Assembly (NCBI GenBank): GCA_012840395.1
Contig: DULL01000083.1
Location: forward strand, 9,316-73,315
DNA from: Clostridiaceae bacterium
GTDB lineage: Bacteria; Bacillota; Clostridia; Acetivibrionales; DULL01
Length of the DNA: 64,000 nt
Direction of reading: 5' to 3'
Part shown: one piece after another, positions 1-64,000 of the stretch
Layout: every line of letters starts with the position of its first letter
Position numbering within the stretch: position 1 is the first letter of the stretch
Notes under the pieces: model-generated
The model's input: the letters and a program-made list of their open reading frames with translations, nothing else
Database searches by the model: none
What the model was told of the DNA's origin: nothing
Translations under genes and position numbers: made by a program

Positions 1-1
1 A

Positions 2-178
2 TTCCAGGAAGAAAAAAGAAGACTGGAAGAACTTAATGAAATAGAAAGAGAAAAAATAGTAGATATGAAAGAAAAGGTTAAATATTTGAGAAATGAAGTA
101 ATTAAAGTATTAAAGGCTTTTGAAGAAGACCTCTCAGCTCTTGCTGAGGATGGAGATACAGTTCAGTCCAAGGAATAA
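2..178 (+). CDS. Partial CDS: C-terminal end of an unidentified charged, coiled-coil-like protein (5' end lies outside the window)
   Basis: Frame 2 is open from the window edge to TAA 176-178 (FQEEKRRLEELNEIEREKIVDMKEKVKYLRNEV...). No family recognised. Confidence 0.35.
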   Translation, partial: FQEEKRRLEELNEIEREKIVDMKEKVKYLRNEVIKVLKAFEEDLSALAEDGDTVQSKE

Positions 179-504
179 GGAAATTAGTTTGAAAACCATG
201 TAAGAATAATTGAAAAGATATAGCAAAAACAATATTTAACCAAGCATCAGGAAGCCTCCCGCTTCTATATGCGGGATCTGAATTGATTCAAATTACAAAT
301 TACAATAACAACCTTGTTCAGTGGGGGATTACAAGACCCCCGCTGAATCCCCGAGCGAAACGAGTTTGCTGTACAAAAGTATGCATAAAAATATTCGTAA
401 AAATATACACATAATAATATATTAGCGTTTCAATGTACCTTTCAACAAAGAAAGCCGGTGGTGAGTAAATTCAAAAAATAAAAATTACATAGGGAGGTTA
501 AAAA

Positions 505-1878
505 ATTATTAAAAGGGCAATCTCGGTTTTACTCGTAGCTTTATTGGTTATGGGATTATTTATCGGTTGCGATAAGAGTACATCTGCCGATAACCCAAAC
601 CCTGCAAAGCCAGACGCAAAATATGACTTCAATGGCCGCATTCTTGATGTACTTTTCATGGTAGGCGGACAAGGACAAATGGCGGACCCCATTGTTGCGA
701 AGTTAAAAGAAGTATATCCGGGACTTAATGTAAACGTAGTTTACGACCACAATGCCCACGAGATTATGAGAAACAGAGTAATGGCTGGAAATCCTCCCGA
801 CATATTTGACCTGAACCAAGGCTTTTATGACTATTATGGAGCCATATCCGAAGGGATATGCAAACCTCTCGACTTCTTATACCCGCTGAAAACTATTGAT
901 GGTACAAAAACTTTAAAAGATGTTATGGATTTTAATGCAATCCAGAAAGGTTATTTAAATGGGAAATACTACCTTATGGCTGATTCCATCTATACCAGCG
1001 GTCTATGGTATGATGCAAAGCTTTTAAGGGACAATAATTTAAACCCGCCCACAACATGGAATGAGTTTGTGGAAGTTTGTGAAAAACTCAAACAAAAAGG
1101 TATATATGGCCTTTCCTGGTCTGGAAGATGGGCTGGTGAGTACGCGATGAATTATTTCTTCTATCCGATGGTAGCTTCCCTGGATTATGACACATTTATA
1201 GCAATCGAGAATCTTGAGGATGATGCCTGGGACAGACCTGCCGTAAGAGAAGTTATGAATCGTTTAAAGATGATGGTTGACAAAGGTTATTTTGATGTTA
1301 AAGCATCAGGGATGGATGCTTCTGAAATTCAAATGGAATTTATCAAGAGGACTTTTGCATTCTATCCCTGCGGTTCCTGGCTGGAAGCAGAAATGGCCGG
1401 AAACTGGCCTGCTGATTTTGAGCTTACCTATCTGCCATTTTCAGGTGTTTCGGACAAAAACGGAACAAACTATACTCTTCTTGCTTCTGTTGTAAGCGGT
1501 ATTTCTTCCAAGACAAAAAATGAAGACATTGTCGGTGAATACTACAGGTACTTTTTATCTGACTATGATACTACTGCCAAAGTGGTAAGCACGTCTCTTA
1601 ACGGGCTCCCGCTAAAGGGATTCTCCGAACAGTTTGGACACCTGCTTCCCAAATCAGTCCAGGGAACATGGGAGGCAATATCTGCAGGCAATATGCCGTT
1701 GATTCAAATGGCAAGCTCCTGGTATCCGGAACATCTGATCCTGTCAGGTGATTCCATAACTGCCTTTGTAAACGGCGATATCACCGCTGATGAATTCGCG
1801 AAGAGAATGAATGAATTCAATAAAGCAACCAAAGCTGATTCTTCAATTGTAAAATACACGAGAGAGAAAAAAAGCTGA
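505..1878 (+). CDS. ABC transporter extracellular solute-binding lipoprotein (family 1, carbohydrate type)
   Basis: ORF track 544..1878. The sequence is SBP-like and is followed by two permease genes. The frame is open back to TAA 499-501. Only a start at ATT 505/508 gives a full lipoprotein signal peptide (IIKRAISVLLVALLVMGLFIGC). AGGGAGG lies at 491-497. Confidence 0.85.
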   Translation: MIKRAISVLLVALLVMGLFIGCDKSTSADNPNPAKPDAKYDFNGRILDVLFMVGGQGQMADPIVAKLKEVYPGLNVNVVYDHNAHEIMRNRVMAGNPPDIFDLNQGFYDYYGAISEGICKPLDFLYPLKTIDGTKTLKDVMDFNAIQKGYLNGKYYLMADSIYTSGLWYDAKLLRDNNLNPPTTWNEFVEVCEKLKQKGIYGLSWSGRWAGEYAMNYFFYPMVASLDYDTFIAIENLEDDAWDRPAVREVMNRLKMMVDKGYFDVKASGMDASEIQMEFIKRTFAFYPCGSWLEAEMAGNWPADFELTYLPFSGVSDKNGTNYTLLASVVSGISSKTKNEDIVGEYYRYFLSDYDTTAKVVSTSLNGLPLKGFSEQFGHLLPKSVQGTWEAISAGNMPLIQMASSWYPEHLILSGDSITAFVNGDITADEFAKRMNEFNKATKADSSIVKYTREKKS

Positions 1879-2043
1879 AGTATTGCCTGCCATGGGATTG
1901 AAGGTATGTCTGAGTATTTAAAAGGGGTAGATTAATACTGCCCCTTTTAACCAATTCTGCAACTCTGTAGCTCAATAACTTTACAATTCTACAACTCTTG
2001 TACAACCTGCTCAGCTGTGATTGCATGAAAGGGGGAGATTAAC

Positions 2044-2991
2044 ATGGATATGAAAAGTTTACCTAAGGCTAATGCTGTGCTCAAAGCCAAAATTTCATCA
2101 AGAAAAAGATCTATTTCAAAAGAAAGGTCATTATTTATTTCGGCTTTTACTATTCCACCTCTGTTCATGTATACTTTTTTTCTGATAGTACCTTGTATTT
2201 TAGGCTTGTTTATGAGTTTTTTTGATTTTAGGGGACTATCATTGAAAATGAATTTTGTTGGCTTTAATAATTACGTCAAGATGTTTAATGACCCGATTTT
2301 TTTTAAGACATTAGGAAATCATATGTATGTATTTATATTGAATACCATAGTAGTATTTACACTTTCTATAGCCCTGGCAGTGGTGCTTTCCAGAAATGTA
2401 TTGAGAGAGAAGAATTTTTACCGTGTTCTGTACTTTTTTCCCTCAGCGGTACCGATGGTTATAATCAGCGTAATGTGGAGAAGTATATTTAATCCCAGCA
2501 TAGGTGTGCTGAACGGATTACTTGAACTGGTAGGGATACCCGGCAAGGTATGGCTGGGAGACAGCAGCCTGGTTAAAAATTGTGTTGTAACAGTAATGGT
2601 ATGGAAATCATTAGGTTTTTACCTGGTATTATTTATGGCAGCTGTATTAAATATACCTTCTTCCCTTTATGAAGCTGCGCGTATTGATGGTGCCGGTGAA
2701 ATAAAGCAAACATTTAAAATAACCATTCCACTTATATGGGAAGTAGTAAGGACCGCCCTTGTATTTTTTATAATTACTTCATGCGGCGTAGGCTTTCAGG
2801 TGGTTTACATACTTACCGAGGGTGGGCCTGACAGGGCTTCAGAACTCCTTACCACATATATGTACCAGCAGGCCTTTAAACTTTACAAGTATGGTTATGG
2901 AGCAGCTATCAGTGGGGCAATACTTGTGGTAACCATGGTATTGGCACTTATTATACTGAAGTTTACTGAACGGGAAGTCTATGAATATTAG
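2044..2991 (+). CDS. ABC transporter permease (MalF/UgpA-like binding-protein-dependent inner membrane component)
   Basis: 315 aa polytopic protein with the EAA-loop region (LYEAARIDGAGEIKQTFKITIPL). GGGGAG RBS precedes ATG 2044. Confidence 0.9.
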   Translation: MDMKSLPKANAVLKAKISSRKRSISKERSLFISAFTIPPLFMYTFFLIVPCILGLFMSFFDFRGLSLKMNFVGFNNYVKMFNDPIFFKTLGNHMYVFILNTIVVFTLSIALAVVLSRNVLREKNFYRVLYFFPSAVPMVIISVMWRSIFNPSIGVLNGLLELVGIPGKVWLGDSSLVKNCVVTVMVWKSLGFYLVLFMAAVLNIPSSLYEAARIDGAGEIKQTFKITIPLIWEVVRTALVFFIITSCGVGFQVVYILTEGGPDRASELLTTYMYQQAFKLYKYGYGAAISGAILVVTMVLALIILKFTEREVYEY

Positions 2992-3008
2992 GGAGGAGGC
3001 TGACAATT

Positions 3009-3851
3009 TTGGATAATGCCGTAAAAACATTTATAACAAAAACATTGTTAAGAATAATTCTGGGCATACTGTCACTAATCATTGTGGTTCCTTTTATATA
3101 TATAGTGATGAATAGTTTTAAGACACCGGCAGAATTTTATGCAGATATTTGGGCTCTTCCCAGTAAAGTAGATTTGAAAAATTATATTTTGGCTTTGGAA
3201 AAAACCAAGCTGCACATTTATGCCATAAATACCGTATTTATTGTAGTAACTTCGGTATTGCTGAATCTTGTACTGGCTTCAATGGTTTCATATATCATAA
3301 CCAGAATGGGGTTTAAGTGGAGCGGAAAAATATATAAATATTTCCTGGTAGGTCTGCTTATACCTCACATTATTGCTGTCTTGCCGCTGTTTATGCTTTC
3401 ACGTGTAATTGGACTCTACAATACCAGAACAATACTTATTATTGCTTATTCTGTATTTTCTTTACCCTTTGCAGTATTTGTGCTGACTGCATTTTTCAAA
3501 ACTTTGCCCAGTGAGTTGGAACAATCGGCCAAGATTGACGGCGCCGGTTATTTTGCAACATTCGCGAAGATAATAATACCTCTTGCAAAACCTGGGCTTA
3601 TTACTGTAGGAGTATTTAATTTTCTTGATTTTTGGAATGAATATATACTTCCTCTTACTCTTATTGTAGATGAACCCAAAAAGACTGTGTCTATGGCAAT
3701 TTTGCAGCTGCAGGTTGCACAATCTGTCAGACAGGAATGGGGAGCCTTATTTGCTGCGTGTATAATGGTTATAATGCCTGTATTGATTATATATGCGATT
3801 TTCCAGCGCAATTTGACGGAAGGCCTTACTGCAGGCAGTCTGAAGGGATAA
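3009..3851 (+). CDS. ABC transporter permease (MalG/UgpE-like)
   Basis: 280 aa polytopic protein with the EAA loop (LEQSAKIDGAGYFATFAKIIIPL). TTG start follows GGAGGAGG. No cognate ATPase gene is present in the locus. Confidence 0.9.
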   Translation: MDNAVKTFITKTLLRIILGILSLIIVVPFIYIVMNSFKTPAEFYADIWALPSKVDLKNYILALEKTKLHIYAINTVFIVVTSVLLNLVLASMVSYIITRMGFKWSGKIYKYFLVGLLIPHIIAVLPLFMLSRVIGLYNTRTILIIAYSVFSLPFAVFVLTAFFKTLPSELEQSAKIDGAGYFATFAKIIIPLAKPGLITVGVFNFLDFWNEYILPLTLIVDEPKKTVSMAILQLQVAQSVRQEWGALFAACIMVIMPVLIIYAIFQRNLTEGLTAGSLKG

Positions 3852-3862
3852 CTTTGAGAATA

Positions 3863-3926
3863 GGGGACAGTCCCCAAAAGTAGAGGACTGTCCCCATACC
3901 TCTAGAGGACTGTCCCCATACCTCTA
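3863..3926. repeat. GGGAC-core palindromic repeat: an 11-bp hairpin plus a 22-nt unit repeated twice in tandem. Probable bidirectional terminator.
   Basis: GGGGACAGTCC (3863-3873) pairs with GGACTGTCCCC (3885-3895). The unit GAGGACTGTCCCCATACCTCTA occurs at 3883-3904 and again at 3905-3926. It sits between convergent genes and overlaps the stop codon of the minus-strand gene. Confidence 0.75.
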
Positions 3927-4244
3927 TACAGGTATTTCAACATCCAGCAGGGGCGCATACTGTTGACAGCCGAAAACATCCGATTCTCCAGGACTACCGC
4001 TGGGCTTTTTCCTGTAAATAGTAAATTTGATGGCATAAGCCGGATCGAACTCAACGAAATCAGCAATATCTTTTTCCTCCAGGTTATAGAGGCTGCAGAC
4101 TAGTTGCTTGTTTAAAACGCCGCTTTTTTTCACTAACTCATAATTTTCTTTTTCTCGAAAAATAATATCAAAAGTAATTTTGTCTGTTCCTGCATTTTTG
4201 CTTCTGATGGTTTTAGCCAGTTCAACCAGTTTTTTGGTGTTCAT
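3924..4244 (-). CDS. DUF4387-like small protein (usual partner of AtuA/DUF1446 proteins)
   Basis: 106 aa, GGGAGGA RBS, C-terminal ...ESDVFGCQQYAPLLDVEIPV. Lies directly downstream of the AtuA-like gene. Family assignment is from memory of the family, not a search. Confidence 0.55.
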   Translation of the reverse strand: MNTKKLVELAKTIRSKNAGTDKITFDIIFREKENYELVKKSGVLNKQLVCSLYNLEEKDIADFVEFDPAYAIKFTIYRKKPSGSPGESDVFGCQQYAPLLDVEIPV

Positions 4245-4343
4245 TTCCTATCCTCCCAATCTATTTAAATCACAAAAGTTTTATTTATATAAGGTTTGAC
4301 TTATGGGGACTCTGATCTATTCAGACCTTTAACCTGTATAGGT

Positions 4344-5705
4344 TTAACCTACTTCTATAATATTTACTTTAAATAGTTCCATGGGATCTTCCACTGCCAC
4401 AACATGGTTCATGGTCCACATATATGCCGGTTTGGCAGGGAGAACTTCATCTACTATGAAAGCTGCGCCTCCTGCTGTTCCTTTCACTTCAGGCAGGCGG
4501 GCATAAAAAATCTGACGGGTACCGATCATAGTTAATTCCTCAGCCATTTCCTTTGTTGGAGCGATACCTTCCACTACTATACCTAATTCATGGGATTTAA
4601 TTTCTTTTATAGGCTCCATATCTCCCATTACCCCATTTTTGCCGAAAATGTGATAATAGATTTCGTAACCGGTATGGCCGAAACGCTCTACAATTTGTTT
4701 TCGGCACCATTCAATAACTTTGTCAATGTTCTTTATTGTATAAGGATCTCTTATTCCGGCGATGCCGATAAACCGCTCACCTACTTTGCCTGAACCTTCA
4801 AGTTTCACTTTGATTTTACCTTCAGTTGGAATAAATCTGGGACCTGTAATTCTGCAGGTTTTCTCATCATATTGTTCATATTTGCACTTGGTCATATCCA
4901 GCATACCGCCTGCAACATATTCATAGAAAGGATTGCTTCTTTCATACATGGCATGACCGGCAACTGAAGCAACTGTGCATCTCTGTTCAGGAGCCATTGC
5001 TTTAACTTTTACATCATTTTCTGAAATGATCCCTAAAACAGATTCTTTTCCCCCATAGGGCTCGGCACAGAATGAGGCGCATTCCAGAACTTTTCCAAGG
5101 TAGTAGGAAAGGTCTTCAGGGAAACCGTGGTAAATGGCAGGAGCTGCAAAAATTACGCAGTCACTTGACCGTCCTCCAATAATAACGTCGGCTCCCATTT
5201 CCAGGAGTTTTACATAAGGGTGAATTCCGGCTACTGCCACTATCCGGTCTGTTTTATCCAGTGTTTCTTCATCAAGAGGCTTGCGGCCGTCCAATCCTTC
5301 AATTACTTCTCCTTTTTTCATTTTTTCTCTAAGATATTCCTTGTCTACCCCAGAATAAAAATATCCTAGTTTAAATTTAGGAATATTATGTTTTTTTGCA
5401 AGCTCTTTTATTATATCCACATATAGGTCAACTCTGCTGTTGGTTCCGGTATCTCCGGCAGAACCTACTAACATTGGTACTCCAAGTTTTCGTGCTTCAA
5501 CCAGCATTAGTTCCAGGTCATGGGTCTGCCAGACCTTTGGACTGGTAGAAATATCTTCTCCCAGGGGACCCGGTCCTATATCATCACTACCGGAATCACA
5601 GAGAATATAGTCAGGCTTTTCCTTTACTCCTAGATAGAAACTTCCTTCTTTTGTCGGGGCAAAGCCTAAATGGCCATTAGGGCAGAGAAATTTTAATTCT
5701 TTCAT
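4344..5705 (-). CDS. AtuA-like (DUF1446, acyclic terpene utilisation family) protein of unknown biochemical function
   Basis: The motif region GADVIIGGRSSDCVIFAAPAIYHGFPEDLSYYLGKVLECASFCAEPYGG resembles the DUF1446 core. Likely start is ATG 5705 (MKELKFLCPNG) after AAAGGAG, rather than TTG 5726. Confidence 0.6.
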   Translation of the reverse strand: MKELKFLCPNGHLGFAPTKEGSFYLGVKEKPDYILCDSGSDDIGPGPLGEDISTSPKVWQTHDLELMLVEARKLGVPMLVGSAGDTGTNSRVDLYVDIIKELAKKHNIPKFKLGYFYSGVDKEYLREKMKKGEVIEGLDGRKPLDEETLDKTDRIVAVAGIHPYVKLLEMGADVIIGGRSSDCVIFAAPAIYHGFPEDLSYYLGKVLECASFCAEPYGGKESVLGIISENDVKVKAMAPEQRCTVASVAGHAMYERSNPFYEYVAGGMLDMTKCKYEQYDEKTCRITGPRFIPTEGKIKVKLEGSGKVGERFIGIAGIRDPYTIKNIDKVIEWCRKQIVERFGHTGYEIYYHIFGKNGVMGDMEPIKEIKSHELGIVVEGIAPTKEMAEELTMIGTRQIFYARLPEVKGTAGGAAFIVDEVLPAKPAYMWTMNHVVAVEDPMELFKVNIIEVG

Positions 5706-5960
5706 CAGTAATATAGCTCCTTTCAATAAAGTGGTTATAACATGTTATTACATGTATATATATTCTTTATATTTTTCAAAATTCCTTCTTGATGATATCA
5801 TAACATGTTATAATAACCTAAATAGTCTTTGTTCATGTATAAGGCAAATATGGAAGTAATAGTAGGTTTTCCAAAAAGAATGGTTGGAATTATGAAATAG
5901 TATTATATATGGATTAAGCCCAAGAATATATCAAACAGGAAAGGATAGAATTAGAACGGT

Positions 5961-6749
5961 ATGGATTTTCTGCATCAGAATAGAAATGATGTAACGTATA
6001 ATGAAATAAAGGAAAATAAAGGAATTCCCCTTTATAAGCAGATAAAAAATATACTTGTCGAGCAGGTTAATAACGGTATTATAGGTAAAGGTGAAAAGTT
6101 ACCATCTGAAAGAGAACTCTGCCAGAAATACAAAGTAAGCCGTATTACCGTCAGACAGGCTCTGAATGAACTTGAAAAAGAAGGCCTGGTATACCGTTCC
6201 CACGGCAAAGGAACCTTCGTATCGCAAAATAGAGTGGAACAGCCTCTTTTTACTTTCACCACTTTTGAAAATTCCCTATTAAACAAAGGTATTAAACCGG
6301 GAACACGATTTATAGATATCAACTTTGTGGAGAACTCCTATCAGTTGAGCAGGATTTTGGAGGTGCCGCTTTCTCAAAATCTTGCGAAAATAACTTTACT
6401 GGGCCTGGGAGATAATATGCCCATGGCATTTTATTCCAGTTATTTTGAAAGAGAACTGGGGATAAAAATGAAGGAACTGGCAGTTTCATATATAGAAAAA
6501 GGATATTCAGTAACTACATTTGATCTGTATAAGTATATACCCGGAATAACCTCGGTGGTGGCAGATCAGACTTTTGAAGCATCTATTGCTGACTCATACA
6601 TAGCGAAGATGCTTGAAATTAAGAAAGGAAGTCCTGTATTGATTGTGGAATCAAAAGTATATTCCAGGGATGGTAAACCTCTTGAATATAAAACAGCTGT
6701 TTATAGAGGTGATAAATACAGGTTTTCTGTTGTCAGAAATGTTTTCTAG
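5961..6749 (+). CDS. GntR-family transcriptional regulator, HutC/UTRA subfamily
   Basis: N-terminal winged HTH (LPSERELCQKYKVSRITVRQALNELEKEGLVYRSHGKGTFV) plus a C-terminal UTRA-like effector domain. Confidence 0.9.
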   Translation: MDFLHQNRNDVTYNEIKENKGIPLYKQIKNILVEQVNNGIIGKGEKLPSERELCQKYKVSRITVRQALNELEKEGLVYRSHGKGTFVSQNRVEQPLFTFTTFENSLLNKGIKPGTRFIDINFVENSYQLSRILEVPLSQNLAKITLLGLGDNMPMAFYSSYFERELGIKMKELAVSYIEKGYSVTTFDLYKYIPGITSVVADQTFEASIADSYIAKMLEIKKGSPVLIVESKVYSRDGKPLEYKTAVYRGDKYRFSVVRNVF

Positions 6750-6816
6750 TTTTTGATGTTGGAGATATGTTACCAGAAAGATATTAATTTTAATGATGAT
6801 TTTGGAAGGAGTTAGT

Positions 6817-7926
6817 ATGAAAATAATAAATGCCCGTGTGGTTAAACCAGGCTGTATCATAGAGAATGGAACCATCATTACAGAAAACGGCAGGATAGTA
6901 TATGCAGGAGAAGAGAAAAATGCTCCGCCATCTCAGGCTCCTGTATATGATGCTAAAGGACTCATAGCAGGACCAGGATTTGTAGACATACATTGCCATG
7001 GAGGAGGTGAATGGTGGTCTTATGAAAATCCTGCAGGTGTAGGGCTCTATCATTTAAAAGGAGGTACTACTTCCTTATTGTGCTCCTTTTGGAGAAATGC
7101 TGTGAAAGATGGAATCCAAAAGGCAATTGACCGTGTAAAGGATGCAATTGAGAATAATAATCCCGGAAATATAAGAGGAATACACATGGAGGGGCCTTAC
7201 CTGAATCCCCGGTACGGAACTGAGGGAGGCAAGGAATATCCTGTAGACCCCTGTCAGTACCTTGACTGGATGGACAGAGGTAAGGATATAATTAAATACT
7301 GGACCTTTGATCCGGAACAGGAGGGGACAGAAGAATTTGCCAGAGAATGCCAGCAAAGGGGAATAGCATTAGGTATATGCTACTCGGATGCTTCTGTTTC
7401 CACAATAGAATATTACCGTTCTTATGGGCTTAATATAGGGACCCATATTATGTGCGCCACCGGCAGGCCTTTTAATCCTATAAAGGGAACCAGGGAGCCT
7501 GGTTCTGACGAATATGTGCTTGTTTCTGATGACATGTATGCTGAAGTGATCGCTGATTCACCAGGAGCTCATATCAGGCCCTGGAATATCAAACTTATAT
7601 ATAAATTAAAGGGAGCAGAAAAAATAATAATTATTACTGACTGCTGCACAGGAGGAGATACTCAGGGTTCTGATGTTAATATAATTGACGGAAAACTGTA
7701 TGGAAGCAGGCTTACTATGAATGTAGCCTGCAGGAATATGAAAAAATTTACCAGTGCCGGGATAGAGGATATTTTCAAAATGGCTTCAGAAAATCCTGCA
7801 AAAGCTGTTGGTATATTCGATAAATATGGTTCTCTCGAAGAGGGAAAAGCAGCTGACATTATCTTTATTGATGAGGATTTTAATGTACGAGATGTAATTC
7901 TTGGCGGAAAACTGATAAAGATGTGA
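6817..7926 (+). CDS. nagA: N-acetylglucosamine-6-phosphate deacetylase-like amidohydrolase
   Basis: GFVDIHCHGGG and HMEGPYLNP motifs are typical of NagA. Start at ATG 6817 (MKIINARVV) follows GGAAGGAG. Confidence 0.7.
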   Translation: MKIINARVVKPGCIIENGTIITENGRIVYAGEEKNAPPSQAPVYDAKGLIAGPGFVDIHCHGGGEWWSYENPAGVGLYHLKGGTTSLLCSFWRNAVKDGIQKAIDRVKDAIENNNPGNIRGIHMEGPYLNPRYGTEGGKEYPVDPCQYLDWMDRGKDIIKYWTFDPEQEGTEEFARECQQRGIALGICYSDASVSTIEYYRSYGLNIGTHIMCATGRPFNPIKGTREPGSDEYVLVSDDMYAEVIADSPGAHIRPWNIKLIYKLKGAEKIIIITDCCTGGDTQGSDVNIIDGKLYGSRLTMNVACRNMKKFTSAGIEDIFKMASENPAKAVGIFDKYGSLEEGKAADIIFIDEDFNVRDVILGGKLIKM

Positions 7927-8157
7927 TCCGGGATTAAGAAAATACCAGTTGAAATAGTTATTGTATTTTTGTATAATTTATTCTAAATATTTTGTACCCA
8001 TTTTTAAAAATATTTATATAATATATATGTTATTATATATGCTATTGGCTGGTTAATGAGAATATTGTATTTAGTAAAGCCGGATAATTATTGATACCAG
8101 ATATATAATGATACAAAATATTGATAATACTATAATGAAATTTTAATAATAAATATA

Positions 8158-8430
8158 AAAGCGATGAAGAGGAAGAGTAATTGCAGCTACCTTTCCCAGC
8201 GAGCCGGAGGATGGTGAAAGTCCGGAAAAGGTACGCAATGAAGGCAGCCTATGAGCTTCTCCTTGAGAAATGAGAGTTTAGCTCTCACATTAGAGGAAGA
8301 CGTTTACCTGGCGTTAAATAGGTAATAAAGCTGAGCACATTACAAGTTTTTTGTGCTAAGTAGGGTGGTACCGCGGATTACTTCTTCGTCCCTTAAATTT
8401 AAATTTGGGCGAAGAAGTTTTTATTTTTTA
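8158..8430 (+). promoter_or_regulatory. T-box riboswitch leader (tRNA-sensing attenuator). Specifier is probably GCA (Ala); the alternative reading is GGC (Gly).
   Basis: Stem I has a GA/K-turn (AGCGATGA...ATGAGCT), an AGAGTA box and a distal GGTGAAAG loop. The specifier loop is GAAGGCAG at 8240-8247. The T-box sequence TAGGGTGGTACCGCGG is at 8361-8376. The terminator is CTTCTTCGTCCC/GGGCGAAGAAG (8381-8417) followed by TTTTTATTTTTT. Confidence 0.9.
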
Positions 8431-8559
8431 TAAAAAGATTTTCTCACAGCATCTTTCCAATGCTGCTTGGAAATTACCAAAAAAGGTAAGTTTTCCGAAT
8501 TCTATAGTTTTACTAAATAAAGTTTTATGGAAATAAAAGTATAAGGAGGTCGTTCAATC

Positions 8560-9039
8560 GTGGAAGAAATTTTGGAAATTATAGAAAAGAATAATAAGCT
8601 TACCCCTGAACAAATTGCTCTTATGCTTGGAAAGAGTGTGGAAGAGGTAAAAGAAGCAATAAAAAAGATGGAAGAGGAAAATGTTATATTAGGGTACAAT
8701 ACTTTAATTAACTGGGAAAAAACCAATAAGGAAACAGTTACCGCATTAATTGAAGTAAAGGTAACTCCCCAGAGAGGAGAAGGCTTTGATAAAATAGCAG
8801 AAAGAATATACAGGTATCCCCAGGTAAAGTCCTGCTATCTAATGTCTGGAGGGTTTGACCTAACTGTTGTCATAGAAGGCAAAAACATGAAAGAAGTGGC
8901 TCTATTTGTAGCTGAAAAACTAGCTACTATTGAATCTGTATTAAGTACCTCCACTCATTTTGTATTAAAGAAATACAAAGAGAACAATATTATTTTCGAG
9001 GAAGGAGAGAGGGATCAAAGGGAGGCTGTTGTATTATGA
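8560..9039 (+). CDS. Lrp/AsnC-family transcriptional regulator
   Basis: 159 aa with an HTH plus an AsnC-type ligand-binding domain (TALIEVKVTPQ...SCYLMSGGFDLTVVIEG). GTG start follows AAGGAGG. Overlaps the aminotransferase gene by 4 nt. Confidence 0.85.
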   Translation: MEEILEIIEKNNKLTPEQIALMLGKSVEEVKEAIKKMEEENVILGYNTLINWEKTNKETVTALIEVKVTPQRGEGFDKIAERIYRYPQVKSCYLMSGGFDLTVVIEGKNMKEVALFVAEKLATIESVLSTSTHFVLKKYKENNIIFEEGERDQREAVVL

Positions 9040-10214
9040 ATATAGCAAAAATGATTTCTCCTGCAGTAAGAAATATCCCTCCATCTGGAATAAGAAAGTT
9101 TTTTGATCTTGTAAATGAAATGAAAGATGCAATATCTTTAAGCATTGGGGAACCAGACTTCATAACTCCCTGGAGCATAAGGGAAGCAGGGATATATTCT
9201 CTTGAGAAAGGTCGTACCCACTATTCTCCTAATGCAGGATTTAAAGAGCTTAGAGAAGAAATATCAAAATATGTGGAAAGAAAATATAATGTAAGCTACA
9301 GTCCAAAGGATCAGATAATTGTTACTGTAGGAGGAAGTGAAGCTATTGACATAGCTTTAAGATCCCTTGTAGGTGCCGGAGACGAAGTCATTATTCCGGA
9401 GCCCAGCTTTGTTGCATATAAGCCTTGTACCATGTTTACAGGAGCAACACCGGTAATTGTTAATCTTAGGATGGAAGATAATTTTAAACTGACTCCAGAG
9501 CTTCTGGAAAATGCCATTACGAGCAGAACTAAGGTACTTATATTACCATTTCCCAATAACCCTACAGGTGCAATAATGAACAGGGATGATCTTGCAAAAA
9601 TAGTGGAAGTGCTAAAAAACAGGGATATTATAGTACTTTCTGATGAAATATATTCTGAGTTGACATATGAAGGAAGGCATGTTTCAATTGCAAACTTTCC
9701 TGAGATGAAAGAGAAAACTCTCTTAATCAATGGTTTCTCAAAAGCTTTTGCCATGACTGGATGGAGGCTTGGATATGCCTGCGGTCATCCTGATCTTATA
9801 GCAGCCATGTATAAAGTACACCAGTATGCCATAATGTGCTCACCAACAACTGCCCAATATGCAGCCATAGAAGCTCTCCGGGGCAGTGATGGCGATGTGG
9901 ATTATATGGTAAGGGAATACAACAGAAGAAGACGGGTAATGGTAGACGGCTTTAGAAAAGCAGGTTTGGAGTGCTTTGAACCTTTGGGTGCTTTTTATGT
10001 ATTCCCATGTATTACTTCAACAGGTTTAACCTCCAATGAGTTTGCAGAAAGATTGCTGAAAGAGGAGAAAGTTGCAGTAATTCCGGGCAATGCTTTCGGA
10101 GATTCGGGAGAAGGGTATATAAGGGCTTGTTACGCATATTCCATAGAAAATATTTTTGAGGCTATGAAGAGAATACAGAATTTTGTAGGAAGGTTAAAAG
10201 AAGAACGTAAATAA
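9036..10214 (+). CDS. Class I/II PLP-dependent aminotransferase (AlaT/AspC/PatA-like)
   Basis: 392 aa with SGIRKFFDL, SIGEPDF, NPTG and the SKAFAMTGWRLGY lysine motif. The pairing with an Lrp-type regulator resembles B. subtilis alaR-alaT. Confidence 0.85.
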   Translation: MNIAKMISPAVRNIPPSGIRKFFDLVNEMKDAISLSIGEPDFITPWSIREAGIYSLEKGRTHYSPNAGFKELREEISKYVERKYNVSYSPKDQIIVTVGGSEAIDIALRSLVGAGDEVIIPEPSFVAYKPCTMFTGATPVIVNLRMEDNFKLTPELLENAITSRTKVLILPFPNNPTGAIMNRDDLAKIVEVLKNRDIIVLSDEIYSELTYEGRHVSIANFPEMKEKTLLINGFSKAFAMTGWRLGYACGHPDLIAAMYKVHQYAIMCSPTTAQYAAIEALRGSDGDVDYMVREYNRRRRVMVDGFRKAGLECFEPLGAFYVFPCITSTGLTSNEFAERLLKEEKVAVIPGNAFGDSGEGYIRACYAYSIENIFEAMKRIQNFVGRLKEERK

Positions 10215-10298
10215 TATTAACTGGCACATGGAATTAAATTATTATATAATATCTCATACATCAATATGTGATACTTGTTTTAATTGGGAGATGATAAT

Positions 10299-11403
10299 AT
10301 GCTGGAACTTGAGCAATTCAGATTGGAAATTGAAGGGTTGAAAGATGATATATACAAATTGAGGGATTCTCTTTGACATCCCAAAACTGGAAAAACAGAT
10401 TGAAGAGCTCGAACATAAAGCAGGAGAGCCCGACTTTTGGAATGATATTGAAAATTCACAGAAAATTCTGCAAAAAATGAAAAACCTGAAAACCAAAGTT
10501 GAGAGATATCAGAAGCTTGTAACTGAATGGGAAGATTTGAAGGTATTGAATGAATTGGGGATAGAAGAGCAGGATTCTTCTATGATAGCTGAAGTAGGAG
10601 ATGCTCTTGCAAAGTTAAAAAAGAATATTGAAGATTTAAAGTTGGAAACTCTCCTGAATGGGCAATATGATAAAAATAATGCCATATTGACCCTTCATGC
10701 AGGGGCAGGAGGCACTGAAGCCTGTGACTGGGTTCAAATGCTCCTTAGGATGTATACTCGTTGGGCAGAGTCTAAAAATTATACCGTAAAAACCCTGGAT
10801 ATTCTTCCTGGCGAGGAGGCTGGAATAAAAAGTGTAACAATTCATGTTATAGGGGAGAATGCCTATGGATATCTTAAAAGCGAGAAAGGGGTCCACAGGC
10901 TGGTAAGAATATCACCCTTTGACGCATCGGGAAGGAGGCATACTTCTTTTGCATCCCTTGATGTAATGCCGGAGCTTGATGAAACTATAGAAGTTGAGAT
11001 AAATCCTGACGATTTGCGTATTGATACTTACCGCTCAAGCGGTGCAGGAGGTCAGCATGTAAACAAGACTGACTCTGCCGTCAGGATAACTCATATACCA
11101 ACTGGTATAGTGGTGTCTTGTCAGACTGAAAGATCCCAGCATCAAAACAGGGAAACTGCAATGAAGATGTTGAAAAGCAAGTTGTATGAACTTAAAGAAA
11201 GAGAACAAAAAGAAAAAATTGAAGATCTTAAAGGAATTCAAATGGACATTGCCTGGGGCAGCCAGATAAGATCATATGTATTCTGCCCATATACACTTGT
11301 GAAGGACCATCGAACCAATTACGAAGAAGGTAACATAAATGCGGTAATGGATGGAGAAATTGATGGTTTTATAAATGCCTACCTGTCAAGTTTCAAGGAG
11401 TAG
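10299..11403 (+). CDS. prfB: Peptide chain release factor 2, expressed through a programmed +1 frameshift
   Basis: Frame 0 runs from ATG 10299 to CTT TGA C at 10371-10377. The +1 frame continues (DIPKLEKQIEELE...) into ORF 10477..11403, which carries SPF and GGQHVNK motifs. The SD-like GAGGGA lies upstream of the slip site. Confidence 0.95.
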
Positions 11404-11410
11404 AAGATTC

Positions 11411-11464
11411 AGAGGGACGGTTCTTCTGCTTCCGGCAAAACGGAAGCAGAAGAACCGTCCCTCT
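11411..11464. terminator. Perfect 24-bp hairpin (bidirectional terminator) built from the GGGAC-core repeat
   Basis: AGAGGGACGGTTCTTCTGCTTCCG (11411-11434), loop GCAAAA, then its exact reverse complement (11441-11464). It sits between the convergent prfB and the 763-aa gene. Confidence 0.8.
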
Positions 11465-11472
11465 GCTTTCTG

Positions 11473-13764
11473 TCACACCCTCATAGACCACAGATTGATA
11501 AGGTCCACGTTTTTTTCTGAAAAATTATATTTTAGTTTTACTTTGACTATTTTAAAAGAGCCGTCTAGTTTTGAAGTCAGAAATACCAATATTTCAAATT
11601 GATTTGAATCGCTGATATAATAATTTAATAAATCATAGGTTCCATTATCTGAATAGATTTTCTTAATGTTTTCAATAATCTGATCTTTTGGGTGAATAGA
11701 AGTTATTTTTATATTACCATTCAACAAGTTGACTTCAATTCCAAAATAAGCTGTGATATTTTCAAATCTGGCATTAATAATTGTATAATACTTTGTATCA
11801 CTGCTGTTGGAAGGATTCGGACCCTCCAGGTATTCTTCCGAAGGGAGGCTTACTTCCACCTTGGTGTTAAAAAGCCGTTCAAGAAGTTTCTGACACTCTT
11901 CTTTAAGCATCAGGGAATAATTCTTTATATCACTTTCCAGAAGAGAATTGGCAGTCAGGTTCACCAGAGCGCTCATTACCTTATCTTCCAGTTTGCCTTC
12001 GTAAGACACATAATCGCTTGCTATAACAAATAATGAATATATTTTACCCTCTCTGACTAAATCTACTGCATAGCATAGTTTATTACGATTGGAGGAAACA
12101 TCAAGATAATTTACCAGTTTTATTAAATAAATCGTTTCATCTTTAGTATAATAATAGCTTGATAATAATTCACTTGGCATGTTCTGGTAAGGTGATTTGT
12201 AATTAATTACATTTTCACTTTTACCCACCTGCCTTATTCCCGCCAGGTACTGAAGAACCTGGAATTTATCAATATCCGAAGTAAAATCTCCTTCTGCGAT
12301 TATTATGCTTAAAGGTCCTGAAGACAAGGGATTTTCCAGTGTTAAAACTTCTTCGTTATCACCGTCTTTAAGAATTCTTTCTGAAAAATCCCTGGAGATG
12401 CTCCAGCTTTCAGGATATGAAATATAATATTTACCTTCCATATTAATATATTTGGACAGGTTGGTGCTTACATCAGCTTTTACAAAATCTCCAGGTGTAA
12501 TTTTCAGGGATGAAATTACTTTAATAAATTCATCCTTTATTTGGTCAGAGGGTTTTATGTATTTACTTTTTAATTCAAGAATAAATGTGCGGTTGCCTCT
12601 AACCGTATAGTAATCGTGTACATAAAAGACACCATCTTTTGTATCCAGTTCGTACCTGAAATAAAAATATTTGTTATCAGATATTTCCGCTCTGCCTTTT
12701 TCTATTATTCTTATTTTATCGCCATATAACTTTTGAATGGAATCTATTATTTCCTCCCCGGAAGAGTAATTTTCAATTGCATTACGGACTGTTATGGAAA
12801 AATAGTGGTTACTGCCCATTTTAAAACTTCTGTAATCATATAAATCTATAATTGCATTTTTCATGTATGGCATAAACCATGAAGGGTAACTAATGGAATA
12901 TCCTGCTTGTTCATTTTTCAGAGTGTTAAGGGGTACCTCTGTTCCGAAAGTATTTGGGTATATACCAGTATTGGCAAGACTTACGGCATTTATATCTTTA
13001 AAAACCGTTAAGGGTTTTTTCTGAGGGGAAAGTCCACGTATATATAAAGAGCATAATAAGTCTGACATATTTGTAAGAGTTTTCATATTAAGGTTGCCTT
13101 TACTTAAAGTAAAATTAACTGAATATATGGTTTTATTTGAGGGAGCGGGAATGGTGATGTCAATATGTGTTTCTTCCCATTCCTGAGTTTTGTTTGACCG
13201 TAGTGTATTATACAGTTTAATATTCCCATTCTGACCAAAGACTTTCTCTTTATATTCGGCAAAAACTTTCATGGCTAAATCGCAGCCGGTGTCCCTTTCT
13301 CCATATAAAAATCCTATGTTGTAATATTCCTTCATAGAGGTGAAAAGATTATTTTTTAAATCTATAAATTTATTGAATATGTCATCTTCTGTAGTAAGCT
13401 TATTTCCATAATAATCTTTTATGCTTTTGCTTAAGGTGCTATCTAGTCTATCTTGAATTATATTTGCAGTAAAGGTGTTTTCCTTATCCCGTATATATAA
13501 CATGCCATCTTTTTCGGATATTTCGAGATTAATAATCATATAGGGCATAAGAACTATCTCATCGTAAATGTAGATTTCTCCCTGGCCAATCATGGTTGGT
13601 TTCCCTGAGGAATAAACTATGGAAGATGTCAGAAGCAGAGTAAGTGAAAAAACAGTAAGAAGGGTATACTTAATTGCATTTTTGAACCTTCTGCCATTCA
13701 TGATTTTAAAGTTATTGATATTATTTTTATACGATACCTTTCTAAACCCAAAAATATTTCTCAT
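11473..13764 (-). CDS. Large secreted or membrane-anchored hypothetical protein with tandem internal modules
   Basis: 763 aa ORF. It has an N-terminal signal/anchor (KNAIKYTLLTVFSLTLLLTSSIVYS; ATG 13701 is an alternative start). Two modules open with YSISYPSW and YYISYPESW. No enzymatic motif recognised. Confidence 0.7.
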   Translation of the reverse strand: MRNIFGFRKVSYKNNINNFKIMNGRRFKNAIKYTLLTVFSLTLLLTSSIVYSSGKPTMIGQGEIYIYDEIVLMPYMIINLEISEKDGMLYIRDKENTFTANIIQDRLDSTLSKSIKDYYGNKLTTEDDIFNKFIDLKNNLFTSMKEYYNIGFLYGERDTGCDLAMKVFAEYKEKVFGQNGNIKLYNTLRSNKTQEWEETHIDITIPAPSNKTIYSVNFTLSKGNLNMKTLTNMSDLLCSLYIRGLSPQKKPLTVFKDINAVSLANTGIYPNTFGTEVPLNTLKNEQAGYSISYPSWFMPYMKNAIIDLYDYRSFKMGSNHYFSITVRNAIENYSSGEEIIDSIQKLYGDKIRIIEKGRAEISDNKYFYFRYELDTKDGVFYVHDYYTVRGNRTFILELKSKYIKPSDQIKDEFIKVISSLKITPGDFVKADVSTNLSKYINMEGKYYISYPESWSISRDFSERILKDGDNEEVLTLENPLSSGPLSIIIAEGDFTSDIDKFQVLQYLAGIRQVGKSENVINYKSPYQNMPSELLSSYYYTKDETIYLIKLVNYLDVSSNRNKLCYAVDLVREGKIYSLFVIASDYVSYEGKLEDKVMSALVNLTANSLLESDIKNYSLMLKEECQKLLERLFNTKVEVSLPSEEYLEGPNPSNSSDTKYYTIINARFENITAYFGIEVNLLNGNIKITSIHPKDQIIENIKKIYSDNGTYDLLNYYISDSNQFEILVFLTSKLDGSFKIVKVKLKYNFSEKNVDLINLWSMRV

Positions 13765-14071
13765 TTTTCTAAACTTTATTATCCTGTAAAATAAATATTG
13801 TTAAAAATAAAAATAACAACCCCGTTCGGTGGCATATTGCAGCAGTTTTAGTATATTTAACGAAGCGAGTTTGTTAGTATTAAGCATAAGTATTATAAGT
13901 ATTATGTAAGTAATTCAGTATTGCTTAAGAAATATGATAACAGAAGTATGGCCTGGTAACAATATTTGATACAGAGTTGTAAAAAAAGTGAAACATCTGC
14001 TTCACAATTATGATAATATTATTAGTATTATCAGGTTAAAGTTAATGAAAAAATATATAGTGAATTAGATT

Positions 14072-15019
14072 ATGATGAGACTGTACTATAAGTTTTCTGA
14101 CTTTTTAAAAAATAGATATGGAGCAAAGGTGTACAAGCTGCCGGTGAATATTCCGGTTTCCTGTCCCAACAGGGATGGAAAGCTGGGAAGAGGTGGATGT
14201 ATTTTTTGCGGAGAAGAAGGAGCAGGGTTTGAAAACCTGTCTTGCAACCTAAGTGTAACCAGGCAGCTTGAAATTAATTCTGAATATATAGGTAAAAGAT
14301 ATGGGAGCGGAAAGTATATTGCGTACTTTCAGAATTACTCCAATACATATCTTCCCTACCAACAATTTAAAAAATATATAATGGAAGCATGTATAGAAGG
14401 AATAGCAGCCATATACATATCTACCAGGCCTGATTGTGTTAATGAAACCTATATTGAGTTCCTTGAGGAGTTATCCGGAGACAAGGGCATTGATATAGTT
14501 CTTGAAATAGGACTCCAAACAGTCAATTACCATACTCTGGAAAAACTCAACAGGAAGCATGGGCTTGCTGAGTTCATAGATGCGGCAATTCGGATAAAGA
14601 AACATAATTTGGGTGTATGTGCCCATTATATTATCGATTTACCCATGGATGATATGGATGATGTAATAGAAGGTGCAAAAATACTTTCAGCCCTGGGGGT
14701 GGATCAGGTTAAATGCCATTCCATGTATATTCTTGAAGGGACTCCAATGGGAGAAATGTATAAAACAGGTGAAATACAGCCGGTTACCCTTGAGGAGTAT
14801 CTGGAAAGAATTATACTATTTATGGAATATCTTGATCCTGGCATTGTTATTCAAAGATTGGTTGGACGTGCGCCTGCTGACAGAACTCTTTTCTGCAACT
14901 GGGGACTGAGCTGGTGGAGAATAGTTGATTTAATTGAAGAAAAAATGAAAAAAGAAATGAGATTTCAAGGTAAAAAATTTAATTATCTGAATGGAGGTAG
15001 AGTTACTATTGAAGAATGA
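14072..15019 (+). CDS. Radical SAM protein, TIGR01212 (YhcC-like) family
   Basis: N-terminal [31 protein letters not shown] is characteristic of this family. Confidence 0.85.
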
Positions 15020-16292
15020 AAAAATAATAGTTTTAAATTTTGGAGTAAATTATTCACAATTATTAGGAAGAAGAATACGTGAAGCTAATGTTTATTGTGA
15101 AATACTGCCATACAGTACACCGGTGGAAAAAATACTGTCGCAGGAGCCTAAAGGTTTAGTATTGGCATGTCCTCCGGAGTCAGAACTTGGAGAAAAAGCC
15201 ACTGAACAGAAGAAAAAAGTTCTTGCCCTTAATATACCTGTATTAGATGATGCAAGACTTAATAAAGATACCTTTGATATACAGGAAGGAAGGGAAATAA
15301 TAAAGGATTTTCTGTTCAATAAATGCAATTGCACCGGCGACTGGGAAATGTCCTCCTTTGTTGAAGAGTCTGTTAAAAAGATTAAAGAAAAGGCAGAAGG
15401 CAAAAAGGTTTTATGCGCACTATCCGGAGGCGTGGATTCATCGGTGTCGGCAGTCATGGTACATAAAGCCATTGGGAAAAACCTTACCTGTATCTTTGTT
15501 GATCACGGACTTCTCAGGAAAAACGAGGCAGATCAGGTAGAAAGGATATTCAGGGAAAAATTTGATTTGAATATTATCAGGATTGATGCTCAGGACAGGT
15601 TTCTTGCAAAGCTTGCCGGCGTTACTGATCCGGAAAAGAAGAGAAAAATAATAGGTGAGGAATTCATAAGAGTTTTTGAAGAGGAGGCAAAAAAGATCGG
15701 GGCGGTAGATTTTCTTGTACAGGGTACAATATATCCTGATGTCCTGGAGAGTGCCGATGCAGAAGGGAAAATGGTTAAAAGTCACCATAACGTGGGTGGA
15801 TTGCCGGAAAATATTGAATTTAAAGAAATATTGGAGCCTTTAAGACTACTATTTAAGGATGAAGTACGTAAAGCAGGATTGGTACTCGGACTGCCTGAAG
15901 AATTAGTATGGCGTCAGCCTTTCCCGGGCCCCGGCCTTGCTGTCAGAGTGATTGGAGAAGTGAATAAGGAAAAGCTTGATATACTTAGAGATGCAGACTA
16001 TATTTTCAGAGAGGAAATTGCCCGGGTGGGGCTTGATAAAGAGTACAGCCAGTACTTTGCCATATTGACCGGTATGAAAAGCACAGGGGTGAGGGATGAA
16101 TCCAGAACCTATGAGTATACCGTAGCTCTACGGGCTGTAATAACCAAGGATTTTATGACTGCAGAGTGGGCTAGAATACCCTACGACGTACTGGACAATG
16201 TTTCAAGACGCATAGTTAAGGAAGTGGGACAGGTCAACAGGGTGGTATATGATGTAACAAGCAAGCCGCCTGCAACAATTGAGTGGGAGTAA
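14991..16292 (+). CDS. guaA: GMP synthase-like protein: intact ATP-pyrophosphatase and dimerisation domains, vestigial glutamine amidotransferase domain
   Basis: SGGVDSS P-loop, [10 protein letters not shown], and C-terminal [16 protein letters not shown]. The N-terminal part is only about 110 aa and reads IPVLDDARL where GuaA has IPVLGICYGMQ. It overlaps the upstream gene by 29 nt. Confidence 0.85.
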
Positions 16293-16465
16293 GGAAGGTC
16301 ATCTAGAGTAACAGGGTTTTCAAGTGCTAAGGAGATATATCATTATCCGTAAATATATTTATCATACAGTATTTGAAACAGAAAAACAGGCTGCTGAATT
16401 AATCAGGTGCCAATACTAAAAACAGGTAGAGGCTAAGGAATACAGTGTGAAAATCTGGAAGATTT

Positions 16466-17484
16466 ATGATTACACTCTCCAACATCAATAAGACTTTCCG
16501 GGTGGCCAGACGGCGAGCAGGGTTCGGACGAGCGGTAAAGGCTTTATTTTCGCGTGAATATGAGCTTGTTCATGCCTTAAATGATGTCAGCTTTACAATA
16601 AATGACGGAGAAATGGTTGGATATATTGGTCCCAATGGTGCGGGGAAAAGTACTACTATCAAAATTATGTGTGGAATCTTAACACCGGATAGCGGCGTGT
16701 GCAATATTAATGGGCGCGTCCCCTGGCGGGATCGCATTGCCCATGTCCGGGAAATCGGTGTTGTTTTCGGCCAACGCAGTCAGCTTTGGTGGGATGTTCC
16801 CGTTATCGACAGCTTTGAACTAATACGCGATATATATAGATCTGATGAAAAAACTTATAAAAAAAGTCTTGATGAATTAACTATGCTTCTTGACTTAAGT
16901 GAGTTGCTTAAGATACCGGCTCGGAGCCTAAGTCTGGGACAGCGTATGCGTTGTGAAATTGCTGCATCACTCCTGCATAACCCCAAAATTTTATTTTTGG
17001 ATGAACCTACATATTTCAGATCCTTGTGTCAAAGTTGGATCTCACACGGTTTGGCAGGTTATTTCAGGCTATCCTTGTATTCTGCTATGCAATTCCGAAT
17101 AGTGGAATTATATGGACCTGGGATAAAATTTTAACGCTTTTCTTAATGGTTAGCTGCGGCAGCTTGATTTTTTTCGGGCTGTTTCTCATATATGCGGCGT
17201 TCTCGTTCTTTACAACCGAGGGCCTGGAATTTATGAATATCTTTATAGACGGCGGCCGGGAGTTTGGGCGTTATCCGTTTTCAATATATGGGGAAAAAAT
17301 CCTTATGTTTCTTACTTATATAATTCCTTTGGCACTATTTCAGTATTATCCGCTTCTGTATTTGATAGATAGGGAACAAAGCATAATATTCATGTTTACT
17401 CCATTAATCGGCCTGCTGTTTTTAATACCAAGCTATGCCTTCTTCCGCTTTGGGCTGAGGCGGTATAAATCAACGGGATCATGA
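16466..17484 (+). pseudogene. Decayed ABC transporter: the ATPase is truncated after Walker B and fused or abutted to the C-terminal half of an ABC-2 (DUF990-like) permease
   Basis: Walker A GPNGAGKST, signature LSLGQRMR and Walker B ILFLDEPT are present. Recognisable ATPase sequence then stops at about 17010. A second frame (17026..17484) encodes only the distal permease half (GRYPFSIYGEKILMFLTYIIPLALFQYYPLLYL). The region is visibly GC-richer than its flanks. Confidence 0.75.
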
Positions 17485-17648
17485 TTGACGCCTCTGATTG
17501 TTGATATGGTTTCCGCTGCGATTACACCCATGATAAACAGCATCGCAGTCCCCAAAAGTATTGTGTTTCCCAAAAACGATATTTTTTTAAAGGCATCTTG
17601 ATATTGATATGGATAAATGTTAAAATATGAACGAAAAATTTAATAGTT

Positions 17649-17717
17649 ACCAATATAATTTTGGCAATATGGGCCGGAAGTTTCTACCGAACAACCGTAA
17701 ATTGTTCGACTATTGGT
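17649..17717 (+). promoter_or_regulatory. Purine riboswitch aptamer, guanine/hypoxanthine class
   Basis: ACCAATATAATTTTGGCAATATGGGCCGGAAGTTTCTACCGAACAACCGTAAATTGTTCGACTATTGGT. The P1 stem is ACCAATA/TATTGGT. The conserved TATAAT..ATATGG..GTTTCTACC..CCGTAAA..GACTA blocks are present. C in GACTAT is the guanine-type discriminator. Confidence 0.95.
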
Positions 17718-17798
17718 TATGCCTGTATGTATTCTGCGGTATGAGAGTTATTAAGGCAAAATACACTCAAGTACCTTTAAAATTACAGGGATAATTAG

Positions 17799-17825
17799 CG
17801 ATTGGTGGAAACCCAATCGTTTTTT
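17799..17825 (+). terminator. Riboswitch expression-platform terminator
   Basis: CGATTGG (17799-17805), loop TGGAAAC, CCAATCG (17813-17819), then TTTTTT. Confidence 0.7.
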
Positions 17826-17993
17826 ACATTTTACAAGACTGTTTTTCATGGAAAATATTTGGTAGAGGTTTTCAATCCACTGATGGATAAGATGGAAATT
17901 ACTACGGTAAAGGTGGTCAAAGCCGGTGAAAACTTTTACATTTCAAGTAAAAGTGAGTAATCTGCTAAAAAATATTAAATGGAGGTTAAAATA

Positions 17994-19415
17994 ATGGAGA
18001 GTTTCTTTAAGCTTAAGGAAAATGGTACAAATGTATCAACAGAAATTATTGCAGGTCTTACAACATTTTTCACCATGGCTTACATTATCTTTGTTAACCC
18101 TGCAATGTTGTCGCAAGTTCCGGGCATGCCATGGGGCGGAGTATTTCTTGCAACAATAATTGCAGCTACAGTAGGAACACTTGTTATGGGCCTGTTTGCA
18201 AATGTACCTTATGCACAAGCACCTGGTATGGGTTTAAATGCTTTCTTTACCTATACAGTATGCTTTGGCCTTGGTTTTACCTGGCAGCAGGCACTGGCTA
18301 TGGTATTTATTTGTGGTGTGGTAAATATACTTATTACAGTTACAAAAATTCGTAAATCAATAATCAAGTCAATTCCTGTCAGCTTGCAAAATGCAATCGG
18401 TGGAGGTATTGGAATATTTATAGGTTATATTGGAATTAAGAGCGCAGGATTCCTCAATTTTACTTCTGATCCAGGCAAAAACATTATTTTAGAGGGCGGT
18501 ACAGTAATCGCTGATTCAAGTGCAGTTCCTGCTCTGGTGGCCTTTAATACTCCAGAAGTTCTTCTGGCTTTGATCGGACTAATTATAACCATAGTTTTAC
18601 TGGTATTTAAAGTAAAAGGAGCAATTTTAATAGGAATTATTGCAACAACTATTATTGGTATCCCTATGGGAGTTGTTGATATTTCAGCTGCAGGTACTAC
18701 TGCTAATATCGGATCAGTATTTTCTGAGCTTGGAATAACTTTCGGGGCAGTTTTCAGCAAGGAAGGAATAGGCTCACTGTTTAGTGATGCATCTAAATTA
18801 CCACTCGTATTATTAACTATTTTTGCTTTCAGCTTATCCGATACTTTTGATACCATTGGTACTTTTATTGGAACAGGACGTAAAACCGGCATTTTCAGTG
18901 AAGAAGATGAAAAGGCAATGGAGTCCAGTTCAGGCTTCAAATCCAAAATGGACAAAGCTTTGTTTGCAGATGCAATAGCAACTTCAATTGGTGCTATATT
19001 CGGAACTTCCAATACTACAACTTATGTTGAGAGTGCAGCAGGTATAAGTGCTGGCGGACGTACAGGTCTTACAAGTGTTACCACAGCAGTATTGTTCATA
19101 GCATGTATATTCCTTGCACCTATTGCAGGGCTTGTTCCGGCAGCTGCAACTGCACCTGCTTTAATAGCAGTAGGTATTATGATGATGACAGCTTTCAAAG
19201 AAATTAAGTGGGAAGATTTTGAAGAAGCAACCATTGGTTTCTTTGCAGGTGTGTTTATGGCTCTTGTATACAGCATTTCTTACGGAATAGCAGCAGGATT
19301 TATCTTCTACTGCTTAATAAAGATATGCAAAGGTAAAGCCAAAGAAATCCATCCGATACTTGCTGTAGCTACAATACTCTTTATTCTGAATTTTATATTG
19401 CTGGCAATTATTTAA
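17994..19415 (+). CDS. NCS2-family guanine/hypoxanthine/adenine permease (AzgA/PbuG type)
   Basis: Polytopic protein (MESFFKLKENGTNVSTEIIAGLTTFFTMAYIIFVNP...) downstream of the guanine riboswitch. ATG 17994 follows GGAGG. Confidence 0.9.
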   Translation: MESFFKLKENGTNVSTEIIAGLTTFFTMAYIIFVNPAMLSQVPGMPWGGVFLATIIAATVGTLVMGLFANVPYAQAPGMGLNAFFTYTVCFGLGFTWQQALAMVFICGVVNILITVTKIRKSIIKSIPVSLQNAIGGGIGIFIGYIGIKSAGFLNFTSDPGKNIILEGGTVIADSSAVPALVAFNTPEVLLALIGLIITIVLLVFKVKGAILIGIIATTIIGIPMGVVDISAAGTTANIGSVFSELGITFGAVFSKEGIGSLFSDASKLPLVLLTIFAFSLSDTFDTIGTFIGTGRKTGIFSEEDEKAMESSSGFKSKMDKALFADAIATSIGAIFGTSNTTTYVESAAGISAGGRTGLTSVTTAVLFIACIFLAPIAGLVPAAATAPALIAVGIMMMTAFKEIKWEDFEEATIGFFAGVFMALVYSISYGIAAGFIFYCLIKICKGKAKEIHPILAVATILFILNFILLAII

Positions 19416-19499
19416 GGTTTTTATAATAAAGCAGCAAGAAAACAGTAAGGGGTATGAAACAAGAATCTCCACTTTTATAAGATGGAAAGGTACAAATAT

Positions 19500-19533
19500 A
19501 AAGGGGCTGGCAACAAACTGACAGCTCCTTTTA
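19500..19533 (+). terminator. Putative rho-independent terminator of the permease gene
   Basis: AAAGGGGCTG (19500-19509) pairs with CAGCTCCTTT (19522-19531) with one G-U pair, followed by TT. Confidence 0.5.
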
Positions 19534-19628
19534 AGTTAATGCAAAAAGTGGCTGGATGTGGCAGCCGAATGGTTGTTAGGACACTCAGGATGAACAAAGG
19601 CGGAAGTTATATGTTTCCTTGTATCCGT

Positions 19629-19697
19629 GGAAGCAGAAGAACCGTCCCTGCGCTTCACCCTCCTGGAAGCAGAAGAACCGTCCCTGCGCTTCACCCT
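19629..19697. repeat. Tandem duplication (36-nt period) of a 33-nt GGGAC-family unit
   Basis: GGAAGCAGAAGAACCGTCCCTGCGCTTCACCCT occurs at 19629-19661 and again at 19665-19697. Its first 21-22 nt equal the arm of the 11441-11464 hairpin. Confidence 0.9.
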
Positions 19698-19791
19698 GCG
19701 CTTCCCTGACAGGATACCCTCCAGCCATAATTGACAAAGTATAACTTGGTTTGATAAGATTACTCTGTAGTTATAGTAAAATAAATGCAGC

Positions 19792-19817
19792 CGGGTTGGT
19801 CAAGCCAGCCCGTTTTT
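19792..19817 (+). promoter_or_regulatory. Terminator-like hairpin plus T-run in the purE leader (possible attenuator; sensor unknown)
   Basis: CGGGTTGG (19792-19799), loop TCAAG, CCAGCCCG (19805-19812), then TTTTT. It lies 30 nt upstream of the purE start. TTGACA occurs at about 19731. Confidence 0.35.
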
Positions 19818-19847
19818 AGATTATAGATGGAGGTAATATTCATTAAA

Positions 19848-20360
19848 ATGAAAAAGGAACCAAAGGTTTTATTAGTAATGGGAAGTGATTCGGATTTTCC
19901 CGTACTTGAAGGATGTATAAAATTATTGAAGCAATTTGGCGTTTTTGTTCAGGTGTTGGTTTGTTCGGCGCACCGTACTCCGGATAAAGCGGCAGAATAT
20001 GCCAAAACAGCAGAGGAGAACGGCTTTGACGTTATTATTGCTGCTGCTGGAAAGGCAGCTCATCTGCCAGGTGTTTTAGCGGCGTATACACCTCTGCCTG
20101 TGATAGGTGTACCTATTAAATCTTCCACAATGGACGGCCTTGACTCACTTCTTTCCATAGTGCAGATGCCAAGCGGAATTCCTGTTGCCACAGTTGCCAT
20201 AGACGGAGGGGATAATGCCGCACTTCTGGCTATCCAGATATTATCGGTGGGATACAGTGAACTTAGAGAAAAAATGAAAGAATATAAAATCCAGTTAGCC
20301 AGAAAGGTTGAAGAAAAAAACAAGGCTTTACAGGAAAAGCTGCTTGGAGGGATACTATGA
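19848..20360 (+). CDS. purE: N5-carboxyaminoimidazole ribonucleotide mutase
   Basis: VLLVMGSDSDFPV...AAGKAAHLPGVLAAYTPLPVIGVP. ATG 19848 follows GGAGG. Confidence 0.95.
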   Translation: MKKEPKVLLVMGSDSDFPVLEGCIKLLKQFGVFVQVLVCSAHRTPDKAAEYAKTAEENGFDVIIAAAGKAAHLPGVLAAYTPLPVIGVPIKSSTMDGLDSLLSIVQMPSGIPVATVAIDGGDNAALLAIQILSVGYSELREKMKEYKIQLARKVEEKNKALQEKLLGGIL

Positions 20361-21799
20361 TTTATGATCCTGTAAAAGATAAATTCAGAGATGAATGCGG
20401 AGTTTTCGGGATATACAGTAATGACAATTTAGATGTGGCACGTCTTGCATTTTATGCCATGTATGCTTTGCAGCACAGAGGCGAAGAAAGCTCAGGAATT
20501 GCTGTAAATGATTCAGGAACCATACTTAATCATAAAAATACAGGATTAATTTCCGAGATTTTTAATGATGTTATCCTGAACCATTTAAAGGGTCAATCTG
20601 CCATAGGCCATGTCAGGTCTTCCTACGAAGGCAGCAATACCATAGAAAATGCACAGCCCATGTTAATAAAGTATAGAAGCGGCCAGCTGGCTCTGGCTCA
20701 TAACGGAAGTCTTACTAATTCCTTAGAACTAAGAGAAAGTCTGGAAGAAAAGGGAGCCATGTTCCAGACATCAAGCGATACAGAAATTGTAGCTAATCTT
20801 ATATCCAGATACAGTGTATTCAACAGCAGTATTGAAGATATTTTAACTAAAGTTATGAAGGATATTAAAGGATCCTATGCCATGACTATTTTAACACCCG
20901 AGCATCTTATAGGCTTAAGGGATCCTTTGGGCATCAGGCCTTTATGCATAGGAGCTATTGGCAATTCATATGTAATTGCCTCTGAATCCAGCGGCCTTGA
21001 TGCTGTAGGAGCAAGCTTTTTAAGGGATGTAAAACCTGGAGAAATAGTGATAATTGACAAGAATGGACTAAGATCTGTCCAGGCTGTAGAAAGTAAAGAA
21101 TCCCGCCTTTGTATATTTGAATTTGTATATTTTGCAAGACCTGACAGTTATATAGACGGAGCAAGTGTCCATCATGCAAGGGTAGAAGCCGGAAGAATCC
21201 TTGCCAGGGAACATCCTGCCGATGCAGATCTTGTCATAGGAGCTCCTGACAGTGGTATCAATGCAGCATTGGGATTTTCAAGAGAATCAGGCATACCGTA
21301 CGGACAGGGACTCCTGAAAAACAAGTATGTTGGAAGAACTTTTATTCTTCCCGAGCAGGCACAAAGAGAAATAGGGGTAAGAATAAAGTTTAATGTTTTG
21401 CGGGACGAGATTGAGGGAAAACGTATAGTAATGGTAGATGATTCAATTGTCAGAGGCACAACAACCATGCGAATTGTACAGCTTTTAAAAAATGCAGGGG
21501 CTAAAGAAGTTCATATGAGAGTAAGCTCTCCTCCCTGCAAATTTCCCTGCTACTACGGTATAGATATTTCATCCAGTAAGCAATTGGTGGCCTCAAATTA
21601 TTCTGAAGAAGAAATCAGAAAGATGATAGGCGCAGACAGTATAGGGTACCTGAGCCTTGAAGGACTGCTTAAATCTCCAATAGGTTCAAAATGCGGATTC
21701 TGTACTGCCTGCTTCAATGGAGATTATCCTATTGATATATCCCAAAGTGCATGTAAAAATATATGTGGGAACAGTACCAAGAAACAGGAGGAGATTTGA
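20357..21799 (+). CDS. purF: Amidophosphoribosyltransferase
   Basis: N-terminal CGVFGI nucleophile, a PRTase motif ([12 protein letters not shown]) and C-terminal Cys residues. 4-nt overlap with purE. Confidence 0.95.
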
Positions 21800-22821
21800 T
21801 GATTAGTTATAAGGATGCAGGGGTTAATGTGGAAGCCGGCTATGAAGCTGTAAGACTGATGCGCGAACATGTAAAAAGAACTTTCCGTCCTGAAGTATTG
21901 ACTGATATAGGAGGCTTCGGAGGTCTTTTCTCACTTGATAAAAATAAATATACCGAACCTGTTCTGGTTTCAGGAACCGATGGCGTTGGTACAAAACTTA
22001 AAATTGCCTTCCTTCTGGAAAAGCATGACACAATAGGGATAGATTGTGTTGCTATGTGTGTTAATGATATTATATGCAGTGGTGCTGAACCTTTGTTCTT
22101 TTTGGATTATATTGCAGTAGGCAAGAACTACCCCGAAAAAATAGCACAAATTGTAAAAGGTGTGTCCCAAGGATGTATAATGGCAGGATGCGCACTGATC
22201 GGGGGAGAAACTGCTGAAATGCCGGGCTTTTATTCAGAAGATGAATATGATATTGCCGGTTTTGCTGTTGGTGTAGTTGAAAAGAGCAAAATAATAGACG
22301 GAAGCAAGATTAAAGAGGGAGACAAACTGATTGGCCTTGCATCTTCGGGTATCCACAGCAATGGTTATTCTTTGGTAAGGAAACTTCTAAACCCTAATAA
22401 GGAAAAACTTAATGAATATGTAAGTTCACTTGGCTCAAACCTTGGTGAACAATTACTGAAGCCTACCAGAATTTATGTTAAAACCATATTAGACTTAATT
22501 GAAAAATATGAAGTAAAAGGAATATCCCATATTACCGGCGGAGGATTTATTGAAAACATTCCAAGAATGATACCCGAAGGTTTAAGAGCTGAGGTTGAAT
22601 TAGGTTCCTGGCCTGTCCTTCCGATTTTTAAGTTATTGCAAAAAACAGGAGATATAAAAGATAGAGAAATGTATAATACATTCAATATGGGTATAGGAAT
22701 GGTGCTGGCTGTGGATGCTGAGCTTTCTGGTGAGATTGTAAATTATCTGAATAAGGATTCAGAACAAGCATATATTATCGGTGAAATTAAAAAAGGGGAG
22801 TCAGGATTGGATTTATGCTGA
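21799..22821 (+). CDS. purM: Phosphoribosylformylglycinamidine cyclo-ligase (AIR synthetase)
   Basis: [14 protein letters not shown]...DGVGTKL. ATG 21799 overlaps the purF TGA (TGATG). Confidence 0.95.
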
Positions 22822-23447
22822 AAATTGGTGTGTTGGTTTCCGGAGGAGGGAGCAATCTACAATCAATTATAGATAAGATTGAAACCGGCTATTTAAAGAA
22901 CTGTTCTATACAAATTGTCATATCCAGCAGAAAAGACGCCTATGCCTTGGAGAGAGCCAAAAAGCATGGTATACCTGCTGTTTTTATAGGAAGAAAGAGC
23001 TTTGCAACTCCGGAAGAATATGATAAAGCTATGGTCGAAAAGCTTTCAGAATATAACATTGACCTTGTAGTGCTGGCAGGTTTTTTTGCACAATTGGGAG
23101 AGATGATGCTAAAGACCTATAAGAACAGAATTATTAATATACATCCTTCCCTCATACCTTCTTTTTGCGGTAAAGGATATTATGGAATAATACCTCATCA
23201 GAAGGCGCTCGAATACGGAGTAAAGGTAACCGGAGCTACAGTGCATTTTGTTGAGGCTGAATATGATTCGGGACCAATAATAATACAAAAACCTGTGTAT
23301 GTTAAAGATGATGATACACCGGAGACTTTACAGAGAAGAGTTATGGAAGAAGCTGAATGGATAATTTTACCTGAAGCAATTAAACTCTTTTCTGAAAAGA
23401 GGTTGATTTTGGAGGGGAGAAAAGTAAGAATTCTTTCTCCCCGTTAG
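22815..23447 (+). CDS. purN: Phosphoribosylglycinamide formyltransferase
   Basis: [37 protein letters not shown]. Confidence 0.95.
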
Positions 23448-23471
23448 AATTCTATGAAAGGAGTATCCTAA

Positions 23472-25013
23472 ATGGAAAGAGCATTAATCAGCGTATCTGA
23501 CAAGACAGGAATAGTACAATTCGCACAGGAATTGCACAAACTTGGAATAGAGATTATATCTACAGGAGGTACTGCTAATACTCTCAGGAATGCCGGCGTA
23601 AAAGTAACAAACATTTCTGAAATTACAGGATTTCCTGAATGTTTGGATGGCAGGGTAAAAACATTACATCCCAAGATACATGGTGGACTTCTTGCAGTAA
23701 GGTCAAATCCGCAGCATATGAGGGAATTGGAAGAATTGGGTATAGAGACAATTGATATTGTGGTAATAAATTTATATCCATTTAAACAGACTATATTAAA
23801 GGATAATGTCCAGTTGGAAGAAGCTATAGAGAATATTGATATTGGCGGGCCAACTATGTTAAGAGCTGCAGCCAAGAATTACCAGGATGTAGTGGTGATT
23901 GTTGATCCTGCGGATTACCAGCCAATACTTGATGAATTAAAGTATACCGGCGGTGTATCTATTGAAACAAAATTCAGGTTAGCATATAAAGTATTCGAAC
24001 ATACCAGCCATTATGACACATTAATATCCGGATATTTAAGAAAAAAAATAGGAGACAATTCCTTCCCGGAAACTTTTACAATGACTTTTGAAAAGGCTCA
24101 GGATATGAGATATGGAGAAAATCCCCATCAGCAGGCTGTATTCTATAAAGAAGTTGGAGCTGCTCCAGGTACTCTGGTAAACGCCGTGCAATTACATGGT
24201 AAAGAGCTTTCCTATAACAATATTAATGACGCAAACGGCGCTCTTGAACTTCTTAAAGAATTTGAAGAACCTACTGTGGTTGCTGTAAAACATGCCAATC
24301 CCTGTGGAGTTGCAAGTGCTGACAATATCTATGAGGCATACAAGAAAGCTTATGAAGCTGACCCGGTTTCAATATTTGGCGGGATAATAGCTGCTAACAG
24401 AGAAATTGATGAGGCAACAGCAACTGAAATAAATAAAATATTTATTGAGATAGTAATTGCTCCTTCATACACTCAGAAAGCTTTTGAAATTCTCTCCAGC
24501 AAAAAGAATATCAGGATTCTTAAACTGCCTGACATTACAGAGGCTCTTCCGAAAGACACCTATGATATGAAGAAGGTTCCCGGAGGACTACTGGTTCAGA
24601 GCATTAACCTGGACCTCTTTGATATGGATTCCCTGCAATATGTAACTGAAAATAAACCTACTCCTGCTCAGTTGGAAGATATGATCTTTGCTATGAAGGT
24701 AGTTAAGCATACTAAATCTAACGCTATTGTTTTGGCTAAAGATAAACAAACAATTGGCGTGGGACCTGGACAGACAAACAGGATAATGGCTGCAAAAATT
24801 GCCATTGAGTATGGAGGAAACAGAACAGATGGCGCTGTAATGGCTTCTGACGCTTTCTTCCCCTTCCCGGATTGTGTGGAAGCGGCTGCAAAAGCCGGAG
24901 TAAAAGCCATTATACAACCAGGAGGTTCTGTAAAGGACCAGGAATCTATTGATGCATGCAATAAATATGGAATTGCAATGGTATTTACAGGAAAGAGGCA
25001 TTTTAAGCATTAA
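23472..25013 (+). CDS. purH: Bifunctional AICAR transformylase / IMP cyclohydrolase
   Basis: [13 protein letters not shown]...[13 protein letters not shown]...ends GKRHFKH. Confidence 0.95.
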
Positions 25014-25020
25014 AAGGAAA

Positions 25021-25143
25021 AGGGACACTCCTCTCTCGAGCAAAGAAGTATTCCATATAAGTTGAGGAGTGTCCCTCAAAAAGATAGAGGAACACTCCTT
25101 TCCCGAGCAAGATGTATTCCTTTTATGTTGAGGAGTGTCCCTC
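25021..25143. repeat. Two tandem copies (about 66-nt period) of a palindromic GGGAC-core element inside the pur operon
   Basis: Copy 1: AGGGACACTCCTC (25021-25033) pairs with GAGGAGTGTCCCT (25064-25076), a perfect 13 bp. Copy 2: GAGGAACACTCCT (25087-25099) pairs with AGGAGTGTCCCTC (25131-25143), with 1 mismatch. The roughly 30-nt loops are also similar (..CGAGCAA.GA.GTATTCC.T.TA.GTT). Confidence 0.9.
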
Positions 25144-25182
25144 ACACAATTGTTTATTAATCATAAAAGAAGGATGGGAAGC

Positions 25183-26442
25183 ATGAAAGTATTGGTAGTT
25201 GGAAGCGGAGGCAGGGAGCATGCAATCGCATGGAAGATTGCACAAAGCCCGCTGGTTGATAAAATTTATTGCGCACCAGGCAATGGAGGAATATCTTTCA
25301 TTGCAGAGTGTGTGCCTATAAAAGCGACAGATATTGAAGGGATAGTATCATTTTCAGTTGATAATAATATTGATCTGGTAGTAGTTGCACCGGATGATCC
25401 GCTGGCAGCAGGCATGGTGGATGCTTTGGAGGCAGCAGGTATACGTGCTTTCGGACCTGTTAAAAAAGCTGCTGAAATAGAATCCAGCAAGGTTTTCGCA
25501 AAAAGCCTCATGAAAAAGTATGGAATTCCAACAGCAAAGTATGAGGTATTTGAAGAATATGCACCTGCTCTGGATTATTTAAGGAATCAGGAGTACCCTG
25601 TTGTTATTAAGGCAGATGGTCTTGCACTAGGAAAAGGAGTTATAATTGCCCATGATTTTTTAGAGGCGGAAAAAGCCCTTAACCTTATGATGAAAGACAA
25701 GATTTTTGGAAAAGCAGGGGATAAAGTTATCATTGAAGAGTTTCTTACAGGCCAGGAGGTATCAATACTGGCATTTACAGATGGTAAGACAATTTTACCG
25801 ATGGTAAGTTCTCAGGACCATAAAAGGGCTCTTGATAATGATAAAGGCCTTAATACTGGAGGAATGGGAACATTTTCACCCAGTAGGATCTATACTCCTG
25901 AACTGGCTCAATGCTGTATGAATGAAATTTTTATTCCTACTGTGGAGGCTATGAATAAGGAAGGCCGGAAATTTAAGGGAGTACTGTACTTTGGTCTTAT
26001 GGTTACAAAACATGGCCCCAAAGTGCTTGAATATAATTCCAGGTTTGGTGATCCTGAAACCCAGGTTGTTCTTCCAAGGCTGGAAAGTGATATAGTTGAG
26101 ATATTTAATGCAGTTATTGATGAGAAATTAGACACTATAGATATTAAATGGAATGATAAGGCTGCCGTATGTGTTATACTGGCATCCGGAGGATATCCTG
26201 AGAAGTATAAGACCGGATATGAAATCAGTGGTTTGGAGGATGCGAAAGCCGATAGCAGAATTATACTGTTCCATGCATCAACAAAATATGCTAACGGAAA
26301 ATTCTTTACAAGTGGAGGAAGAGTGCTGGGGGTTACCGCGCTGGGTGATACACTGGATAAGGCAATAAAAACTGCATATGAGGCTGTAGCGAAAATCAGT
26401 TTTCAGGATATGCACTACAGGACAGATATAGGGAAGAAATAG
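25183..26442 (+). CDS. purD: Phosphoribosylamine-glycine ligase
   Basis: MKVLVVGSGGREHAIAWK... with an ATP-grasp core. ATG 25183 is preferred over 25135, which lies inside the repeat. Confidence 0.95.
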   Translation: MKVLVVGSGGREHAIAWKIAQSPLVDKIYCAPGNGGISFIAECVPIKATDIEGIVSFSVDNNIDLVVVAPDDPLAAGMVDALEAAGIRAFGPVKKAAEIESSKVFAKSLMKKYGIPTAKYEVFEEYAPALDYLRNQEYPVVIKADGLALGKGVIIAHDFLEAEKALNLMMKDKIFGKAGDKVIIEEFLTGQEVSILAFTDGKTILPMVSSQDHKRALDNDKGLNTGGMGTFSPSRIYTPELAQCCMNEIFIPTVEAMNKEGRKFKGVLYFGLMVTKHGPKVLEYNSRFGDPETQVVLPRLESDIVEIFNAVIDEKLDTIDIKWNDKAAVCVILASGGYPEKYKTGYEISGLEDAKADSRIILFHASTKYANGKFFTSGGRVLGVTALGDTLDKAIKTAYEAVAKISFQDMHYRTDIGKK

Positions 26443-26583
26443 ATAAGTAATGTTATATTTTCAAAACATTACAAGTGACTAACATTACATATGACTTAAG
26501 ATTAAGAATAATGGGTTTGAGGCATTTGTATTGTATTTTGTGTAAAGAATATTAAAGAACGGTGCCTCAAATAAAAGGTGTAT

Positions 26584-27207
26584 ATGATAAAAAAGATACG
26601 AAAATTAGGCATATCAGGCGGCACTTTTGATCCTATTCACTATGGCCATCTGATAATTGCAGAGGATATAAGGGAAAGTTTTAAACTGGATAAAGTAATA
26701 TTTATACCATCAGGGATGCCCCCTCATAAAGATATAACAAAAGTTACAGATGCAAGGCACCGTTATAATATGGTGCGCATTGCTATAGATAATAATCCTT
26801 ATTTCGAGGCATCCTCTATAGAGTTGGACAGGCCTGGATATACTTATACTGTTGATACCCTGATACAGCTTAAGGAGATCTATGGTGAAGATACAAAACT
26901 CTACTTTATTACTGGTGCAGACGTGGTACCAGAGCTATTAACCTGGAAAAACTATCAGAAAATATTTAAATTATGTGAATTTATTACTGTGCTCAGACCT
27001 GGATATAAAAAATCCACCTTTATTGAAGCAGTGGAAAAGATGAGGGTGGAACATGGAGCGATAATTCATCTTACAGAAGCTCCTCTTATTGGTATTTCCT
27101 CAACCATAATAAGAACCAGGATGAATGAAAATAAATCAATAAAATATTTGGTACCGGAAAAAGTGGAAAAGTATATATTTGATAATATGCTTTATGTTTT
27201 TAAATAG
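26584..27207 (+). CDS. nadD: Nicotinate-nucleotide adenylyltransferase
   Basis: GISGGTFDPIHYGHL and ISSTIIR motifs. Confidence 0.9.
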   Translation: MIKKIRKLGISGGTFDPIHYGHLIIAEDIRESFKLDKVIFIPSGMPPHKDITKVTDARHRYNMVRIAIDNNPYFEASSIELDRPGYTYTVDTLIQLKEIYGEDTKLYFITGADVVPELLTWKNYQKIFKLCEFITVLRPGYKKSTFIEAVEKMRVEHGAIIHLTEAPLIGISSTIIRTRMNENKSIKYLVPEKVEKYIFDNMLYVFK

Positions 27208-27288
27208 AATACTGAGGTATAATCGCTTTTGAATATAATCACTTTATTTTTTATTATTTTATTAAGTAATGGAGAGTAATAGACAATT

Positions 27289-27894
27289 ATGACACTGGAA
27301 GAAATGCAAAAGAAACTGCAGGAAACACTTCCTAAGGGAAGATTCCAACATTCGGTAAATGTAATGCATGAAGCTGTTAAATTGGCTGAAATATATGGAG
27401 AAGATAAAAATAAAGCTGCAATAGCAGGACTTTTACATGATTGTGCTAAAGGAATAAAAGGGGAAGAAGCCCTTGAAATATGCAAAAAACACAATATAAT
27501 AATTGATGAGGTAATGCAGTTACAGACCGGGTTGCTTCATGGGCCTATCGGGTCGCATATAGCTGATTGTGAATACGGTGTAAAAGATCCATATATTCTG
27601 AACGCCATATATTACCACACTACAGGCTGTGAAAATATGGATCGGCTGACTAAGATTATTTATATTGCAGATTATATAGAACCAAATAGAAGTTTTTATG
27701 GAGTTGAAAAAATTAGAAGAAAGGTTATTAGTGACCTGGATGAGGCAATAATTATAGCATTGAACACAACAATTAAGCATGTGATTACTAAAGGACACCT
27801 TTTACACATAAACACAATTAACGCAAGAAACTATTTAATAAAGGAAAGGGGACATATTTCTGTCACAAAAAACATCAGACATAATGAAGGATAA
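27289..27894 (+). CDS. yqeK: HD-domain bis(5'-nucleosyl)-tetraphosphatase, YqeK family
   Basis: HSVNV...GLLHDCAK...YYHTTG. The nadD-yqeK-rsfS order is conserved. Confidence 0.85.
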   Translation: MTLEEMQKKLQETLPKGRFQHSVNVMHEAVKLAEIYGEDKNKAAIAGLLHDCAKGIKGEEALEICKKHNIIIDEVMQLQTGLLHGPIGSHIADCEYGVKDPYILNAIYYHTTGCENMDRLTKIIYIADYIEPNRSFYGVEKIRRKVISDLDEAIIIALNTTIKHVITKGHLLHINTINARNYLIKERGHISVTKNIRHNEG

Positions 27895-28252
27895 AATCAT
27901 AGAGATACTAGAGGATAAGAAAGCAAAGGAAATAAATATTATTAACATTCGGAAGATATCCACTTTGGCAGATTACTTTATAATATGCAGTGGTACTTCC
28001 ACTACGCACATCAGAACACTGGCTGATGAAGTGGAACAAAAGATGCATATTTACGGCTATAAACTGTTAGGCAAAGAGGGTTATAGCAGTTCAAGATGGA
28101 TTCTTCTTGATTATGGTGACGTTGTTGTGCATATATTCAACCAAGACGAAAGAAAATTTTATAATTTAGAGAGACTCTGGTATGATGGAGAACAAACTAG
28201 TATAATAAATGGTAATAGTTTTAAACAAGATACATTGAATAAGGATGTGTAG
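27884..28252 (+). CDS. rsfS: Ribosome silencing factor
   Basis: 122 aa with [22 protein letters not shown]...[14 protein letters not shown]. Confidence 0.9.
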
Positions 28253-28257
28253 TAAAT

Positions 28258-30666
28258 ATGAATGCTTATAATCCAAAACTAATAGAAAAGAAGTGGCAGG
28301 AAATCTGGGAGAAGGAAGGCACATTTTATGCTTCCGAGGATAAGACAAAACCAAAGTTTTATGCATTAATAGAATTTCCATATCCTTCAGGCCAGGGATT
28401 GCATGTAGGACATCCCAGACCTTATACAGCTTTGGATATTATATCCAGGAAAAAAAGGATGCAGGGATATAATGTTCTTTTTCCCATAGGTTGGGATGCT
28501 TTTGGACTACCTACAGAAAATTACGCAATACAGAATAAAATTCATCCTAAAATTGTAACAGAGAAAAATATAAATAGATTCAGAGAACAGTTAAAGTCTC
28601 TGGGATTTTCCTTTGACTGGTCCAGAGAAATAAATACTACCGATCCTGAGTACTATAAATGGACTCAGTGGATATTCCTGAAGTTGTTTGAAAAAGGACT
28701 TGCATATAAGAGCGAGGCTTCAATAAACTGGTGTACACAGTGTAAAGTCGGACTTGCAAATGAAGAAGTAGTAGGCGGTGTCTGTGAACGCTGTGGCGGA
28801 GAAGTTGTCAGAAAGGTTAAAAACCAATGGATGCTCAGAATAACAAAATATGCAGACAGATTAATAAATGATCTGGATCTCGTTGATTACATAGAGAGGG
28901 TAAAAATCCAGCAAATAAATTGGATAGGCCGTTCTTATGGTATGGAAGTGAACTTTGAAACAACTGCGGGTTATACTCTAAAAGTTTTTACAACACGTCC
29001 GGATACTCTTTTTGGAGCTACATACATGGTTATTTCACCGGAGCATCCAATGATTGATGAATTAAAGGATAAAATTACAAACTTGGATGAATTAATGAAG
29101 TATAGAGAATTGGCATCTAAAAAATCCGATTTCGAGAGGACAGAGCTTTCAAAAGAAAAAACAGGAGTACAAATAGAAGGCATCAAAGCAATTAATCCGG
29201 TAAATGGAAAAGAAATACCTATATGGATTTCTGATTATGTTTTAATTTCTTACGGTACAGGCGCAATTATGGCTGTGCCCGGGCATGATACCAGGGACTG
29301 GGAGTTTGCCAAAAAGTTCAATTTGCCAATTATTGAAGTGGTTTCCGGAGGAGATGTTGAAAAGGAAGCTTATACGGATATAGAAAATGGCATAATGGTT
29401 AACTCCGAATTCCTAAATGGCTTACAGGTAAGCGAGGCCAAGGAAAAAATAAGCGATTGGCTGGAAGAAAGGGGTATTGGAAAAAGAAAGGTCAACTATA
29501 AACTGAGAGATTGGGTATTCTCAAGACAAAGATACTGGGGAGAACCGATACCTTTGGTTTATTGTGAAAAATGCGGTTGGGTACCTGTTCCTGAAGACCA
29601 GCTTCCTGTCCTGCTTCCTGAAGTGGAAAGCTATGAGCCCACAGATACTGGTGAATCACCATTAGCCAATATAGAAGAATGGGTAAATACAACTTGCCCG
29701 AAGTGCGGAGGACCAGGGAAGAGGGAAACTGATACAATGCCCCAATGGGCAGGATCATCCTGGTACTTCTTAAGATATACTGATCCTCACAATAAAAAGG
29801 AACTGGCAAGCAGGGAAAATCTGGAGTATTGGACACCTATAGACTGGTATAATGGCGGAATGGAGCATACAACACTTCATTTGTTGTATTCAAGGTTTTG
29901 GCATAAGTTCCTTTATGACTGTGGAATAGTACCAACTCCCGAACCTTACAAGAAAAGGACATCCCATGGAATGATACTGGGTGAGAATAATGAAAAGATG
30001 TCCAAATCAAGAGGTAATGTTGTAAACCCGGATGAAATGATAGACGAATTTGGAGCAGATACACTGAGAACTTATGAAATGTTTATCGGTGATTTTGAAA
30101 AAGCAGTTCCCTGGTCATATAATGCTATAAAGGGCTGCAGAAGGTTTCTTGATAGGGTATGGAAACTGCAGGAGATTTTGACTGAGGGTGACGAATATTC
30201 TAAAGATATAGAAGTTAGCATGAATAAAACAATCAAAAAAGTAAGTGAGGACTATGAGACTTTAAAATTCAATACTGCTATTGCTGCTCTCATGTCCCTA
30301 TTAAATGAATTTTACAGCCGCGGAAAAATCAACAGGGCGGAATTTAAGACTTTCCTTATCCTTCTAAACCCTGTCGCTCCCCATATAACTGAAGAATTAT
30401 GGGTTCTAAACGGATATGAAGGAATGCTCCACGCCCAGTCCTGGCCTACCTGGGATGAAAGTAAGACCGTTGAGGACATGATTGAAATTGCCATACAGAT
30501 AAATGGAAAAGTAAAAGAAAGGATAATGATTCCTTCTGGTCTGGATAAAAAGCAGACAGAAGAAAAAGCTCTGGAAGATGAAAAAGTAAAAGCCTTGCTT
30601 GAGAATAAGAATGTAATCAAAGTTATTGGTGTACCGGGCAAGTTGGTAAACATAGTTGTGAAATAA
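28258..30666 (+). CDS. leuS: Leucyl-tRNA synthetase
   Basis: 802 aa with HVGHPRPY (HIGH) and KMSKSRGN (KMSKS) motifs. Confidence 0.97.
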
Positions 30667-30720
30667 ATATAGTTTTTGAAATAATATAATTTGTTAAAAA
30701 ACATGATCTTAAAAACATAA

Positions 30721-30757
30721 TTTTGGTGCAAAAGCCATAATAAGCTTTTGTACCAAA
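30721..30757 (+). terminator. Rho-independent terminator after leuS
   Basis: TTTTGGTGCAAAAGC (30721-30735), loop CATAATA, GCTTTTGTACCAAAA (30743-30757). The stem is 15 bp with one G-U pair, followed by TTTATATTT. Confidence 0.8.
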
Positions 30758-30889
30758 ATTTATATTTATACTTATTTTTATATTTGTATTTATTTTTGTT
30801 TTTGTATTAGATTATACTTATATAAATTTTTACTTACTAATATTAAATTTCCATTGGTACATTTCAAAAGAGTTATCGGAGGAATAAGT

Positions 30890-31909
30890 TTGAAGAATAT
30901 ACTGTTGCTGTCTACGGGCGGGACAATTGCTTCAGTTAATGAAGGAGCAGGCCTTGTTCCCAGAATTACAGGTGAGTACATGGCCAGGCTTATTCCGGAA
31001 CTGGAAGGCCTGTGCCATATTGAGTATAAAAGCGTTTTTTGCAAGGATAGTTCAAATATTCAGCCGGAAGACTGGAAGGTAATTGCTCATGAAGCTTGTT
31101 CCGGAGTAAAAAACTATGATGGAGTTGTTATTACTCACGGGACTGATACTATGGCATATACGGCATCCATGCTTTCATTTATGCTAAGGAATTTGCATAA
31201 ACCTGTTATTTTAACAGGTTCTCAGTTGCCAATAGATGCTCCCGGAACTGATGGAAAAAAGAATTTACTTGATGCATTTCAGGCAGCTGTTAAAGGCATT
31301 CAGGGTGTATATGTGGTTTTTAACGGGAAAATAATTTTTGGAACGAGGGCTGTTAAAACCCATACTGAAGCACTGGATGCTTTTGAGAGCATTAATTATC
31401 CCCCTGCCGGTTTTATAAAAGGAAATCAAGTGATTGTAAATACCTCTGATAATAAACTTAATTCTCACATAAAATTTACCTCTGATATAAATTCAACTGA
31501 TACCACATCCTGCACAGAAGAAGTTTATGTTGATGATAATATTGACAGCAGAGTATTTTTGATTAAACTTTATCCTGGAATTGACCCTGGTATTATCCCT
31601 ATATTAATTGAAAGAGGCTATAAAGGTATCGTTATAGAAGCATTTGGCTCAGGGGGGCTGCCCACAGATGAAAGATCTTTTATTCCTGAAATAAAAAAAG
31701 CACTTGACTTGGGAGTAGCTGTGGTAATAAATACCCAATGTGTTTATGGAAAATCAGACCTCAGCATCTATCAGGTAGGATTAAAAGCTGCTGAAGCAGG
31801 AGTTATACCCGGTTATGACATGACTACTGAGGCCGCTGTAACAAAGCTTATGTGGGCATTAGGCAAAACAAAGGACTTAAATGAGATAAGAAGGCTAATG
31901 GAATCTTAA
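30890..31909 (+). CDS. ansA: Type I L-asparaginase
   Basis: ILLLSTGGTIAS and ITHGTDTMAYTAS motifs. TTG 30890 follows GGAGGA. Confidence 0.85.
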   Translation: MKNILLLSTGGTIASVNEGAGLVPRITGEYMARLIPELEGLCHIEYKSVFCKDSSNIQPEDWKVIAHEACSGVKNYDGVVITHGTDTMAYTASMLSFMLRNLHKPVILTGSQLPIDAPGTDGKKNLLDAFQAAVKGIQGVYVVFNGKIIFGTRAVKTHTEALDAFESINYPPAGFIKGNQVIVNTSDNKLNSHIKFTSDINSTDTTSCTEEVYVDDNIDSRVFLIKLYPGIDPGIIPILIERGYKGIVIEAFGSGGLPTDERSFIPEIKKALDLGVAVVINTQCVYGKSDLSIYQVGLKAAEAGVIPGYDMTTEAAVTKLMWALGKTKDLNEIRRLMES

Positions 31910-31918
31910 CCGAAGCAC

Positions 31919-31957
31919 GGGGACTCCTCAAGCATGTGGACAGTTCTTATGCTTCCG
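31919..31957. repeat. Degenerate GGGAC-family repeat between convergent genes
   Basis: GGGGACTCCTC (31919-31929) resembles the 25021 element. GGACAGTTCTTATGCTTCCG (31938-31957) resembles GGACGGTTCTTCTGCTTCCG at 11415-11434. Confidence 0.6.
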
Positions 31958-33259
31958 TCAATAATACCTTCTTCGAACTCTCCTGCGATATCTTCTTGAG
32001 ATCCTTCTTAACGTGAACCTTAGAAGTGCGAAACCAATTATAACACAGGTTGATATTTTAGCTACCTTTAAAAAGACAGGATTAGTGAAAACCTCTTTTA
32101 TCTTTTCGGTAGAAGTTTTTTCCAAGATGACTTTTTCAATTGTTTTGGATGCAACAAGATTTACACGGCCAAGGGTTATACCATTATTCTCATACTCTAA
32201 ATAGCCTAAAATATCACCCTTATATACAGGAACTTCAATTCGTGGTTTTATATATTCCTTTGTGTTTAGAGATGCATTGTAATTTTCTACAGGCAGTACG
32301 GCACTTATACTATTATCTGCGACAATATTCAGGTCTTCAGCCGTTCCTGTTCCAGGATCAACCTGGACAGTTTTTATTACCTGACCCTTTCTCACAAGGG
32401 ATTGGATTGAATAATTTTCAAAACCGTATTCCAGTAGCTGCCTGGAGTATTTATAAACACTGTCTTTATTGTCTGAAGCACTTACTCCCAATATAACTGA
32501 GAGCAACTCCATTCCTTCATTGTTTTTACCGGAAGAAACCAGGTTAAATCCGGCAGGGCCTGTATACCCTGTTTTTATTCCTGTAACTTCAAAAAGTTCG
32601 CTATCATTATAGAATCTAAGTAACTTATTGGAAGAATACAATGTCGGCCAGGAAGGATGTTTATTGGTTGCTATAGGGGTATATTCAGTTTTGCTGACTA
32701 TTTCTCTGAACTCTGGTATATTCATGGCATGTTTTGCGATAAGCGCCATATCTTTTGCCGTAGTGTAGTGGTTATTATCATGCATTCCGTTTGCATTTAC
32801 GAAATGGGTATTTTTTGCGCCCAGTTCCTGGGCTCTTTTATTCATCAGATCAATAAATTCTTGCCTGGTATCGCACACATTTTCAGCAATAATATTTGCA
32901 GCTTCGTTGGCAGACACTATTAGAAGTGCATGCAACAACTGTTCCAGGCTCAATACTTCTCCAGGCATAATACCAATATTCATGCCATCTTTACCTATAT
33001 CGTAAACTGCTGCCTGGCTTGCTGTCATCATGGTATCCAGAGTGCTGTTTTCAAGTGCTACTATGGCTGTCATTATTTTTGTTGTACTGGCAGGATAAAG
33101 CTTCTTGTTTTCTGAATCCTTCTCACAAAGTACCTGGCCAGATTTAATATCCATTAAAATATATGCTTCAGCTTCAATATTCAAGGGTGCCGCACAACAT
33201 AAGGGAAAATTTAGCAAAAAGACCAATAATATTAACGCCATAGCAAGAAGTCTTTTCAT
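31958..33259 (-). CDS. Serine-type D-alanyl-D-alanine carboxypeptidase (PBP5/DacF-like) with a C-terminal anchor
   Basis: Signal peptide, SxxK (ASTTKIMTA), SxN (SANEAA), KTG (IKTGYTG), a C-terminal TM segment and the Arg-rich tail RRISRRYRRRVRRRYY. Confidence 0.9.
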   Translation of the reverse strand: MKRLLAMALILLVFLLNFPLCCAAPLNIEAEAYILMDIKSGQVLCEKDSENKKLYPASTTKIMTAIVALENSTLDTMMTASQAAVYDIGKDGMNIGIMPGEVLSLEQLLHALLIVSANEAANIIAENVCDTRQEFIDLMNKRAQELGAKNTHFVNANGMHDNNHYTTAKDMALIAKHAMNIPEFREIVSKTEYTPIATNKHPSWPTLYSSNKLLRFYNDSELFEVTGIKTGYTGPAGFNLVSSGKNNEGMELLSVILGVSASDNKDSVYKYSRQLLEYGFENYSIQSLVRKGQVIKTVQVDPGTGTAEDLNIVADNSISAVLPVENYNASLNTKEYIKPRIEVPVYKGDILGYLEYENNGITLGRVNLVASKTIEKVILEKTSTEKIKEVFTNPVFLKVAKISTCVIIGFALLRFTLRRISRRYRRRVRRRYY

Positions 33260-33507
33260 AGTTCTTTACTAATTCCTCCAACCATTTCATTTGTAAATAG
33301 CATTTATTTTATATGTTATACGAGTTTAATATTCTATATGCTCCTGCGTTGTTTGTGTCTACAAATATAATAAGATGTTGACGGTACACAGGCACATTAA
33401 AAAGTATACCAGAAAATAATTAAAAAATGTATCAGTCCATGGAATTTTACAAAAATAAAGGAATTTAAATTCCAATGGAGAATATATAATATGCTGGAGG
33501 TGAAATT

Positions 33508-34326
33508 ATGGAAATAAAGTTATTTAATAGAATATATTACATAAATAAGGAGATTATTGCAATTACAATATCGTTTTTTGTAATAATATCTGTTACAGCT
33601 GGATATTTATTGCTAAAGGAATATAGGGACACAATGGTTCTTGAAAGACAGGAAGATAAGAGTCTGACCAATAATGAAGGCAAGGCAGGCCAATCTACGC
33701 AGGATAACAATTCTTCAGGAACAGAATCTTATGGGGAAGAGCCTGAAGCTGATGAAAAAATTGAAGACGGGGAGAAAATTCATGTCTATGTAACAGGATG
33801 TGTGAACAATCCTGGCATTGTAACGCTAAAGAAGGGACAGATAATTAACGATGCAATAATTGCAGCGGGAGGAGCAACCAATGATGCAGATATAGAGAAT
33901 ATTAACCTGGTATACAGGCTGGAAGGTAATGCAATGCTTTATATCAGGTCAAAAGCAGAAATCGCAAATTACGGTGAGCAGGCAGATCCGGAACATAAAC
34001 AGGAAGAAAAACAAACAGCCCAGGGGAAAATAATAGAACCAGGACAAGGAGAAGCAGGTCCAGGGGTAAAGATTATCTATGACAGCGGGGGAGCCGTTGT
34101 GTATGAGGAAAAAACTAATACAGACAACAAGGGAAAGGTTAATATAAATACGGCGGATATCAGCCAGCTTACAACTCTTCCGGGAATAGGAGAAGCCACT
34201 GCAAAGGACATTATTGAATACAGGGAGAAGAATGGAAAATTCAAAACAATTGAAGATATAATGAAGGTTCCCAGGATAAAGGAAGGTAGGTTTAACAACA
34301 TAAAGGATTTAATTGTGGTGGATTAA
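33508..34326 (+). CDS. comEA: ComEA-family DNA-binding competence protein (SLBB domain plus helix-hairpin-helix)
   Basis: N-terminal TM segment and C-terminal VNINTADISQLTTLPGIGEATAKDIIEYREKNGKFKTIEDIMKVPRI. Confidence 0.85.
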   Translation: MEIKLFNRIYYINKEIIAITISFFVIISVTAGYLLLKEYRDTMVLERQEDKSLTNNEGKAGQSTQDNNSSGTESYGEEPEADEKIEDGEKIHVYVTGCVNNPGIVTLKKGQIINDAIIAAGGATNDADIENINLVYRLEGNAMLYIRSKAEIANYGEQADPEHKQEEKQTAQGKIIEPGQGEAGPGVKIIYDSGGAVVYEEKTNTDNKGKVNINTADISQLTTLPGIGEATAKDIIEYREKNGKFKTIEDIMKVPRIKEGRFNNIKDLIVVD

Positions 34327-34430
34327 AAGAATAGACTATTCTCGTATCTCTGTTTTATTAACGATCCATGTACCTTATGCCTTTCGTAAAAAATTACCTG
34401 GAAACATCAAAATGAATAATCTTTTAGTGG

Positions 34431-34953
34431 ATGAATTTTATAGGGCTCATAGGAGCTGGGAAAATTGCCAGAAACCTTATGAAAATCATGAAGGACTTTT
34501 CAACCAAGAAGATAATATGTTATCATTCTTATGTAATCAAGGACATTGAAAGGCAATTCAACATAAAAATGGTAGATACCATAGAAGAAATACTTTCATC
34601 TTTGGAAATTATAAGTGCTTATGTTTCTTTGACCAAGGAAACAGAAGGCCCAGTAAATAAAAACTTATTTTTACTCATGAAGCCAGATGCGATTTTTATG
34701 AATACTAGTAGAGGAGGAGTGGTTAATGAAGATTATCTTTATGAAGGATTAAAGAATGGTAAATCTGCAACGGCTGGACTTGATGTTGTAGTGGATGATT
34801 CAGTAAAGAGAAATAACCGTTTGTTTGAATAAAAAAGTGCGGATAACTCCTCATTATACTGCTGACACGATACAGTCTGAGTTTAGGGCTCAGGATACTA
34901 TGGCAAATTCAATAATTGCCTTTTTAAAGCACGAAATATGGAAACTTAGTTAG
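34431..34953 (+). pseudogene. Remnant of a D-isomer-specific 2-hydroxyacid dehydrogenase (N-terminally truncated, stop plus frameshift)
   Basis: NAD-binding part (IGLIGAGKIARN...MNTSRGGVVNEDYLYEGLKNGK..AGLDVV) ends at TAA 34830-34832 inside an A-run. The expected continuation (ITPHYTADTIQSEF...AFLKHE) is in the +1 frame, 34837-34953. The catalytic N-domain is absent. Confidence 0.75.
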
Positions 34954-35049
34954 CTAGTCCGGAATATCAAAAAACACTAATGAAAAGTCAACTTTTACTG
35001 GTTTCTAATAACTTTTCTCATTTCTTACAAATTAAATGGAGGTACATGT

Positions 35050-35949
35050 ATGAATAATATTAAATTTACAGGAATTATTCCAGCAATTGTAAGTCCATTA
35101 AATGAGGATGGGACAATAAAGGAAAAAGAACTTAGAAAACTTGTAAGATGGCATTTAAGTGAGGGTTGTACAGGGTTTTATATCTGCGGTGCTAATGGTG
35201 AAGGTGTAGTTATGAAGCCTGAATCAAGAAAGCATCTCGCAGAAATTATGGTTGATGAAGTAAAAGGCAAGGGGTACATAATTGATCATGTTTGTGCTGT
35301 TGATTTACGGACAGCTATGGATTTAGCAAGGCATGCTTCTGATATTGGAGTAGATGCTGTGGCATCACTGCCACCATTCTTCTATCATTATGGGGATGAA
35401 CAGATTTATCAATATTATAAGGCAATATCAGATTCATGTGATGTTCCTGTAATGATGTACGCTGCAAGTTATATTTCAGGGACAAACATGCCACCTAAAA
35501 CAGTAGAGAAAATGATGGGTATAGAAAGAATGATTGGTTTAAAATGGACTAGCAGTAATTATTTTGAAATGAGAAGGTTGAAAGAGCTAAATAATGGAAA
35601 TATTAATGTGTTAAACGGGTCCGATGAAACCTTAATATGTGGATTGGTAATGGGAGCTGATGGTGGAATTGGTGCAACATACAATATAATGCCTAAAATG
35701 TTTGTTAAACTATATAATGCTTTTGTTTCAGGAAACATTAAAGAAGCCCAGGAAATACAGTACAAAGTTAATAAAGTAATTGATGTTTTGCTTAGATGGG
35801 GAGTAGGTTGTGGAGTTAAGGACACATTGGAAATGATAGGATATGAAGTTGGTAAATGTACTTATCCATTAAAAAGATTTACTGATGAGGAACAGAAATT
35901 ATTTAGAGCAGAACTGAAAGCATTGAACTTCGAACAAGAGTATCTATAA
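35050..35949 (+). CDS. DapA/NanA-family class I aldolase (N-acetylneuraminate lyase / dihydrodipicolinate synthase-like)
   Basis: GIIPAIVSPLNEDGTIKEKELRKLVRWHL..GFYICGANGEG. Schiff-base Lys context is IGLKWTS. Confidence 0.8.
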   Translation: MNNIKFTGIIPAIVSPLNEDGTIKEKELRKLVRWHLSEGCTGFYICGANGEGVVMKPESRKHLAEIMVDEVKGKGYIIDHVCAVDLRTAMDLARHASDIGVDAVASLPPFFYHYGDEQIYQYYKAISDSCDVPVMMYAASYISGTNMPPKTVEKMMGIERMIGLKWTSSNYFEMRRLKELNNGNINVLNGSDETLICGLVMGADGGIGATYNIMPKMFVKLYNAFVSGNIKEAQEIQYKVNKVIDVLLRWGVGCGVKDTLEMIGYEVGKCTYPLKRFTDEEQKLFRAELKALNFEQEYL

Positions 35950-36085
35950 AAATATTAAATAATTTATATAGTATCATACTAGTATTCTAACTACTTGGTC
36001 TTTTCTAATATAATTAATATATTATTATCATTAAATTTTTGATATGCGATGATGATATAAATATGAGATTTTAAATGGGATAATT

Positions 36086-36127
36086 AATAATTATGGGAAG
36101 ATATTAATAATTCTTCCCATAATTATT
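36086..36127 (+). terminator. Strong hairpin (perfect 15 bp) downstream of the aldolase gene
   Basis: AATAATTATGGGAAG (36086-36100), 12-nt loop, CTTCCCATAATTATT (36113-36127). Confidence 0.55.
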
Positions 36128-36268
36128 TGTGATTCAAAAGTTTCAACAACCAGAGGTTTATTGCTTGGATACATATGTCTCATTTTTTATGATGAAAAAT
36201 CTTTAGAATTTAATAAGGAATGTGCTATAATGTTTTTTATAATTGTTTAAAATCTGATTCATTAAATT

Positions 36269-37765
36269 ATGAAGAATTCAAATAAAGTGGTAATTATAAT
36301 GCAGAAAAAATATAGCACATTAAGAGAAACAACATCACAAAATACGGGGCATGGCGATACTGAAGTAGACTATAGTGTATCAAATAATGGTTTATCATAC
36401 AGGACTGTACAATCTAGTAAAAACATTTTTGACAGAATTCCTGGAAGGTTCTGCAATATTCATACAGAACAATTAGCCATATTCCTTACAGTTGCCATTA
36501 CGCTGCTTGGGGACTCCAGTCTTTATGTTCTCCTGCCTACTTATGTATTTGACCTGGGAATACCTGTGGCAGCTGTAGGAGTTATTCTTAGCCTCAACAG
36601 GTTTGTAAGAATAATTACGAATTATTATGCCAAATACTTGTATTCATATTTCGGGCGAAGAAGATTATTTATATATAGCGTAATATTATCTGCCATTACA
36701 ACGCTTTTTTATGGCCTGCCGGTTGGTGTTGTTATTTTAGGATTTTCAAGATTGATCTGGGGTGGCTGCTGGTCGGCAATGAGACTTGTAAGCTTTGAAA
36801 GTATTGCTGAAAACAGCAACGATAATAACAGAGGAACATTGACGGGTTTATTTCATTCTATTGCAAGAATAGGGAGCCTTCTGGCAATATTTCTGGGAGG
36901 AATATTATCTAATTATCTGGGATACAGGAACACATATTATATTTTTGCATTTATGACTTTTATAATAGGTGTACCTCTTTCCTTTTATGGAATGAGTATA
37001 AAAAGATCCTCTGGTAACATGCAAATATCAGAACAGACAGATGAACGGGCTACAGAACAAACACAAGAACAGATGACAGAACAAACCCCAGTGCAGACAA
37101 CGGAACAAACAACTGTACGAGAAACCGGCGTTAGCGTTGGTAATAATGAAAATACTTATAATCATGTAAAAAGTAAAGTCAATATAAGTTTAAAGCTGAC
37201 ATATTTTATGACTTTCCTAAATTCTTGGGTAGGTAACGGATTACTTGTCTCCACCATTGGATATATATTGCTGCTGATATTCGGAAAAGAAGTGACTCTT
37301 TTCAATATAACCATAGGAGTATCCATTGCAGCAAGTTTTCTGGTTTCGGTAAGATGGTTTTATGATATATTTCTATCAGTTATATTTGGTAAATTGGCTG
37401 ACCGGTTTGGATATTTTAAGATAATTATAATGAACTGTATTCTTCAAATAATTTCTTTATTAATAATTGCCTATACCCAATCATTTATTCTTATATTCCT
37501 GGCCGCAATAGTAGGTTTTGGTGGTGTAACTGCTCTCACAAGCACTTTGGATGCATCTGCAATTGGCTATCAGTCTTTAAATAAAGACAAAAATATACTT
37601 GGACATTTTACAACCTGGCAGGACCTGGGAGCTGCTTTTGGCTCTATGGCAGGATATTCACTTGTAATTGCGGTAGGATATAGCAGAGCATATATGATAA
37701 CTGCACTTATGATTGTATTGGCAATTGCCTTTGCAATAATAAATAGAAAGAGAAATAGTGAATAG
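36269..37765 (+). CDS. MFS transporter with a low-complexity Q/T/E-rich central loop
   Basis: 498 aa with about 12 TM segments. The central loop is SEQTDERATEQTQEQMTEQTPVQTTEQTTVRETG. ATG 36299 is an alternative start. Confidence 0.8.
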   Translation: MKNSNKVVIIMQKKYSTLRETTSQNTGHGDTEVDYSVSNNGLSYRTVQSSKNIFDRIPGRFCNIHTEQLAIFLTVAITLLGDSSLYVLLPTYVFDLGIPVAAVGVILSLNRFVRIITNYYAKYLYSYFGRRRLFIYSVILSAITTLFYGLPVGVVILGFSRLIWGGCWSAMRLVSFESIAENSNDNNRGTLTGLFHSIARIGSLLAIFLGGILSNYLGYRNTYYIFAFMTFIIGVPLSFYGMSIKRSSGNMQISEQTDERATEQTQEQMTEQTPVQTTEQTTVRETGVSVGNNENTYNHVKSKVNISLKLTYFMTFLNSWVGNGLLVSTIGYILLLIFGKEVTLFNITIGVSIAASFLVSVRWFYDIFLSVIFGKLADRFGYFKIIIMNCILQIISLLIIAYTQSFILIFLAAIVGFGGVTALTSTLDASAIGYQSLNKDKNILGHFTTWQDLGAAFGSMAGYSLVIAVGYSRAYMITALMIVLAIAFAIINRKRNSE

Positions 37766-37960
37766 TTACAGTTACATTTATAATTCCAAAAAAGCTGGCA
37801 AGCAATTTGCTTACCAGCTTTATTATATATTAAAAAGGAGGAAACCTCTAAATTCATTAATTACATTGTACTATGTAAATGAAAATAATGTAATGTAATT
37901 AATAAACGACTTTTTATACTGGTATAAAGTTTTTTTTATGCAATGTGACTAAAGAAATTT

Positions 37961-38110
37961 TCATTTAGACATAGCCGGCAAAATAATAACGGCTGTTATT
38001 AAATAACCTGTAGCAATTGATACCGCAGGTATAACCACAGTATAAAAGATAAGCATTCTGAATTTTTTATGCCTGGCTTTTCTGAATTTTTCCACGCGGC
38101 TTACTCTCAT
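37961..38110 (-). CDS. Small (49 aa) membrane protein, below the ORF-track cutoff
   Basis: MRVSRVEKFRKARHKKFRMLIFYTVVIPAVSIATGYLITAVIILPAMSK: a basic N-terminus plus one TM segment. GGGAGG lies 8 nt upstream of ATG 38110. I translated this by hand. Confidence 0.55.
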   Translation of the reverse strand: MRVSRVEKFRKARHKKFRMLIFYTVVIPAVSIATGYLITAVIILPAMSK

Positions 38111-38485
38111 ATTATAGACCTCCCTAAGATATTGTGCAAGATATACTTAAAAGTCCCTTTATAAGTTATTATCATCAGTAAAACTCATAGTATTATACTG
38201 AATAGGTGTACTCTTCTGGAAAATGTTCCAACATATTAATTTTTCCGGAGAGACCTAATTTACTTATTTAGGATTAAAAGTAATATTATACCATAATACT
38301 TGTCCGATATATAAATATTCTTGCCCTATGATTAACATTACTAACATTTTTATACAATTCCATTTACAATAAGCTATTTAATGCACTCCATTGAATTATA
38401 CTTATCGAATTTTGTGGTACTTTGACTTGTAGATAAAATTTTAGAGTGGTATACTTTAGAATATCCATACTTTTTGAGGTGAAAT

Positions 38486-39247
38486 ATGAAATATTTAAGG
38501 TTTAAGTATAATGGAACAACCAGATATGGAATACTTGAAGGAGATATTATTAAAGAAATTTCCGGAAATTTTTTTGAAGAATTCGGCTATACCGGCAGGG
38601 AATTTGAACTTGATGAAGTAAAGCTCCTTGCTCCCTGTATTCCTTCAAAGGTGGTGGCAGTTGGCCTTAATTATATATCTCATATAAAAGAGTTTGGTGA
38701 CCGGAAAATTCCCTCAAACCCGACTCTGTTTATTAAATTGCCTCATACAATAATTGGACCGGGAGATGATATTATACGGCCCAAGGGTGCTGAAAGAGTT
38801 GATTTCGAAGCAGAGCTGGCTGTTGTTATCAGCAAGCCCTGTAAAAATATCAGCGCGGATAAGGCAGATGATTATATTCTTGGAGCAACGTGCTTAAATG
38901 ATGTTACAGAAAGAAGTATTCAGGCAATGGATGGACAATGGACAAGAGCCAAAAATTTTGAAACATTTTGTCCCATAGGTCCTTACATTGTTAATGATAT
39001 TGACTATAATGCTCTGGATATTAAATCTTATCTCAATGGAGAAATAAAGCAGTCTTCAAATACAAATAATTTAATCTGGAAAGTACAGGAGTTAGTAAGC
39101 TTTATTTCACGTGTAATTCCGTTGAAACCAGGGGATATTGTTTCTACAGGCACCCCTTCAGGGGTGGGTGCCATGAAAAACGGTGATATTATAGAGATTG
39201 ATATAGAAGGTATTGGCAGACTAAGAAATCAAGTTCGGGAGGAATAA
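38486..39247 (+). CDS. Fumarylacetoacetate hydrolase (FAH) family protein
   Basis: 253 aa with VVAVGLNYISH...VDFEAELAVVI...GDIVSTGTPSGVG. Confidence 0.85.
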   Translation: MKYLRFKYNGTTRYGILEGDIIKEISGNFFEEFGYTGREFELDEVKLLAPCIPSKVVAVGLNYISHIKEFGDRKIPSNPTLFIKLPHTIIGPGDDIIRPKGAERVDFEAELAVVISKPCKNISADKADDYILGATCLNDVTERSIQAMDGQWTRAKNFETFCPIGPYIVNDIDYNALDIKSYLNGEIKQSSNTNNLIWKVQELVSFISRVIPLKPGDIVSTGTPSGVGAMKNGDIIEIDIEGIGRLRNQVREE

Positions 39248-39249
39248 GT

Positions 39250-41154
39250 ATGATTAAAGTAACACTAAAAGATGGGAGTATTAAAGAATATAGCAAAGGA
39301 ACAACTCTTTTAGAGGTAGCCCAAAGTATAAGCGCCGGCCTGGTTAGAATGGCTCTTGCCGGTGAGGTTGATGGTGAAGTGAAAGATTTAAAATACAGGC
39401 TTGAAAAGGATTGCACTATAAAATTCCTTACTTTCGATGATGAAGGTGGAAGAGATGCTTACAGGCATACTACTTCCCATATTATGGCCCAGGCAGTAAA
39501 AAGACTGTATCCTGATGCCAAACTTGCCATAGGTCCGGCAATTGAAAATGGTTTTTACTATGATTTCGATATGGAAAAGACTTTGTCAATTGATGACCTT
39601 GCAGAAATAGAAAAAGAAATGGAAAAAATAATAAAAGAAGATTATGAGATTGAAAGATTTACTTTGCCGAGAGACGAAGCTATTAAGTTCATGCAGGAAA
39701 GAGGAGAACCCTATAAAGAAGAATTGATTACCGAATTGCCTGAAGGAGAAGAAATTTCTTTCTACAGACAAGGTGATTTTATTGACTTATGCGCAGGACC
39801 TCATTTGACTTCCACCGGTCATGTAAAGGCTGTTAAACTGCTGTCTGTTGCAGGAGCCTATTGGCGTGGAAATGAGAAAAATAAAATGTTGCAGAGAATT
39901 TACGGTACATCTTTTCCCAAAAAGAGTCTATTGGATGAGTATGTATTCAGAATGGAAGAGGCAAAAAAGAGAGATCACAGAAAACTTGGAAAAGAGCTTG
40001 ACTTGTTCACTATAATGGAGGAAGGTCCTGGATTCCCATTCTTCCTGCCTAAAGGTATGATTATAAGGAATATTCTGGAGGATTATTGGCGCCAGGAGCA
40101 TAAAAAGAGAGGTTACCAGGAAATCAAAACTCCCATTATACTTAGCGAAGAATTATGGCATCGTTCCGGCCACTGGGACCATTATAAGGAAAACATGTAC
40201 TTTACCAAGATAGATGAGGGAGACTATGCAATTAAGCCAATGAACTGCCCTGGTGGAATACTTGTTTACAAGAGAAAGCTCCATTCCTACAGAGACCTGC
40301 CTCAAAGAATGGGAGAACTTGGCTTGGTTCACAGGCATGAACTTTCAGGTGCATTACATGGATTAATGCGTGTAAGATGCTTTACTCAGGATGATGCTCA
40401 TATATTTATGACACCTGAGCAGATAGAAGATGAGGTTGTAGGTGTAATCGAACTTATTGATGAGTTCTATAAGGTCTTTGGATTCAAATATCATATTGAG
40501 CTGTCAACAAGACCTGAAAATTCAATGGGTACCGAAGAGCAGTGGGAAGTTGCAACAAACGCCTTAAAAAATGCACTTGTTGCAAGAAACCTGGAATTCA
40601 AAATTAATGAGGGTGACGGAGCTTTCTACGGACCAAAGATTGATTTCCATCTTGAAGATTCAATTGGGCGTACCTGGCAGTGCGGCACAATACAGCTGGA
40701 TTTCCAGATGCCTGAACGCTTTGACCTGACCTATATAGGTGCTGATGGAGAAAAACACAGGCCTGTCATGATTCACAGGGTTGTTTTCGGAAGTATAGAA
40801 AGATTTATCGCCATATTGGTAGAACATTATGCAGGCGCTTTCCCTGCCTGGCTGGCTCCGGTGCAGGTAAAAATATTGCCTTTGGTTGACAAGCATCATG
40901 ACTATGCTTTTGAAGTAAAGAAAAAACTGGAGGATATGGATATAAGGGTTGAAATAGACCTGAGAAATGAGAAAATAGGCTATAAAATCAGGGAAGCACA
41001 GCTTGAAAAGGTGCCCTATATGTTAGTTATAGGAGACAAAGAAGTAGAAAACAGCCAGGTTGCAGTAAGATCAAGAGCTGAGGGAGATCTTGGCGCTATG
41101 GATGTAGAAAAGTTTATTGATAAAATTACCAAAGAAATAAAGGAAAAAAGATAA
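39250..41154 (+). CDS. thrS: Threonyl-tRNA synthetase
   Basis: 634 aa with a TGS domain (MIKVTLKDGSIKEY), an editing domain (HTTSHIMAQAV), a class II core and an anticodon-binding domain. It starts 3 nt after the FAH-family stop codon. Confidence 0.97.
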   Translation: MIKVTLKDGSIKEYSKGTTLLEVAQSISAGLVRMALAGEVDGEVKDLKYRLEKDCTIKFLTFDDEGGRDAYRHTTSHIMAQAVKRLYPDAKLAIGPAIENGFYYDFDMEKTLSIDDLAEIEKEMEKIIKEDYEIERFTLPRDEAIKFMQERGEPYKEELITELPEGEEISFYRQGDFIDLCAGPHLTSTGHVKAVKLLSVAGAYWRGNEKNKMLQRIYGTSFPKKSLLDEYVFRMEEAKKRDHRKLGKELDLFTIMEEGPGFPFFLPKGMIIRNILEDYWRQEHKKRGYQEIKTPIILSEELWHRSGHWDHYKENMYFTKIDEGDYAIKPMNCPGGILVYKRKLHSYRDLPQRMGELGLVHRHELSGALHGLMRVRCFTQDDAHIFMTPEQIEDEVVGVIELIDEFYKVFGFKYHIELSTRPENSMGTEEQWEVATNALKNALVARNLEFKINEGDGAFYGPKIDFHLEDSIGRTWQCGTIQLDFQMPERFDLTYIGADGEKHRPVMIHRVVFGSIERFIAILVEHYAGAFPAWLAPVQVKILPLVDKHHDYAFEVKKKLEDMDIRVEIDLRNEKIGYKIREAQLEKVPYMLVIGDKEVENSQVAVRSRAEGDLGAMDVEKFIDKITKEIKEKR

Positions 41155-41205
41155 TGGAGTCAAATGGGAGAAAGGTCAATAAACCAAAAAATTTTTATTG
41201 ACAAC

Positions 41206-41235
41206 TTGACATTTACTCGCATATTCTGATATTAT
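41206..41235 (+). promoter_or_regulatory. Sigma-A-type promoter of the infC operon
   Basis: TTGACA (41206-41211), 18-nt spacer, TATTAT (41230-41235). A second TTGACA lies at 41198-41203. Confidence 0.55.
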
Positions 41236-41385
41236 GTAATAGCTAAAACAAAGAAGAAGTCATCCACTTCTCACCCTATGGCAATTGCCTCCAGGGTTAA
41301 TATTGTAAGCATGAGTGTTATACTCGTATTTGCATTGGTGTATTTAAGAGTGGATTGATTTTCTTTCAATCCACTTTAGTTTTAT
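41236..41385 (+). promoter_or_regulatory. infC-rpmI-rplT leader with attenuator (L20-leader-like)
   Basis: Terminator AGTGGATTGA (41349-41358), loop TTTTCTT, TCAATCCACT (41366-41375), then a T-rich tract. An upstream copy of ATCCACT (41262-41268) could pair with the left arm as an alternative structure. Confidence 0.6.
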
Positions 41386-41450
41386 ATTAAGCATTTTATT
41401 GAGATGCATGAAGCAAAAGCTTCTTGCCAAAATATATTTGGAGGTGTTTT

Positions 41451-41966
41451 ATTATCAGTAAAAACGAATTAATGATTAATGAGGAAATCAGGGATAAGGA
41501 AGTAAGATTAATTGACACTGACGGTACCATGTTAGGTATAATGTCTGCAAAGGAAGCTCAAAAGCTGGCAAATTCCAAAAACCTGGATCTTGTAAAAATT
41601 GCCCCTAATGCAACGCCACCTGTTTGTAAGATTATGGACTATGGCAAATACATGTTTGAGCTGTCTAAGAAAGAAAAGGAAGCCAGAAAGAATCAAAAGG
41701 TTATTTCAGTTAAGGAAGTATGGCTCAAACCTACAATTGAAGAACATGATTTTCAATTTAAGGCAAGAAATGCCTGCAAATTCCTTAAAGATGGTGACAA
41801 GGTAAAGGTAGGTGTAAGATTTAGGGGACGGGAAATGCAATACACCTCATTAGGGCAGGAAGTACTCGATAAATTTGCGGAATACACCAAAGAAGTGGGT
41901 GTTGTTGAAAAGAAACCCAGACTTGAAGGAAGAAATATGATTATGATATTGAATCCGAAGAATTAA
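41451..41966 (+). CDS. infC: Translation initiation factor IF-3, with a non-canonical start codon
   Basis: The IF-3 sequence ([23 protein letters not shown]...) begins right after GGAGGTG (41440-41446). The only plausible starts are ATT 41451 or ATC 41454. The TTG 41424 given by the ORF track lies upstream of the RBS. Confidence 0.9.
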
Positions 41967-42041
41967 CAAGTCTAAAGTGCATTGCTTTTGACAACGGTTT
42001 TATGACAACGAATATTTAACTTTCAGGAAGGAAGGATGTTT

Positions 42042-42239
42042 ATGCCTAAGATTAAGACACACAGTTCTTCAAAAAAGAGGTTTAAGCTTACGGGAACAGG
42101 CAAGGTAAAAAGGGCAAAGGCTTATAAGAGCCATATACTTACAAAGAAAACTTCTAAAAGAAAGAGAAACTTGAGGAAAGCAACAGTTGCATCGGAGGCT
42201 AATGCTGCCACCGTACGAAAGATGATTCCATACAAGTAA
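42042..42239 (+). CDS. rpmI: 50S ribosomal protein L35
   Basis: [24 protein letters not shown]... Confidence 0.95.
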
Positions 42240-42256
42240 GAAGGAGGAGAATAGCT

Positions 42257-42607
42257 ATGGCAAGAGTAAAAGGTGGGGTTAGAACCCGTGCAAGACATAA
42301 AAAGATATTGAAGCTTGCAAAAGGATATTTCGGAGGCAAGAGCACCAAGTTCAGAGTTGCCAACCAGGCTGTTATGAAATCCCTTTCCTATGCATACAGG
42401 GATAGAAGAGCAAAGAAAAGAGATTTCAGAAAATTATGGATTACAAGAATTAATGCCGCAGCAAGAATGAATGGCATGTCATATAGCAGATTCATGAATG
42501 CCTTGAAAAAATCAGGTATTAATTTGAACAGAAAAGTACTGGCCGACATGGCTGTTAATGATGCTCAGGCTTTTGCTCAGTTAGTAGGCCAAATAAAAAA
42601 TGTTTAA
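42257..42607 (+). CDS. rplT: 50S ribosomal protein L20
   Basis: [26 protein letters not shown]... Confidence 0.97.
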
Positions 42608-42634
42608 TTGAATGCTTACCAAACATCATACATT

Positions 42635-42668
42635 AACAAATAAAGGGGCGCTAAGCCCTTTATTTGTT
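42635..42668 (+). terminator. Rho-independent terminator after rplT
   Basis: AACAAATAAAGGG (42635-42647), 8-nt loop, CCCTTTATTTGTT (42656-42668). Perfect 13 bp. Confidence 0.8.
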
Positions 42669-42728
42669 ATGGGCGTGAAAATGTCTAATATTTTGCCATG
42701 CAGTGGTTTTACGGGAGGTTTTTTCAGG

Positions 42729-43529
42729 ATGAAAAAAATAACCAGCAGTCAAAATCCCCTTGTGAGAGAGGCAAAAGCCCTAAAAAACAGAAAATACAGG
42801 GATGAAAAAGGGCTTTTCTTAATTGAAGGGGAAAAACTGTTGAAAGAAGCGGTACAAGAGAAGGCAGAAATAATAAAGGTTTTTCTCTCAGAAGAATATA
42901 TAAAGGAAAAATCATATGATTTGTTTTCATCAGAATTACTGAAACATGATACTATAATTCTAAGTGACAGATTGTTTAAAGAAATAAGCGATACCGAAAC
43001 CCCCCAGGGAATAATTGCGGTGGTTAAACAGAGTAAGCACACTTTGAGTGATATTATGGCTAATAACAGAAACATTATTATCCTTGAAGAAATCCAGGAT
43101 CCGGGCAATATGGGTACAATAATCAGAACAGCCGATGCTGCAGGATTTTCAGGAGTGATAACAACAAAGGGCTGTGTTGATGTCTATAGTCCAAAAGTTA
43201 TACGGTCTACCATGGGATCTATATTCCGTATTCCTGTATGTACCGGGGCCGGCATATCAGAAATAATCAGCAGGCTTAAGGCTGAAGGTATAAAGGTATA
43301 TGCCTCTCATCTTGAAGGTAAAGCCAGTCTGTATGATATTGATTTGAGATCTGACATGGCAATAATAATTGGAAATGAATCAAGAGGTTTAAGTAAGGAA
43401 GCATCTGCAAGTGCAGATGCCCTGGTGCAAATACCTATGCTTGGAGGAGCTGAATCTTTAAATGCCTCGGTTGCAGCAGCAATTCTCATGTATGAATGTG
43501 TACGACAAAGACTGACAAAAGACACTTGA
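42729..43529 (+). CDS. TrmH/SpoU-family RNA 2'-O-methyltransferase
   Basis: NMGTIIRTADAAGF, IIIGNESRGLS, IPMLGGAESLNASVAAAILMYE. ATG 42729 follows GGGAGG. The upstream part of the track ORF spans the rplT terminator. Confidence 0.85.
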   Translation: MKKITSSQNPLVREAKALKNRKYRDEKGLFLIEGEKLLKEAVQEKAEIIKVFLSEEYIKEKSYDLFSSELLKHDTIILSDRLFKEISDTETPQGIIAVVKQSKHTLSDIMANNRNIIILEEIQDPGNMGTIIRTADAAGFSGVITTKGCVDVYSPKVIRSTMGSIFRIPVCTGAGISEIISRLKAEGIKVYASHLEGKASLYDIDLRSDMAIIIGNESRGLSKEASASADALVQIPMLGGAESLNASVAAAILMYECVRQRLTKDT

Positions 43530-43539
43530 AGTGAATATG

Positions 43540-43932
43540 TCAAAATATATTATCAAGTGTGGGTAACTCTTTATCCGGTACATGAGTAATAAGATCTTTT
43601 AATACTGATATTTCAGCCAAAGCAAGAGGTAAGTCTTTTTCCTCAATATATATTCTGGCTCTGGCCAGGGAAATGGTAATGCTGTCAATTTCCCCATGGT
43701 CTGTAAGAGTAGCCCAGACTTTTTTTACTTTATTCCACTTTTCTTCCATTACAGATAATTCTTCTTTCGCAAGTTCCCATTTATTAGTGTTTGCATATTC
43801 TTCTACCTTTTCCAGATACAAATATAGCTCTTTGGCAGATCTATCCAGATAAAGTGATGTAATTATACCAGAGATAATAATTAATGCGAATAAAGAGATA
43901 ATATAAATAATTATCATAATAGAATGTTTCAT
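43540..43932 (-). CDS. DUF4363-like small membrane-anchored protein
   Basis: 130 aa with an N-terminal TM segment and a helical rest. Lies downstream of a DUF421 gene, a recurrent pairing in Clostridia (recalled from memory). Confidence 0.5.
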   Translation of the reverse strand: MKHSIMIIIYIISLFALIIISGIITSLYLDRSAKELYLYLEKVEEYANTNKWELAKEELSVMEEKWNKVKKVWATLTDHGEIDSITISLARARIYIEEKDLPLALAEISVLKDLITHVPDKELPTLDNIF

Positions 43933-43935
43933 AAA

Positions 43936-44622
43936 TCAGCTCACCTTGTTACAAGACTTTTTTTGACAATAAAGATTACCGCTGGAGTCCAGGCTTGCAT
44001 AAAAAACATCTTTGGCGCTTCGGATTCCTAATTTTTCTAACTCAGCCTGAAGCCAATTGATATCAAGTTTTGCTTTGGCAAGGTTTTTGTAGTTAATGTC
44101 ACCATCCATAATAATATCCAGGGATATTCCTTCGTATTCAGTGGGAATGTTCAAATCTTTAGGGGTTACAGGCCTTTTCTGGGATTTAGGTATAATACTT
44201 ACCTGGCCGTTGGTTTCAAGAATTGCATACTCCACATCTGAAATGTTGGGATAGTTATTTATTCTCAGTTGTTCCAGAAGGTCGTTAATTGTATACATCT
44301 CTTTTTTAAGCTGTTCTTCCAGAATTCTTCCATTTTCAATGAGAATGGTTGGCCTGCCGCATATTATTGTTCTGCCTCTATTGCTCTTTATACTAATAAA
44401 AGAAATGGTTATCTGTGCAGCTAATAAAGTTATTATTGGTATAATACCATAAACAAGCGGAATACCTGTATTTTGCATTGGTACTGAAGCAAGTTCTGAG
44501 ATCATTATAGCAATTACCAGTTCAAAAGGCTGGAGCTGACCAATCTGTCTTTTACCCATAAGTCTCATTACAAGAACTACCAGAACATACAAAATCAATG
44601 TACGGACAAAAACTACAAGCAC
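43936..44622 (-). CDS. DUF421 (YetF-like) membrane protein
   Basis: 228 aa: N-terminal TM helices (MRLMGKRQIGQLQPFELVIAIMI) plus a C-terminal soluble domain. Confidence 0.7.
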   Translation of the reverse strand: MLVVFVRTLILYVLVVLVMRLMGKRQIGQLQPFELVIAIMISELASVPMQNTGIPLVYGIIPIITLLAAQITISFISIKSNRGRTIICGRPTILIENGRILEEQLKKEMYTINDLLEQLRINNYPNISDVEYAILETNGQVSIIPKSQKRPVTPKDLNIPTEYEGISLDIIMDGDINYKNLAKAKLDINWLQAELEKLGIRSAKDVFYASLDSSGNLYCQKKSCNKVS

Positions 44623-44828
44623 ATAATCATCCTCCTGTTATTTCCTGGTTCACTAACTAATTAATTCTTCAAATAGCAGAATTATATGACAGTAAAATAT
44701 AAAAAACCCTATTTTTCGGTTATTGTATTTATATTTATTTCGAAGTATAATAAATTTATACATAAAATGAGCATTTTCTTTTTATTTCAACCAATATATT
44801 AAAAAAACTTGGTTTTTAAGAGGTTGTT

Positions 44829-45893
44829 ATGTATACGTATACGGATTTTTTAAACCTAATAAAATATGCCAGAGAAGCAAATGCTACAAATATACATCTT
44901 GTAGCAGGAGCTGTTCCGGCTATACGCGTTGAAGGAAGGCTTTTATATACTCCTTTTGAGACTGTACTTCCAAAGGATACCGAGATGTTTGCAAATGAGA
45001 TACTTAACGAAGAACAAAAAAGCATACTGAATAAAAACTTTTATATCAGTGTCCCAATTTCACCGAAAAATATCGGAAGACTAAGAGTAAATATATTCAA
45101 ACAAAGGAATTCCTATTCTATTAATATTAAATTACTGGATAAGGTTTTAAAAAATCCTGAAGAACTGGGCATACCTCAATCAGTAATAAACTTATGCAAT
45201 GAGAAAAGCGGGCTTATTCTTGTCTGTGGAAACACCGACAGCGGAAGATCAACAACTATGGCATCCTTGATTAAAAAGATTAGTTCAACCAGAGAATGCC
45301 ATATTATTACTATTGAAGATCCAATTGAGTACTTATTTAAACATGATAAGGCAATTGTAAATCAAAAAGAAGTAGGAATAGACGTGAATAGTTTTGAAGA
45401 AGGCATTTATTCAGCAATAACTCAGGATGCAGATGTAATAATGGTAAGCTCAGCTATAGATCCAGCCACATTTTCTGCAGTGCTTACTGCTGCAGAGGAC
45501 GGGCATCTTGTCATTACATCTCTTCATACAGATGATTCAATTTCAACCATAGAATATATAATCGGTATGTATCCTGCAGAAAAAAGCAATTATATAAAAA
45601 TACAGCTTAGCCATTTACTATTGGCAATAGTATCTCAATGTCTTATACCTGGTGTTGATAATGTGGGAAATAAGCTTGCTGTTGAAGTGATGATTGCAAA
45701 CCAGGCAATGCAAAACCTCATTCTGGAAAATAAAATTCACCAGATACCTACGTTAATAAGGGCAAGCAAATCCATTGGAATGATAACTATGGAGGATTCA
45801 ATAAATGAACTGTATACATCAGGCTTGATATCTAAGGAAAGCGCTTTGAGCTATCTGTCTAATAGAAAATATTCTTTAGGAAGATCAAACTGA
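44829..45893 (+). CDS. PilT-like type IV pilus retraction ATPase homolog with degenerate catalytic motifs
   Basis: Collinear with PilT (NIHLVAGAVPAIRVEG, RLRVNIFKQ, TIEDPIEY, GHLVITSLHT). Walker A reads GNTDSGRST (Arg AGA at 45246-45248 where Lys is expected). Walker B reads DVIMVSSAID (Ser-Ser at 45447-45452 where PilT has Gly-Glu). Confidence 0.8.
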   Translation: MYTYTDFLNLIKYAREANATNIHLVAGAVPAIRVEGRLLYTPFETVLPKDTEMFANEILNEEQKSILNKNFYISVPISPKNIGRLRVNIFKQRNSYSINIKLLDKVLKNPEELGIPQSVINLCNEKSGLILVCGNTDSGRSTTMASLIKKISSTRECHIITIEDPIEYLFKHDKAIVNQKEVGIDVNSFEEGIYSAITQDADVIMVSSAIDPATFSAVLTAAEDGHLVITSLHTDDSISTIEYIIGMYPAEKSNYIKIQLSHLLLAIVSQCLIPGVDNVGNKLAVEVMIANQAMQNLILENKIHQIPTLIRASKSIGMITMEDSINELYTSGLISKESALSYLSNRKYSLGRSN

Positions 45894-45931
45894 AAAATAA
45901 AAAAGCACTGCAATAAGGAGTAAAATGTGCG

Positions 45932-47635
45932 TTGTTTAAAAGGACAAGCAGCAGTATAAAAAATTTAATGGAATTATACAGATATATATCGATTTTCCTA
46001 ACATTGTTCATATATGTAGTTCATGGTATATTCCAGAACTACAATATATCTGTAATGCTTATTCTGGTTTTTTGTGTAATTATATATGCTTTCCTTTTTG
46101 GATATCTTTATAATATAAGCTTCGGTGACAAACAACGGATGGTTATTCTGCTTTTACTGGATATTGCAGGCATATCCTTCCTGATACTGCTGACAGGGGG
46201 GCTGGATAGTTCATTTATATGGTGTTTCCTTAATCCGTTGCTTGTTATATCCTATTATGCACCTCTGCGACCAAAGGTTTTATCCCTTGCAGCCAGCATA
46301 ATGTTACTATGCATTATCGGCTATATTGTTGAAGGAAAGCCGGGCATTAGGCTTTATTTATTATCCAGGTCCAATATTATTTTGAGTTTTACTTTGTTAT
46401 TGATTCTTGTTAATATACTTTTCTATTATAGCAGCCTTTTAGTAAAGAAGCAGAAGGAGCTAAGCCTTGCAAATGAAACTCTTGAAAGCTACAACAGGAG
46501 AATTAAGGGGATGACACAGGATATTTTGCATTTGTATGAGGCTGTTCAGACCATTTCAGGTTTATCGGTCCAGCAGGATGTGGCTTCTATTTTACTTGAG
46601 TTTGCAGGGAAGGTTTTCCCTGAAGCTAATGCTTTTTATTATCTTGATGACAATGGAAATACCGACAAACTTATGACCTTAAATCCGATAGATGATAATA
46701 TTTGGGATAATCTGGTGGATGATGTTAAGAGTTTGAGTGTATATAATAATACTGGTGCTGTTTCTGGTATCAGCAGGAAATTAGTAATAAATTTAGTTGA
46801 CCAAAATTTTGTTGCAGTAATAACAAGAATAACGGAAATAAAAAACTACGGAGTAATCGGCCTCCTGGTTCCTAGAGAAAAATACGGAGAGAATAAGGAT
46901 GAATATGAATCAAACCTGCTGCTCATATCACAACTGGCAACAACATTTTTTGAAAAAATAGAAGACGAAGCAGTGGGCTGTGAACTTGCTGTAGCTGACG
47001 AACAGAACAGAATAGCTGAAGATATTCATGACAGCGTAGTACAAAGGCTTTTTGCCGCTTCCTGCTTTATATATGACACACTGAAGAAATGGAATAATTT
47101 AACTGATGAACAGAAAAAGGAACAACTAAATCTTATAATGGAAACTATACGGAGTTCACTGGAGGACCTCCGTTCCACAATATATAATTTAAGCAGCAAA
47201 AAGCAGAATATCGTGCTTTTCAGGGAGAGTTTAGCTTCCTATCTTGACCAGATGGAACGGCTCAGCGGTATAAACATACACCTGGATGCCCGGGGAGACC
47301 TGGACAGCCTTTCTCTCAATGCAAGAAAGGCTATTTACAGGATAATAACTGAGTGTACGGGGAATGCCGTAAAACATGCAAAGTGCAAGAATATATGGGT
47401 TCATTTGCTGATGGATGAGAAAAATACAAAATTAACCATAAAGGATGATGGAATTGGTTTTGATTTGAGAAATAATGGAAATCGCAGTAATAACGGCCTT
47501 GGATTATACAACATAAAAAGCCTTGTAAGAATTTACAAGGGCAATTTGGAAGTTTTATCGGGAAAAGGCTCTGGCTCAACGTTTAACATAGAATTTAATA
47601 ATGACAATATTCTGAAGAAACCGGAGGCATTATAA
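45932..47635 (+). CDS. Sensor histidine kinase, NarL/DegS class (HisKA_3), with a polytopic N-terminal sensor
   Basis: About 5-6 N-terminal TM helices, a central sensor-like region, an H-box (EQNRIAEDIHDSVVQRLF) and an HATPase_c domain (NAVKHA...DDGIGF...NGLGLYNI...GSGSTF). The start is uncertain (TTG 45932 or ATG 45968). Confidence 0.85.
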   Translation: MFKRTSSSIKNLMELYRYISIFLTLFIYVVHGIFQNYNISVMLILVFCVIIYAFLFGYLYNISFGDKQRMVILLLLDIAGISFLILLTGGLDSSFIWCFLNPLLVISYYAPLRPKVLSLAASIMLLCIIGYIVEGKPGIRLYLLSRSNIILSFTLLLILVNILFYYSSLLVKKQKELSLANETLESYNRRIKGMTQDILHLYEAVQTISGLSVQQDVASILLEFAGKVFPEANAFYYLDDNGNTDKLMTLNPIDDNIWDNLVDDVKSLSVYNNTGAVSGISRKLVINLVDQNFVAVITRITEIKNYGVIGLLVPREKYGENKDEYESNLLLISQLATTFFEKIEDEAVGCELAVADEQNRIAEDIHDSVVQRLFAASCFIYDTLKKWNNLTDEQKKEQLNLIMETIRSSLEDLRSTIYNLSSKKQNIVLFRESLASYLDQMERLSGINIHLDARGDLDSLSLNARKAIYRIITECTGNAVKHAKCKNIWVHLLMDEKNTKLTIKDDGIGFDLRNNGNRSNNGLGLYNIKSLVRIYKGNLEVLSGKGSGSTFNIEFNNDNILKKPEAL

Positions 47636-47733
47636 CGAGGATGTAAGAAATTTTTCAACAATCGAAATTTTTCTTATGAATCTGGACGTTATAAGAAATA
47701 AGAAGTGTGTGGTCTGAAGGACAAAGGGTGCAA

Positions 47734-48909
47734 ATGATAATGGGCAAAAGAGAATATGAAGCGCTAATTATACTGGCTGTTATACTGTTATCGGCTATAC
47801 TTGGTATTAGGATTTTGCCGTCTTTTATAGGAACAACCGCATATCAGAATATCTTCAAGCCCTTATTCTGGTTTGCCCTTTCAGTTTATATATGGAAACA
47901 GCCTAGAGTAAGATTTAAAGGAAAGTTGAAACTCCATAAGTATATACTTATCTGGTCTGCAATATGTGGAATTGTATACATGGCTATTTTTTTTGCAGGA
48001 GGATTTATGGATGGAATAGGGGCAAGCCCATATTCAAGGAGCATAACCGGTATGCTTGTGAATGTTTTAAGTTTCGGAAGCGTAATAGTTATGATGGAAT
48101 GGGTAAGGAATTACATCATAAACAAAGTCAAGAAAAAATATCTAATTCAATTCAGTATTTTGGTGGTAATAATATTTACATTTTACAGGCTGAATCTGAG
48201 GATTTTAATGAGCGTGGAAAACTGGCAGCAGGTTATACGGTATGTAGGTGAATATGCGGGACCGGAAATAGCGTTAAATATTTTGATGGCATACATGGTA
48301 TATATTGGGGGAGAACGGCCGGCAATAATATATATGGCGCTTACAAACCTCCCCATTTGGATATCGCCTTTGCTTCCAAACCTCAGGTGGATTACCAAGG
48401 CTTTCATTGGAATTATGTCACCCGTAATATTTTTTATCATGCTGCGCCAGATTTATAAAAAGCAGGCAAAAGAGGTTAAAATAAGAGAGCAAAAAAGTGA
48501 AAAACCAACTTCCTGGATAGCTGTAAGTGTATTTTCAATTGCCCTTATATGGTTTGCTGTGGGAGTCTTTCCTATATACCCCGTAGTAATTCTTACAGGT
48601 AGCATGCAGCCTGCAATTGATCCAGGGGATATTGTTCTTTTGCAGAGGACCGATGGGCAAAACCTCAAAGTAGGAGAGATTATACAATACTGGACCGGTG
48701 AAATATTTATAGTTCACAGGATTATTTCAATAGACCAGGCCACCGGAAGGTACCAGACCAAAGGAGACAGTAACAGTGCACCAGACTCTGTGCTGGTTGG
48801 ACCCGAACAGATAAAAGGCAAGTTGATATCAGTAATACCTAAAGTTGGAAAACTAAGCATATGGCTTAGGAGAGACTATGAGTATCCGGAGGAACAAGTA
48901 GAGTTTTGA
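47734..48909 (+). CDS. Fusion protein: polytopic membrane domain of about 260 aa (unknown family) plus a SipW/ER-type signal peptidase I
   Basis: The C-terminal catalytic domain has LTGSMQPAIDPGDIV (Ser codon at 48601-48603), IVHRII (His) and KGDSNSAPD. The N-terminal region has about 6 TM helices not found in ordinary SipW. The track ORF starts at GTG 47707. Confidence 0.8.
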   Translation: MIMGKREYEALIILAVILLSAILGIRILPSFIGTTAYQNIFKPLFWFALSVYIWKQPRVRFKGKLKLHKYILIWSAICGIVYMAIFFAGGFMDGIGASPYSRSITGMLVNVLSFGSVIVMMEWVRNYIINKVKKKYLIQFSILVVIIFTFYRLNLRILMSVENWQQVIRYVGEYAGPEIALNILMAYMVYIGGERPAIIYMALTNLPIWISPLLPNLRWITKAFIGIMSPVIFFIMLRQIYKKQAKEVKIREQKSEKPTSWIAVSVFSIALIWFAVGVFPIYPVVILTGSMQPAIDPGDIVLLQRTDGQNLKVGEIIQYWTGEIFIVHRIISIDQATGRYQTKGDSNSAPDSVLVGPEQIKGKLISVIPKVGKLSIWLRRDYEYPEEQVEF

Positions 48910-48959
48910 CAAGCTGCTTTTAACCAATCTCGACAAGTCTGTGCACAGGAGGGAAACAG

Positions 48960-50030
48960 ATGAATTTAAGCCTGACATTAAATAAAAAGAGAATAGTTAT
49001 TGCGGTTGAAATACTACTGGTACTTTTCTTCTGTATTAATACCTTATTGGAGATATTAGTTCCGAAATATACGGATGCAGAGAGAGTAAAGTTTGCATAT
49101 ACCAGCAAGGCCAATATAGACTACAGGGTATACCTGAGGCCGAATATCATATACCGTGAGAGTTTTCTGGAAAAGGGAAGATATTATATATTAAAATATA
49201 TCGATCATGTAAACTTGAATATGAAATACGATTTTATCTCATCGGATGAAGCTGACTTAACTGCAGTTTACAGTGTTACTGCATATCTTCAGGGACTTCA
49301 TGGAGAAGAAAATGAGGTGCTTTGGAGCAGGGAATATATTTTGATCCCAGAAAAAACTATACATAGGAATTCTTCCGATTTATCAATTGAACTGAGCGAA
49401 AATGTTTCCCTCAGTGAATTTCTGCAGGTCAGGGAATCTTTCTACCTTGAGTCGGAAGTAAATTCTCCTGCAGTACTTAATGTGGTTTTTTCAGTACATA
49501 CAAAAGCAGATTCCAAGGAAGGGACCCTGGAAGACAATTTAAAAACAAATTTAATTATACCGATAGGAAACAACGTGTTTAAAATAGAAGGTACCCCGGA
49601 AGCAAGGGGTGAAAACAGAATTCCAGAAACTATAAGAAACCGTATTCCTGTTAATTACTTGAAAGTTGCAATATTCCTTGTAATTTCACTGCTGCTGGTT
49701 GTACTGGTGATTCTTACCATACGTTACGTCAAAACCGCAGAGCCTCCGGATCCATTTAATAAGGCCATTGCAGATATATTCAAGGAATACTCTGAGAGAC
49801 TTGCAGGTATGACCCATAGTATATCCTACCATTTTTCTGATGTGATAACAGTTAATTCAATTGAAGATATGATTAAAATAGCAGATGAAATAGGACAGCC
49901 TGTCTTCTACTACAAGGTTGACAACAAGGTTGAAAGGAAAATAGAGTTTTTTGTATTTGACAGCGGCAGAGTCTATTATATGGCAATATTTGGTGAGATT
50001 AAACCGGAAAGTGAAGAAAGTTCCATATAA
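48960..50030 (+). CDS. Bitopic membrane protein (DUF5305-like; assignment tentative)
   Basis: 356 aa: TM1 (IVIAVEILLVLFFCINTLLEIL), an extracytoplasmic beta-rich domain of about 195 aa, TM2 (VAIFLVISLLLVVLVILTI) and a cytoplasmic tail of about 100 aa. Lies adjacent to the signal peptidase gene. Confidence 0.55.
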   Translation: MNLSLTLNKKRIVIAVEILLVLFFCINTLLEILVPKYTDAERVKFAYTSKANIDYRVYLRPNIIYRESFLEKGRYYILKYIDHVNLNMKYDFISSDEADLTAVYSVTAYLQGLHGEENEVLWSREYILIPEKTIHRNSSDLSIELSENVSLSEFLQVRESFYLESEVNSPAVLNVVFSVHTKADSKEGTLEDNLKTNLIIPIGNNVFKIEGTPEARGENRIPETIRNRIPVNYLKVAIFLVISLLLVVLVILTIRYVKTAEPPDPFNKAIADIFKEYSERLAGMTHSISYHFSDVITVNSIEDMIKIADEIGQPVFYYKVDNKVERKIEFFVFDSGRVYYMAIFGEIKPESEESSI

Positions 50031-50227
50031 ACTGTTTATCATAAATATACTACCTTGGTACCATATCATATGCCACTATGGTATTATTGTAATTATTCCT
50101 GGAGTTCTGAAGAATTATCAAATCGTGTGATTTACTTCAAATGATAAGCTTGTATAATTAAATTAAGAATTAATTAACGGTTAAGAATGTTAATGTCAAA
50201 ATGATGATATGAAAATAGAGGGGAGAA

Positions 50228-50800
50228 ATGAATATGAAGAGGACAAGATTTGTTTTGTGGGTTATTGTAGCAGCAATGGTTCTTATGGGCGCCGGATACG
50301 CAGCATGGTCACAGACATTTACGATAAACAGCACTGTACAGACTGGACACTTATATGTAAAAGTTCAAAAGGCTATTGAGGACCCAAGTATCGATATTGA
50401 TGAAGGTGTAAATTCTACAACAGTAAACTTTACTATTACTGATATGTATCCTGGAAAAAGTGTTCAACATGTGTTGAGATTCACCAATCAGGGAACAATG
50501 CCGGTAAGATTAAAATTTAATAGTGGTACTTATCCAGAAAATGATCCTCTTTGGAGAGATCTTGTAATTGAGGTTAACGAAGAAGAAGTTAAATCAGCAG
50601 GTGACACTGATATAGAGGATGTAGGAAACAAAATAGCAGAAATACTGACAAATCCGGTACTTGCTGTAGGTATTACAAGAGATATTACAATTACACAGAC
50701 ATTGGATATAAGCAGCACGGATGAAACTGAAAGTTCATCAATAAGTTGGAGCCTGGGTTTTGTATTTGAACAGTATAATGCTCCTGTCATTAATCCATAA
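50228..50800 (+). CDS. TasA/CalY (camelysin)-like secreted protein, paralog 1 (putative major fibre subunit)
   Basis: Signal peptide ends ..VLMGAGYAAWSQTF, followed by QTGHLYV, MYPGKSVQHVLRFTNQGTMPVRL and the C-terminal SWSLGFVFEQY. Strong RBS GAGGGGAG. Confidence 0.7.
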   Translation: MNMKRTRFVLWVIVAAMVLMGAGYAAWSQTFTINSTVQTGHLYVKVQKAIEDPSIDIDEGVNSTTVNFTITDMYPGKSVQHVLRFTNQGTMPVRLKFNSGTYPENDPLWRDLVIEVNEEEVKSAGDTDIEDVGNKIAEILTNPVLAVGITRDITITQTLDISSTDETESSSISWSLGFVFEQYNAPVINP

Positions 50801-50884
50801 TCTTAAACCAGGAATAAATAATTACTAATAGTAAAAAAGGAAAAAAACAAACCCGAAAGTTAATCAACGATAAAACGATAATTT

Positions 50885-50918
50885 GAATGGCACAGGCAGA
50901 CATAGGCTTGTGCCATTC
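50885..50918 (+). other. 10-bp hairpin immediately after paralog 1 (possible partial terminator or mRNA stabiliser)
   Basis: GAATGGCACA (50885-50894), 14-nt loop, TGTGCCATTC (50909-50918). It is followed by CTTAAAAAAAA, with no U-tract. Confidence 0.4.
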
Positions 50919-50996
50919 TTAAAAAAAAGCAAAAGCTGAAGAATAAGCAGGGATACAAGTAGTGCCAAGTACGGGCGGAATTTGGGGGATATTTAA

Positions 50997-51686
50997 ATGT
51001 TGGGTAGTTCTAAACGCCTTTTATCAATAACAGTTATAGCACTGGTACTAATTGGACTAAGCTATACTTTATCCTTTCAGGAGGGATTTGTTGAAGCAGC
51101 GCTTACCAATGCCACCCTGATTGAATTAGTACCTGATGAATGTAAAGTAATAAATACCAGCAAGAATTTGGAAGCCGGCGTGTCTTTTATAAAGGATGAA
51201 TTTGGTAACATTGTGGATAAAACATATATCATGCTTTCAACCAAAAACGTTTATGCAGGCGCCAGTGCTACCTTTTGCATAACTGCACGGAACATTAGCG
51301 ATATTCCCTTATCTGTTGATCAGTTTACTCTCCATGTTGATAGCAGGAAGGACTCCATATCTGATCTTATGTATTTTTCCGGAAAAGTAAAAATATACAG
51401 GAATGATGGAGTATATTACGATGAACTTGGCACCTTCAGCAACATCAACCTGGCTGCACTTGCAGACAACTTGACATCATTGACGAAATATAGGAAAATT
51501 GATTCCGGAGAAAAACTGGTACTTGAATTACAGCAAAAGTTTTCTGTGGATTCTGAAAAATTTGTTGGGAAAGTTGGCTTGTCATACAGACTGGAACCGG
51601 TTTTTGTCCAGTATTTTCCCAAAGAAGAAGAATTAGAAGAAGAATTATTGGTCGGGAACAATAGTAGGGATGAAAATGTTTCTTAA
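50997..51686 (+). CDS. TasA/CalY-like secreted protein, paralog 2
   Basis: Signal peptide ..LVLIGLSYTLSFQEGF, then NATLIEL, VYAGASATFCITARNISDIPLSV and LSYRLEPVFVQY, with an acidic C-terminal tail (EEELEEELL). Confidence 0.65.
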   Translation: MLGSSKRLLSITVIALVLIGLSYTLSFQEGFVEAALTNATLIELVPDECKVINTSKNLEAGVSFIKDEFGNIVDKTYIMLSTKNVYAGASATFCITARNISDIPLSVDQFTLHVDSRKDSISDLMYFSGKVKIYRNDGVYYDELGTFSNINLAALADNLTSLTKYRKIDSGEKLVLELQQKFSVDSEKFVGKVGLSYRLEPVFVQYFPKEEELEEELLVGNNSRDENVS

Positions 51687-52191
51687 GAGATACAAGAATA
51701 AGAAAAAGTGCAAATTTGGAAATCTTCTTCATGTAGGAACAATGTGCGTTGTCCTTATTGGAGCATTGAGCCTTCTTGGAATATCTTATTCTTCCTGGAG
51801 CCAGTCTTTTAGCATTTTTGGCTCCATATCCACAGGAGAAATTAACCTTGTTGTAAAAGATGTAGTATTGGATAGCTCCGATAGTTATGATTCTCTTAAC
51901 TTTAATGTCAACAAGACAGGAAATATTGTAGATTCAGTTAATATGGAAGTAGTGTCTGGTTCAAATCCTTTTAATACCGTACTGGTATTTACTGTTGAAA
52001 ATAGTGGAACAATACCTGTGGCATGTGAAGGTATTGACACAGATGCGCCCGGAAGTGTTGATGTACAGTTGCTTGAATCTCCTGAAAGGATATATCCGGG
52101 AGAGAGTGCTCAAATTAAAATTAAGATTGCAAAAGGTTATGTTAACAACTTTGAATTCAGTACTTTTCTTAGATTTGCACAGAAAATTTAG
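51670..52191 (+). CDS. TasA/CalY-like secreted protein, paralog 3
   Basis: Signal peptide ..LSLLGISYSSWSQSF, then STGEINLVV, VLVFTVENSGTIPV, IYPGESAQIKIKI and FSTFLRFAQ. Overlaps paralog 2 by 17 nt. Confidence 0.65.
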   Translation: MKMFLKRYKNKKKCKFGNLLHVGTMCVVLIGALSLLGISYSSWSQSFSIFGSISTGEINLVVKDVVLDSSDSYDSLNFNVNKTGNIVDSVNMEVVSGSNPFNTVLVFTVENSGTIPVACEGIDTDAPGSVDVQLLESPERIYPGESAQIKIKIAKGYVNNFEFSTFLRFAQKI

Positions 52192-52197
52192 GCAAAC

Positions 52198-52806
52198 TTG
52201 ATTCACTTTATTGAGGTGATTTATATAAAAAAACTGGTTTTAATAGTATTTATTATAATAATATCTATACTTTGTACAACAGTAAGCTTCGGATTATGGA
52301 GGTATAATTCCGAGGTCAGGTTTACAATAACCATTAAACAGCCTGAACAAGACTACGGTTGCTGTATTTGTGGTAAATATAGCACAATACGGGAAGGTAT
52401 AGATCTTTTAAGAGATGTACAATATCCGAAAATATATAACAAGATGGAGCAGTATAAAAATATGTTGTATGCACGGATAGACGAGCTTAATAATCTTCCC
52501 TTTGGAGGCATCACATATGAAGAGCTGGATGCAGAAGTAAATAAATATAGAAATGTTGATATAGAAGGATTTGGTAATTGTATTGAGACATATGGAAATT
52601 GTATAGTTACCCTGGGTGAATTTTATGAGAATTCAACACCAGAAGAAAAGAAGCAGGTCCCTAATTTCTGGACTGAGTCGTCTGGTCTTTGGATTTTGCA
52701 TTCTCAGCTTTGGACAAAACGCTCTGAGCTTTATATTGTAGTAAGTGAACTCTGGACCGCCGGACAAAGCAAAATAAACTGGGAGAATGAAGACGGCGAA
52801 GGGTAA
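52198..52806 (+). CDS. N-terminally anchored protein with a Cys cluster and C-terminal aromatic heptad repeats
   Basis: TM segment/signal LVLIVFIIIISILCTTVSFGLWRYNSE, a QDYGCCICGKY cluster, GFGNCIETYGNCIV, and five heptads (PNFWTES SGLWILH SQLWTKR SELYIVV SELWTAG). The start codon is uncertain (TTG 52198, or later after GAGGTG at 52213-52218). Confidence 0.55.
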   Translation: MIHFIEVIYIKKLVLIVFIIIISILCTTVSFGLWRYNSEVRFTITIKQPEQDYGCCICGKYSTIREGIDLLRDVQYPKIYNKMEQYKNMLYARIDELNNLPFGGITYEELDAEVNKYRNVDIEGFGNCIETYGNCIVTLGEFYENSTPEEKKQVPNFWTESSGLWILHSQLWTKRSELYIVVSELWTAGQSKINWENEDGEG

Positions 52807-52864
52807 GGTAAGGGAGGTAAAGAAGGCAATAATTAGTAATGAGAATGATACATTATTATAACAA

Positions 52865-53524
52865 TTATTCAGTCATATTCCCATTGCTATTTTTGCCTTT
52901 GTTTACATAAATTGCTGCCTGTAATCTGTTACTTAAATTAAGTTTTGCAAGAATGCTGCTAACATGTTTTTTTACAGTATTTTCGCTTATATAAAGTTTT
53001 TCTGCAATACTCTTGTTAGACATTCCTTTCCCAAGACAGTCTAGAATTTCAGCTTCTCTGGGAGTCAGCAATTCATCTTCACCTTCAGATTGTTGCACAG
53101 TCTGGCTCTGTACAGGAGTATTTATTCTTTCCAAAAAAACAGGGTCGAAATATTTTCTACCTCTAATAACAGACTTTACGGCATATACAATATCTTCAGT
53201 AAATGCATCTTTTAAAATATATCCGTCAATATTCAATTTCATAGCCCTGTCAAAATCCTCGGTAGATGAAGAAGATGAAAGTATAACATATTTGCAGTTA
53301 GGAAATTTTTCCTTTGCCATACGTATGAAATCGATTCCACTTTGATCTTTTAGCCTTATATCTACCAGAGCCAGATTATAGTCATTATTTGACATCAGTT
53401 CCAATGCTGACTTTACATCGTGAGCAAAATTAACATTATTTATATCTTGTTCAGAGATAAGTATATTCCTAATGCCGATGCAAACCAGGGGATGGTCGTC
53501 AACAATTAAAATATTCATATACAT
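52865..53524 (-). CDS. NarL/LuxR-family response regulator (REC domain plus LuxR HTH)
   Basis: MNILIVDDHPLV...LVDIRL (receiver domain) and LTPREAEILDCLGKGMSNKSIAEKLYISENTVKKHVSSILAKL. ATG 53524 lies 6 nt after AAGGAA. Confidence 0.9.
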   Translation of the reverse strand: MYMNILIVDDHPLVCIGIRNILISEQDINNVNFAHDVKSALELMSNNDYNLALVDIRLKDQSGIDFIRMAKEKFPNCKYVILSSSSSTEDFDRAMKLNIDGYILKDAFTEDIVYAVKSVIRGRKYFDPVFLERINTPVQSQTVQQSEGEDELLTPREAEILDCLGKGMSNKSIAEKLYISENTVKKHVSSILAKLNLSNRLQAAIYVNKGKNSNGNMTE

Positions 53525-53710
53525 CAGCTCTTCCTTAACTATACTGTATTTTAGTACAATAATATTTACCATAAAATATTTATGTATATTTATATAATAT
53601 TTTATATATTTTTTTGAATAAAATCTATGCTTTTTATAGTATAATTTTTGACAACTTATGAAAAAGAAAGTGAGCCAGAAGAAATACCTTTCTGGCTCAC
53701 TGCAGATTCG

Positions 53711-54358
53711 TTAATCAGGAAGCTGTTTCTTATAATATTGATTGGATATTTGATCCATTTTATCTACAATTCCCTGTTCATCAATTCTATTTGTATAGTA
53801 TTCCTCATAATCATTATATCCTCCCATATCCTGTGGAGAGTCGGAAGAACCATATTTTACTAAGTCAAAGAATTGATCCATACCTTCATGTTCGTCATCT
53901 TCCTGACTATTTAGATATTTTCTTCCCAGAGGCGCGTCCATAACCAATTCTTCATTTGGCCTGTCCATATTAGCTTTCATGGGAGTTTCATTGCCAGCTC
54001 TGTTTTTTTCACAGTATAAACATGTTGTGGCATGTGGCACAGCTTCAAGTCTTTCTTTTTCTATCTCCTTACCACACACTTCGCAATTTCCAAAGACACC
54101 TTGGTTGATTCTCTCCAATGCATCATTGGTTTCTCTTAATTGATGTTCCTGATGGGTTATCAGCGAATTATTAAATTCTGCCTGAAAAAGTTCCGAAGCT
54201 ATTTCTGCAGGGTGGTTATCATAGTTTGATAACTCCGCGGGAGAATATTTATCCTGGTTTGACATACCATGTTTTTTCATTTTTCTTAATGTTTCTTCAA
54301 AATTATTTTTTCTATTTACAAGTATTTCCTTAAATTTATTAAGCTCATTTATTTCCAT
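53711..54358 (-). CDS. YteA-like DksA/TraR C4 zinc-finger protein
   Basis: CEVCGKEIEKERLEAVPHATTCLYC zinc finger preceded by a coiled-coil. 215 aa, the YteA family length. Confidence 0.75.
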   Translation of the reverse strand: MEINELNKFKEILVNRKNNFEETLRKMKKHGMSNQDKYSPAELSNYDNHPAEIASELFQAEFNNSLITHQEHQLRETNDALERINQGVFGNCEVCGKEIEKERLEAVPHATTCLYCEKNRAGNETPMKANMDRPNEELVMDAPLGRKYLNSQEDDEHEGMDQFFDLVKYGSSDSPQDMGGYNDYEEYYTNRIDEQGIVDKMDQISNQYYKKQLPD

Positions 54359-54569
54359 TAAGTTTTCCTCCCTATAGAATATTGTAAAATAACAAATTGC
54401 ATATTATTGGCAAAGGTTTTTTGAACACCATTACATCCTGGATATAGTATGAGACTTATTTTTGAATCTATAGCTCCCTTAATTAAGCAATTAATTGAAT
54501 AGTTTTCACGAATAATATTCTTAATACTGTAGAAAATAATAAGGAAAATAAATATAAAGGAGGGATTAT

Positions 54570-54770
54570 ATGCCGCCTTTGACAACAAAGGAACTTCTTC
54601 TTATTCAGGACAATATTAAAATGACTCAAAACACTATAAGCTTTATGAACAGCTGCGCGCAAATAGCGACAGATCCGCAGGTTAAAAGCTTATGCCAGCA
54701 AATGGTAAGAGATCATCAAAATGATTTGCAGGTTTTAATGAAACATATTAAGTCAACAACAGTTCAATAG
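54570..54770 (+). CDS. Small spore-coat-associated protein (CotF-related)
   Basis: 66 aa (TTKELLLIQDNIKMTQNTISFMNSCAQIATDPQVKSLCQQMVRDHQNDLQVL). Paired with the following Coat F-like gene. Confidence 0.55.
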   Translation: MPPLTTKELLLIQDNIKMTQNTISFMNSCAQIATDPQVKSLCQQMVRDHQNDLQVLMKHIKSTTVQ

Positions 54771-54781
54771 GAGGTGGAACA

Positions 54782-55033
54782 ATGGCTAATATTACAGATA
54801 AAGATATTATGGAGGTGTTGCTTACTCAGCACAAATTAGGAGCTATTTCATTAACTAATCTGGTTCTTGAAAGCAGCTGTCAGAATGTAAGAACTGATGC
54901 AACAAATCTTCTCACAAAAACTTTCGAGCATCAGAAACAAATTTATGATATCATGTCCCAAAAAGGGTGGTATCAAACTATGACAGCAAGTCCGCAGGAA
55001 ATTAGTAATGTACAAACCAGTTTAAATATGTGA
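54782..55033 (+). CDS. Spore coat protein F (Coat_F domain)-like
   Basis: 83 aa (DIMEVLLTQHKLGAISLTNLVLESSCQNVRTDATNLLTKTFEHQKQIYDIMSQKGWY). Confidence 0.65.
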   Translation: MANITDKDIMEVLLTQHKLGAISLTNLVLESSCQNVRTDATNLLTKTFEHQKQIYDIMSQKGWYQTMTASPQEISNVQTSLNM

Positions 55034-55162
55034 TATTTAACAATTTTTTTTATAAAAACATAATGACAGGCAGTTTATCTAAGAACAAGGTGGCAGGTTA
55101 AAAGAAAAAGGCAGGATTTAATTCCCGCCTTTTCACTTATTTTTATTATTTATATAATACTA

Positions 55163-55342
55163 CTATTTGCTGTAATTGTTTCCAGTATATGCTTCAAACA
55201 CTTTCTTAACTATATTACCACCAATTTTACCTGCGTCTCTGGCAAGTAAGTCACCATTGTAACCTTGCTTTAAGTTAACTCCAACCTGGGAAGCTATTTC
55301 ATATTTCATGTTTTCAAACTGAGACTTGCTTTTCTTAGCCAT
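55163..55342 (-). CDS. Alpha/beta-type small acid-soluble spore protein (59 aa), below the ORF-track cutoff
   Basis: Hand translation: MAKKSKSQFENMKYEIASQVGVNLKQGYNGDLLARDAGKIGGNIVKKVFEAYTGNNYSK. It matches the SASP pattern (KYEIA..GV.L.......R..G..GG.....). GGAGGTG RBS precedes ATG 55342. Confidence 0.85.
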   Translation of the reverse strand: MAKKSKSQFENMKYEIASQVGVNLKQGYNGDLLARDAGKIGGNIVKKVFEAYTGNNYSK

Positions 55343-55617
55343 AATATCACCTCCTTACTAGATATTGTTTCAAAAAACTAACGATTTATAAGTAGAAAGA
55401 TTTGGATATTATTATTACTTTTTCTGTAGACGAATTTTTCAAAGTTCAATTACCTTCACTTCTTGTTTTAATAAGATTTTCAATATTATTATTCCTGTTA
55501 AGAGGTGAAAAAATTCAAAAAATAGATTTTCATAAATTTGTACAAATACTTTATTTTGCGTATGCTAAAGGTAATTTCCATAAAAAGATTAATATAACTT
55601 GGCGTGCTAGCTTATAA

Positions 55618-55683
55618 GTCATATGCGTTATTAGGGCAATAACATGGGTTTCTTTAAGTCCGTGTTAAGATAACGCATATGGC
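55618..55683 (+). other. Long imperfect hairpin about 130 nt upstream of the DD-carboxypeptidase gene
   Basis: CATATGCGTTAT (55620-55631) pairs with ATAACGCATATG (55670-55681), a perfect 12 bp that extends with T-G and G-C pairs. An inner stem is ACATGG/CCGTGT. Confidence 0.5.
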
Positions 55684-55813
55684 CTGCCATGGAATGAAAG
55701 GTTAACTTAGTTCTCAATAACATTTTATCGTTTCCTCGTACATATATTTATTTTATGAGACTGCTACACAAAAACAAGAATAAACAAACAAGCTTATTAA
55801 GAGAGGGATTACT

Positions 55814-57010
55814 TTGAGGAGAATAAAGTTTTCTTTTGCATTAATTTTAATTGTTGCAATGTTTTTTTCCTGGAACCCTGTAATAGCAGATGATATTTAC
55901 GAAGACCAGTTTTTTATAGAAACTTTCAGCAGCCCGGAGTATGTTAATCAAGTTCCTGTAATTAATGCCCAGGCGGCAGTTGTCATGGATATGGACTCAG
56001 GAAGAGTTTTGTTTGAGAAAAATGCTTATTCCAGGCGAGCTATGGCCAGTACAACTAAAATAATGACTGCCATTCTGGCAGTGGAAAACGGTAACTTAAA
56101 TGATGAGGTTACCATAAGTAAGAGGGCAGCAAGTATCCGGGGTTCTACCATTGGACTCCAAGAGGGGGATAAATTGACTTTGAAGGAACTGCTCTATGGA
56201 CTTATGCTGTCGTCAGGAAACGATGCCGCCATAGCAATTGCAGAGCACATAGGCTCATCAGTGGAAGAGTTTGCGAAAATGATGACAAAGAAGGCTTATC
56301 AAATCGGAGCAAGAAATACCTGTTTTATAAATCCTCATGGCCTTGATACTGACGGGCATTACACTACTGCTTATGATATGGCTCTAATTGCCAGGTATGC
56401 TTTAAATAATCCTATAATAAATGAAATAGTCAAAACTCAAAAAATACAATCATCCTTTGGAACGCTGTACAATACAAATGAGCTGTTAGGTGTTTATCCA
56501 GGTGCCGACGGAGTTAAGACAGGTTATACAGGAAAAGCGGGGAGATGCCTAGTTGCATCTGCAACGAGGAATGGCCACAGGTTGATTTCTGTAGTACTGG
56601 GAAGTCCAACCAGAGGAGCAAGAGCCCAGAGCAGCAAAGATATACTGGACTATGCTTTTAGTACATACAAATATTACACTATTCTGGAAGAAGGCACCTG
56701 TATAAAAAAGCTGCCTGTAAAAAGAGGCATTACAGAAATGGTTGAAGTAAAAACCATAGAGACTATTACTTTGCCTCTTAAGGAGGAAGAGTATAAATCA
56801 TTACAGAAAAAGATTTATATGCCTGATGAACTGGATGCTCCTGTAATTGCAGGCACTGATGCAGGATTCATACAGTTTGTACTGAATGGCGAGGTCATTG
56901 TCCAATCAAATCTAAAAATATGCCAGGATGTAAGACGTAAGGTATTTACAGATTATCTGGGGGATGTAATCAAAGAATGGTGCAGGATAATGAGGTGGAA
57001 AGCACAATAG
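55814..57010 (+). CDS. Serine-type D-alanyl-D-alanine carboxypeptidase (DacB/PBP5*-like)
   Basis: Signal peptide, SxxK (ASTTKIMTA), SxN (SSGNDAA) and KTG (VKTGYTG). Confidence 0.9.
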   Translation: MRRIKFSFALILIVAMFFSWNPVIADDIYEDQFFIETFSSPEYVNQVPVINAQAAVVMDMDSGRVLFEKNAYSRRAMASTTKIMTAILAVENGNLNDEVTISKRAASIRGSTIGLQEGDKLTLKELLYGLMLSSGNDAAIAIAEHIGSSVEEFAKMMTKKAYQIGARNTCFINPHGLDTDGHYTTAYDMALIARYALNNPIINEIVKTQKIQSSFGTLYNTNELLGVYPGADGVKTGYTGKAGRCLVASATRNGHRLISVVLGSPTRGARAQSSKDILDYAFSTYKYYTILEEGTCIKKLPVKRGITEMVEVKTIETITLPLKEEEYKSLQKKIYMPDELDAPVIAGTDAGFIQFVLNGEVIVQSNLKICQDVRRKVFTDYLGDVIKEWCRIMRWKAQ

Positions 57011-57135
57011 GCCTTAGGACACCTCATTTTAGGTTTATTACCTTGATTCAATGAAACAGATTATATATAATTTCTCCATAAAGGGCGTATTTTCTAATGA
57101 AAATGCGATTCACTTAAAAGAAATGGAGAACTAAA

Positions 57136-58971
57136 ATGAAAACTCTACTGGTGGCACTGAACTCAAAATATATTCATTCATCCCTGGCAGTCTGGTATTT
57201 AAAAGCATATTGCAGTAATGAAGATGAACAGGCATACAACGGGGTGGAGATAGCTGAGTACACAATAAATGATAATATTGAGAGCATATTAGGTTCTATT
57301 TGCTTAAAGAAACCCGAAATAATATGTTTTTCATGCTATATATGGAATATAGAGTATGTTCTTAAACTTACAAGAAATATTAAAAAGCTTATGCCTGAAT
57401 GTATCATTATTCTCGGCGGACCGGAAGTTTCTTACGATGCCGAAAAAATTATGGAAGCAGAACCTTCAGTTGATTTTATCATTTCAGGAGAGGGAGAAAC
57501 AGCCCTAAAAAATCTATTACAGCATATCCGGCAGGGACAGGTATCACATTTTACGCATATAAAACAAATCAGGGGATTGACTTACAGAGAAAAAGGTGAA
57601 ATAAAAAGCACCGAGCCCTGTACCCTTATTGAAAATTTAGATGAAATCCCTTCTCCATATACTGATGAATTTTTTATTTTACTCAAAAACAGGATAGTTT
57701 ACTATGAGTCTTCAAGAGGATGTCCTTTTAATTGTTCCTATTGCCTTTCTTCTACCATAGCCGGTGTAAGGTATTTTTCTCTGGACAGGGTAAAAAAGGA
57801 TATTTCCATACTCATTAGCCGTAATGTAAGGCAAGTCAAGTTTGTAGACAGGACTTTTAACGCAAATAAAAAGAGGGCCAAAGAAATATTTAAGTATATC
57901 ATTGAAGAATCTGCTAAAACAAGGTCGGATATTAACTTCCATTTTGAAATGGGAGGAGACCTTTTTGATGAAGAAATGTTGGATATACTGAGTACAGCGC
58001 CTCCCGGACTTATACAATTCGAAATAGGTGTTCAGACTACCAATCAGGATGCATTAAAAGAAATAGACAGAATAACAGACTACGAAAAACTAAAAAACAA
58101 TATTCAAAGATTAATAAGCAATGGAAATATTCACATCCACCTGGATTTGATAGCAGGCCTTCCCTATGAGGATTATGAATCATTTATTAAATCCTTTAAT
58201 GATGTTTATAGTTTAAATCCCCATCATCTTCAGCTTGGTTTTCTGAAATTGCTGAAAGGTTCAAAAATAAGGAGACAGTCCGGACTGCATGGCTATATAT
58301 TCAGGGATTATCCTCCTTATGAAGTTTTAAGCAACAAATATATTTCATATAATAGGATTCTGACTCTGAAAGCTGTAGAGGAATTAGTGGAAAGGTACTA
58401 TAATTCAGGCAGATTTACCATTTCACTGAGATATATAACTAAAAAGATTTTTCACAAACCCTTTGACTTTTATTATAGTTTCAGCAAATATTATGAGACT
58501 TGTGGATACTATGAAAAATCCTTAGGAGCAAAGGAATTATACAGGGTACTTTATGAATTTATTGAGGCAGTAGCAGACCAAAGCAGCCTGAACCTAATTA
58601 AAGATCTGTTAAGACTGGATTTTCTGAAATGCGACAGTTCCGGAAGCCTTCCCGATATATTAAAAAGTGATACTCCCAAAGAATTTAAAGATGAATGTTT
58701 TCAATTTTTAAGAGAAGAAGATAACATAAAGAAATACCTTCCCGGCTTTAACGGCATGACAGCAAAAGACATGTACAAAAAAGTACATTTTCAAATATTT
58801 GATTATAATATCTTCTCATGGAAAGATGATATCCCAAAGGAGAAGGTTATTCCTGAAAAGACAGTGGTCCTGTTTGATTATACAAAAAAAGACAGGGTTA
58901 CCGGGTGGTTTACCTTCACCAAGCTGGATACTTCGTATTTCCCGTCTTTAAGCTCACAAAATAAGCCCTGA
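57136..58971 (+). CDS. B12-binding-domain radical SAM protein with a DUF4080-like C-terminal extension
   Basis: N-terminal cobalamin-binding-like domain, a radical SAM core (YESSRGCPFNCSYC) and a long C-terminal region. Confidence 0.8.
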   Translation: MKTLLVALNSKYIHSSLAVWYLKAYCSNEDEQAYNGVEIAEYTINDNIESILGSICLKKPEIICFSCYIWNIEYVLKLTRNIKKLMPECIIILGGPEVSYDAEKIMEAEPSVDFIISGEGETALKNLLQHIRQGQVSHFTHIKQIRGLTYREKGEIKSTEPCTLIENLDEIPSPYTDEFFILLKNRIVYYESSRGCPFNCSYCLSSTIAGVRYFSLDRVKKDISILISRNVRQVKFVDRTFNANKKRAKEIFKYIIEESAKTRSDINFHFEMGGDLFDEEMLDILSTAPPGLIQFEIGVQTTNQDALKEIDRITDYEKLKNNIQRLISNGNIHIHLDLIAGLPYEDYESFIKSFNDVYSLNPHHLQLGFLKLLKGSKIRRQSGLHGYIFRDYPPYEVLSNKYISYNRILTLKAVEELVERYYNSGRFTISLRYITKKIFHKPFDFYYSFSKYYETCGYYEKSLGAKELYRVLYEFIEAVADQSSLNLIKDLLRLDFLKCDSSGSLPDILKSDTPKEFKDECFQFLREEDNIKKYLPGFNGMTAKDMYKKVHFQIFDYNIFSWKDDIPKEKVIPEKTVVLFDYTKKDRVTGWFTFTKLDTSYFPSLSSQNKP

Positions 58972-59057
58972 AAGATAAATAAAAAGTAAAAATGATATTT
59001 TGTTAAAAATAATGAACACAAATAAATTAAAAATACAAATTGTAAACAAAATAAATA

Positions 59058-59086
59058 TTGTAAAATATGGTAATATTATGTATAAT
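59058..59086 (+). promoter_or_regulatory. Candidate sigma-A-type promoter for the TadE/TadG-like operon
   Basis: TTGTAA (59058-59063), 17-nt spacer, TATAAT (59081-59086). The background is AT-rich, so a chance match is possible. Confidence 0.35.
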
Positions 59087-59178
59087 ATTTAAAAATATAC
59101 AATATTTATGTTGTTTTTTGTTAATTATTTAATCCCTGAGTGAAGTAAGTTTTATTAGCTTAGGCAGTGGAGTGGGCA

Positions 59179-59850
59179 ATGAGAATTAATTTATACAGTT
59201 CAAAAGGAAGTATGACCATTGAAGCTTCTATTATTATGCCTGTTATTATTTTATGTGTTATTGCATTATTGTTTATACCTGTCTATCTGTATAAACAGAC
59301 TTCTCTCCACAGCATGACAAATAAAGCTGCTGAAAGGGCATATGTTGTATGGAGAAATGTTAACGGAGATATGGAGACAGGCAAAGTCCTGAAAGAAGAA
59401 TTAAACAGTGACAGCCTTTATAGAAGAATGTATGATCCTTTCAAAGATATCCGGCTGGAAACTGTAAGAAGCTTTATAGAATCCAAACTGTCAAAAAAAG
59501 TTGTTTTTCCCGGGAATAAAGCCAATGAGGGTCCGGAAGCGGAAATTACTCTAAAAGATAATTTAATTTTAAAAAATTTGGATCTAACTGTCAAAGATAC
59601 TGTGGGAATTTTTACAGAAAATTATCTTGGGCTTTTTGATCCAGGAAAAAACTATTCTTTTAATTCATCCTCAACTGCTTTTATTTATGATCCTGCGGAA
59701 TTTATAAGAAATGTTGATTTTCTTGTAGAAATAAAGAAAGAGCTGGAAAAAGAATACCCGGAGCTTCAAGATACCAGCGGTAAATTAAAGGAAAGATTGA
59801 AGGACATCAGTAAATGGATTGAGAAAGCAGCTAATAAACAAGTTGATTAG
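59179..59850 (+). CDS. TadE-like pseudopilin-type protein
   Basis: The N-terminus SSKGSMTIEASIIMPVIILCVIALLFI fits the Flp/TadE prepilin pattern: G, then Glu at +5, then a hydrophobic helix. ATG 59179 follows GGAG. Confidence 0.7.
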   Translation: MRINLYSSKGSMTIEASIIMPVIILCVIALLFIPVYLYKQTSLHSMTNKAAERAYVVWRNVNGDMETGKVLKEELNSDSLYRRMYDPFKDIRLETVRSFIESKLSKKVVFPGNKANEGPEAEITLKDNLILKNLDLTVKDTVGIFTENYLGLFDPGKNYSFNSSSTAFIYDPAEFIRNVDFLVEIKKELEKEYPELQDTSGKLKERLKDISKWIEKAANKQVD

Positions 59851-59865
59851 AAAGGAAGATCGGCA

Positions 59866-62229
59866 TTGGGGGGCAATAAAGGTCAAGTATCGGTATTCTT
59901 ATGTATAATTTTTATGGCAGTATTTATTGTAGTAGGAGTTTTAGTGGATGCTTCAAGAATTATATCCGGCAAATCCCAGGTAGAGAGATCAGTTGCAAAT
60001 GCAGCCCGCTCTCTTCTGGCAGATTATAGTACAAGTATAAAAGAGTATTACGGAATTTTTGCCATAGATAATAACAGGGAGAAAGATTTAACCAATGTAG
60101 CAAGAGATTATCTTGAAAAAAACCTGGCTATTGGGATTGAAGAACTGCAAAATATTAATTTTTATAACTTCAAGGTAGAGAATATATCTGTAACACCCCT
60201 ATTCAGCCTGACAGGAGACCAGACGGTAAAAAATCAGATACTTGAATATATGAAATATAGTGCTCCTAAACAAGTGATAGAAAATTTGTGGCATAAGATC
60301 TTAATGGTAAAGGAAGCAGGCAAGGTTGCAGATACCTATAACAGGAAACTGAATGTGGAAAAGCTTTCCGCCCAGATAGGAGAGCTGCAGCAAAAACTTA
60401 AAGAAAAAATAAGCGGAACTATAGGAAACGGAATTTTTCAGGAATTCTTCATAAATAAATTTAATAAAGATGGAATTAGAAGTTCAGCCATTGAAAGCTA
60501 TGCAGAAATAACTATCAGGCAAAGTACCCTCTATAGGGAATTGAATGCAGCATATGAACTTATGAGACAGATAGAGGGTAAGCTTCATGAAAATGACAGC
60601 AATGAAGAAGCAGGGGGGCTAAAAGAAAAACTGGATATGCTCCTGGGCAGGATTAAAATGATGGAGGATGAGCTGGATATTCTGAAGAATGAAAGAGATT
60701 CCATGGAAAAAAGACTTAAGGGTGAGCTGACCGGTAGATATCTGGAAATTAATAAAGAAGCAAGGCAGATAATAGAAGATATCAGAGAGGTTAAAGAAAA
60801 GATAGAGGCTGCTATAGCGGATTTTGAGAATTATATGGATAACAGTCCTGCTGATGCCCATTCTCCATATCATAGTGTTCTGGAATCCATCAAAGAAGAT
60901 GTGGATTATATAAAAGATAATGTACTGAATGGTGAAACAACAGAAGAATTAATTAAGATTATTGAAAATAACATAACTTATCTTGAAAATGCCATGGAAA
61001 GACTTAACCGGGCATCCAGCCTGAACTGGCAGGAAATTGACCAGGATTCGGGAAAAGAGTGGATAATCAGTCTGCTTAAAGAAGGATTCGGAGATTATAT
61101 CAATATTATTGAATATGACTATAAGAAAGCGGGAGAGCCTGTCACAGCACCGGATCCCAGAGAAGGAATGAAAAAGGAAACAGAAGAAATTCTAAAAAAA
61201 GACAGAGAGGATGAAGACATAAAGAATGTTAGAATGGAAGAGGCAGGAATTAATATTAGTGAGCTTCCCTCAAAGAATAAATATTATGACGAGGATTTAC
61301 CGGCCTTTGAGGGCGGACTGGAAGATTTGCCCGGAGAAATAGACATTAACCAAAATGACAGCAGATTTGTCCATAATGTCTTCAATTACATGGGGAACAT
61401 AGGTAATATTTGCGGGGATTTTGAAGAATTCAGGGATGATCTTTACATTAATGAATATATAATGAAGGTATTTAATAACCAGGTTTCGGTGCAGGGAAAA
61501 AATAAAGCGGAAGGCAGTTCCTCTGTAAATAAAAATAGGGACTCTTTTTTCAATAGTGAAGTGGAATATATACTTCATGGAGATTCCTCAGAAAAAATCA
61601 ATAAAATGAAAACAAAAGCGCAAATACTGCTAATAAGATTTTCCATGAACACCCTGCACGCCTATTCCGACAGCAATAAGAGAGAGCTTGCAAAAGGTAT
61701 TGCCGCAGCAGTATCGGGATGGTGGACTGCAGGGGCTGGTATACCAATAATATCAAACATGGTTTTGTGCGGCTGGGGCTTAGGGGAGGCCATAATTGAT
61801 CTTGAAGATTTACTGGAAGGAAAAGCCGTTCCTTTCTATAAACTTAAAGGGGACTGGAAACTTGATCTGGGGCCCAATATCCGGCAAAACCCCAGTAGTA
61901 AAGGGAATAACCCAAGTCATGAAAGCGAAAGAGATATTTCAAGCCCTAAGAGTAACCCTGGACTGATGTTTGACTATAATGACTATCTGAGGATATTCCT
62001 GATGCTTGTGAATACAGAGAAAAAAATAGGCAGAATTGAAGATTTGATTGAATTAAACGGAAGGAAAGCCAATAGTGCTTTCAGAGCCACCAATTGCAGT
62101 ACCTGGATAAAAGTAGAAGCAGAGGTTTCACTGAATTATCTTTTTTTAACCTCTGCGTTTATGCCGGGAAGTAAAAAAACCGGGGAAGGTAGGCATATCT
62201 TCAGGGTGGTATGGTATGAAGGATATTAG
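59866..62229 (+). CDS. TadG-like (Tad N-terminal domain) protein, 787 aa, with a long coiled-coil region and a hydrophobic C-terminal segment
   Basis: The N-terminus GNKGQVSVFLCIIFMAVFIVVGVLVDASRIISGKSQVERSVANAARS fits the TadG-like N-terminal domain. Residues about 150-400 are heptad-rich and charged. The C-terminal part includes EVEYILHGD... and AAAVSGWWTAGAGIPIISNMVLCGWGLGEAII. Confidence 0.7.
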   Translation: MGGNKGQVSVFLCIIFMAVFIVVGVLVDASRIISGKSQVERSVANAARSLLADYSTSIKEYYGIFAIDNNREKDLTNVARDYLEKNLAIGIEELQNINFYNFKVENISVTPLFSLTGDQTVKNQILEYMKYSAPKQVIENLWHKILMVKEAGKVADTYNRKLNVEKLSAQIGELQQKLKEKISGTIGNGIFQEFFINKFNKDGIRSSAIESYAEITIRQSTLYRELNAAYELMRQIEGKLHENDSNEEAGGLKEKLDMLLGRIKMMEDELDILKNERDSMEKRLKGELTGRYLEINKEARQIIEDIREVKEKIEAAIADFENYMDNSPADAHSPYHSVLESIKEDVDYIKDNVLNGETTEELIKIIENNITYLENAMERLNRASSLNWQEIDQDSGKEWIISLLKEGFGDYINIIEYDYKKAGEPVTAPDPREGMKKETEEILKKDREDEDIKNVRMEEAGINISELPSKNKYYDEDLPAFEGGLEDLPGEIDINQNDSRFVHNVFNYMGNIGNICGDFEEFRDDLYINEYIMKVFNNQVSVQGKNKAEGSSSVNKNRDSFFNSEVEYILHGDSSEKINKMKTKAQILLIRFSMNTLHAYSDSNKRELAKGIAAAVSGWWTAGAGIPIISNMVLCGWGLGEAIIDLEDLLEGKAVPFYKLKGDWKLDLGPNIRQNPSSKGNNPSHESERDISSPKSNPGLMFDYNDYLRIFLMLVNTEKKIGRIEDLIELNGRKANSAFRATNCSTWIKVEAEVSLNYLFLTSAFMPGSKKTGEGRHIFRVVWYEGY

Positions 62230-63280
62230 GAACAGTATGGGAGATGCCAGGTTTTACATGAAGGATACCAGAGGGTCTGTAACTTTAGAGGCCGCCATTG
62301 CACTTCCGGTTTTTATATGTGTAATTATATCCGTCACATTTCTGATAAGAGTGGTACATATTAATGAATCCATAAATTATGCCTTAAACGGGGCAGCTAA
62401 TGAATTGGCAGCTTCCAGTTATCTATATCATGTAAGCAGAATTGAGGAACTTGAAAAATTACCTGAAGATGCCATTGAAAATATGGTAGATGGAATGGCG
62501 GAAGGAATCCTGGGAAGCACGGATGATCTTCCTGAAGAACTTAAAACCCTTGTAAAAAACATTATAAAAGGGAACTTCGAGGACCTGAAGACAGAAATCT
62601 GTATTCCCATTGTAAAATTATATTTCAAGAAGTATTTACCGGACTTCCCTTTGGGAAACCTGGATTTTTCCCATTCCAGTTTTTTTGAAGAAGATACCGG
62701 AGATATTGATATAATTGTAAGGTACAATGTTAATATCCCGCTTCCTGTGAAAATTCCCCAGATAATTTTTACTCAGAGGGCTTCTGTGAAAGCATGGCTT
62801 GGAGGCGATGAAAAGGAAAATAGCCCTGTGACAGGAGAAATCGATAATATTTGGTCTTTAAGCAATTTTGAAAGAGGAAGGAAAATAAGAGAGATTTTTG
62901 GAGCCAATCTTCCATATAATTTTCCAGTGCTATCAAAATTCGAAGGAGGAAAGGCCACAGTAATTAAAAGTATGGATTTAACTGCAGACACTTATAAAAC
63001 CCCTGAAATGGTGATTAAGAAAATAAGTGAATATATGGATAATCTTGCACAATACAAAGGGCAGGAAATACCCTGGGGAAGCAGCAAGATACTTATCATG
63101 GAAAAAGACATAATAATTAGAGAACTGTTGCTGGTAATCCCTTCAAATGAAATATCTCAGGAAATAAAGGAAGCTCTTGATTTTTGCGTAATACAAGGAG
63201 TAAATAAAGATGTTATATTAAGAATTGAAAAGTATGGTTATAGTTATAGGTATGATAAGCCTTCTAAAGAAAGTGTATAA
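62216..63280 (+). CDS. TadE-like protein with an uncharacterised C-terminal globular domain of about 150 aa
   Basis: The N-terminus TRGSVTLEAAIALPVFICVIISVTFLI shows the G/+5 Glu pattern. The C-terminal domain includes IWSLSNFERGRKIREIFGANLPYNFPVLSKFEGGKATVIKSMDL. Overlaps the upstream gene by 14 nt. Confidence 0.7.
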   Translation: MKDIRNSMGDARFYMKDTRGSVTLEAAIALPVFICVIISVTFLIRVVHINESINYALNGAANELAASSYLYHVSRIEELEKLPEDAIENMVDGMAEGILGSTDDLPEELKTLVKNIIKGNFEDLKTEICIPIVKLYFKKYLPDFPLGNLDFSHSSFFEEDTGDIDIIVRYNVNIPLPVKIPQIIFTQRASVKAWLGGDEKENSPVTGEIDNIWSLSNFERGRKIREIFGANLPYNFPVLSKFEGGKATVIKSMDLTADTYKTPEMVIKKISEYMDNLAQYKGQEIPWGSSKILIMEKDIIIRELLLVIPSNEISQEIKEALDFCVIQGVNKDVILRIEKYGYSYRYDKPSKESV

Positions 63281-63356
63281 GTGATATACTTTACTATAGA
63301 GCAATAAATAAAAAATTGCCATAAATATAATGAATGGGAACGGGAGAGGTGATATC

Positions 63357-63872
63357 ATGAGCCAAAAGAACCAATTTTCTATCCTGAAGCCTGAAGAAAT
63401 CACTGAGAATACTTTCAAACTTATTGGAAAAGACTGGATGTTAATTACAGCTGGGACTTATGATAAATTCAACATGATGACAGCCAGCTGGGGCGGACTG
63501 GGAGTATTATGGAGCAAAAATGTTTGTTTTTGCTTTATAAGACCTCAAAGATATACATATGATTTTGTTGAAAAGTCCGACACCTTTACGCTTTCCTTTT
63601 TTGGAAATGAATATCGTGAAGCACTGAATATATGTGGAACAAAATCCGGAAGAGAAATAGATAAAGTACAGGCTACCGGTCTTACACCTTTTGAGGATTT
63701 GCCCGGAATGATTTCCTTCAGGGAAGCGTCACTTATTGTGGAATGTAAGAAGATTTATTATCAGGACATAAAACCAGAAAACTTTTTGCAGCCGGATATA
63801 CAGGAATTTTACAAATTAAAGGATTATCACCGTATGTATATTGGTGAAATAATAAGATGCCTGAAGAGATAG
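63357..63872 (+). CDS. Flavin reductase-like (FMN-binding split-barrel) protein
   Basis: NMMTASWGGLGVLWSKNVCFCFIRPQRYTYDFV. ATG 63357 follows GGGAGAGGTG. Confidence 0.8.
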   Translation: MSQKNQFSILKPEEITENTFKLIGKDWMLITAGTYDKFNMMTASWGGLGVLWSKNVCFCFIRPQRYTYDFVEKSDTFTLSFFGNEYREALNICGTKSGREIDKVQATGLTPFEDLPGMISFREASLIVECKKIYYQDIKPENFLQPDIQEFYKLKDYHRMYIGEIIRCLKR

Positions 63873-63890
63873 CAGATATAAAAATAATAG

Positions 63891-63934
63891 TAATAAAGGA
63901 GGATGGGATGGTAAAATCTCATACTCCTTTATTA
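63891..63934 (+). terminator. Hairpin after the flavin reductase gene
   Basis: TAATAAAGGAG (63891-63901) pairs with CTCCTTTATTA (63924-63934) over 11 bp with a 22-nt loop. Confidence 0.45.
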
Positions 63935-64000
63935 TATGATGCGCATTTTATGTCCTGCTGTACATTTTATGGGTTATGTGCTACAGATTTGGATTTATAT

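Follow-up and report, generated by a model that had tools for sequence, protein, structure and literature searches.

A gene for a protein of the PilT family, with its catalytic motifs altered and a histidine kinase and a fibre locus directly behind it, raises the question of what a retraction-type ATPase that may no longer hydrolyse ATP is doing at such a place. The gene lies in the 64-kb stretch of DNA analyzed here (the window), where it and its motifs occupy the following positions.

44829..45893, + strand: PilT-derived pseudo-ATPase (clade A, see below), 354 aa, assigned by TIGR01420 and AF2/Foldseek
45228..45254, + strand: degenerate Walker A, GNTDSGRST, residues 134-142, Lys replaced by Arg
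45309..45332, + strand: Asp box, TIEDPIEY, residues 161-168, retained
45432..45461, + strand: degenerate Walker B, DVIMVSSAID, residues 202-211, canonical Gly-Glu replaced by Ser-Ser
45501..45530, + strand: His box, GHLVITSLHT, residues 225-234

An identical sequence is deposited as HHW31906.1 and annotated there as 'PilT/PilU family type 4a pilus ATPase'. The match of the protein to TIGR01420 (PilT/PilU) spans its full length (residues 8-345 of 354) and, at 337.4 bits, exceeds the cut-off of 319.1 bits. Its alignment to Aquifex PilT 2ewv (E 4e-81) is gap-free in the motif regions, and together with the full-length family match this bears out the collinearity with PilT along the whole length that had been proposed in a sequence-only reading of the same DNA. 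The AF2 model (pLDDT 89.9) presents the two-domain PilT fold, and Foldseek places it at TM 0.87-0.89 to PilT4 and PilU; the fold is common to the retraction ATPases Aquifex PilT (2ewv), G. metallireducens PilT4 (6ojx) and P. aeruginosa PilU (9n32), with which the window protein is collinear (TM 0.85-0.89). Compared with PilT/PilU, the Asp box is still in place, as are the RxR...QR arginines of the N-domain and a portion of the AIRNLIRE region, whereas the catalytic Glu and five Arg positions are lost and the P-loop is degenerate. No second PilT/PilB-type ATPase was found in the 64-kb window.

The altered Walker A and Walker B and the kept Asp and His boxes are all as first described. In the HMMER alignment, S207 and S208 occupy the places of the canonical Gly and Glu, and I210 that of the canonical Arg, while the Arg at the Walker A Lys position leaves the GxxxxGK[ST] pattern unmatched. 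The window protein belongs to a tight clade of 41 protein clusters, here termed clade A, in which the Walker B catalytic Glu is absent throughout (0/41). Its position holds F, S or Y in 36 members and L, N or A in the others, and the preceding Gly has become Ser in 39 of the 41. The catalytic Glu has been described as the defining residue of the PilT ATPase family (PMC11656802), and characterised PilT paralogs, such as the five of M. xanthus, all have the four motifs intact (PMC13584747). The loss of five conserved PilT Arg positions is likewise a property of clade A. The Lys-to-Arg change in Walker A, however, holds for the window protein but not as a clade trait: 26 of the 41 members have K at position 140, eight have I, three each have R or T and one has A, within an overall P-loop pattern of G-N-[KR]-N-S-G-x-[ST]-T that is shortened by one residue in three members. 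Hence, of the substitutions proposed for comparison among orthologs, that of the Glu is common to all and that of the Lys is not. In the His box, the first His is present in 33/41 members and the second in 12/41 (the window protein has both). The Asp-box E163 and three further acidic residues near the active site (D200, D202 and E181) are each present in 41/41 members, and the N-domain arginines R84, R86 and R93 are invariant. Given the variability of position 140 and the P-loop deletions, nucleotide binding does not appear to be a conserved property of clade A. It may persist where GK[ST] is intact, with no conserved requirement for it, and in the members that combine GK[ST] (26/41) with E163 and the N-domain arginines, ATP binding or even slow hydrolysis is conceivable.

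The clade A gene shows dN/dS values of 0.08-0.14, and the mean pairwise identity of its product (59.5%) matches that of the signal peptidase encoded in the same cassette (60.7%), the kinase and the DUF5305 protein both standing at 49.4%. Relative column entropy in the P-loop, Walker B and His box is 0.20-0.33 in canonical PilT versus 0.77-0.81 in clade A, and the C-terminal helices (residues 290-335) are tighter in clade A, with 0.80 versus 1.02 in canonical PilT. In clade A, constraint has shifted away from the catalytic motifs and toward the C-terminal helices. The absence of the Glu in 41/41 members, the dN/dS values and a conservation equal to that of the signal peptidase uphold the suggestion of a conserved pseudo-enzyme rather than a decaying gene, and show that a PilT-fold protein lacking the catalytic Glu of its family has been maintained by strong purifying selection at the head of a conserved cassette. 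An invariant pair of Cys residues was considered as a redox site and discarded, for C157 is also frequent in canonical Clostridial PilT and only C133 is clade-specific. In a representative search, clade A falls into a single 50%-identity representative, P0030, which is of the Ile type at position 140; P0003 exemplifies the Lys type. Among the matches listed in a scan of genome contigs with the clade A alignment, which included canonical PilT, identity reached at most 42% and no clade A member appeared. High scorers of ~720 aa were rejected as relatives of the clade, since they are fusions of two PilT units in tandem whose C-terminal halves are canonical.

The cassette comprises nine genes, in the order PilT-like, HisKA_3 kinase, polytopic signal peptidase I, DUF5305, four subunit genes and LuxR-type regulator, and its remaining elements in the window are these.

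45932..47635, + strand: membrane histidine kinase, HisKA_3 and HATPase_c
47707..48909, + strand: polytopic SipW/archaeal-type signal peptidase I (TIGR02228)
48960..50030, + strand: DUF5305 accessory protein (PF17231, 86.7 bits)
50051..50083, no strand assigned: palindromic site pair, TACCTTGGTA and CACTATGGTA, upstream of s1
50228..50800, + strand: s1, AbpX/TasA-superfamily subunit with signal peptide
50997..51686, + strand: s2, small secreted cassette protein, conserved across loci, without an assigned family
51670..52191, + strand: s3, AbpX-like subunit
52198..52806, + strand: s4, small cassette protein with an N-terminal hydrophobic segment and without an assigned family
52865..53572, - strand: LuxR/GerE-type response regulator

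The PilT-like gene is the first of this conserved Clostridial AbpX-type fibre cassette, and the 'orphan' label given to it at first sight therefore fails. The description of a histidine kinase next to it and a fibre locus beyond was accurate: the kinase starts with a TTG at 45932, 38 nt past the PilT-like stop and behind an AAGGAG site, with no terminator-like site between the two genes in the window, and AbpX-type subunit genes follow downstream. By profile comparison, s1 matches AbpX 9sj2 with an E-value of 1.4e-6 and TasA with one of 0.013, and s3 matches AbpX 9sj2 with one of 4.9e-7. Both alignments to AbpX begin where the mature protein does (W-[ST]-Q-[ST]-F), in keeping with subunits that have an N-terminal donor strand, and this would put the mature N-terminus of s1 near AWSQTF. 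With two of its four subunit genes matched to AbpX, the locus can be identified from its sequence as an AbpX/TasA-type matrix fibre cassette. The first ~170 aa of the kinase contain about five or six hydrophobic segments and lack a large external loop. The peptidase scores 70.1 bits with TIGR02228 (cut-off 51.85) and has its catalytic domain at residues ~283-381 and, in a crude scan, about seven or eight hydrophobic segments; its true start is probably the ATG at 47740, because orthologs are 387-390 aa long. The AF2 model of the DUF5305 protein has two TM helices, with an extracellular beta-sandwich between them and, after the second, an alpha/beta domain in the cytoplasm (residues 259-345), and a Foldseek comparison of this model with the PDB returned no informative match. 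The palindrome pair, a candidate operator of the LuxR-type regulator, recurs with the same motif at the same position in 8/8 loci compared, the window-wide count of the pattern being at chance level. The regulator is encoded in every complete cassette and is the presumed partner of the HisKA_3 kinase. A promoter scan gave a number of sites at chance level. Genes for pilins, PilB, PilC or PilD were found neither in the cassette nor within 10 kb in any locus examined, in agreement with what had been noted for the vicinity of the gene.

This arrangement recurs across clade A. In every readable locus the PilT-like gene opens the cassette, and in the 11 loci looked up via the protein it is directly followed by the kinase or its remnant (11/11), the peptidase being visible in nine and the full cassette in eight; two of the loci (L087 and L090) end at contig edges and L001 is a truncated copy. 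A metagenome contig search with DUF5305 confirmed at least 14 loci. Among the DUF5305 matches listed, the five readable clade A loci all have the full cassette with the kinase directly after the PilT-like gene. Ten further PilT-like/DUF5305 pairs agree in the size of the longest contig. Relatives of the DUF5305 protein occur in Thermincola, Herbinix and Clostridium sp. The PilT-like gene and the kinase are separated by -4 to 150 nt over the clade A loci. The 4-nt overlaps seen in L085 and L088 were set aside as a sign of translational coupling, because the kinase starts there look over-extended with respect to homologs and might be miscalled. The genes flanking the cassette differ at every locus; in the window, TadE-like/DUF5702 genes lie 13 kb downstream (59167-63280).

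The DUF5305 matches listed also revealed a second lineage of degenerate PilT-like proteins, clade B, which comprises 25 clusters and is about 33% identical to clade A. In the five clade B loci among these matches, the order is PilT-like, peptidase and DUF5305 with no kinase between (5/5), and neighbouring genes overlap by up to 8 nt or lie up to 116 nt apart. The degeneracy of clade B is unlike that of clade A, for both His residues of the His box are lost and the Walker A Lys is missing in most members, but the Gly-to-Ser substitution before the catalytic position is common to the two. The three proteins diverge in parallel between the clades (33, 38 and 30% identity). A single origin of both clades would be allowed by the shared substitution and the parallel divergence, but is unsupported by a neighbour-joining tree, in which they do not group (0/200 bootstraps). 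Since clade B precedes the same pair of genes without a kinase between, the constant partner of the PilT-like protein is the peptidase/DUF5305 module and not the kinase. The link to the kinase put forward earlier thus stands as adjacency in all clade A loci, but not as the deepest partnership of the protein.

With slightly less than even confidence, we propose that the PilT-like protein serves the fibre export and processing module as a cytoplasmic adaptor without catalytic activity, and that in clade A it is wired to the kinase as well. Its motor function would be gone and it would probably still form a ring, which, to judge by gene order, may dock from the cytoplasm onto the membrane module of peptidase and DUF5305 that would process and release the fibre subunits. 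In clade A the adaptor would sit beside the membrane-embedded kinase, so that the state of export or processing could reach the LuxR-type regulator, which in turn would drive the subunit promoter via the conserved palindrome pair. A possible docking surface is the cytoplasmic domain of DUF5305, the most conserved part of that protein. Of the 26 columns that never vary across the clade A and clade B loci, 20 fall within this domain. Archaeal DUF5305 proteins keep the domain and the reports consulted on their loci describe no ATPase, and hence the domain cannot exist solely for binding the PilT-like protein. Adaptor and signalling roles independent of ATP hydrolysis, tied to matrix production, have precedents in the PilT family. 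The PilT of V. cholerae with an inactive Walker box is still an adaptor for PilU, and PilB of M. xanthus regulates exopolysaccharide production (both reviewed in PMC11656802). Those cases are, however, engineered mutants or moonlighting active motors in type IV pilus (T4P) machines, whereas the loss described here is natural, fixed in entire clades and outside a T4P locus.

The view that accompanied the first description of the gene, a regulatory partner specific to the kinase that would sense a nucleotide (ATP/ADP or a second messenger) and modulate the adjacent histidine kinase, seems to us unlikely, although it deserves some weight. The strict kinase adjacency in clade A and the lack of a terminator in the window speak for it, as does the retention of GK[ST], the Asp box and the N-domain arginines in most clade A members; moreover, c-di-GMP enzymes or receptors adjoin some cassettes, such as a PAS-GGDEF-HD protein (L092) and a PilZ-bearing glycosyltransferase (L108). 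The pairwise distances of the PilT-like protein correlate with those of the kinase (r 0.79), but similarly with those of DUF5305 (0.75) and the peptidase (0.74), and this mirror-tree comparison was therefore discarded as a pointer to any one partner. Against a sensor also stand clade B, whose degenerate PilT is followed by the peptidase with no kinase between, and the change of the Walker A Lys to I, T or A or the shortening of the loop in about one third of clade A and most of clade B. With nucleotide binding not conserved, the sensor half of the original 'nucleotide sensor or scaffold' proposal is weakened and its scaffold half is favoured by the same data.

A role in trans appears less probable again. 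In Bacillus subtilis, EpsE stops the flagellum, and by analogy a PilT-like protein made together with matrix fibres could poison or occupy a T4P or other PilT/PilB-type motor in the transition from motile to sessile life. The retained PilT fold and N-terminal domain, the apparent loss of catalysis and the location among matrix genes are congruent with such a brake, and the truncated cassette of L001 still has an intact PilT-like gene (dN/dS 0.13 with respect to its L090 relative). In C. perfringens, the sipW-bsaA-bsaB-bsaC operon also encodes Clostridial TasA-like donor-strand fibres with SipW-type processing, and secretion of its products is partly T4P-dependent (PMC11580942), which provides a functional link to the T4P family; nevertheless, Bsa secretion is unaffected by pilT deletion (PMC11580942). 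The active T4P genes of C. perfringens lie elsewhere in the genome, whereas here a degenerate PilT is found inside the fibre operon, and canonical T4P genes were seen in none of the loci examined. Furthermore, a role in trans leaves unexplained why, in two deep clades, the gene so strictly adjoins the peptidase/DUF5305 pair.

Improbable as well, and a shade below the brake, is an active ATPase with unconventional chemistry that would power subunit export or fibre assembly. The four invariant acidic residues, the three invariant N-domain arginines and the GK[ST] of the clade A majority could serve such an enzyme; on the other hand, the family-defining Glu (PMC11656802) is replaced throughout clade A, clade B lacks both His-box histidines and mostly the Walker A Lys, and the motif regions evolve nearly as fast as the protein average. 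Finally, the damaged catalytic motifs might suggest a decaying, functionless pseudogene, a reading with next to no chance of being correct, as it is refuted by intact reading frames over 41 + 25 clusters, by the low dN/dS, by the rank of the protein among the best conserved of the cassette and by conserved synteny.

Returning to the proposed adaptor, comparison with described fibre systems indicates what is new in the cassette. Unlike PilT/PilU, the PilT-like gene belongs to a signal-peptidase-I-dependent fibre operon with no T4P genes nearby. Bacterial AbpX-like fibre loci with a signal peptidase I of ten TM segments and DUF5305 as accessory protein have been reported (bioRxiv 10.64898/2026.01.04.697558), and they have in common with the present cassette the subunits, the polytopic peptidase, the DUF5305 architecture and a histidine kinase with its regulator. 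That report and its supplement nowhere mention PilT or an ATPase, and, beyond what the abpX loci described there contain, the loci sampled in this work have the PilT-derived gene as a constant additional component. In a similar vein, the archaeal Tafi, ABP and thread loci (PMC11821415, PMC9715654) likewise have a signal peptidase of their own, small subunits of the donor-strand kind and DUF5305 (TafG), but an ATPase-family protein is unreported for these clusters, unlike the cassette analyzed here. In the literature consulted on TasA-superfamily fibres (TasA, ABP, AbpX, threads and Tafi), no report of a cytoplasmic ATPase-family or motor-like component was found.

To our knowledge, Clostridial TasA/AbpX-type fibres are thought to assemble extracellularly without a motor or chaperone. 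We advance, as a speculative and rather doubtful extension, that these donor-strand fibres are made by a machine with a non-catalytic PilT-derived ring on its cytoplasmic face, the ring serving to gate the processing of subunits by the peptidase and DUF5305 or to report on it. If true, this would represent a hybrid of two filament systems that are regarded as unrelated, fixed in at least two deep lineages. A conserved cytoplasmic PilT-derived partner, tied in two clades to the peptidase/DUF5305 module, would also place control over fibre export or assembly inside the cell, and the clade would provide a natural, selected PilT that works without the catalytic Glu, complementing the engineered Vibrio cases. 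The proteins of the clade carry ordinary twitching-motility PilT or TadA labels in databases, and these labels wrongly imply type IV pilus motility in the anaerobes that host them.

The product of the PilT-like gene is a member of the PilT family by both sequence and fold. It matches the TIGR01420 (PilT/PilU) model over residues 8-345 with 337.4 bits (cut-off 319.1) and aligns with Aquifex PilT (2ewv, E 4e-81) without gaps in the motif regions, and a confident AlphaFold2 model, computed from the alignment of its clade (pLDDT 89.9, pTM 0.82), gives TM values of 0.87-0.89 against G. metallireducens PilT4 and against PilU. The motif strings read back as the sequence-only reading had given them:

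44829-45893, plus strand: PilT-like gene, product of 354 aa
residues 134-142 of the product: Walker A, GNTDSGRST
residues 161-168: Asp box, TIEDPIEY
residues 202-211: Walker B, DVIMVSSAID, with the canonical Gly-Glu changed to Ser-Ser and the Arg to Ile
residues 225-234: His box, GHLVITSLHT

Three defining features of PilT fail here, namely the Walker A Lys, the catalytic Glu and the association with a type IV pilus (T4P) machine; public records label the protein as an ordinary PilT or TadA. Characterised PilT paralogs retain all four motifs (PMC13584747), whereas the window protein lacks the Walker A Lys and the catalytic Glu. Degeneracy alone is not unique, since other PilT-like representatives with degenerate motifs are present in databases. 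Damage to Walker A, Walker B or the His box is also seen in five single-domain or tandem PilT-family representatives (P0295, P0370, P0348, P0366 and P0251), which are by score unrelated to the window protein and its close relatives (clade A). The ~720-aa proteins P0239-P0247 consist of two tandem PilT modules, and in P0245 a degenerate N-terminal module (SGNRGSGRS, LIDEVYGR, no His-box His) precedes a canonical C-terminal one.

A search of 5.8 billion proteins yielded clade A as 41 clusters of 57-100% identity, followed after a gap by canonical PilT at 45% or less; clustering at 50% leaves one representative, out of 1.84 billion, for the entire clade. The Walker B Glu is absent from all 41 members, its place being taken by Phe (16), Ser (12), Tyr (8) or another residue (5), and the preceding Gly has become Ser in 39. 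Sharing of the substitutions among relatives, which the sequence-only reading had made the mark of a conserved pseudo-enzyme, is thus complete for the Glu but slight for the Lys-to-Arg change, the Walker A position being Lys in 26 members, Arg in 3, Ile in 8, Thr in 3 and Ala in 1. The P-loop is one residue shorter in three members, and the second His-box His is retained in 12 of the 41. No member deviates at Asp-box E163 or at the N-domain arginines R84, R86 and R93. The clade has uniformly lost five Arg residues whose conservation in canonical PilT is 90% or more, and keeps a sixth in 6 of the 41; in P. aeruginosa numbering the five correspond to R97, R176, R194, R239 and R294, and the sixth to R276. 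Just before the P-loop, C133 (nt 45225-45227) is Cys in every clade A member and an invariant Thr in canonical PilT.

The gene evolves under strong selection, with dN/dS values of 0.08-0.14 in pairs with unsaturated dS. Mean pairwise identity across eight cassettes is 59.5% for the PilT-like protein, close to that of the signal peptidase encoded nearby (60.7%), as compared with 49.4% for both the kinase and DUF5305 and 39-48% for the fibre subunits. This selection, in a discrete clade of 41 clusters uniformly devoid of the Glu, refutes a decaying pseudogene and bears out the conserved pseudo-enzyme proposed initially. The distribution of constraint has shifted too. With regional entropy expressed against the mean of the protein concerned, canonical PilT has values of 0.20-0.33 for the P-loop, Walker B and His box and clade A has 0.77-0.81, whereas residues 290-335, the C-terminal helices, are more constrained in clade A (0.80) than in canonical PilT (1.02).

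The description of the gene as an orphan, on the other hand, has to be abandoned, because it heads a conserved cassette. It is followed by a HisKA_3 kinase, a ~389-aa polytopic signal peptidase I, DUF5305 and four small ORFs; the cassette also includes a LuxR/GerE response regulator, which is convergent in the majority of loci but lies upstream in locus L087. The window has the same gene order, with these further elements:

50051-50083: palindrome pair (~TACYWWRGTA), copies at 50051 and 50074, between DUF5305 and the first subunit gene
52865-53572, minus strand: LuxR/GerE response regulator

The kinase start (TTG, preceded by an AAGGAG site) lies 38 nt past the PilT-like stop codon in the window, with no terminator-like site found between the two genes, and the G+C content of the cassette is that of its surroundings. 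The window contains no PilT/PilB-type gene besides the one described here. Among 11 clade A loci examined through the PilT-like protein, two of which (L087 and L090) are interrupted by contig ends, the kinase or a remnant of it lies immediately 3' in all 11, the peptidase is visible in nine and the cassette is full in eight. A second sample, of metagenome contigs scanned with DUF5305, shows the full cassette in all clade A loci whose contigs cover the upstream region (at least five among the matches listed), although L099 is on the same contig as L088, from the first sample, and L096 and L097 are nearly identical to each other, down to their tblastn statistics. Ten further pairs of PilT-like and DUF5305 clusters have longest contigs of equal size, the window contig and the directly examined loci being excluded. 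The genes flanking the cassette differ from locus to locus.

Some loci deserve separate mention. L001 (10001-11700, GCA_050952225.1 contig 1) is a truncated second copy, the same Acetivibrionales MAG carrying a complete cassette (L089) on contig 3; its intact PilT-like gene (P0019; dN/dS 0.13 against the relative in L090) is followed by no more than the initial ~210 codons of a frameshifted kinase gene. L003 and L004 encode an identical PilT-like protein (P0039, on 63 contigs) in cassettes of nearly equal gene lengths and coordinates, but their upstream flanks are unlike (flagellar versus glycoside hydrolase genes) and the downstream ones differ past a common MazG gene; a mobile cassette, strain rearrangement or a chimeric assembly might each account for this. 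The window signal peptidase, listed with a GTG start (47707), is 400 aa long, against 387-390 aa in orthologs, the alignments with which open at residue 12; translation probably begins instead at the ATG at 47740.

The cassette is of the AbpX type, AbpX and TasA being donor-strand matrix-fibre subunits. Profiles built from small ORFs 1 and 3 match the AbpX structure 9sj2 (E 1.4e-6 and 4.9e-7) in alignments that begin at the mature N-terminus (W-S/T-Q-S/T-F...TG.L.V), the match to TasA being weaker. Bacterial abpX loci have been reported to contain a ten-TM signal peptidase I, frequent histidine kinases and a DUF5305 accessory composed of a TM helix, an extracellular beta-sandwich, a second TM helix and a cytoplasmic alpha/beta domain (bioRxiv 10.64898/2026.01.04.697558), and the predicted model of the window DUF5305 has this same architecture. 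The words PilT and ATPase occur neither in that work and its supplement nor in the archaeal Tafi paper, and the archaeal thread paper names an ATPase solely for type IV filaments (PMC11821415, PMC9715654). At a distance of 13 kb downstream, a TadE-like and DUF5702 gene cluster (59167-63872) reaches the window end; it includes an ORF (62216-63280) in which a TadE-like N-terminus is joined to a nuclease domain of the CDI-toxin EC869-like type (PF21111, E 7e-10), an unusual combination in a pseudopilin.

The DUF5305 scan also revealed loci with DUF5305 ~30% and peptidase ~38% identical to those of the window. In all with enough upstream sequence (at least three), the gene directly before that of the peptidase is PilT-like (33-35% identity to its counterpart in the window), with no intervening kinase. 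A search seeded with its product gave a second clade, clade B, of 25 clusters, which is degenerate in a manner unlike clade A: the Walker A Lys is Val, Thr or Arg in 24 of 25, the Walker B Glu is retained in seven, the Gly is Ser in 24 and both His-box histidines are missing in all. Two deeper members each precede a peptidase-DUF5305 pair (with a 4-nt gap in one and an 8-nt overlap in the other), with a large hybrid kinase downstream in one and a PilZ-bearing glycosyltransferase in the other. In a neighbour-joining tree each clade is monophyletic (200/200 bootstraps) and their grouping together is never recovered (0/200). There may have been one recruitment or two: the PilT-like protein, the peptidase and DUF5305 have diverged to a similar degree, and this, like the Gly-to-Ser change common to both clades, is compatible with a single origin. 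Genes related to c-di-GMP adjoin some cassettes, a PAS-GGDEF-HD protein coming after the regulator in L092 (18775-20406) and a PilZ-bearing cellulose-synthase-like glycosyltransferase following the clade B module of L108 (15103-17232).

The constant neighbour of the PilT-like gene in both clades is hence the peptidase/DUF5305 pair, and not the kinase. This weakens a kinase-specific nucleotide sensor, which the invariable kinase of clade A loci might have suggested, as does the dispensable Walker A Lys; of the regulatory pseudo-ATPase postulated beforehand, what stands is a selected derivative devoid of the Glu, while its nucleotide-sensing part has lost ground. An unconventional ATPase that is still active is unlikely because the PilT family depends on the catalytic Glu, and a role in trans as a brake on a T4P-type motor seems improbable.

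It seems more reasonable to postulate that the PilT-like protein is a cytoplasmic adaptor or ring on the peptidase/DUF5305 membrane module, since the cytoplasmic domain is the most conserved part of DUF5305 (mean column identity 0.79, versus 0.65 for the external domain, and 20 of the 26 columns that are identical throughout the two locus types), the palindrome pair is conserved and PilT-family proteins that act without hydrolysis or as matrix regulators have precedents (PMC11656802). In clade A, the adaptor would additionally be linked to the kinase in the membrane and, by way of the LuxR-type regulator, to the subunit promoter. The palindromes (TACCTTGGTA, then CACTATGGTA 23 nt on) hold the same position in the eight cassettes compared and are likely the operator of that regulator; over the whole window the pattern occurs at chance level. 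Against the adaptor count the many clade A members that could still bind ATP and the lack of any report of such a protein for archaeal DUF5305 loci. The literature searched makes no mention of a degenerate PilT in TasA-superfamily fibre operons. The new element is therefore a conserved, selected and, to judge from its motifs, non-catalytic PilT derivative that has become fixed in the AbpX-type cassette and built into such operons.

Follow-up and report, generated by a model that had tools for sequence, protein, structure and literature searches.

A nine-gene clostridial locus that probably encodes an AbpX-type extracellular fibre of the TasA superfamily

A 64,000-nucleotide stretch of DNA from a Clostridiaceae bacterium (hereafter, the window) carries a module of nine genes that, judged from its sequence, probably serves to build an extracellular fibre of the TasA superfamily, of the AbpX type (Table 1). 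In order, the genes encode a PilT-like protein, a histidine kinase, a signal peptidase (G1), a DUF5305 protein (G2), three small, presumably secreted subunits (G3, G4, and G5), a helical protein (G6), and, in reverse orientation, a LuxR-type response regulator. The assignment follows from three observations: the subunits are homologous to one another, they lie nearer to AbpX than to TasA, and the structural model of G3 best matches the TasA fibre. An earlier note on this DNA, made without database searches, had described G1 to G6 as six co-oriented, tightly packed genes, and all six open reading frames are present on the forward strand, separated by 50, 197, 196, -17, and 6 nt. Its central proposal, that a dedicated SipW/ER-type peptidase and TasA-like subunits constitute a fibre locus, is supported by fold searches and by co-conservation.

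Table 1. Features of the nine-gene module (positions are those of the window).
Feature	Coordinates	Strand	Basis or remark
PilT-like pseudo-ATPase	44829..45893	+	Left edge of conserved module; passes TIGR01420 PilT/PilU
Membrane histidine kinase	45932..47635	+	Polytopic N-terminus, HisKA_3, HATPase_c; Pfam and NCBIfam matches
G1, ER/archaeal-type signal peptidase I with 9-segment membrane domain	47707..48909	+	TIGR02228
G2, DUF5305 two-TM protein	48960..50030	+	PF17231, E = 2e-24
Promoter-like site in 197-nt gap before G3	50131..50158	+	Consensus match only
G3 (paralog 1), AbpX-like, putative major subunit	50228..50800	+	Profile match to AbpX 9sj2
Stem-loop behind putative major-subunit gene G3	50885..50918	+	Folding energy, conserved position
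G4 (paralog 2), divergent, putative minor subunit	50997..51686	+	hhalign to G3 family
G5 (paralog 3), AbpX-like, putative minor subunit	51670..52191	+	Overlaps G4 by 17 nt; AbpX profile match
G6, signal, amphipathic strand and three-helix bundle; putative strand-donating cap/initiator	52198..52806	+	Motif conservation, AF2
NarL/LuxR-type response regulator, convergent with module	52865..53572	-	Response_reg and GerE domains

The expectation that the locus genes would be conserved together in relatives was borne out. The nine genes stand in strict synteny in every locus of this type (type A) with enough sequence, in related genomes and metagenome contigs alike, and the carriers include the cultured Clostridium thermosuccinogenes. 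Core module genes are present in about 80 fetched loci, and among 85 peptidase-carrying loci a DUF5305 gene occurs in 80 and a histidine kinase of matching type in 68. Wherever a type-A locus reaches far enough, the LuxR-type regulator gene is found at the same place and likewise reversed. At the other end, the PilT-like gene always lies immediately upstream of the kinase gene, while the gene preceding it differs in all 10 loci tested, which marks the PilT-like gene as the left edge of the module. The flanking two-component system and degenerate PilT-like gene that had been pointed out are thus both real and both conserved.

G1 was said to end in an ER/archaeal (SipW) type peptidase domain, and this reading held. 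G1 scores 70.1 bits against TIGR02228 (ER/archaeal-type signal peptidase I; curated cut-off 51.85), and among solved structures it matches human SEC11A/C best (E = 7e-18); against the SipW equivalog model NF046067 it reaches 48 bits, below the cut-off of 190. All 14 diverse homologues compared retain the catalytic Ser (TGSM), His (HRI), and Asp (GDxN...D), at positions S288, H326, D343, and D349. Translation probably starts at 47740, and an identical database protein (P0016) is 389 amino acids long. The N-terminal part contains nine hydrophobic segments, and in a topology analysis their charge distribution places the catalytic Ser outside the cell. Relatives of G1 occur in 346 species-level genomes. 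G2, described earlier as a two-TM protein, does have transmembrane segments at residues 12-30 and 236-254 and belongs to the DUF5305 family, so that the locus shows the linkage of a ~10-TM signal peptidase I with a DUF5305 gene that characterizes the AbpX clade. Pairing of DUF5305 proteins with fibre peptidases is reported, and an accessory role proposed for them, in work on the haloarchaeal tafi and AbpX systems (PMC11821415, PMC12337348, bioRxiv 10.64898/2026.01.04.697558), and by analogy G2 is presumed to be an accessory subunit of G1.

As had been proposed, the three small proteins are, on the evidence of hhalign, true paralogs: G5 aligns with G3 at 99% probability (E = 7e-18), and G4 aligns with the G3 family at 96.8% (E = 2e-10) over its full length (192 columns). 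Translation of G3 probably starts at 50234. At the level of profile comparison the subunits are nearer to archaeal AbpX than to Bacillus TasA/camelysin, the G3 family profile matching AbpX (9sj2) at E = 8e-9 and TasA only at about 0.07, and the G5 profile matching AbpX at E = 4e-7. G4 has no direct match in Pfam or the PDB and matches no solved fibre protein; it joins the AbpX-like group solely through G3, and its orthologues are present in all type-A loci with enough sequence. Against PF12389 (Peptidase_M73) G3 scores 16.0 bits, below the gathering score of 22.5, and G4 and G5 do not match, while the SipW-cognate signal model TIGR04088 gives 13.5 against a cut-off of 19. The suggested likeness to TasA and camelysin therefore stands for the superfamily fold and yields to AbpX for the closest kinship. 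Among the motifs reported for the paralogs, the signal end and the terminal F-x-F-x-Q strand are kept in subunit orthologues, whereas the central 'PG' is found in G3 only.

In both G3 and G5, conservation is highest in the N-terminal strand. Orthologues of G3 have an invariant signal and strand and a hypervariable middle, and those of G5 keep the SYASW-Q-F strand. Trp is invariant at strand position 2 in the G3, G5, and G6 families, in keeping with the aromatic residue of the AbpX clade; G4 has no Trp there, and the residue is not conserved among its orthologues. Position 4, acidic in the AbpX clade, is an invariant Gln in G3 and G5 and His, Tyr, or Asn in G6, whereas in the other cluster type it is Asp or Glu in 133 of 193 proteins. 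Because the Ca2+-coordinating acidic residue is replaced by Gln in G3 and G5, the trigger for assembly may differ from that of AbpX. The mature proteins are acidic, as in the AbpX clade (pI 4.26-4.66 and 12-16% Asp+Glu, calculated from predicted mature ends).

The AF2 model of G3 (pLDDT 78), on which the fold was assessed, is a β-sandwich, all-beta except for two short helices, and as a monomer it leaves the conserved N-terminal strand (residues 21-38) unplaced. In a Foldseek search with this model the sole PDB match with E < 1e-3 was the TasA fibre (8aur_A, probability 1.0), at a low TM-score of 0.39 for the full-length model including the signal helix; the donor-strand pilins CfaB and Saci_0406 appeared lower in the list. 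The profile and fold searches of the paralogs, on which the TasA-like reading turned, did find a TasA-superfamily fold. That the strand stays unplaced when G3 and G6 are modelled as monomers is expected if it folds only in a partner, and these models point to donor-strand complementation as the most likely mode of fibre assembly.

The last gene, G6, had been described as encoding an anchored heptad-repeat protein. A hydrophobic segment does stand at its N-terminus and its body is helical, but this body forms a three-helix bundle and not a coiled coil. Its AF2 model has pLDDT > 90 for helices 64-190 and leaves a conserved strand (37-52) unplaced, and the conserved segment reads S(Y/F)(A/G)LW...EV.F.LTIS.PE. 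Only the signal and the Trp align with the subunits; since the cleavage-type motif is the same as theirs, N-terminal anchoring is doubtful, and the protein might be membrane-anchored if left uncleaved. A structure search gave no specific fold match for G6, and its family is tiny (25 representatives among 1.8e9 proteins); its start is uncertain, being either TTG at 52198 or GTG at 52216. No module gene matches TapA models, which agrees with the statement that a TapA-like gene is absent insofar as homology is meant; in design, G6 is nonetheless a TapA-like strand donor. TapA donates its own N-terminal strand to TasA, and by this analogy G6 looks less like an anchor than like a cap or initiator. 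Clusters of the other type have, beside the peptidase gene, a gene that encodes a signal, the segment GGYGLW.K.L.I.G.I.VVPDP, and a non-sandwich tail.

A hairpin reported behind the first paralog was confirmed as a strong stem-loop (-22.8 kcal/mol, z = -7.0). The site is unique within the window, and a strong stem-loop occupies the equivalent position in 11 of 12 type-A loci, with stem sequences that differ between subclades. A terminator scan did not call it, owing to its poor U-tract, and it is probably a leaky terminator or a 3' stabiliser. The promoter-like site before G3 (TTTACT-16-TATAAT) agrees with the consensus at 10 of 12 positions; shuffling would be expected to yield at least as many such sites as the region has, which makes it weak evidence.

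The PilT-like protein scores 337 bits against the PilT/PilU model (cut-off 319) and matches Aquifex PilT (2ewv) at E = 4e-81. Its Walker A motif reads GNTDSGRS, compared with GPTGSGKS in PilT, and its Walker B motif VSSAID, compared with VGEMRD. None of the type-A orthologues retains the catalytic Glu, and about half have exchanged the Walker A Lys for Arg, Ile, or Thr. With these losses, the protein cannot be expected to power retraction.

We hypothesize that G3, G4, G5, and G6 are exported by Sec, and that G1, probably together with G2, cleaves their unusual signal peptides, which end (G/S)-(Y/F)-(A/S/G), on the outer face of the membrane. Cleavage would free an N-terminal amphipathic β-strand with Trp at position 2, and this strand would insert into the open β-sandwich of the next subunit, extending the fibre by donor-strand complementation. 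G3 would be the major subunit, given its own upstream gap and the conserved stem-loop behind it, which would lower read-through downstream, and G4 and G5 would be minor subunits. Because G6 has the strand and lacks the acceptor fold, it would be confined to the groove-exposing end, acting there, much as TapA does, as initiator or cap. Expression of the module would be under the control of the kinase and the LuxR-type regulator, and the PilT-derived protein, presumably catalytically dead, may have a non-enzymatic role in regulation or scaffolding.

Several other explanations could account for parts of this locus. The small proteins could be secreted or surface proteins that are matured by a private peptidase and do not polymerise, such as monomeric adhesins or matrix or envelope proteins. 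In favour of such a role, G4 lacks a direct match to a fibre protein, and BsaB of Clostridium perfringens, a TasA-like paralog, is reported to form only dimers (PMC11580942). We consider it unlikely, since AbpX, a homologue of G3 and G5, was solved as a donor-strand fibril, since the N-terminal strand is the most conserved element and yet finds no place in the monomer models, and since several paralogs accompanied by a strand-only protein fit a heteropolymer. Kinship with type IV pili or type II secretion, with the small proteins as pilins or cargo, is raised by the PilT/PilU family match and by the influence of some C. perfringens type IV pilus genes on BsaA/BsaC secretion and bsa expression. 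This reading has very little to recommend it once the signals are considered: they are of the Sec type, for a serine signal peptidase, and not class III prepilin signals, and they end (G/S)-(Y/F)-(A/S/G) and not G|F...E. N_methyl found no match among the module proteins in Pfam/NCBIfam, the module contains no PilB, PilC, or PilD, and the PilT-like protein has the degenerate motifs described above.

A fibre of the kind favoured here could also be an appendage of the spore surface, with its expression linked to sporulation; the earlier note had speculated on such a role. The neighbouring genes were correctly identified as of sporulation type: in the window the module adjoins genes for a DksA/TraR zinc-finger (YteA-like) protein, CotF, SASP, and a D-Ala-D-Ala carboxypeptidase. 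This neighbourhood is common only to the nearest relative (loci L003/L004), and the other type-A loci have unrelated flanks, so the idea gains no support from it. The module moreover has its own two-component system, as do the C. perfringens biofilm operons and abpX clusters, and a spore-surface role appears quite improbable.

The earlier description of the system as undescribed was overtaken by a January 2026 preprint on bacterial abpX clusters in Bacillota (Sleutel et al., bioRxiv 10.64898/2026.01.04.697558), whose core is the same, and by an analogue in C. perfringens (PMC7395162). The preprint clusters comprise a 10-TM signal peptidase, a DUF5305 accessory, major and minor AbpX-like subunits, tip/anchor proteins, and histidine kinases; Natronincola peptidivorans (locus L050) served as our example. 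The module resembles them in its AbpX-like major and minor subunits with an N-terminal donor strand, an aromatic position 2, and acidic mature proteins, and in its dedicated ~10-TM signal peptidase I, DUF5305 protein, extra tip/anchor-type protein, kinase, and regulator. It differs in gene order (ATPase-HK-SPase-DUF5305-S-S-S-cap-RR(reversed), compared with HK-RR-S-strand protein-SPase-S(1-4)-DUF5305 in the common abpX type), in the PilT-like pseudo-ATPase, which the preprint does not mention, in having a three-helix-bundle protein in place of an SLH or LPXTG anchor, and in Gln, His, or Tyr instead of Asp or Glu at strand position 4. The peptidases of the two cluster types are only 33-42% identical. 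Among solved structures, Pyrodictium abyssi AbpX (PDB 9sj2, 9rhp) is closest in sequence to G3 and G5. Its mature N-terminus QWSETLSLSATISTG can be aligned with AWSQTFTINSTVQTG, and the sequence alignment covers only roughly the first 90-110 residues. Unlike the module, Pyrodictium AbpX is archaeal and has a minimal locus, and its assembly is Ca2+-dependent via Glu4, where Gln stands here.

The experimentally studied clostridial analogue is the C. perfringens sipW-bsaABCRSD operon (PMC7395162). Compared by description, it resembles the module in having a dedicated SipW-type peptidase, TasA-like paralogs (a major one that forms polymers and a minor one), a terminator with read-through behind the major-subunit gene bsaA, which the conserved stem-loop mirrors (both bicistronic and read-through mRNA are made; PMC7395162), and a built-in two-component system; it is also functionally linked to components of type IV pili. 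It differs in including the vWA protein BsaC, and the descriptions consulted mention no DUF5305 or PilT-like gene; BsaA subunits are locked by an intermolecular isopeptide bond (N-E-K triad; PMC11580942). The Bacillus subtilis tapA-sipW-tasA operon likewise pairs an ER-type peptidase with a β-sandwich subunit whose N-terminal strand is donated during polymerisation, and TapA, to which G6 is likened, is an accessory protein that donates its N-terminal strand and is not extendable. In contrast, G3 and G1 fall below the TasA/camelysin and SipW cut-offs, SipW lacks the polytopic domain, TapA has an Ig-like fold where G6 is helical and no TapA homologue is present, and the Bacillus operon has no DUF5305 gene, built-in two-component system, or ATPase-like gene. 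The haloarchaeal tafi system resembles the module in its dedicated peptidase TafD with the DUF5305 protein TafG, its strand-donating pilins TafA/TafE, and its tip and anchor proteins. It is Tat-exported, whereas the signals here lack the twin arginine; TafD has four TM segments, and the tafi pilin families are only remotely related to the subunits.

Together, these comparisons place the locus in the TasA-superfamily/AbpX-type class already outlined in 2026, within which this clade stands out by three apparently new features: a PilT-derived protein, conserved within a fibre module, whose sequence lacks the catalytic glutamate; Gln at position 4 of the donor strand, where an acidic residue would bind Ca; and, in G6, the signal and cleavage motif of the subunits and an amphipathic strand fused to a three-helix bundle.

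The proposal of an earlier note that this region encodes a TasA-superfamily fibre is well supported, both by the fold of the subunit and by the conservation of the genes in related genomes, as set out below. The locus can no longer be called undescribed, as it was there, because its class has been described since January 2026 in a preprint on AbpX, the donor-strand fibril protein of Pyrodictium abyssi (bioRxiv 10.64898/2026.01.04.697558, hereafter the AbpX preprint), and a clostridial analogue, the bsa operon of Clostridium perfringens, has been studied experimentally. It is instead a distinct and strictly conserved variant of that class. All six open reading frames originally assigned to it (G1 to G6) are real, and they lie within a module of nine genes spanning 44.8-53.6 kb, eight on the plus strand with short gaps and one, a regulator, convergent (table). 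Neither an SLH nor an LPXTG anchor was found in the module, and no Rfam family was found in 44000-54500.

Genes of the probable fibre module, in window coordinates
Gene or product	Position	Strand
PilT-like protein	44829-45893	+
Membrane histidine kinase	45932-47635	+
G1, polytopic protein with C-terminal signal peptidase domain	47707/47740-48909	+
G2, two-TM DUF5305 protein	48960-50030	+
G3, subunit paralog 1	50228-50800	+
G4, subunit paralog 2	50997-51686	+
G5, subunit paralog 3	51670-52191	+
G6, last co-oriented gene	52198-52806	+
NarL/LuxR-type response regulator	52865-53572	-

Relatives of the G1 peptidase occur in at least 346 of the species-level genomes scanned, mostly from anaerobic Bacillota. 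Eighty of these loci were fetched, and an ORF-by-ORF HMM analysis over 85 loci resolved two architectures. Type A comprises the window and 18 related loci (L001-L018), with L085 and the locus of C. thermosuccinogenes (L102; module in GCA_002896955.1) added later; its peptidases are at least 54% identical, and the same nine-gene order is found in every locus with enough sequence. This strict synteny provides the co-conservation on which the earlier proposal depended. Type B consists of about 65 loci whose peptidases are 33-42% identical, with the order HK-RR-subunit-strand protein-peptidase-subunit(1-4)-DUF5305, without a PilT-like gene except in one variant, L044. Natronincola peptidivorans, assigned here to type B, is an example cluster in the AbpX preprint. 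Four loci of the peptidase family (L029, L057, L079, and L082) carry the record labels Mycoplasmatota, Lutibacter (Bacteroidota), Ignavibacteriales, and Halobacillus, which means that the system has spread outside the Clostridia unless some MAGs are mis-binned.

The window comes from a MAG of the Clostridia, and G1 matches at 100% identity a 389-aa database protein (P0016) annotated as 'MAG TPA: signal peptidase I [Clostridiaceae bacterium]'; because of that length its real start is probably 47740. No exact record of G1 or of P0016 was found in the contig index. G1 scores above the curated cut-off of TIGR02228, the ER/archaeal signal peptidase I model (70 vs 52 bits), and below that of the Bacillus SipW equivalog model (48 vs 190), and the solved proteins most similar to its catalytic domain are human SEC11A/C (E = 7e-18). 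Ser288, His326, Asp343, and Asp349 (389-aa numbering) are invariant in 14 homologues that are 31-68% identical. A family-averaged hydropathy profile reveals nine hydrophobic segments ahead of the catalytic domain and a further, weak one behind it, with Lys/Arg-rich loops alternating as expected of an N-in topology, which would place the catalytic serine at the outer face. This predicted topology agrees with the 'ten TM' peptidase of the abpX clusters (AbpX preprint). G2 belongs to the DUF5305 family (E = 2e-24) and has transmembrane segments at 12-30 and 236-254; this family has been proposed to assist fibre-dedicated signal peptidases as an accessory subunit (PMC11821415; PMC12337348; AbpX preprint). 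No solved sequence relative was found for G2 or for the membrane domain of G1.

The three small secreted proteins are related to one another to different degrees. Homology between G5 and G3 is clear (hhalign 99% probability, E = 7e-18), and G4 is a distant, full-length relative of G3 (96.8% probability, E = 2e-10, 192 columns) for which no solved relative was found by sequence. Among solved structures, single G3 and G5 sequences already match AbpX, and the family profiles do so with E = 8e-9 and E = 4e-7, respectively; TasA in the same comparisons reaches only E ~0.07. Direct membership of the TasA/camelysin family was considered and rejected, as the TasA/camelysin Pfam model and the NCBIfam models, including that of the SipW-cognate signal, score below their cut-offs. 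At the level of structure, the AlphaFold2 model of G3 is a beta-sandwich (pLDDT 78), and a Foldseek search of the PDB with it gives a single significant match, the TasA fibre 8aur_A (E = 5.5e-4, probability 1.0, TM-score 0.39), with the donor-strand pilins CfaB and Saci_0406 lower in the list. A TasA-like fold is thus predicted. Residues 21-38, a nearly invariant N-terminal segment, are left unplaced in this model.

In each subunit family, the end of the signal and the strand that follows form the most conserved part of the alignment, reading LMGAGYAAWSQTFTI.S.V.TG in G3 and LLGASYASW.Q.F.IFG.ISTG in G5. Signal peptidase sites carry small residues at positions -3 and -1, and from the sequences we infer that a cut after (G/S)-(Y/F)-(A/S/G) would obey this rule. 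Such a cut would leave an x-Trp N-terminus, like that of mature AbpX (QWSETL...), and with mature ends so defined the subunits are acidic (pI 4.3-4.7). The middle of G3 is hypervariable among orthologues. The window protein lacks about 40 residues (columns ~54-112 of alignment A2) that are kept, in highly variable form, in all orthologues 36-42% identical, and it shares this short form only with its two nearest relatives (82-96% identical); the stretch resembles a variable, surface-exposed loop of a major subunit.

A departure from the described AbpX systems concerns position 4 of the donor strand, where an acidic, Ca2+-binding residue is stressed for AbpX (AbpX preprint). Asp or Glu occupies this position in 133 of 193 type-B proteins. 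In type A it is non-acidic: G3 and G5 have Gln there, and G6 has His, Tyr, or Asn, although the mature proteins are still acidic.

The earlier description of G6 as an N-anchored heptad-repeat protein was only partly right: the N-terminal hydrophobic helix is there, but the modelled protein looks instead like a secreted strand donor that is itself unable to accept a strand. Its orthologues keep the sequence S(Y/F)(A/G)LW.(H).. EV(K/R)F.LTIS.PE, that is, a subunit-like cleavage-type motif and, after it, an amphipathic strand that alternates perfectly and ends in Pro. In the structural model, the hydrophobic helix is followed by the conserved segment 37-52, which is unplaced, and by a three-helix bundle at 64-190 (pLDDT >90), for which a fold search returned generic helical bundles and no specific solved relative. 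Iterated HMM searches grouped G6 with the subunits, as if it were a fourth paralog. With hhalign, the alignment is confined to the signal and the Trp (28 columns, 46% probability), so the grouping reflects profile drift through the N-terminus and a fourth paralog is rejected. The family is very small: among 1.8 billion cluster representatives, only 25 belong to it. Candidate starts are a TTG at 52198 and a GTG at 52216 that lies within a GAGGTG motif; the publicly annotated protein of the same MAG (P0138) covers no more than the final 114 codons and so misses the signal and conserved strand.

A design like that of a G6 strand donor recurs in type B, where a gene beside the peptidase encodes a signal, the sequence GGYGLW.(K/E).L.I.G.I.VVPDP, and an acidic or EEQR-rich tail. 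In L019-L084 this gene lies directly 5' of the peptidase gene and encodes proteins of 74 to ~300 aa, the tail being either EEQR-rich and coiled-coil-like or acidic and Ser-rich; some consist of little beyond the donor strand. In B. subtilis, TapA gives its N-terminal strand to TasA and, its own fold being complete, acts in initiation only (PMC10151520). Because the design recurs and TapA works likewise, G6 may by analogy be read as an initiator or cap. Residues C58 and C135 of G6 are invariant and a CCxC cluster is kept in most orthologues, and G4 has one invariant cysteine, C49, within the motif VPEEC. Strict anaerobes seldom conserve cysteines outside the cell, and these could form a disulfide, bind a metal, or link subunits.

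The 196-nt gap 3' of G3 contains a 13-bp stem at 50885-50918 (-22.8 kcal/mol, z = -7 vs shuffles), and 11 of 12 type-A loci have a similar stem in this gap (about -16 to -28 kcal/mol). The stem sequence ATGGCACAAGC...GCTTGTGCCAT is shared by six loci and others carry unrelated GC-rich stems, which indicates that the structure is what is maintained. A sigma-54 promoter, considered for the sequence TGGCAC..., was dismissed on reading the sequence, as there is no -12 TTGC at the right spacing, and a dispersed repeat was dismissed because the hairpin occurs once in the window. The U-tract is weak. In C. perfringens, a terminator 3' of bsaA yields a short sipW-bsaA transcript plus a read-through transcript (PMC7395162). 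By analogy, we infer that partial termination at the hairpin would make G3 the abundant major subunit.

The first gene of the module encodes a protein that scores above the PilT/PilU family cut-off and aligns with Aquifex PilT over its whole length. Its nucleotide-binding motifs are degenerate, with GNTDSGRS in place of GPTGSGKS at Walker A and VSSAID in place of VGEMRD at the Walker B region. The catalytic Glu is absent from every type-A orthologue, about half have another residue for the Walker A Lys, and many have lost the His-box His; these changes bear out the earlier remark that a pseudo-ATPase flanks the locus, and the feature is conserved. In a metagenome scan, these degenerate motifs were found only in close relatives (59-64% identity), and the one such relative on a long enough contig has the kinase, peptidase, and DUF5305 genes next to it; among relatives at or below 40% identity are ordinary PilT proteins whose motifs are intact. 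The PilT-like gene of L044 (a Clostridium sp. MAG, 1985-3061) is directly 5' of the peptidase with no kinase between, and its motifs are partly degenerate (GTSSSGRTST; VSELKN with Glu kept). Metagenome contigs L089 and L098 encode PilT-like proteins with a degenerate Walker B (ISEINTE and ISRAGSA) and no fibre genes nearby, and inactive PilT paralogs may be more widespread than the fibre module.

The gene could have been a stray from an adjoining type IV pilus operon, but the gene upstream of it differs in each of 10 type-A loci and is unrelated in all 10 (HD-GYP, GH39, transposase, recombinase, glycosyltransferase, transglycosylase, GGDEF-HD, HAD, rubrerythrin), which argues that the PilT-like gene is the true left edge of the module. 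Signalling genes of c-di-GMP type (HD-GYP, PAS-GGDEF-HD) lie just 5' of the module in L005 (5819-6886) and L015 (4547-6214), and a similar signalling link is reported for bacterial abpX clusters (AbpX preprint). A DDE transposase or serine recombinase gene abuts the module in L007 (6071-6937), L009 (5283-6929), and L102 (16918-17170), which hints at horizontal movement. On the right side, the sporulation-type neighbours had been identified correctly, but they are common only to the nearest relative, and the suggested link to spores is unsupported.

New in type A are the catalytically dead PilT homologue, the strand-plus-helical-bundle accessory protein, and the non-acidic donor strand. The AbpX preprint makes no mention of a PilT-like gene. 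Type IV pilus components of C. perfringens are reported to repress the bsa operon via the BsaS kinase and to influence secretion of BsaA and BsaC (PMC7395162; PMC11580942), which gives some precedent for linking pilus and fibre machineries. That the PilT-derived protein is an obligatory, non-enzymatic component of the fibre system is a tentative and, on balance, doubtful proposal. PilT and PilB dock onto PilC; the PilT-derived protein could likewise be a cytoplasmic hexameric scaffold on the polytopic domain of G1 or the cytoplasmic domain of G2, and once docked might control the processing of subunits or signal the state of assembly to the neighbouring histidine kinase. If true, a type IV pilus part would have been recruited into a fibre pathway that depends on Sec, a signal peptidase, and donor strands.

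TasA-superfamily fibres are an emerging, cross-domain means of building biofilm matrices, and we know of no experimental study of a bacterial AbpX-type system. The dead PilT homologue stands beside a fibre operon, and cross-talk between type IV pili and a TasA-like matrix has already been seen, unexplained, in C. perfringens. With the peptidase carried by at least 346 species-level genomes, the predicted surface structure would be widespread, and in C. thermosuccinogenes, a cultured carrier, the role of the PilT-like protein, the start or cap role of G6, and the effect of the Glu to Gln change on the assembly trigger are all testable.

Follow-up and report, generated by a model that had tools for sequence, protein, structure and literature searches.

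A signal peptidase I fused to a polytopic membrane domain with a predicted CAAX-protease-like fold, encoded beside AbpX/TasA-type fibre subunits

The locus and its genes

The window, by which we mean the whole 64-kb stretch of Clostridiaceae DNA that was analysed, carries an intact open reading frame in which a signal peptidase I domain follows a polytopic membrane domain, here called the N-domain, and in which the N-terminal half has no annotated domain and no known role. The reading frame is exactly the one given in a preliminary description of this DNA, with 400 aa when counted from a GTG codon. The true start is most likely the ATG at position 47740, yielding a product of 389 aa, because close homologues and the database protein P0001 (389 aa, with 100% identity over 389 aa) all begin at MGKREYEA; a Shine-Dalgarno-like run, AAAGGG, lies 10–16 nt upstream of this ATG. 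Residue numbers given below are those of the 389-aa protein and adding 11 produces the 400-aa numbering used earlier.

Related loci were collected with a full-length alignment and their genes were counted over the top 80 loci. Homologues of the sensor kinase, whose gene ends 72–105 nt before the fusion reading frame, occur in 59 of the 80, and its membrane domain in 51. AbpX-like genes are present in 74 loci and a DUF5305 gene in 73, mostly directly downstream of the fusion gene; the DUF5305 protein has no sequence relative in the PDB. The PilT-like ATPase gene is found in 13 of the 80 loci, including that of Thermincola, and is linked in the closest relatives only. A module consisting of the fusion, DUF5305, AbpX-like subunits and a kinase/regulator pair thus recurs in most of the related loci. 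A scan for promoters and terminators gave counts at chance level and was uninformative on operon structure.

The presence of TasA-superfamily substrates and an adjacent bitopic protein had been proposed beforehand and was borne out, the bitopic protein being the DUF5305 protein and the AbpX-like subunits matching AbpX (9sj2). Residue 2 of 9sj2, the Trp at which mature AbpX starts after an added Met, aligns with Trp27 of the first subunit (AA/WSQTF). Cleavage is predicted at ...GYAA/WSQTFTINSTVQTG in this subunit and at ...ISYSS/WSQSFSIFGSISTG in the second one, and the fibre subunits are predicted to be cut just before a Trp. The divergent secreted protein encoded between them is a candidate minor or accessory subunit, while the 202-aa protein, judged by its sequence, may sit at the tip of the fibre or anchor it. 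LPXTG is absent from all four secreted proteins encoded nearby, and the C-terminal 35 residues of each lack a hydrophobic helix.

Table 1. Features of the fusion gene and its neighbours (positions in the window; residues in the 389-aa numbering)
Feature	Position	Strand	Basis
Orphan PilT-like ATPase, upstream of the kinase	44829..45893	+	TIGR01420, 337 bits
Polytopic HisKA_3 sensor kinase, directly upstream of the fusion	45932..47635	+	Pfam/NCBIfam
Whole ORF, signal peptidase/membrane-module fusion	47707..48909	+	400 aa from GTG, 389 aa from ATG 47740
N-domain (aa 1–250), eight predicted TM helices, CAAX-protease (Rce1/SpdC)-like predicted fold	47740..48489	+	AlphaFold, Foldseek, positive-inside rule
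Extracellular loop between helices 3 and 4, DGxG(K/A)SPY (aa 91–98)	48010..48033	+	Top conservation within the N-domain
Helix 4 polar residues Asn108, Glu120, Arg123	48061..48108	+	Conservation over 234 sequences
Extracellular loop between helices 7 and 8, SPxLPxLxW (aa 209–217)	48364..48390	+	Conservation, model
Helix 9 (aa 256–273), the peptidase's own anchor, running in to out	48505..48558	+	Conservation, topology
Extracellular S26 catalytic domain, ER/archaeal (Ser-His-Asp) type	48559..48882	+	TIGR02228, conservation, Foldseek SipA 4n31
Catalytic residues Ser288, His326, Asp343, Asp349	48601-48603; 48715-48717; 48766-48768; 48784-48786	+	Each 99% conserved (234 homologues)
DUF5305 protein (TafG-like), proposed signal-peptidase accessory subunit	48960..50030	+	PF17231, E = 2e-24
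AbpX-like (TasA-superfamily) fibre subunit	50228..50800	+	phmmer against PDB, AbpX 9sj2, E = 8e-4
Divergent secreted protein, 229 aa, signal peptide, without W-S-Q motif	50997..51686	+	Homologues in 13/80 loci
Second AbpX-like subunit	51670..52191	+	AbpX 9sj2, E = 0.015
202-aa protein, signal-anchor with a similar motif (FGLW RYNSEVRFTI) after it	52198..52806	+	Sequence; homologues in 10/80 loci
NarL/LuxR-type response regulator	52865..53572	-	Homologues in 57/80 loci

The two halves of the fused protein

An artefact, in which two genes had been joined through a sequencing frameshift or a wrong start call, might be suspected from the few database relatives that consist of the N-domain only, one of which (P0166) has a frameshift-like end. 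This explanation was rejected, and its probability is practically negligible. The frame is continuous, both halves are present in one chain in 245 of the 266 collected relatives, and the protein is full length in all 80 of the top genome loci, which represent many genera. Moreover, most of the entries with an N-domain only are short fragments, break off at helix 9 or close to it, or have frameshift-like ends. The fusion is therefore genuine, as originally claimed, and a search for the split version, in which the N-domain would have its own gene next to a short SipW gene, yielded no clean case among the matches listed.

More than 230 full-length homologues were found, relatives are carried by 430 species-level genomes, and the N-domain profile matches 1405 cluster representatives, the analysis covering the best 150 of these. 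The family extends over hundreds of anaerobic Bacillota and also occurs in Chloroflexota and in several archaeal lineages; some close relatives come from thermophile lineages, for example Thermincola. The N-terminal extension had been considered potentially unremarkable, should it prove to be a common and annotated feature of SipW homologues with a known role. Common it is, and one sentence of a preprint mentions such proteins (see the last section), but neither an annotation nor a known role attaches to it.

The C-terminal part matches the NCBIfam family TIGR02228 (sigpep_I_arch) over residues 283–381 of the 400-aa ORF, with 70.1 bits against a cut-off of 51.85, while the score for Pfam PF10502 falls slightly under its cut-off. 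A Foldseek search matched the S26 domain to SipA (4n31). The hallmarks of S26B enzymes are all present, with Ser in GSMxP, His rather than Lys as the general base, and Asp in GDN...D. Ser288 and His326 are the residues that had been identified, correctly and with the right serine codon, as Ser299 and His337. The equivalog model for Bacillus SipW, NF046067 (NCBIfam), gives 48.3 bits against a cut-off of 190, and the protein is SipW-like in type without being a SipW orthologue. Helix 9, preceded by a Lys/Arg-rich cytoplasmic linker and having an unusually conserved outer half, IWFAVGVFPIYP, is predicted to place the catalytic domain outside the cell, with a positive-inside pattern throughout. 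The best explanation of the enzyme is an ER/archaeal-type signal peptidase I dedicated to the adjacent AbpX/TasA-type fibre subunits.

For the N-domain alone, AlphaFold produced a model with a pLDDT of 89.6 and a pTM of 0.85, whereas the full-length model reached a pTM of only 0.64, with low pLDDT at residues 275–281. Given a pLDDT of about 90, this pTM, and conservation in hundreds of proteins, the polytopic region that had been noticed ahead of the peptidase is real and not a chance hydrophobic run. The model and topology together yield eight helices in the N-domain and a ninth as the peptidase anchor, and not the six or so counted before. By the positive-inside rule, the N-terminus of the N-domain and its C-terminal linker are cytoplasmic, and loops 3–4 and 7–8 face outside, on the same side as the S26 domain; in the AlphaFold model these two loops form a small two-stranded sheet. 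The best-conserved stretches apart from the catalytic ones are loop 3–4 (DGxGxSPY), in which G92, G94, S96, P97 and Y98 are conserved at 85–97%, and the outer half of helix 9. Loop 3–4 is the predicted contact site for the peptidase domain, because in the SagB-SpdC complex the partner enzyme touches the equivalent loop. Within helix 4, Asn108 (98%), Glu120 (96%) and Arg123 (100%) are conserved over 234 sequences, although the relatives are only 25–35% identical overall.

When the model of the N-domain alone was submitted to Foldseek, Rce1 (4cad_L) was the sole good match (probability 0.99, TM 0.51/0.48 full length), other PDB matches mostly having TM values below 0.25 and at best 0.35–0.37. 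The full-length model matched SpdC (6u0o_A, from the SagB-SpdC complex) with a probability of 1.00 and a TMt of 0.56, and two Rce1 chains with probabilities of 0.97–0.99; overall TM values for the Rce1 matches, in these comparisons of predicted models with PDB entries, were 0.41–0.51. The relationship to the CPBP proteins is thus drawn from predicted structures and Foldseek only, at E = 0.01–0.1, and it matches the predicted N-domain to the fold of type II CAAX proteases (CPBP; Rce1/SpdC). The earlier assignment to an unknown family holds in so far as the N-domain has no sequence match in Pfam, NCBIfam or the PDB, but the modelled fold is that of Rce1 and SpdC.

At the sequence level, Pfam searches with one protein and 17 members left the N-domain unmatched, with PF02517 absent at E values up to 1, and NCBIfam searches with E up to 10 left it equally unmatched, the exosortase and archaeosortase HMMs included. 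A sequence-profile search of the PDB with the N-domain retrieved no match, and nor did a synthetic CPBP consensus that was meant to retrieve Rce1. Alignment of the N-domain profile by hhalign with PF02517 profiles of 9 and 22 sequences, drawn from viral contigs by their EExxFRG motif and verified as PF02517 with Pfam, gave probabilities below 1% in both global and local modes, so that the link to CPBP is at the fold level only. No CPBP gene lies within the window.

The only putative remnant of the three CPBP motifs is the Glu-x-x-Arg of Glu120 and Arg123 in helix 4. Motif 1 reads EExxxR, and the N-domain carries one Glu rather than two with the spacing ExxR; the non-significant hhalign alignment superposes these residues on EE..FR. 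Among the 234 homologues, the N-domain has no conserved His that could correspond to motif 2 (FxxxH) or motif 3 (HxxxN/D), nor any conserved His or Cys at all, column maxima being 38% for His, at a loop position, and 25% for Cys. With its modelled CPBP fold and degenerate catalytic motifs, the N-domain would fall within the group of SpdC, SpbR and LnsB. An archaeosortase-like transpeptidase was considered and rejected; the analogy with sortases and archaeosortases drawn in the preliminary description fails because the N-domain lacks conserved Cys and His residues and the substrates have N-terminal signals without a C-terminal sorting signal.

Possible roles of the membrane domain

With moderate confidence, we favour a reading in which the N-domain is a non-catalytic intramembrane scaffold, similar to SpdC and SpbR, that is fused to a dedicated peptidase and positions both the enzyme and its substrates. 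The peptidase anchor and extracellular catalytic domain would then be covalently tethered to an eight-helix module of CPBP fold lacking the catalytic His-containing motifs. Helix 9 would pack on the N-domain bundle and the outer loops 3–4 and 7–8 would fix the height and orientation of the S26 domain above the membrane. A lateral cavity in the bundle would take up the signal-peptide helix of an incoming subunit, such that the cut would fall exactly before the Trp that begins the donor strand, and DUF5305 would act as a further accessory subunit. An association of the N-domain with the peptidase, by way of the TM anchor and an outer loop, would be in line with the covalent fusion and with the conservation of loop 3–4 and helix 9. 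Some considerations count against a scaffold. The near-invariance of Asn108, Glu120 and Arg123 exceeds the need of a purely structural role. Moreover, the direction in which the N-domain would affect peptidase activity is something that we infer: SpbR inhibits its peptidase, and a permanently fused inhibitor would make little sense.

In some relatives the membrane module is naturally fused to fibre subunits. In a protein from Hadesarchaea, a single chain comprises the N-domain, the peptidase and a precursor of AbpX-like type. Two other proteins (P0209 and P0252) consist of the N-domain, a cytoplasmic Lys-rich linker, a signal-anchor, the donor-strand motif YW/TETL and Ig-like/dockerin domains. 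These two archaeal-type loci contain AbpX-like genes, and an S26 domain is not encoded within 13 kb, so that the module can work without a linked peptidase; its occurrence there in this form is an observation that speaks against a scaffold role. Some support for the earlier suggestion that cleavage could be coupled to polymerisation or anchoring by the membrane module comes from these fusions to subunit precursors.

The same proteins, both the triple fusion and those from loci lacking S26, argue for an assembly or anchoring platform, in which the N-domain would hold the uncleaved signal-anchor of a subunit at the fibre base. Each cut would free a Trp-led donor strand for insertion into the next membrane-held precursor, and cleavage would thereby drive polymerisation from the base while ensuring that the fibre stays membrane-attached, which extends the scaffold idea to a polymerase-like role. 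TasA-family fibres are known to assemble by N-terminal donor-strand exchange, SipW of C. perfringens is required for polymerisation of BsaA as well as for its export, and BsaA polymers, released by SDS and not by lysozyme, are membrane-anchored rather than wall-anchored. We nevertheless find this combination of platform and cleavage-driven insertion doubtful, since BsaA produced recombinantly in E. coli needs no accessory proteins to polymerise, AbpX assembles in vitro, short SipW enzymes are enough for both TasA and BsaA, and the fusions may merely secure co-expression. In its boldest form, which we likewise regard as unlikely, the fused protein would be a fibre-building membrane machine, a sortase-like base-growth polymerase driven by a signal peptidase and common to bacteria and archaea; DUF5305 as its third subunit, which would give prokaryotes an equivalent of the eukaryotic signal peptidase complex, belongs to the same speculative whole.

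An active intramembrane protease would be in line with the 96–100% conservation of Glu120, Arg123 and Asn108 within the membrane among relatives of 25–35% identity. The N-domain would in that case be a divergent glutamate-dependent CPBP enzyme that degrades released signal peptides or cuts the subunits a second time; some bacterial CPBP proteases, MroQ for example, are active, and at the N-domain fusion loci the subunits have to be processed although no S26 gene lies close by. The motif analysis renders this improbable. For motifs 2 and 3, the source of the water-activating and oxyanion residues, there is no conserved equivalent, the putative motif 1 is altered in both Glu number and spacing, and those CPBP homologues with degenerate motifs that have been characterised (SpdC, SpbR and LnsB) are all non-catalytic. 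A partnership with the upstream kinase, whereby the N-domain would touch the HisKA_3 sensor domain and report secretion or assembly load to operon expression, seems very improbable. It would be in line with the short distance between the genes and the frequency of kinase homologues at the loci, and with the C. perfringens BsaS/BsaR pair being indispensable for expression of the sipW operon; SpdC, moreover, reportedly binds WalK. However, a kinase within 6 kb is missing from about one quarter of the loci, ordinary operon regulation fully accounts for the adjacency, and such a partnership leaves the fusion to peptidase or subunit precursors unexplained.

Bacterial signal peptidases are usually pictured as lone bitopic enzymes. 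Not until 2025 was one of them reported to be bound and controlled by a CAAX-like pseudo-protease, SpbR. On the scaffold reading, the fusion family would represent a pairing of the SpbR-SpsB type made permanent by gene fusion and serving TasA/AbpX-type biofilm fibres. It would be the second, independent instance of scaffolding for the widespread orphan CAAX-protease homologues, and would point to a multi-subunit prokaryotic signal-peptidase complex composed of the bundle, the S26 domain and DUF5305. A single chain with 1:1 stoichiometry and relatives in thermophiles should be convenient for determining structures of signal-peptide recognition within the membrane. Moreover, a domain without a Pfam entry gains a predicted fold and testable residues, namely Glu120, Arg123, Asn108 and those of loop 3–4.

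Comparison with known systems

Archaeosortases and exosortases, which belong to the same Pfam clan as CPBP, resemble the fused protein in being polytopic membrane enzymes dedicated to the processing of surface proteins. They require conserved Cys, Arg and His residues and C-terminal sorting signals, however, and none of these apply to the fusion.

The SipW enzymes acting on TasA in Bacillus and on BsaA in C. perfringens are, similarly, dedicated ER-type peptidases encoded together with TasA-superfamily subunits, and the C. perfringens sipW operon, like the locus described here, includes a two-component system and is linked to type IV pilus genes. Unlike the fusion, they are short and bitopic, with neither a polytopic domain nor a DUF5305 partner, and the C. 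perfringens sipW-bsaA transcript is only 1.4 kb. In the archaeal Tat-fimbriae, TafD and TafG provide a dedicated signal peptidase I and a DUF5305 protein beside donor-strand subunits. TafD differs in having four helices with an additional extracellular domain at its C-terminus, in lacking the N-terminal eight-helix bundle, and in acting on Tat-pathway substrates.

Rce1 and other CPBP proteins (PF02517) have in common with the modelled N-domain an eight-helix fold with Glu and Arg on helix 4, and differ from it in that the N-domain has no PF02517 HMM match, lacks motifs 2 and 3, and has a putative motif 1 reduced to ExxR.

In the SpbR-SpsB system of Staphylococcus aureus a degenerate, CAAX-like polytopic protein likewise works with a type I signal peptidase. 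SpbR binds SpsB via the SpsB TM helix and extracellular domain, of motif 1 (HELYMR) it retains E and R only, and mutations of H118, E119 and R123 leave its function intact (PMC12260438). The two are separate proteins, however, and SpsB is a bacterial Ser-Lys (P-type) enzyme whereas the fusion is of the ER/archaeal Ser-His type. The enzyme that SpbR inhibits is a housekeeping one, while the peptidase of the fusion is covalently joined to its partner and dedicated to fibre subunits. Sequence similarity was not detected.

The SagB-SpdC peptidoglycan release complex of S. aureus is the best structural match for the N-domain, with a non-catalytic CAAX-like bundle that scaffolds a bitopic extracellular hydrolase. 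Its crystal structure (PDB 6U0O) shows 8+1 helices, the SagB helix lying on TM3 of SpdC and the catalytic domain on the TM3-TM4 loop. SagB is a glucosaminidase acting on a lipid-linked glycan and the partners are held non-covalently, in contrast to the covalent arrangement of the fusion.

The signal peptidases I of AbpX loci were the subject of one sentence in a preprint of January 2026 (bioRxiv 10.64898/2026.01.04.697558), which refers to "ten-TM" peptidases; the helices were counted and the fold was not named, with Rce1 and CPBP occurring nowhere in the text. Those loci resemble the present ones in their AbpX-type subunits, a polytopic peptidase of the TIGR02228 type, DUF5305 and, in bacteria, a histidine kinase, and Natronincola, named in the preprint, is also among the loci collected here. 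Ten helices are given there as opposed to nine in our protein, which has no C-terminal anchor. Beyond that account, the present analysis adds the fold assignment from predicted structures, the motif analysis and the variants in which the module is fused to fibre subunits.

The fused peptidase and its distribution

The open reading frame lies where a preliminary description had placed it, and the codon of the catalytic serine likewise. A database protein annotated as 'signal peptidase I [Clostridiaceae bacterium]' (P0001, 389 aa) is identical to the fusion protein and, like the homologues, begins MGKREYEA; ATG 47740, which is preceded by an AAAGGG run 10-16 nt on its 5' side, is therefore taken as the putative start. 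Residues are numbered here for the 389-aa form, and adding 11 yields the earlier numbering. Over its C-terminal third the protein is a signal peptidase I of the ER/archaeal type, scoring 70.1 bits against TIGR02228 of NCBIfam (cut-off 51.85) and only 48 against the Bacillus SipW equivalog (cut-off 190). Ser288, His326, Asp343 and Asp349 are each conserved at 99% among 234 homologues, and fold comparison paired the S26 peptidase part of the full-length model with SipA (4n31), a pilus-associated peptidase homologue.

The fusion protein is widespread, not rare. A first homologue search yielded 171 relatives from Clostridia, Tissierellia, Thermincola, Dethiobacteria and others, almost all of 375-408 aa and aligned over >85% of the query, and named members also occur in Chloroflexota, Hadesarchaea and Geothermarchaeota. 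Searching with a profile built from just the N-terminal 238 residues gave 1405 cluster representatives (E <= 1e-3, among 1.84 billion), 991 of them at E <= 1e-10.

A sequencing artefact was rejected because both halves are present in one chain in 245 of the 266 collected proteins, most of the remainder being short fragments, cut off at or near helix 9, or carrying frameshift-like ends, and because the best 80 of the 430 loci found in a one-genome-per-species scan, nearly all from anaerobic Bacillota, are all full length.

Fold and conservation of the N-terminal domain

AlphaFold2 modelled the full protein with a pLDDT of 85 and the N-terminal domain (N-domain, residues 1-250) alone with a pLDDT of 89.6 and a pTM of 0.85. 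The helix count of about six given previously is corrected by this model to eight within residues 3-250; a linker rich in Lys and Arg then leads to a ninth helix (256-273), after which comes the beta-rich S26 domain. From the positive-inside pattern the N-terminus is predicted to be cytoplasmic, as are the 2-3, 4-5 and 8-9 connections, whereas the 3-4 and 7-8 loops would face outwards like the catalytic domain. Conservation within the N-domain is concentrated in three clusters (Table), and it is strikingly high in the outer half of helix 9 (IWFAVGVFPIYP) as well.

The module had been described as of unknown family and it is indeed unannotated, with no match to Pfam, NCBIfam or PDB sequence profiles, although its fold is recognisable. 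The N-domain model gave one good match in the PDB, the CAAX protease Rce1 (4cad_L; prob 0.99, TM 0.51/0.48 full length), other matches being mostly at TM <0.25 and at best 0.35-0.37, while the top match of the full-length model was SpdC of the SagB-SpdC complex (6u0o_A; prob 1.00, TMt 0.56), with two Rce1 chains next in rank. The N-domain probably has the fold of the type II CAAX proteases (CPBP, PF02517), an assignment made at the fold level only, from predicted models, since profile-profile comparison with genuine PF02517 proteins collected from viral contigs was not significant. Active CPBP enzymes carry three defining motifs, EExxxR, FxxxH and HxxxN/D (Pei & Grishin; Manolaridis et al.; cited in PMC12260438). 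The N-domain carries only an apparent Glu-x-x-Arg remnant of the first, on helix 4, with no counterpart of the two His motifs; the best local profile alignment, itself non-significant, superposes Glu120/Arg123 on EE..FR.

Two viral proteins without informative names (BFVD A0A8S5VSK5 and A0A3G4ZUI2), one from a siphovirus metagenome and the other from a giant virus, share the N-domain fold (TM 0.43-0.51).

Genomic context

The gene directly 3' of the fusion gene encodes a DUF5305 protein (PF17231, E = 2e-24), a family regarded in the literature as an accessory of dedicated signal peptidases of archaeal Tat-fimbriae (TafG with TafD) and of AbpX loci (bioRxiv 10.64898/2026.01.04.697558). Genes for secreted proteins of 190, 229, 173 and 202 aa follow, and two of the products, those of 190 aa (E = 8e-4) and 173 aa (E = 0.015), match 9sj2, a solved structure of the fibre subunit AbpX. 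The Trp at residue 2 of this chain, where mature AbpX starts after an added Met, aligns with Trp27 and Trp43, respectively, and the predicted cuts are therefore placed just before Trp, at ...AA/WSQTF... and ...SS/WSQSF.... The suggested analogy to sortases and archaeosortases fails, since the N-domain has no conserved His or Cys (column maxima 38% and 25%) and the neighbouring secreted proteins lack both an LPXTG motif and a hydrophobic anchor in their C-terminal tails. In the 229-aa protein, LSYTLSFQEGF stands in place of the W-S-Q-T/S-F motif, and there is a 17-nt overlap between its gene and the following one. The 202-aa protein features 'FGLWRYNSEVRFTI' beyond its anchor, together with the cysteine cluster GCCICG; these two proteins may serve as tip, anchor or chaperone.

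A polytopic HisKA_3 kinase gene lies directly upstream of the fusion gene and a LuxR-type regulator downstream, and the gene order in Thermincola is the same. The N-terminal half of the kinase (~330 aa, polytopic plus linker) constitutes a conserved family for which family models gave only a weak partial match, to ActS/PrrB/RegB-type kinases over residues 28-133. The gene immediately 5' of the kinase-peptidase-AbpX operon encodes a PilT/PilU-type ATPase (TIGR01420, 337 bits) and is not accompanied by further type IV pilus genes, an arrangement also seen in Thermincola; in C. perfringens, type IV pilus genes influence secretion and regulation of the matrix proteins BsaA and BsaC. At the Thermincola locus (L003) the module edge carries a gene for a large serine recombinase with Resolvase, Recombinase and Zn_ribbon_recom domains; its neighbours are a truncated murA-like fragment on one side and the PilT-like gene on the other. 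This is a hint that a mobile or excisable element may carry the entire cluster or adjoin it. The flanks in the window consist of ordinary housekeeping and sporulation genes and so mark the host as a spore-former within the Bacillota.

Table. Features of the window and of related loci, with occurrence among the best 80 of 430 genome loci
Feature	Position	Strand	Occurrence
thrS-infC-rpmI-rplT, upstream flank	39250-42607		
PilT/PilU-type ATPase	44829-45893	+	13/80
HisKA_3 kinase			59/80
Kinase N-terminal half	45932-46920	+	51/80
Fusion protein ORF	47707-48909	+	
Ser288 codon	48601-48603	+	
3-4 loop cluster, DGxGxSPY	residues 91-98		
Helix 4 cluster	Asn108 (98%), Glu120 (96%), Arg123 (100%)		
7-8 loop cluster, SPxLPxLxW	residues 209-217		
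DUF5305 protein	48960-50030	+	73/80
AbpX-like homologues			74/80
190-aa protein	50228-50800	+	
229-aa protein	50997-51686	+	
173-aa protein	51670-52191	+	
202-aa protein	52198-52806	+	
LuxR-type regulator			57/80
DksA/TraR-type zinc-finger protein, D-alanyl-D-alanine carboxypeptidase, downstream flank	53711-57010		
Alpha/beta-type SASP-like protein, downstream flank	55163-55342	-	
Serine recombinase, L003	3283-4929		
Bundle-subunit fusion P0252, L263	10001-11479		
Bundle-subunit fusion P0209/P0267, L264	6336-7760		

Variant fusions, proposed role and known systems

In a Hadesarchaeal protein of 617 aa (P0254) the chain runs on beyond the S26 domain through a tenth helix and a basic linker into a signal-anchor and 'AYSHW/SDDIYMSGTVKTG...'; these last two elements belong to a complete AbpX-like precursor, which thus has a signal-anchor of its own as well as an HW/SDD cut-site motif. 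CAAX-like bundle, peptidase and substrate are here a single polypeptide. P0209 and P0252 have the N-domain without an S26 domain, joined by a Lys-rich linker to a signal-anchor, beyond which lie a YW/TETL donor-strand motif and Ig-like or dockerin domains; their loci carry AbpX-like genes and an HTH_45 regulator. These Rosetta-stone fusions link the N-domain no less to subunit signal-anchors than to the peptidase. They leave room for a more ambitious reading, which we consider unlikely, of the bundle as an assembly or anchoring platform, with cleavage driving growth at the fibre base; such a platform fits the membrane anchoring of BsaA polymers. There is also a small chance that the N-domain is itself a protease, as might be suggested by P0209 and P0252, around which no S26 domain occurs within 13 kb in any frame.

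In S. aureus the CAAX-like protein SpdC, whose 'catalytic' residues are dispensable, scaffolds the bitopic hydrolase SagB; in the crystal structure (PDB 6U0O) nine helices (8+1) are seen, with the SagB helix on TM3 of SpdC, its catalytic domain on the TM3-TM4 loop and a membrane-open cavity leading via a groove to the active site. The fusion protein likewise has an 8+1 layout but with both parts in one chain, and it conserves precisely those elements, the 3-4 loop and the partner helix, from which the SagB-SpdC interface is built. SpbR of S. aureus, also a CAAX-like protein and with degenerate motifs (HELYMR, FIYLD, QIVAI), binds the signal peptidase SpsB via the helix and extracellular domain of the latter and controls its activity, and mutation of its motif-1 remnant H118/E119/R123 had no effect (PMC12260438); the fusion protein appears to keep the same E...R remnant as SpbR. 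On the basis of the layout, this remnant and the conserved interface elements, we propose that the N-domain is a built-in scaffold, presumably non-catalytic. It would fix the S26 domain above the membrane by direct contacts and offer a lateral docking site to the signal helix of an AbpX-type precursor, cleavage of which would expose a Trp-led donor strand, with DUF5305 as a putative third subunit of the peptidase assembly.

The fusion protein is a variation on a known theme: a signal peptidase I with dedicated substrates, to which a probable pseudo-enzyme of CAAX-protease-like fold is joined. This peptidase class was already noted, as 'ten-TM' peptidases, in the AbpX-locus preprint (bioRxiv 10.64898/2026.01.04.697558), where Rce1 and CPBP are not mentioned, and the literature searched yielded no prior account of the fold, motif decay or variants of the N-domain; already glimpsed there, the widespread fusion protein is now open to mechanistic testing. 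Among the bacterial operons studied, sipW-bsaABCRSD of C. perfringens comes closest; it is driven by a two-component system, and its TasA-like product BsaA needs a short SipW in order to be exported and to polymerise.
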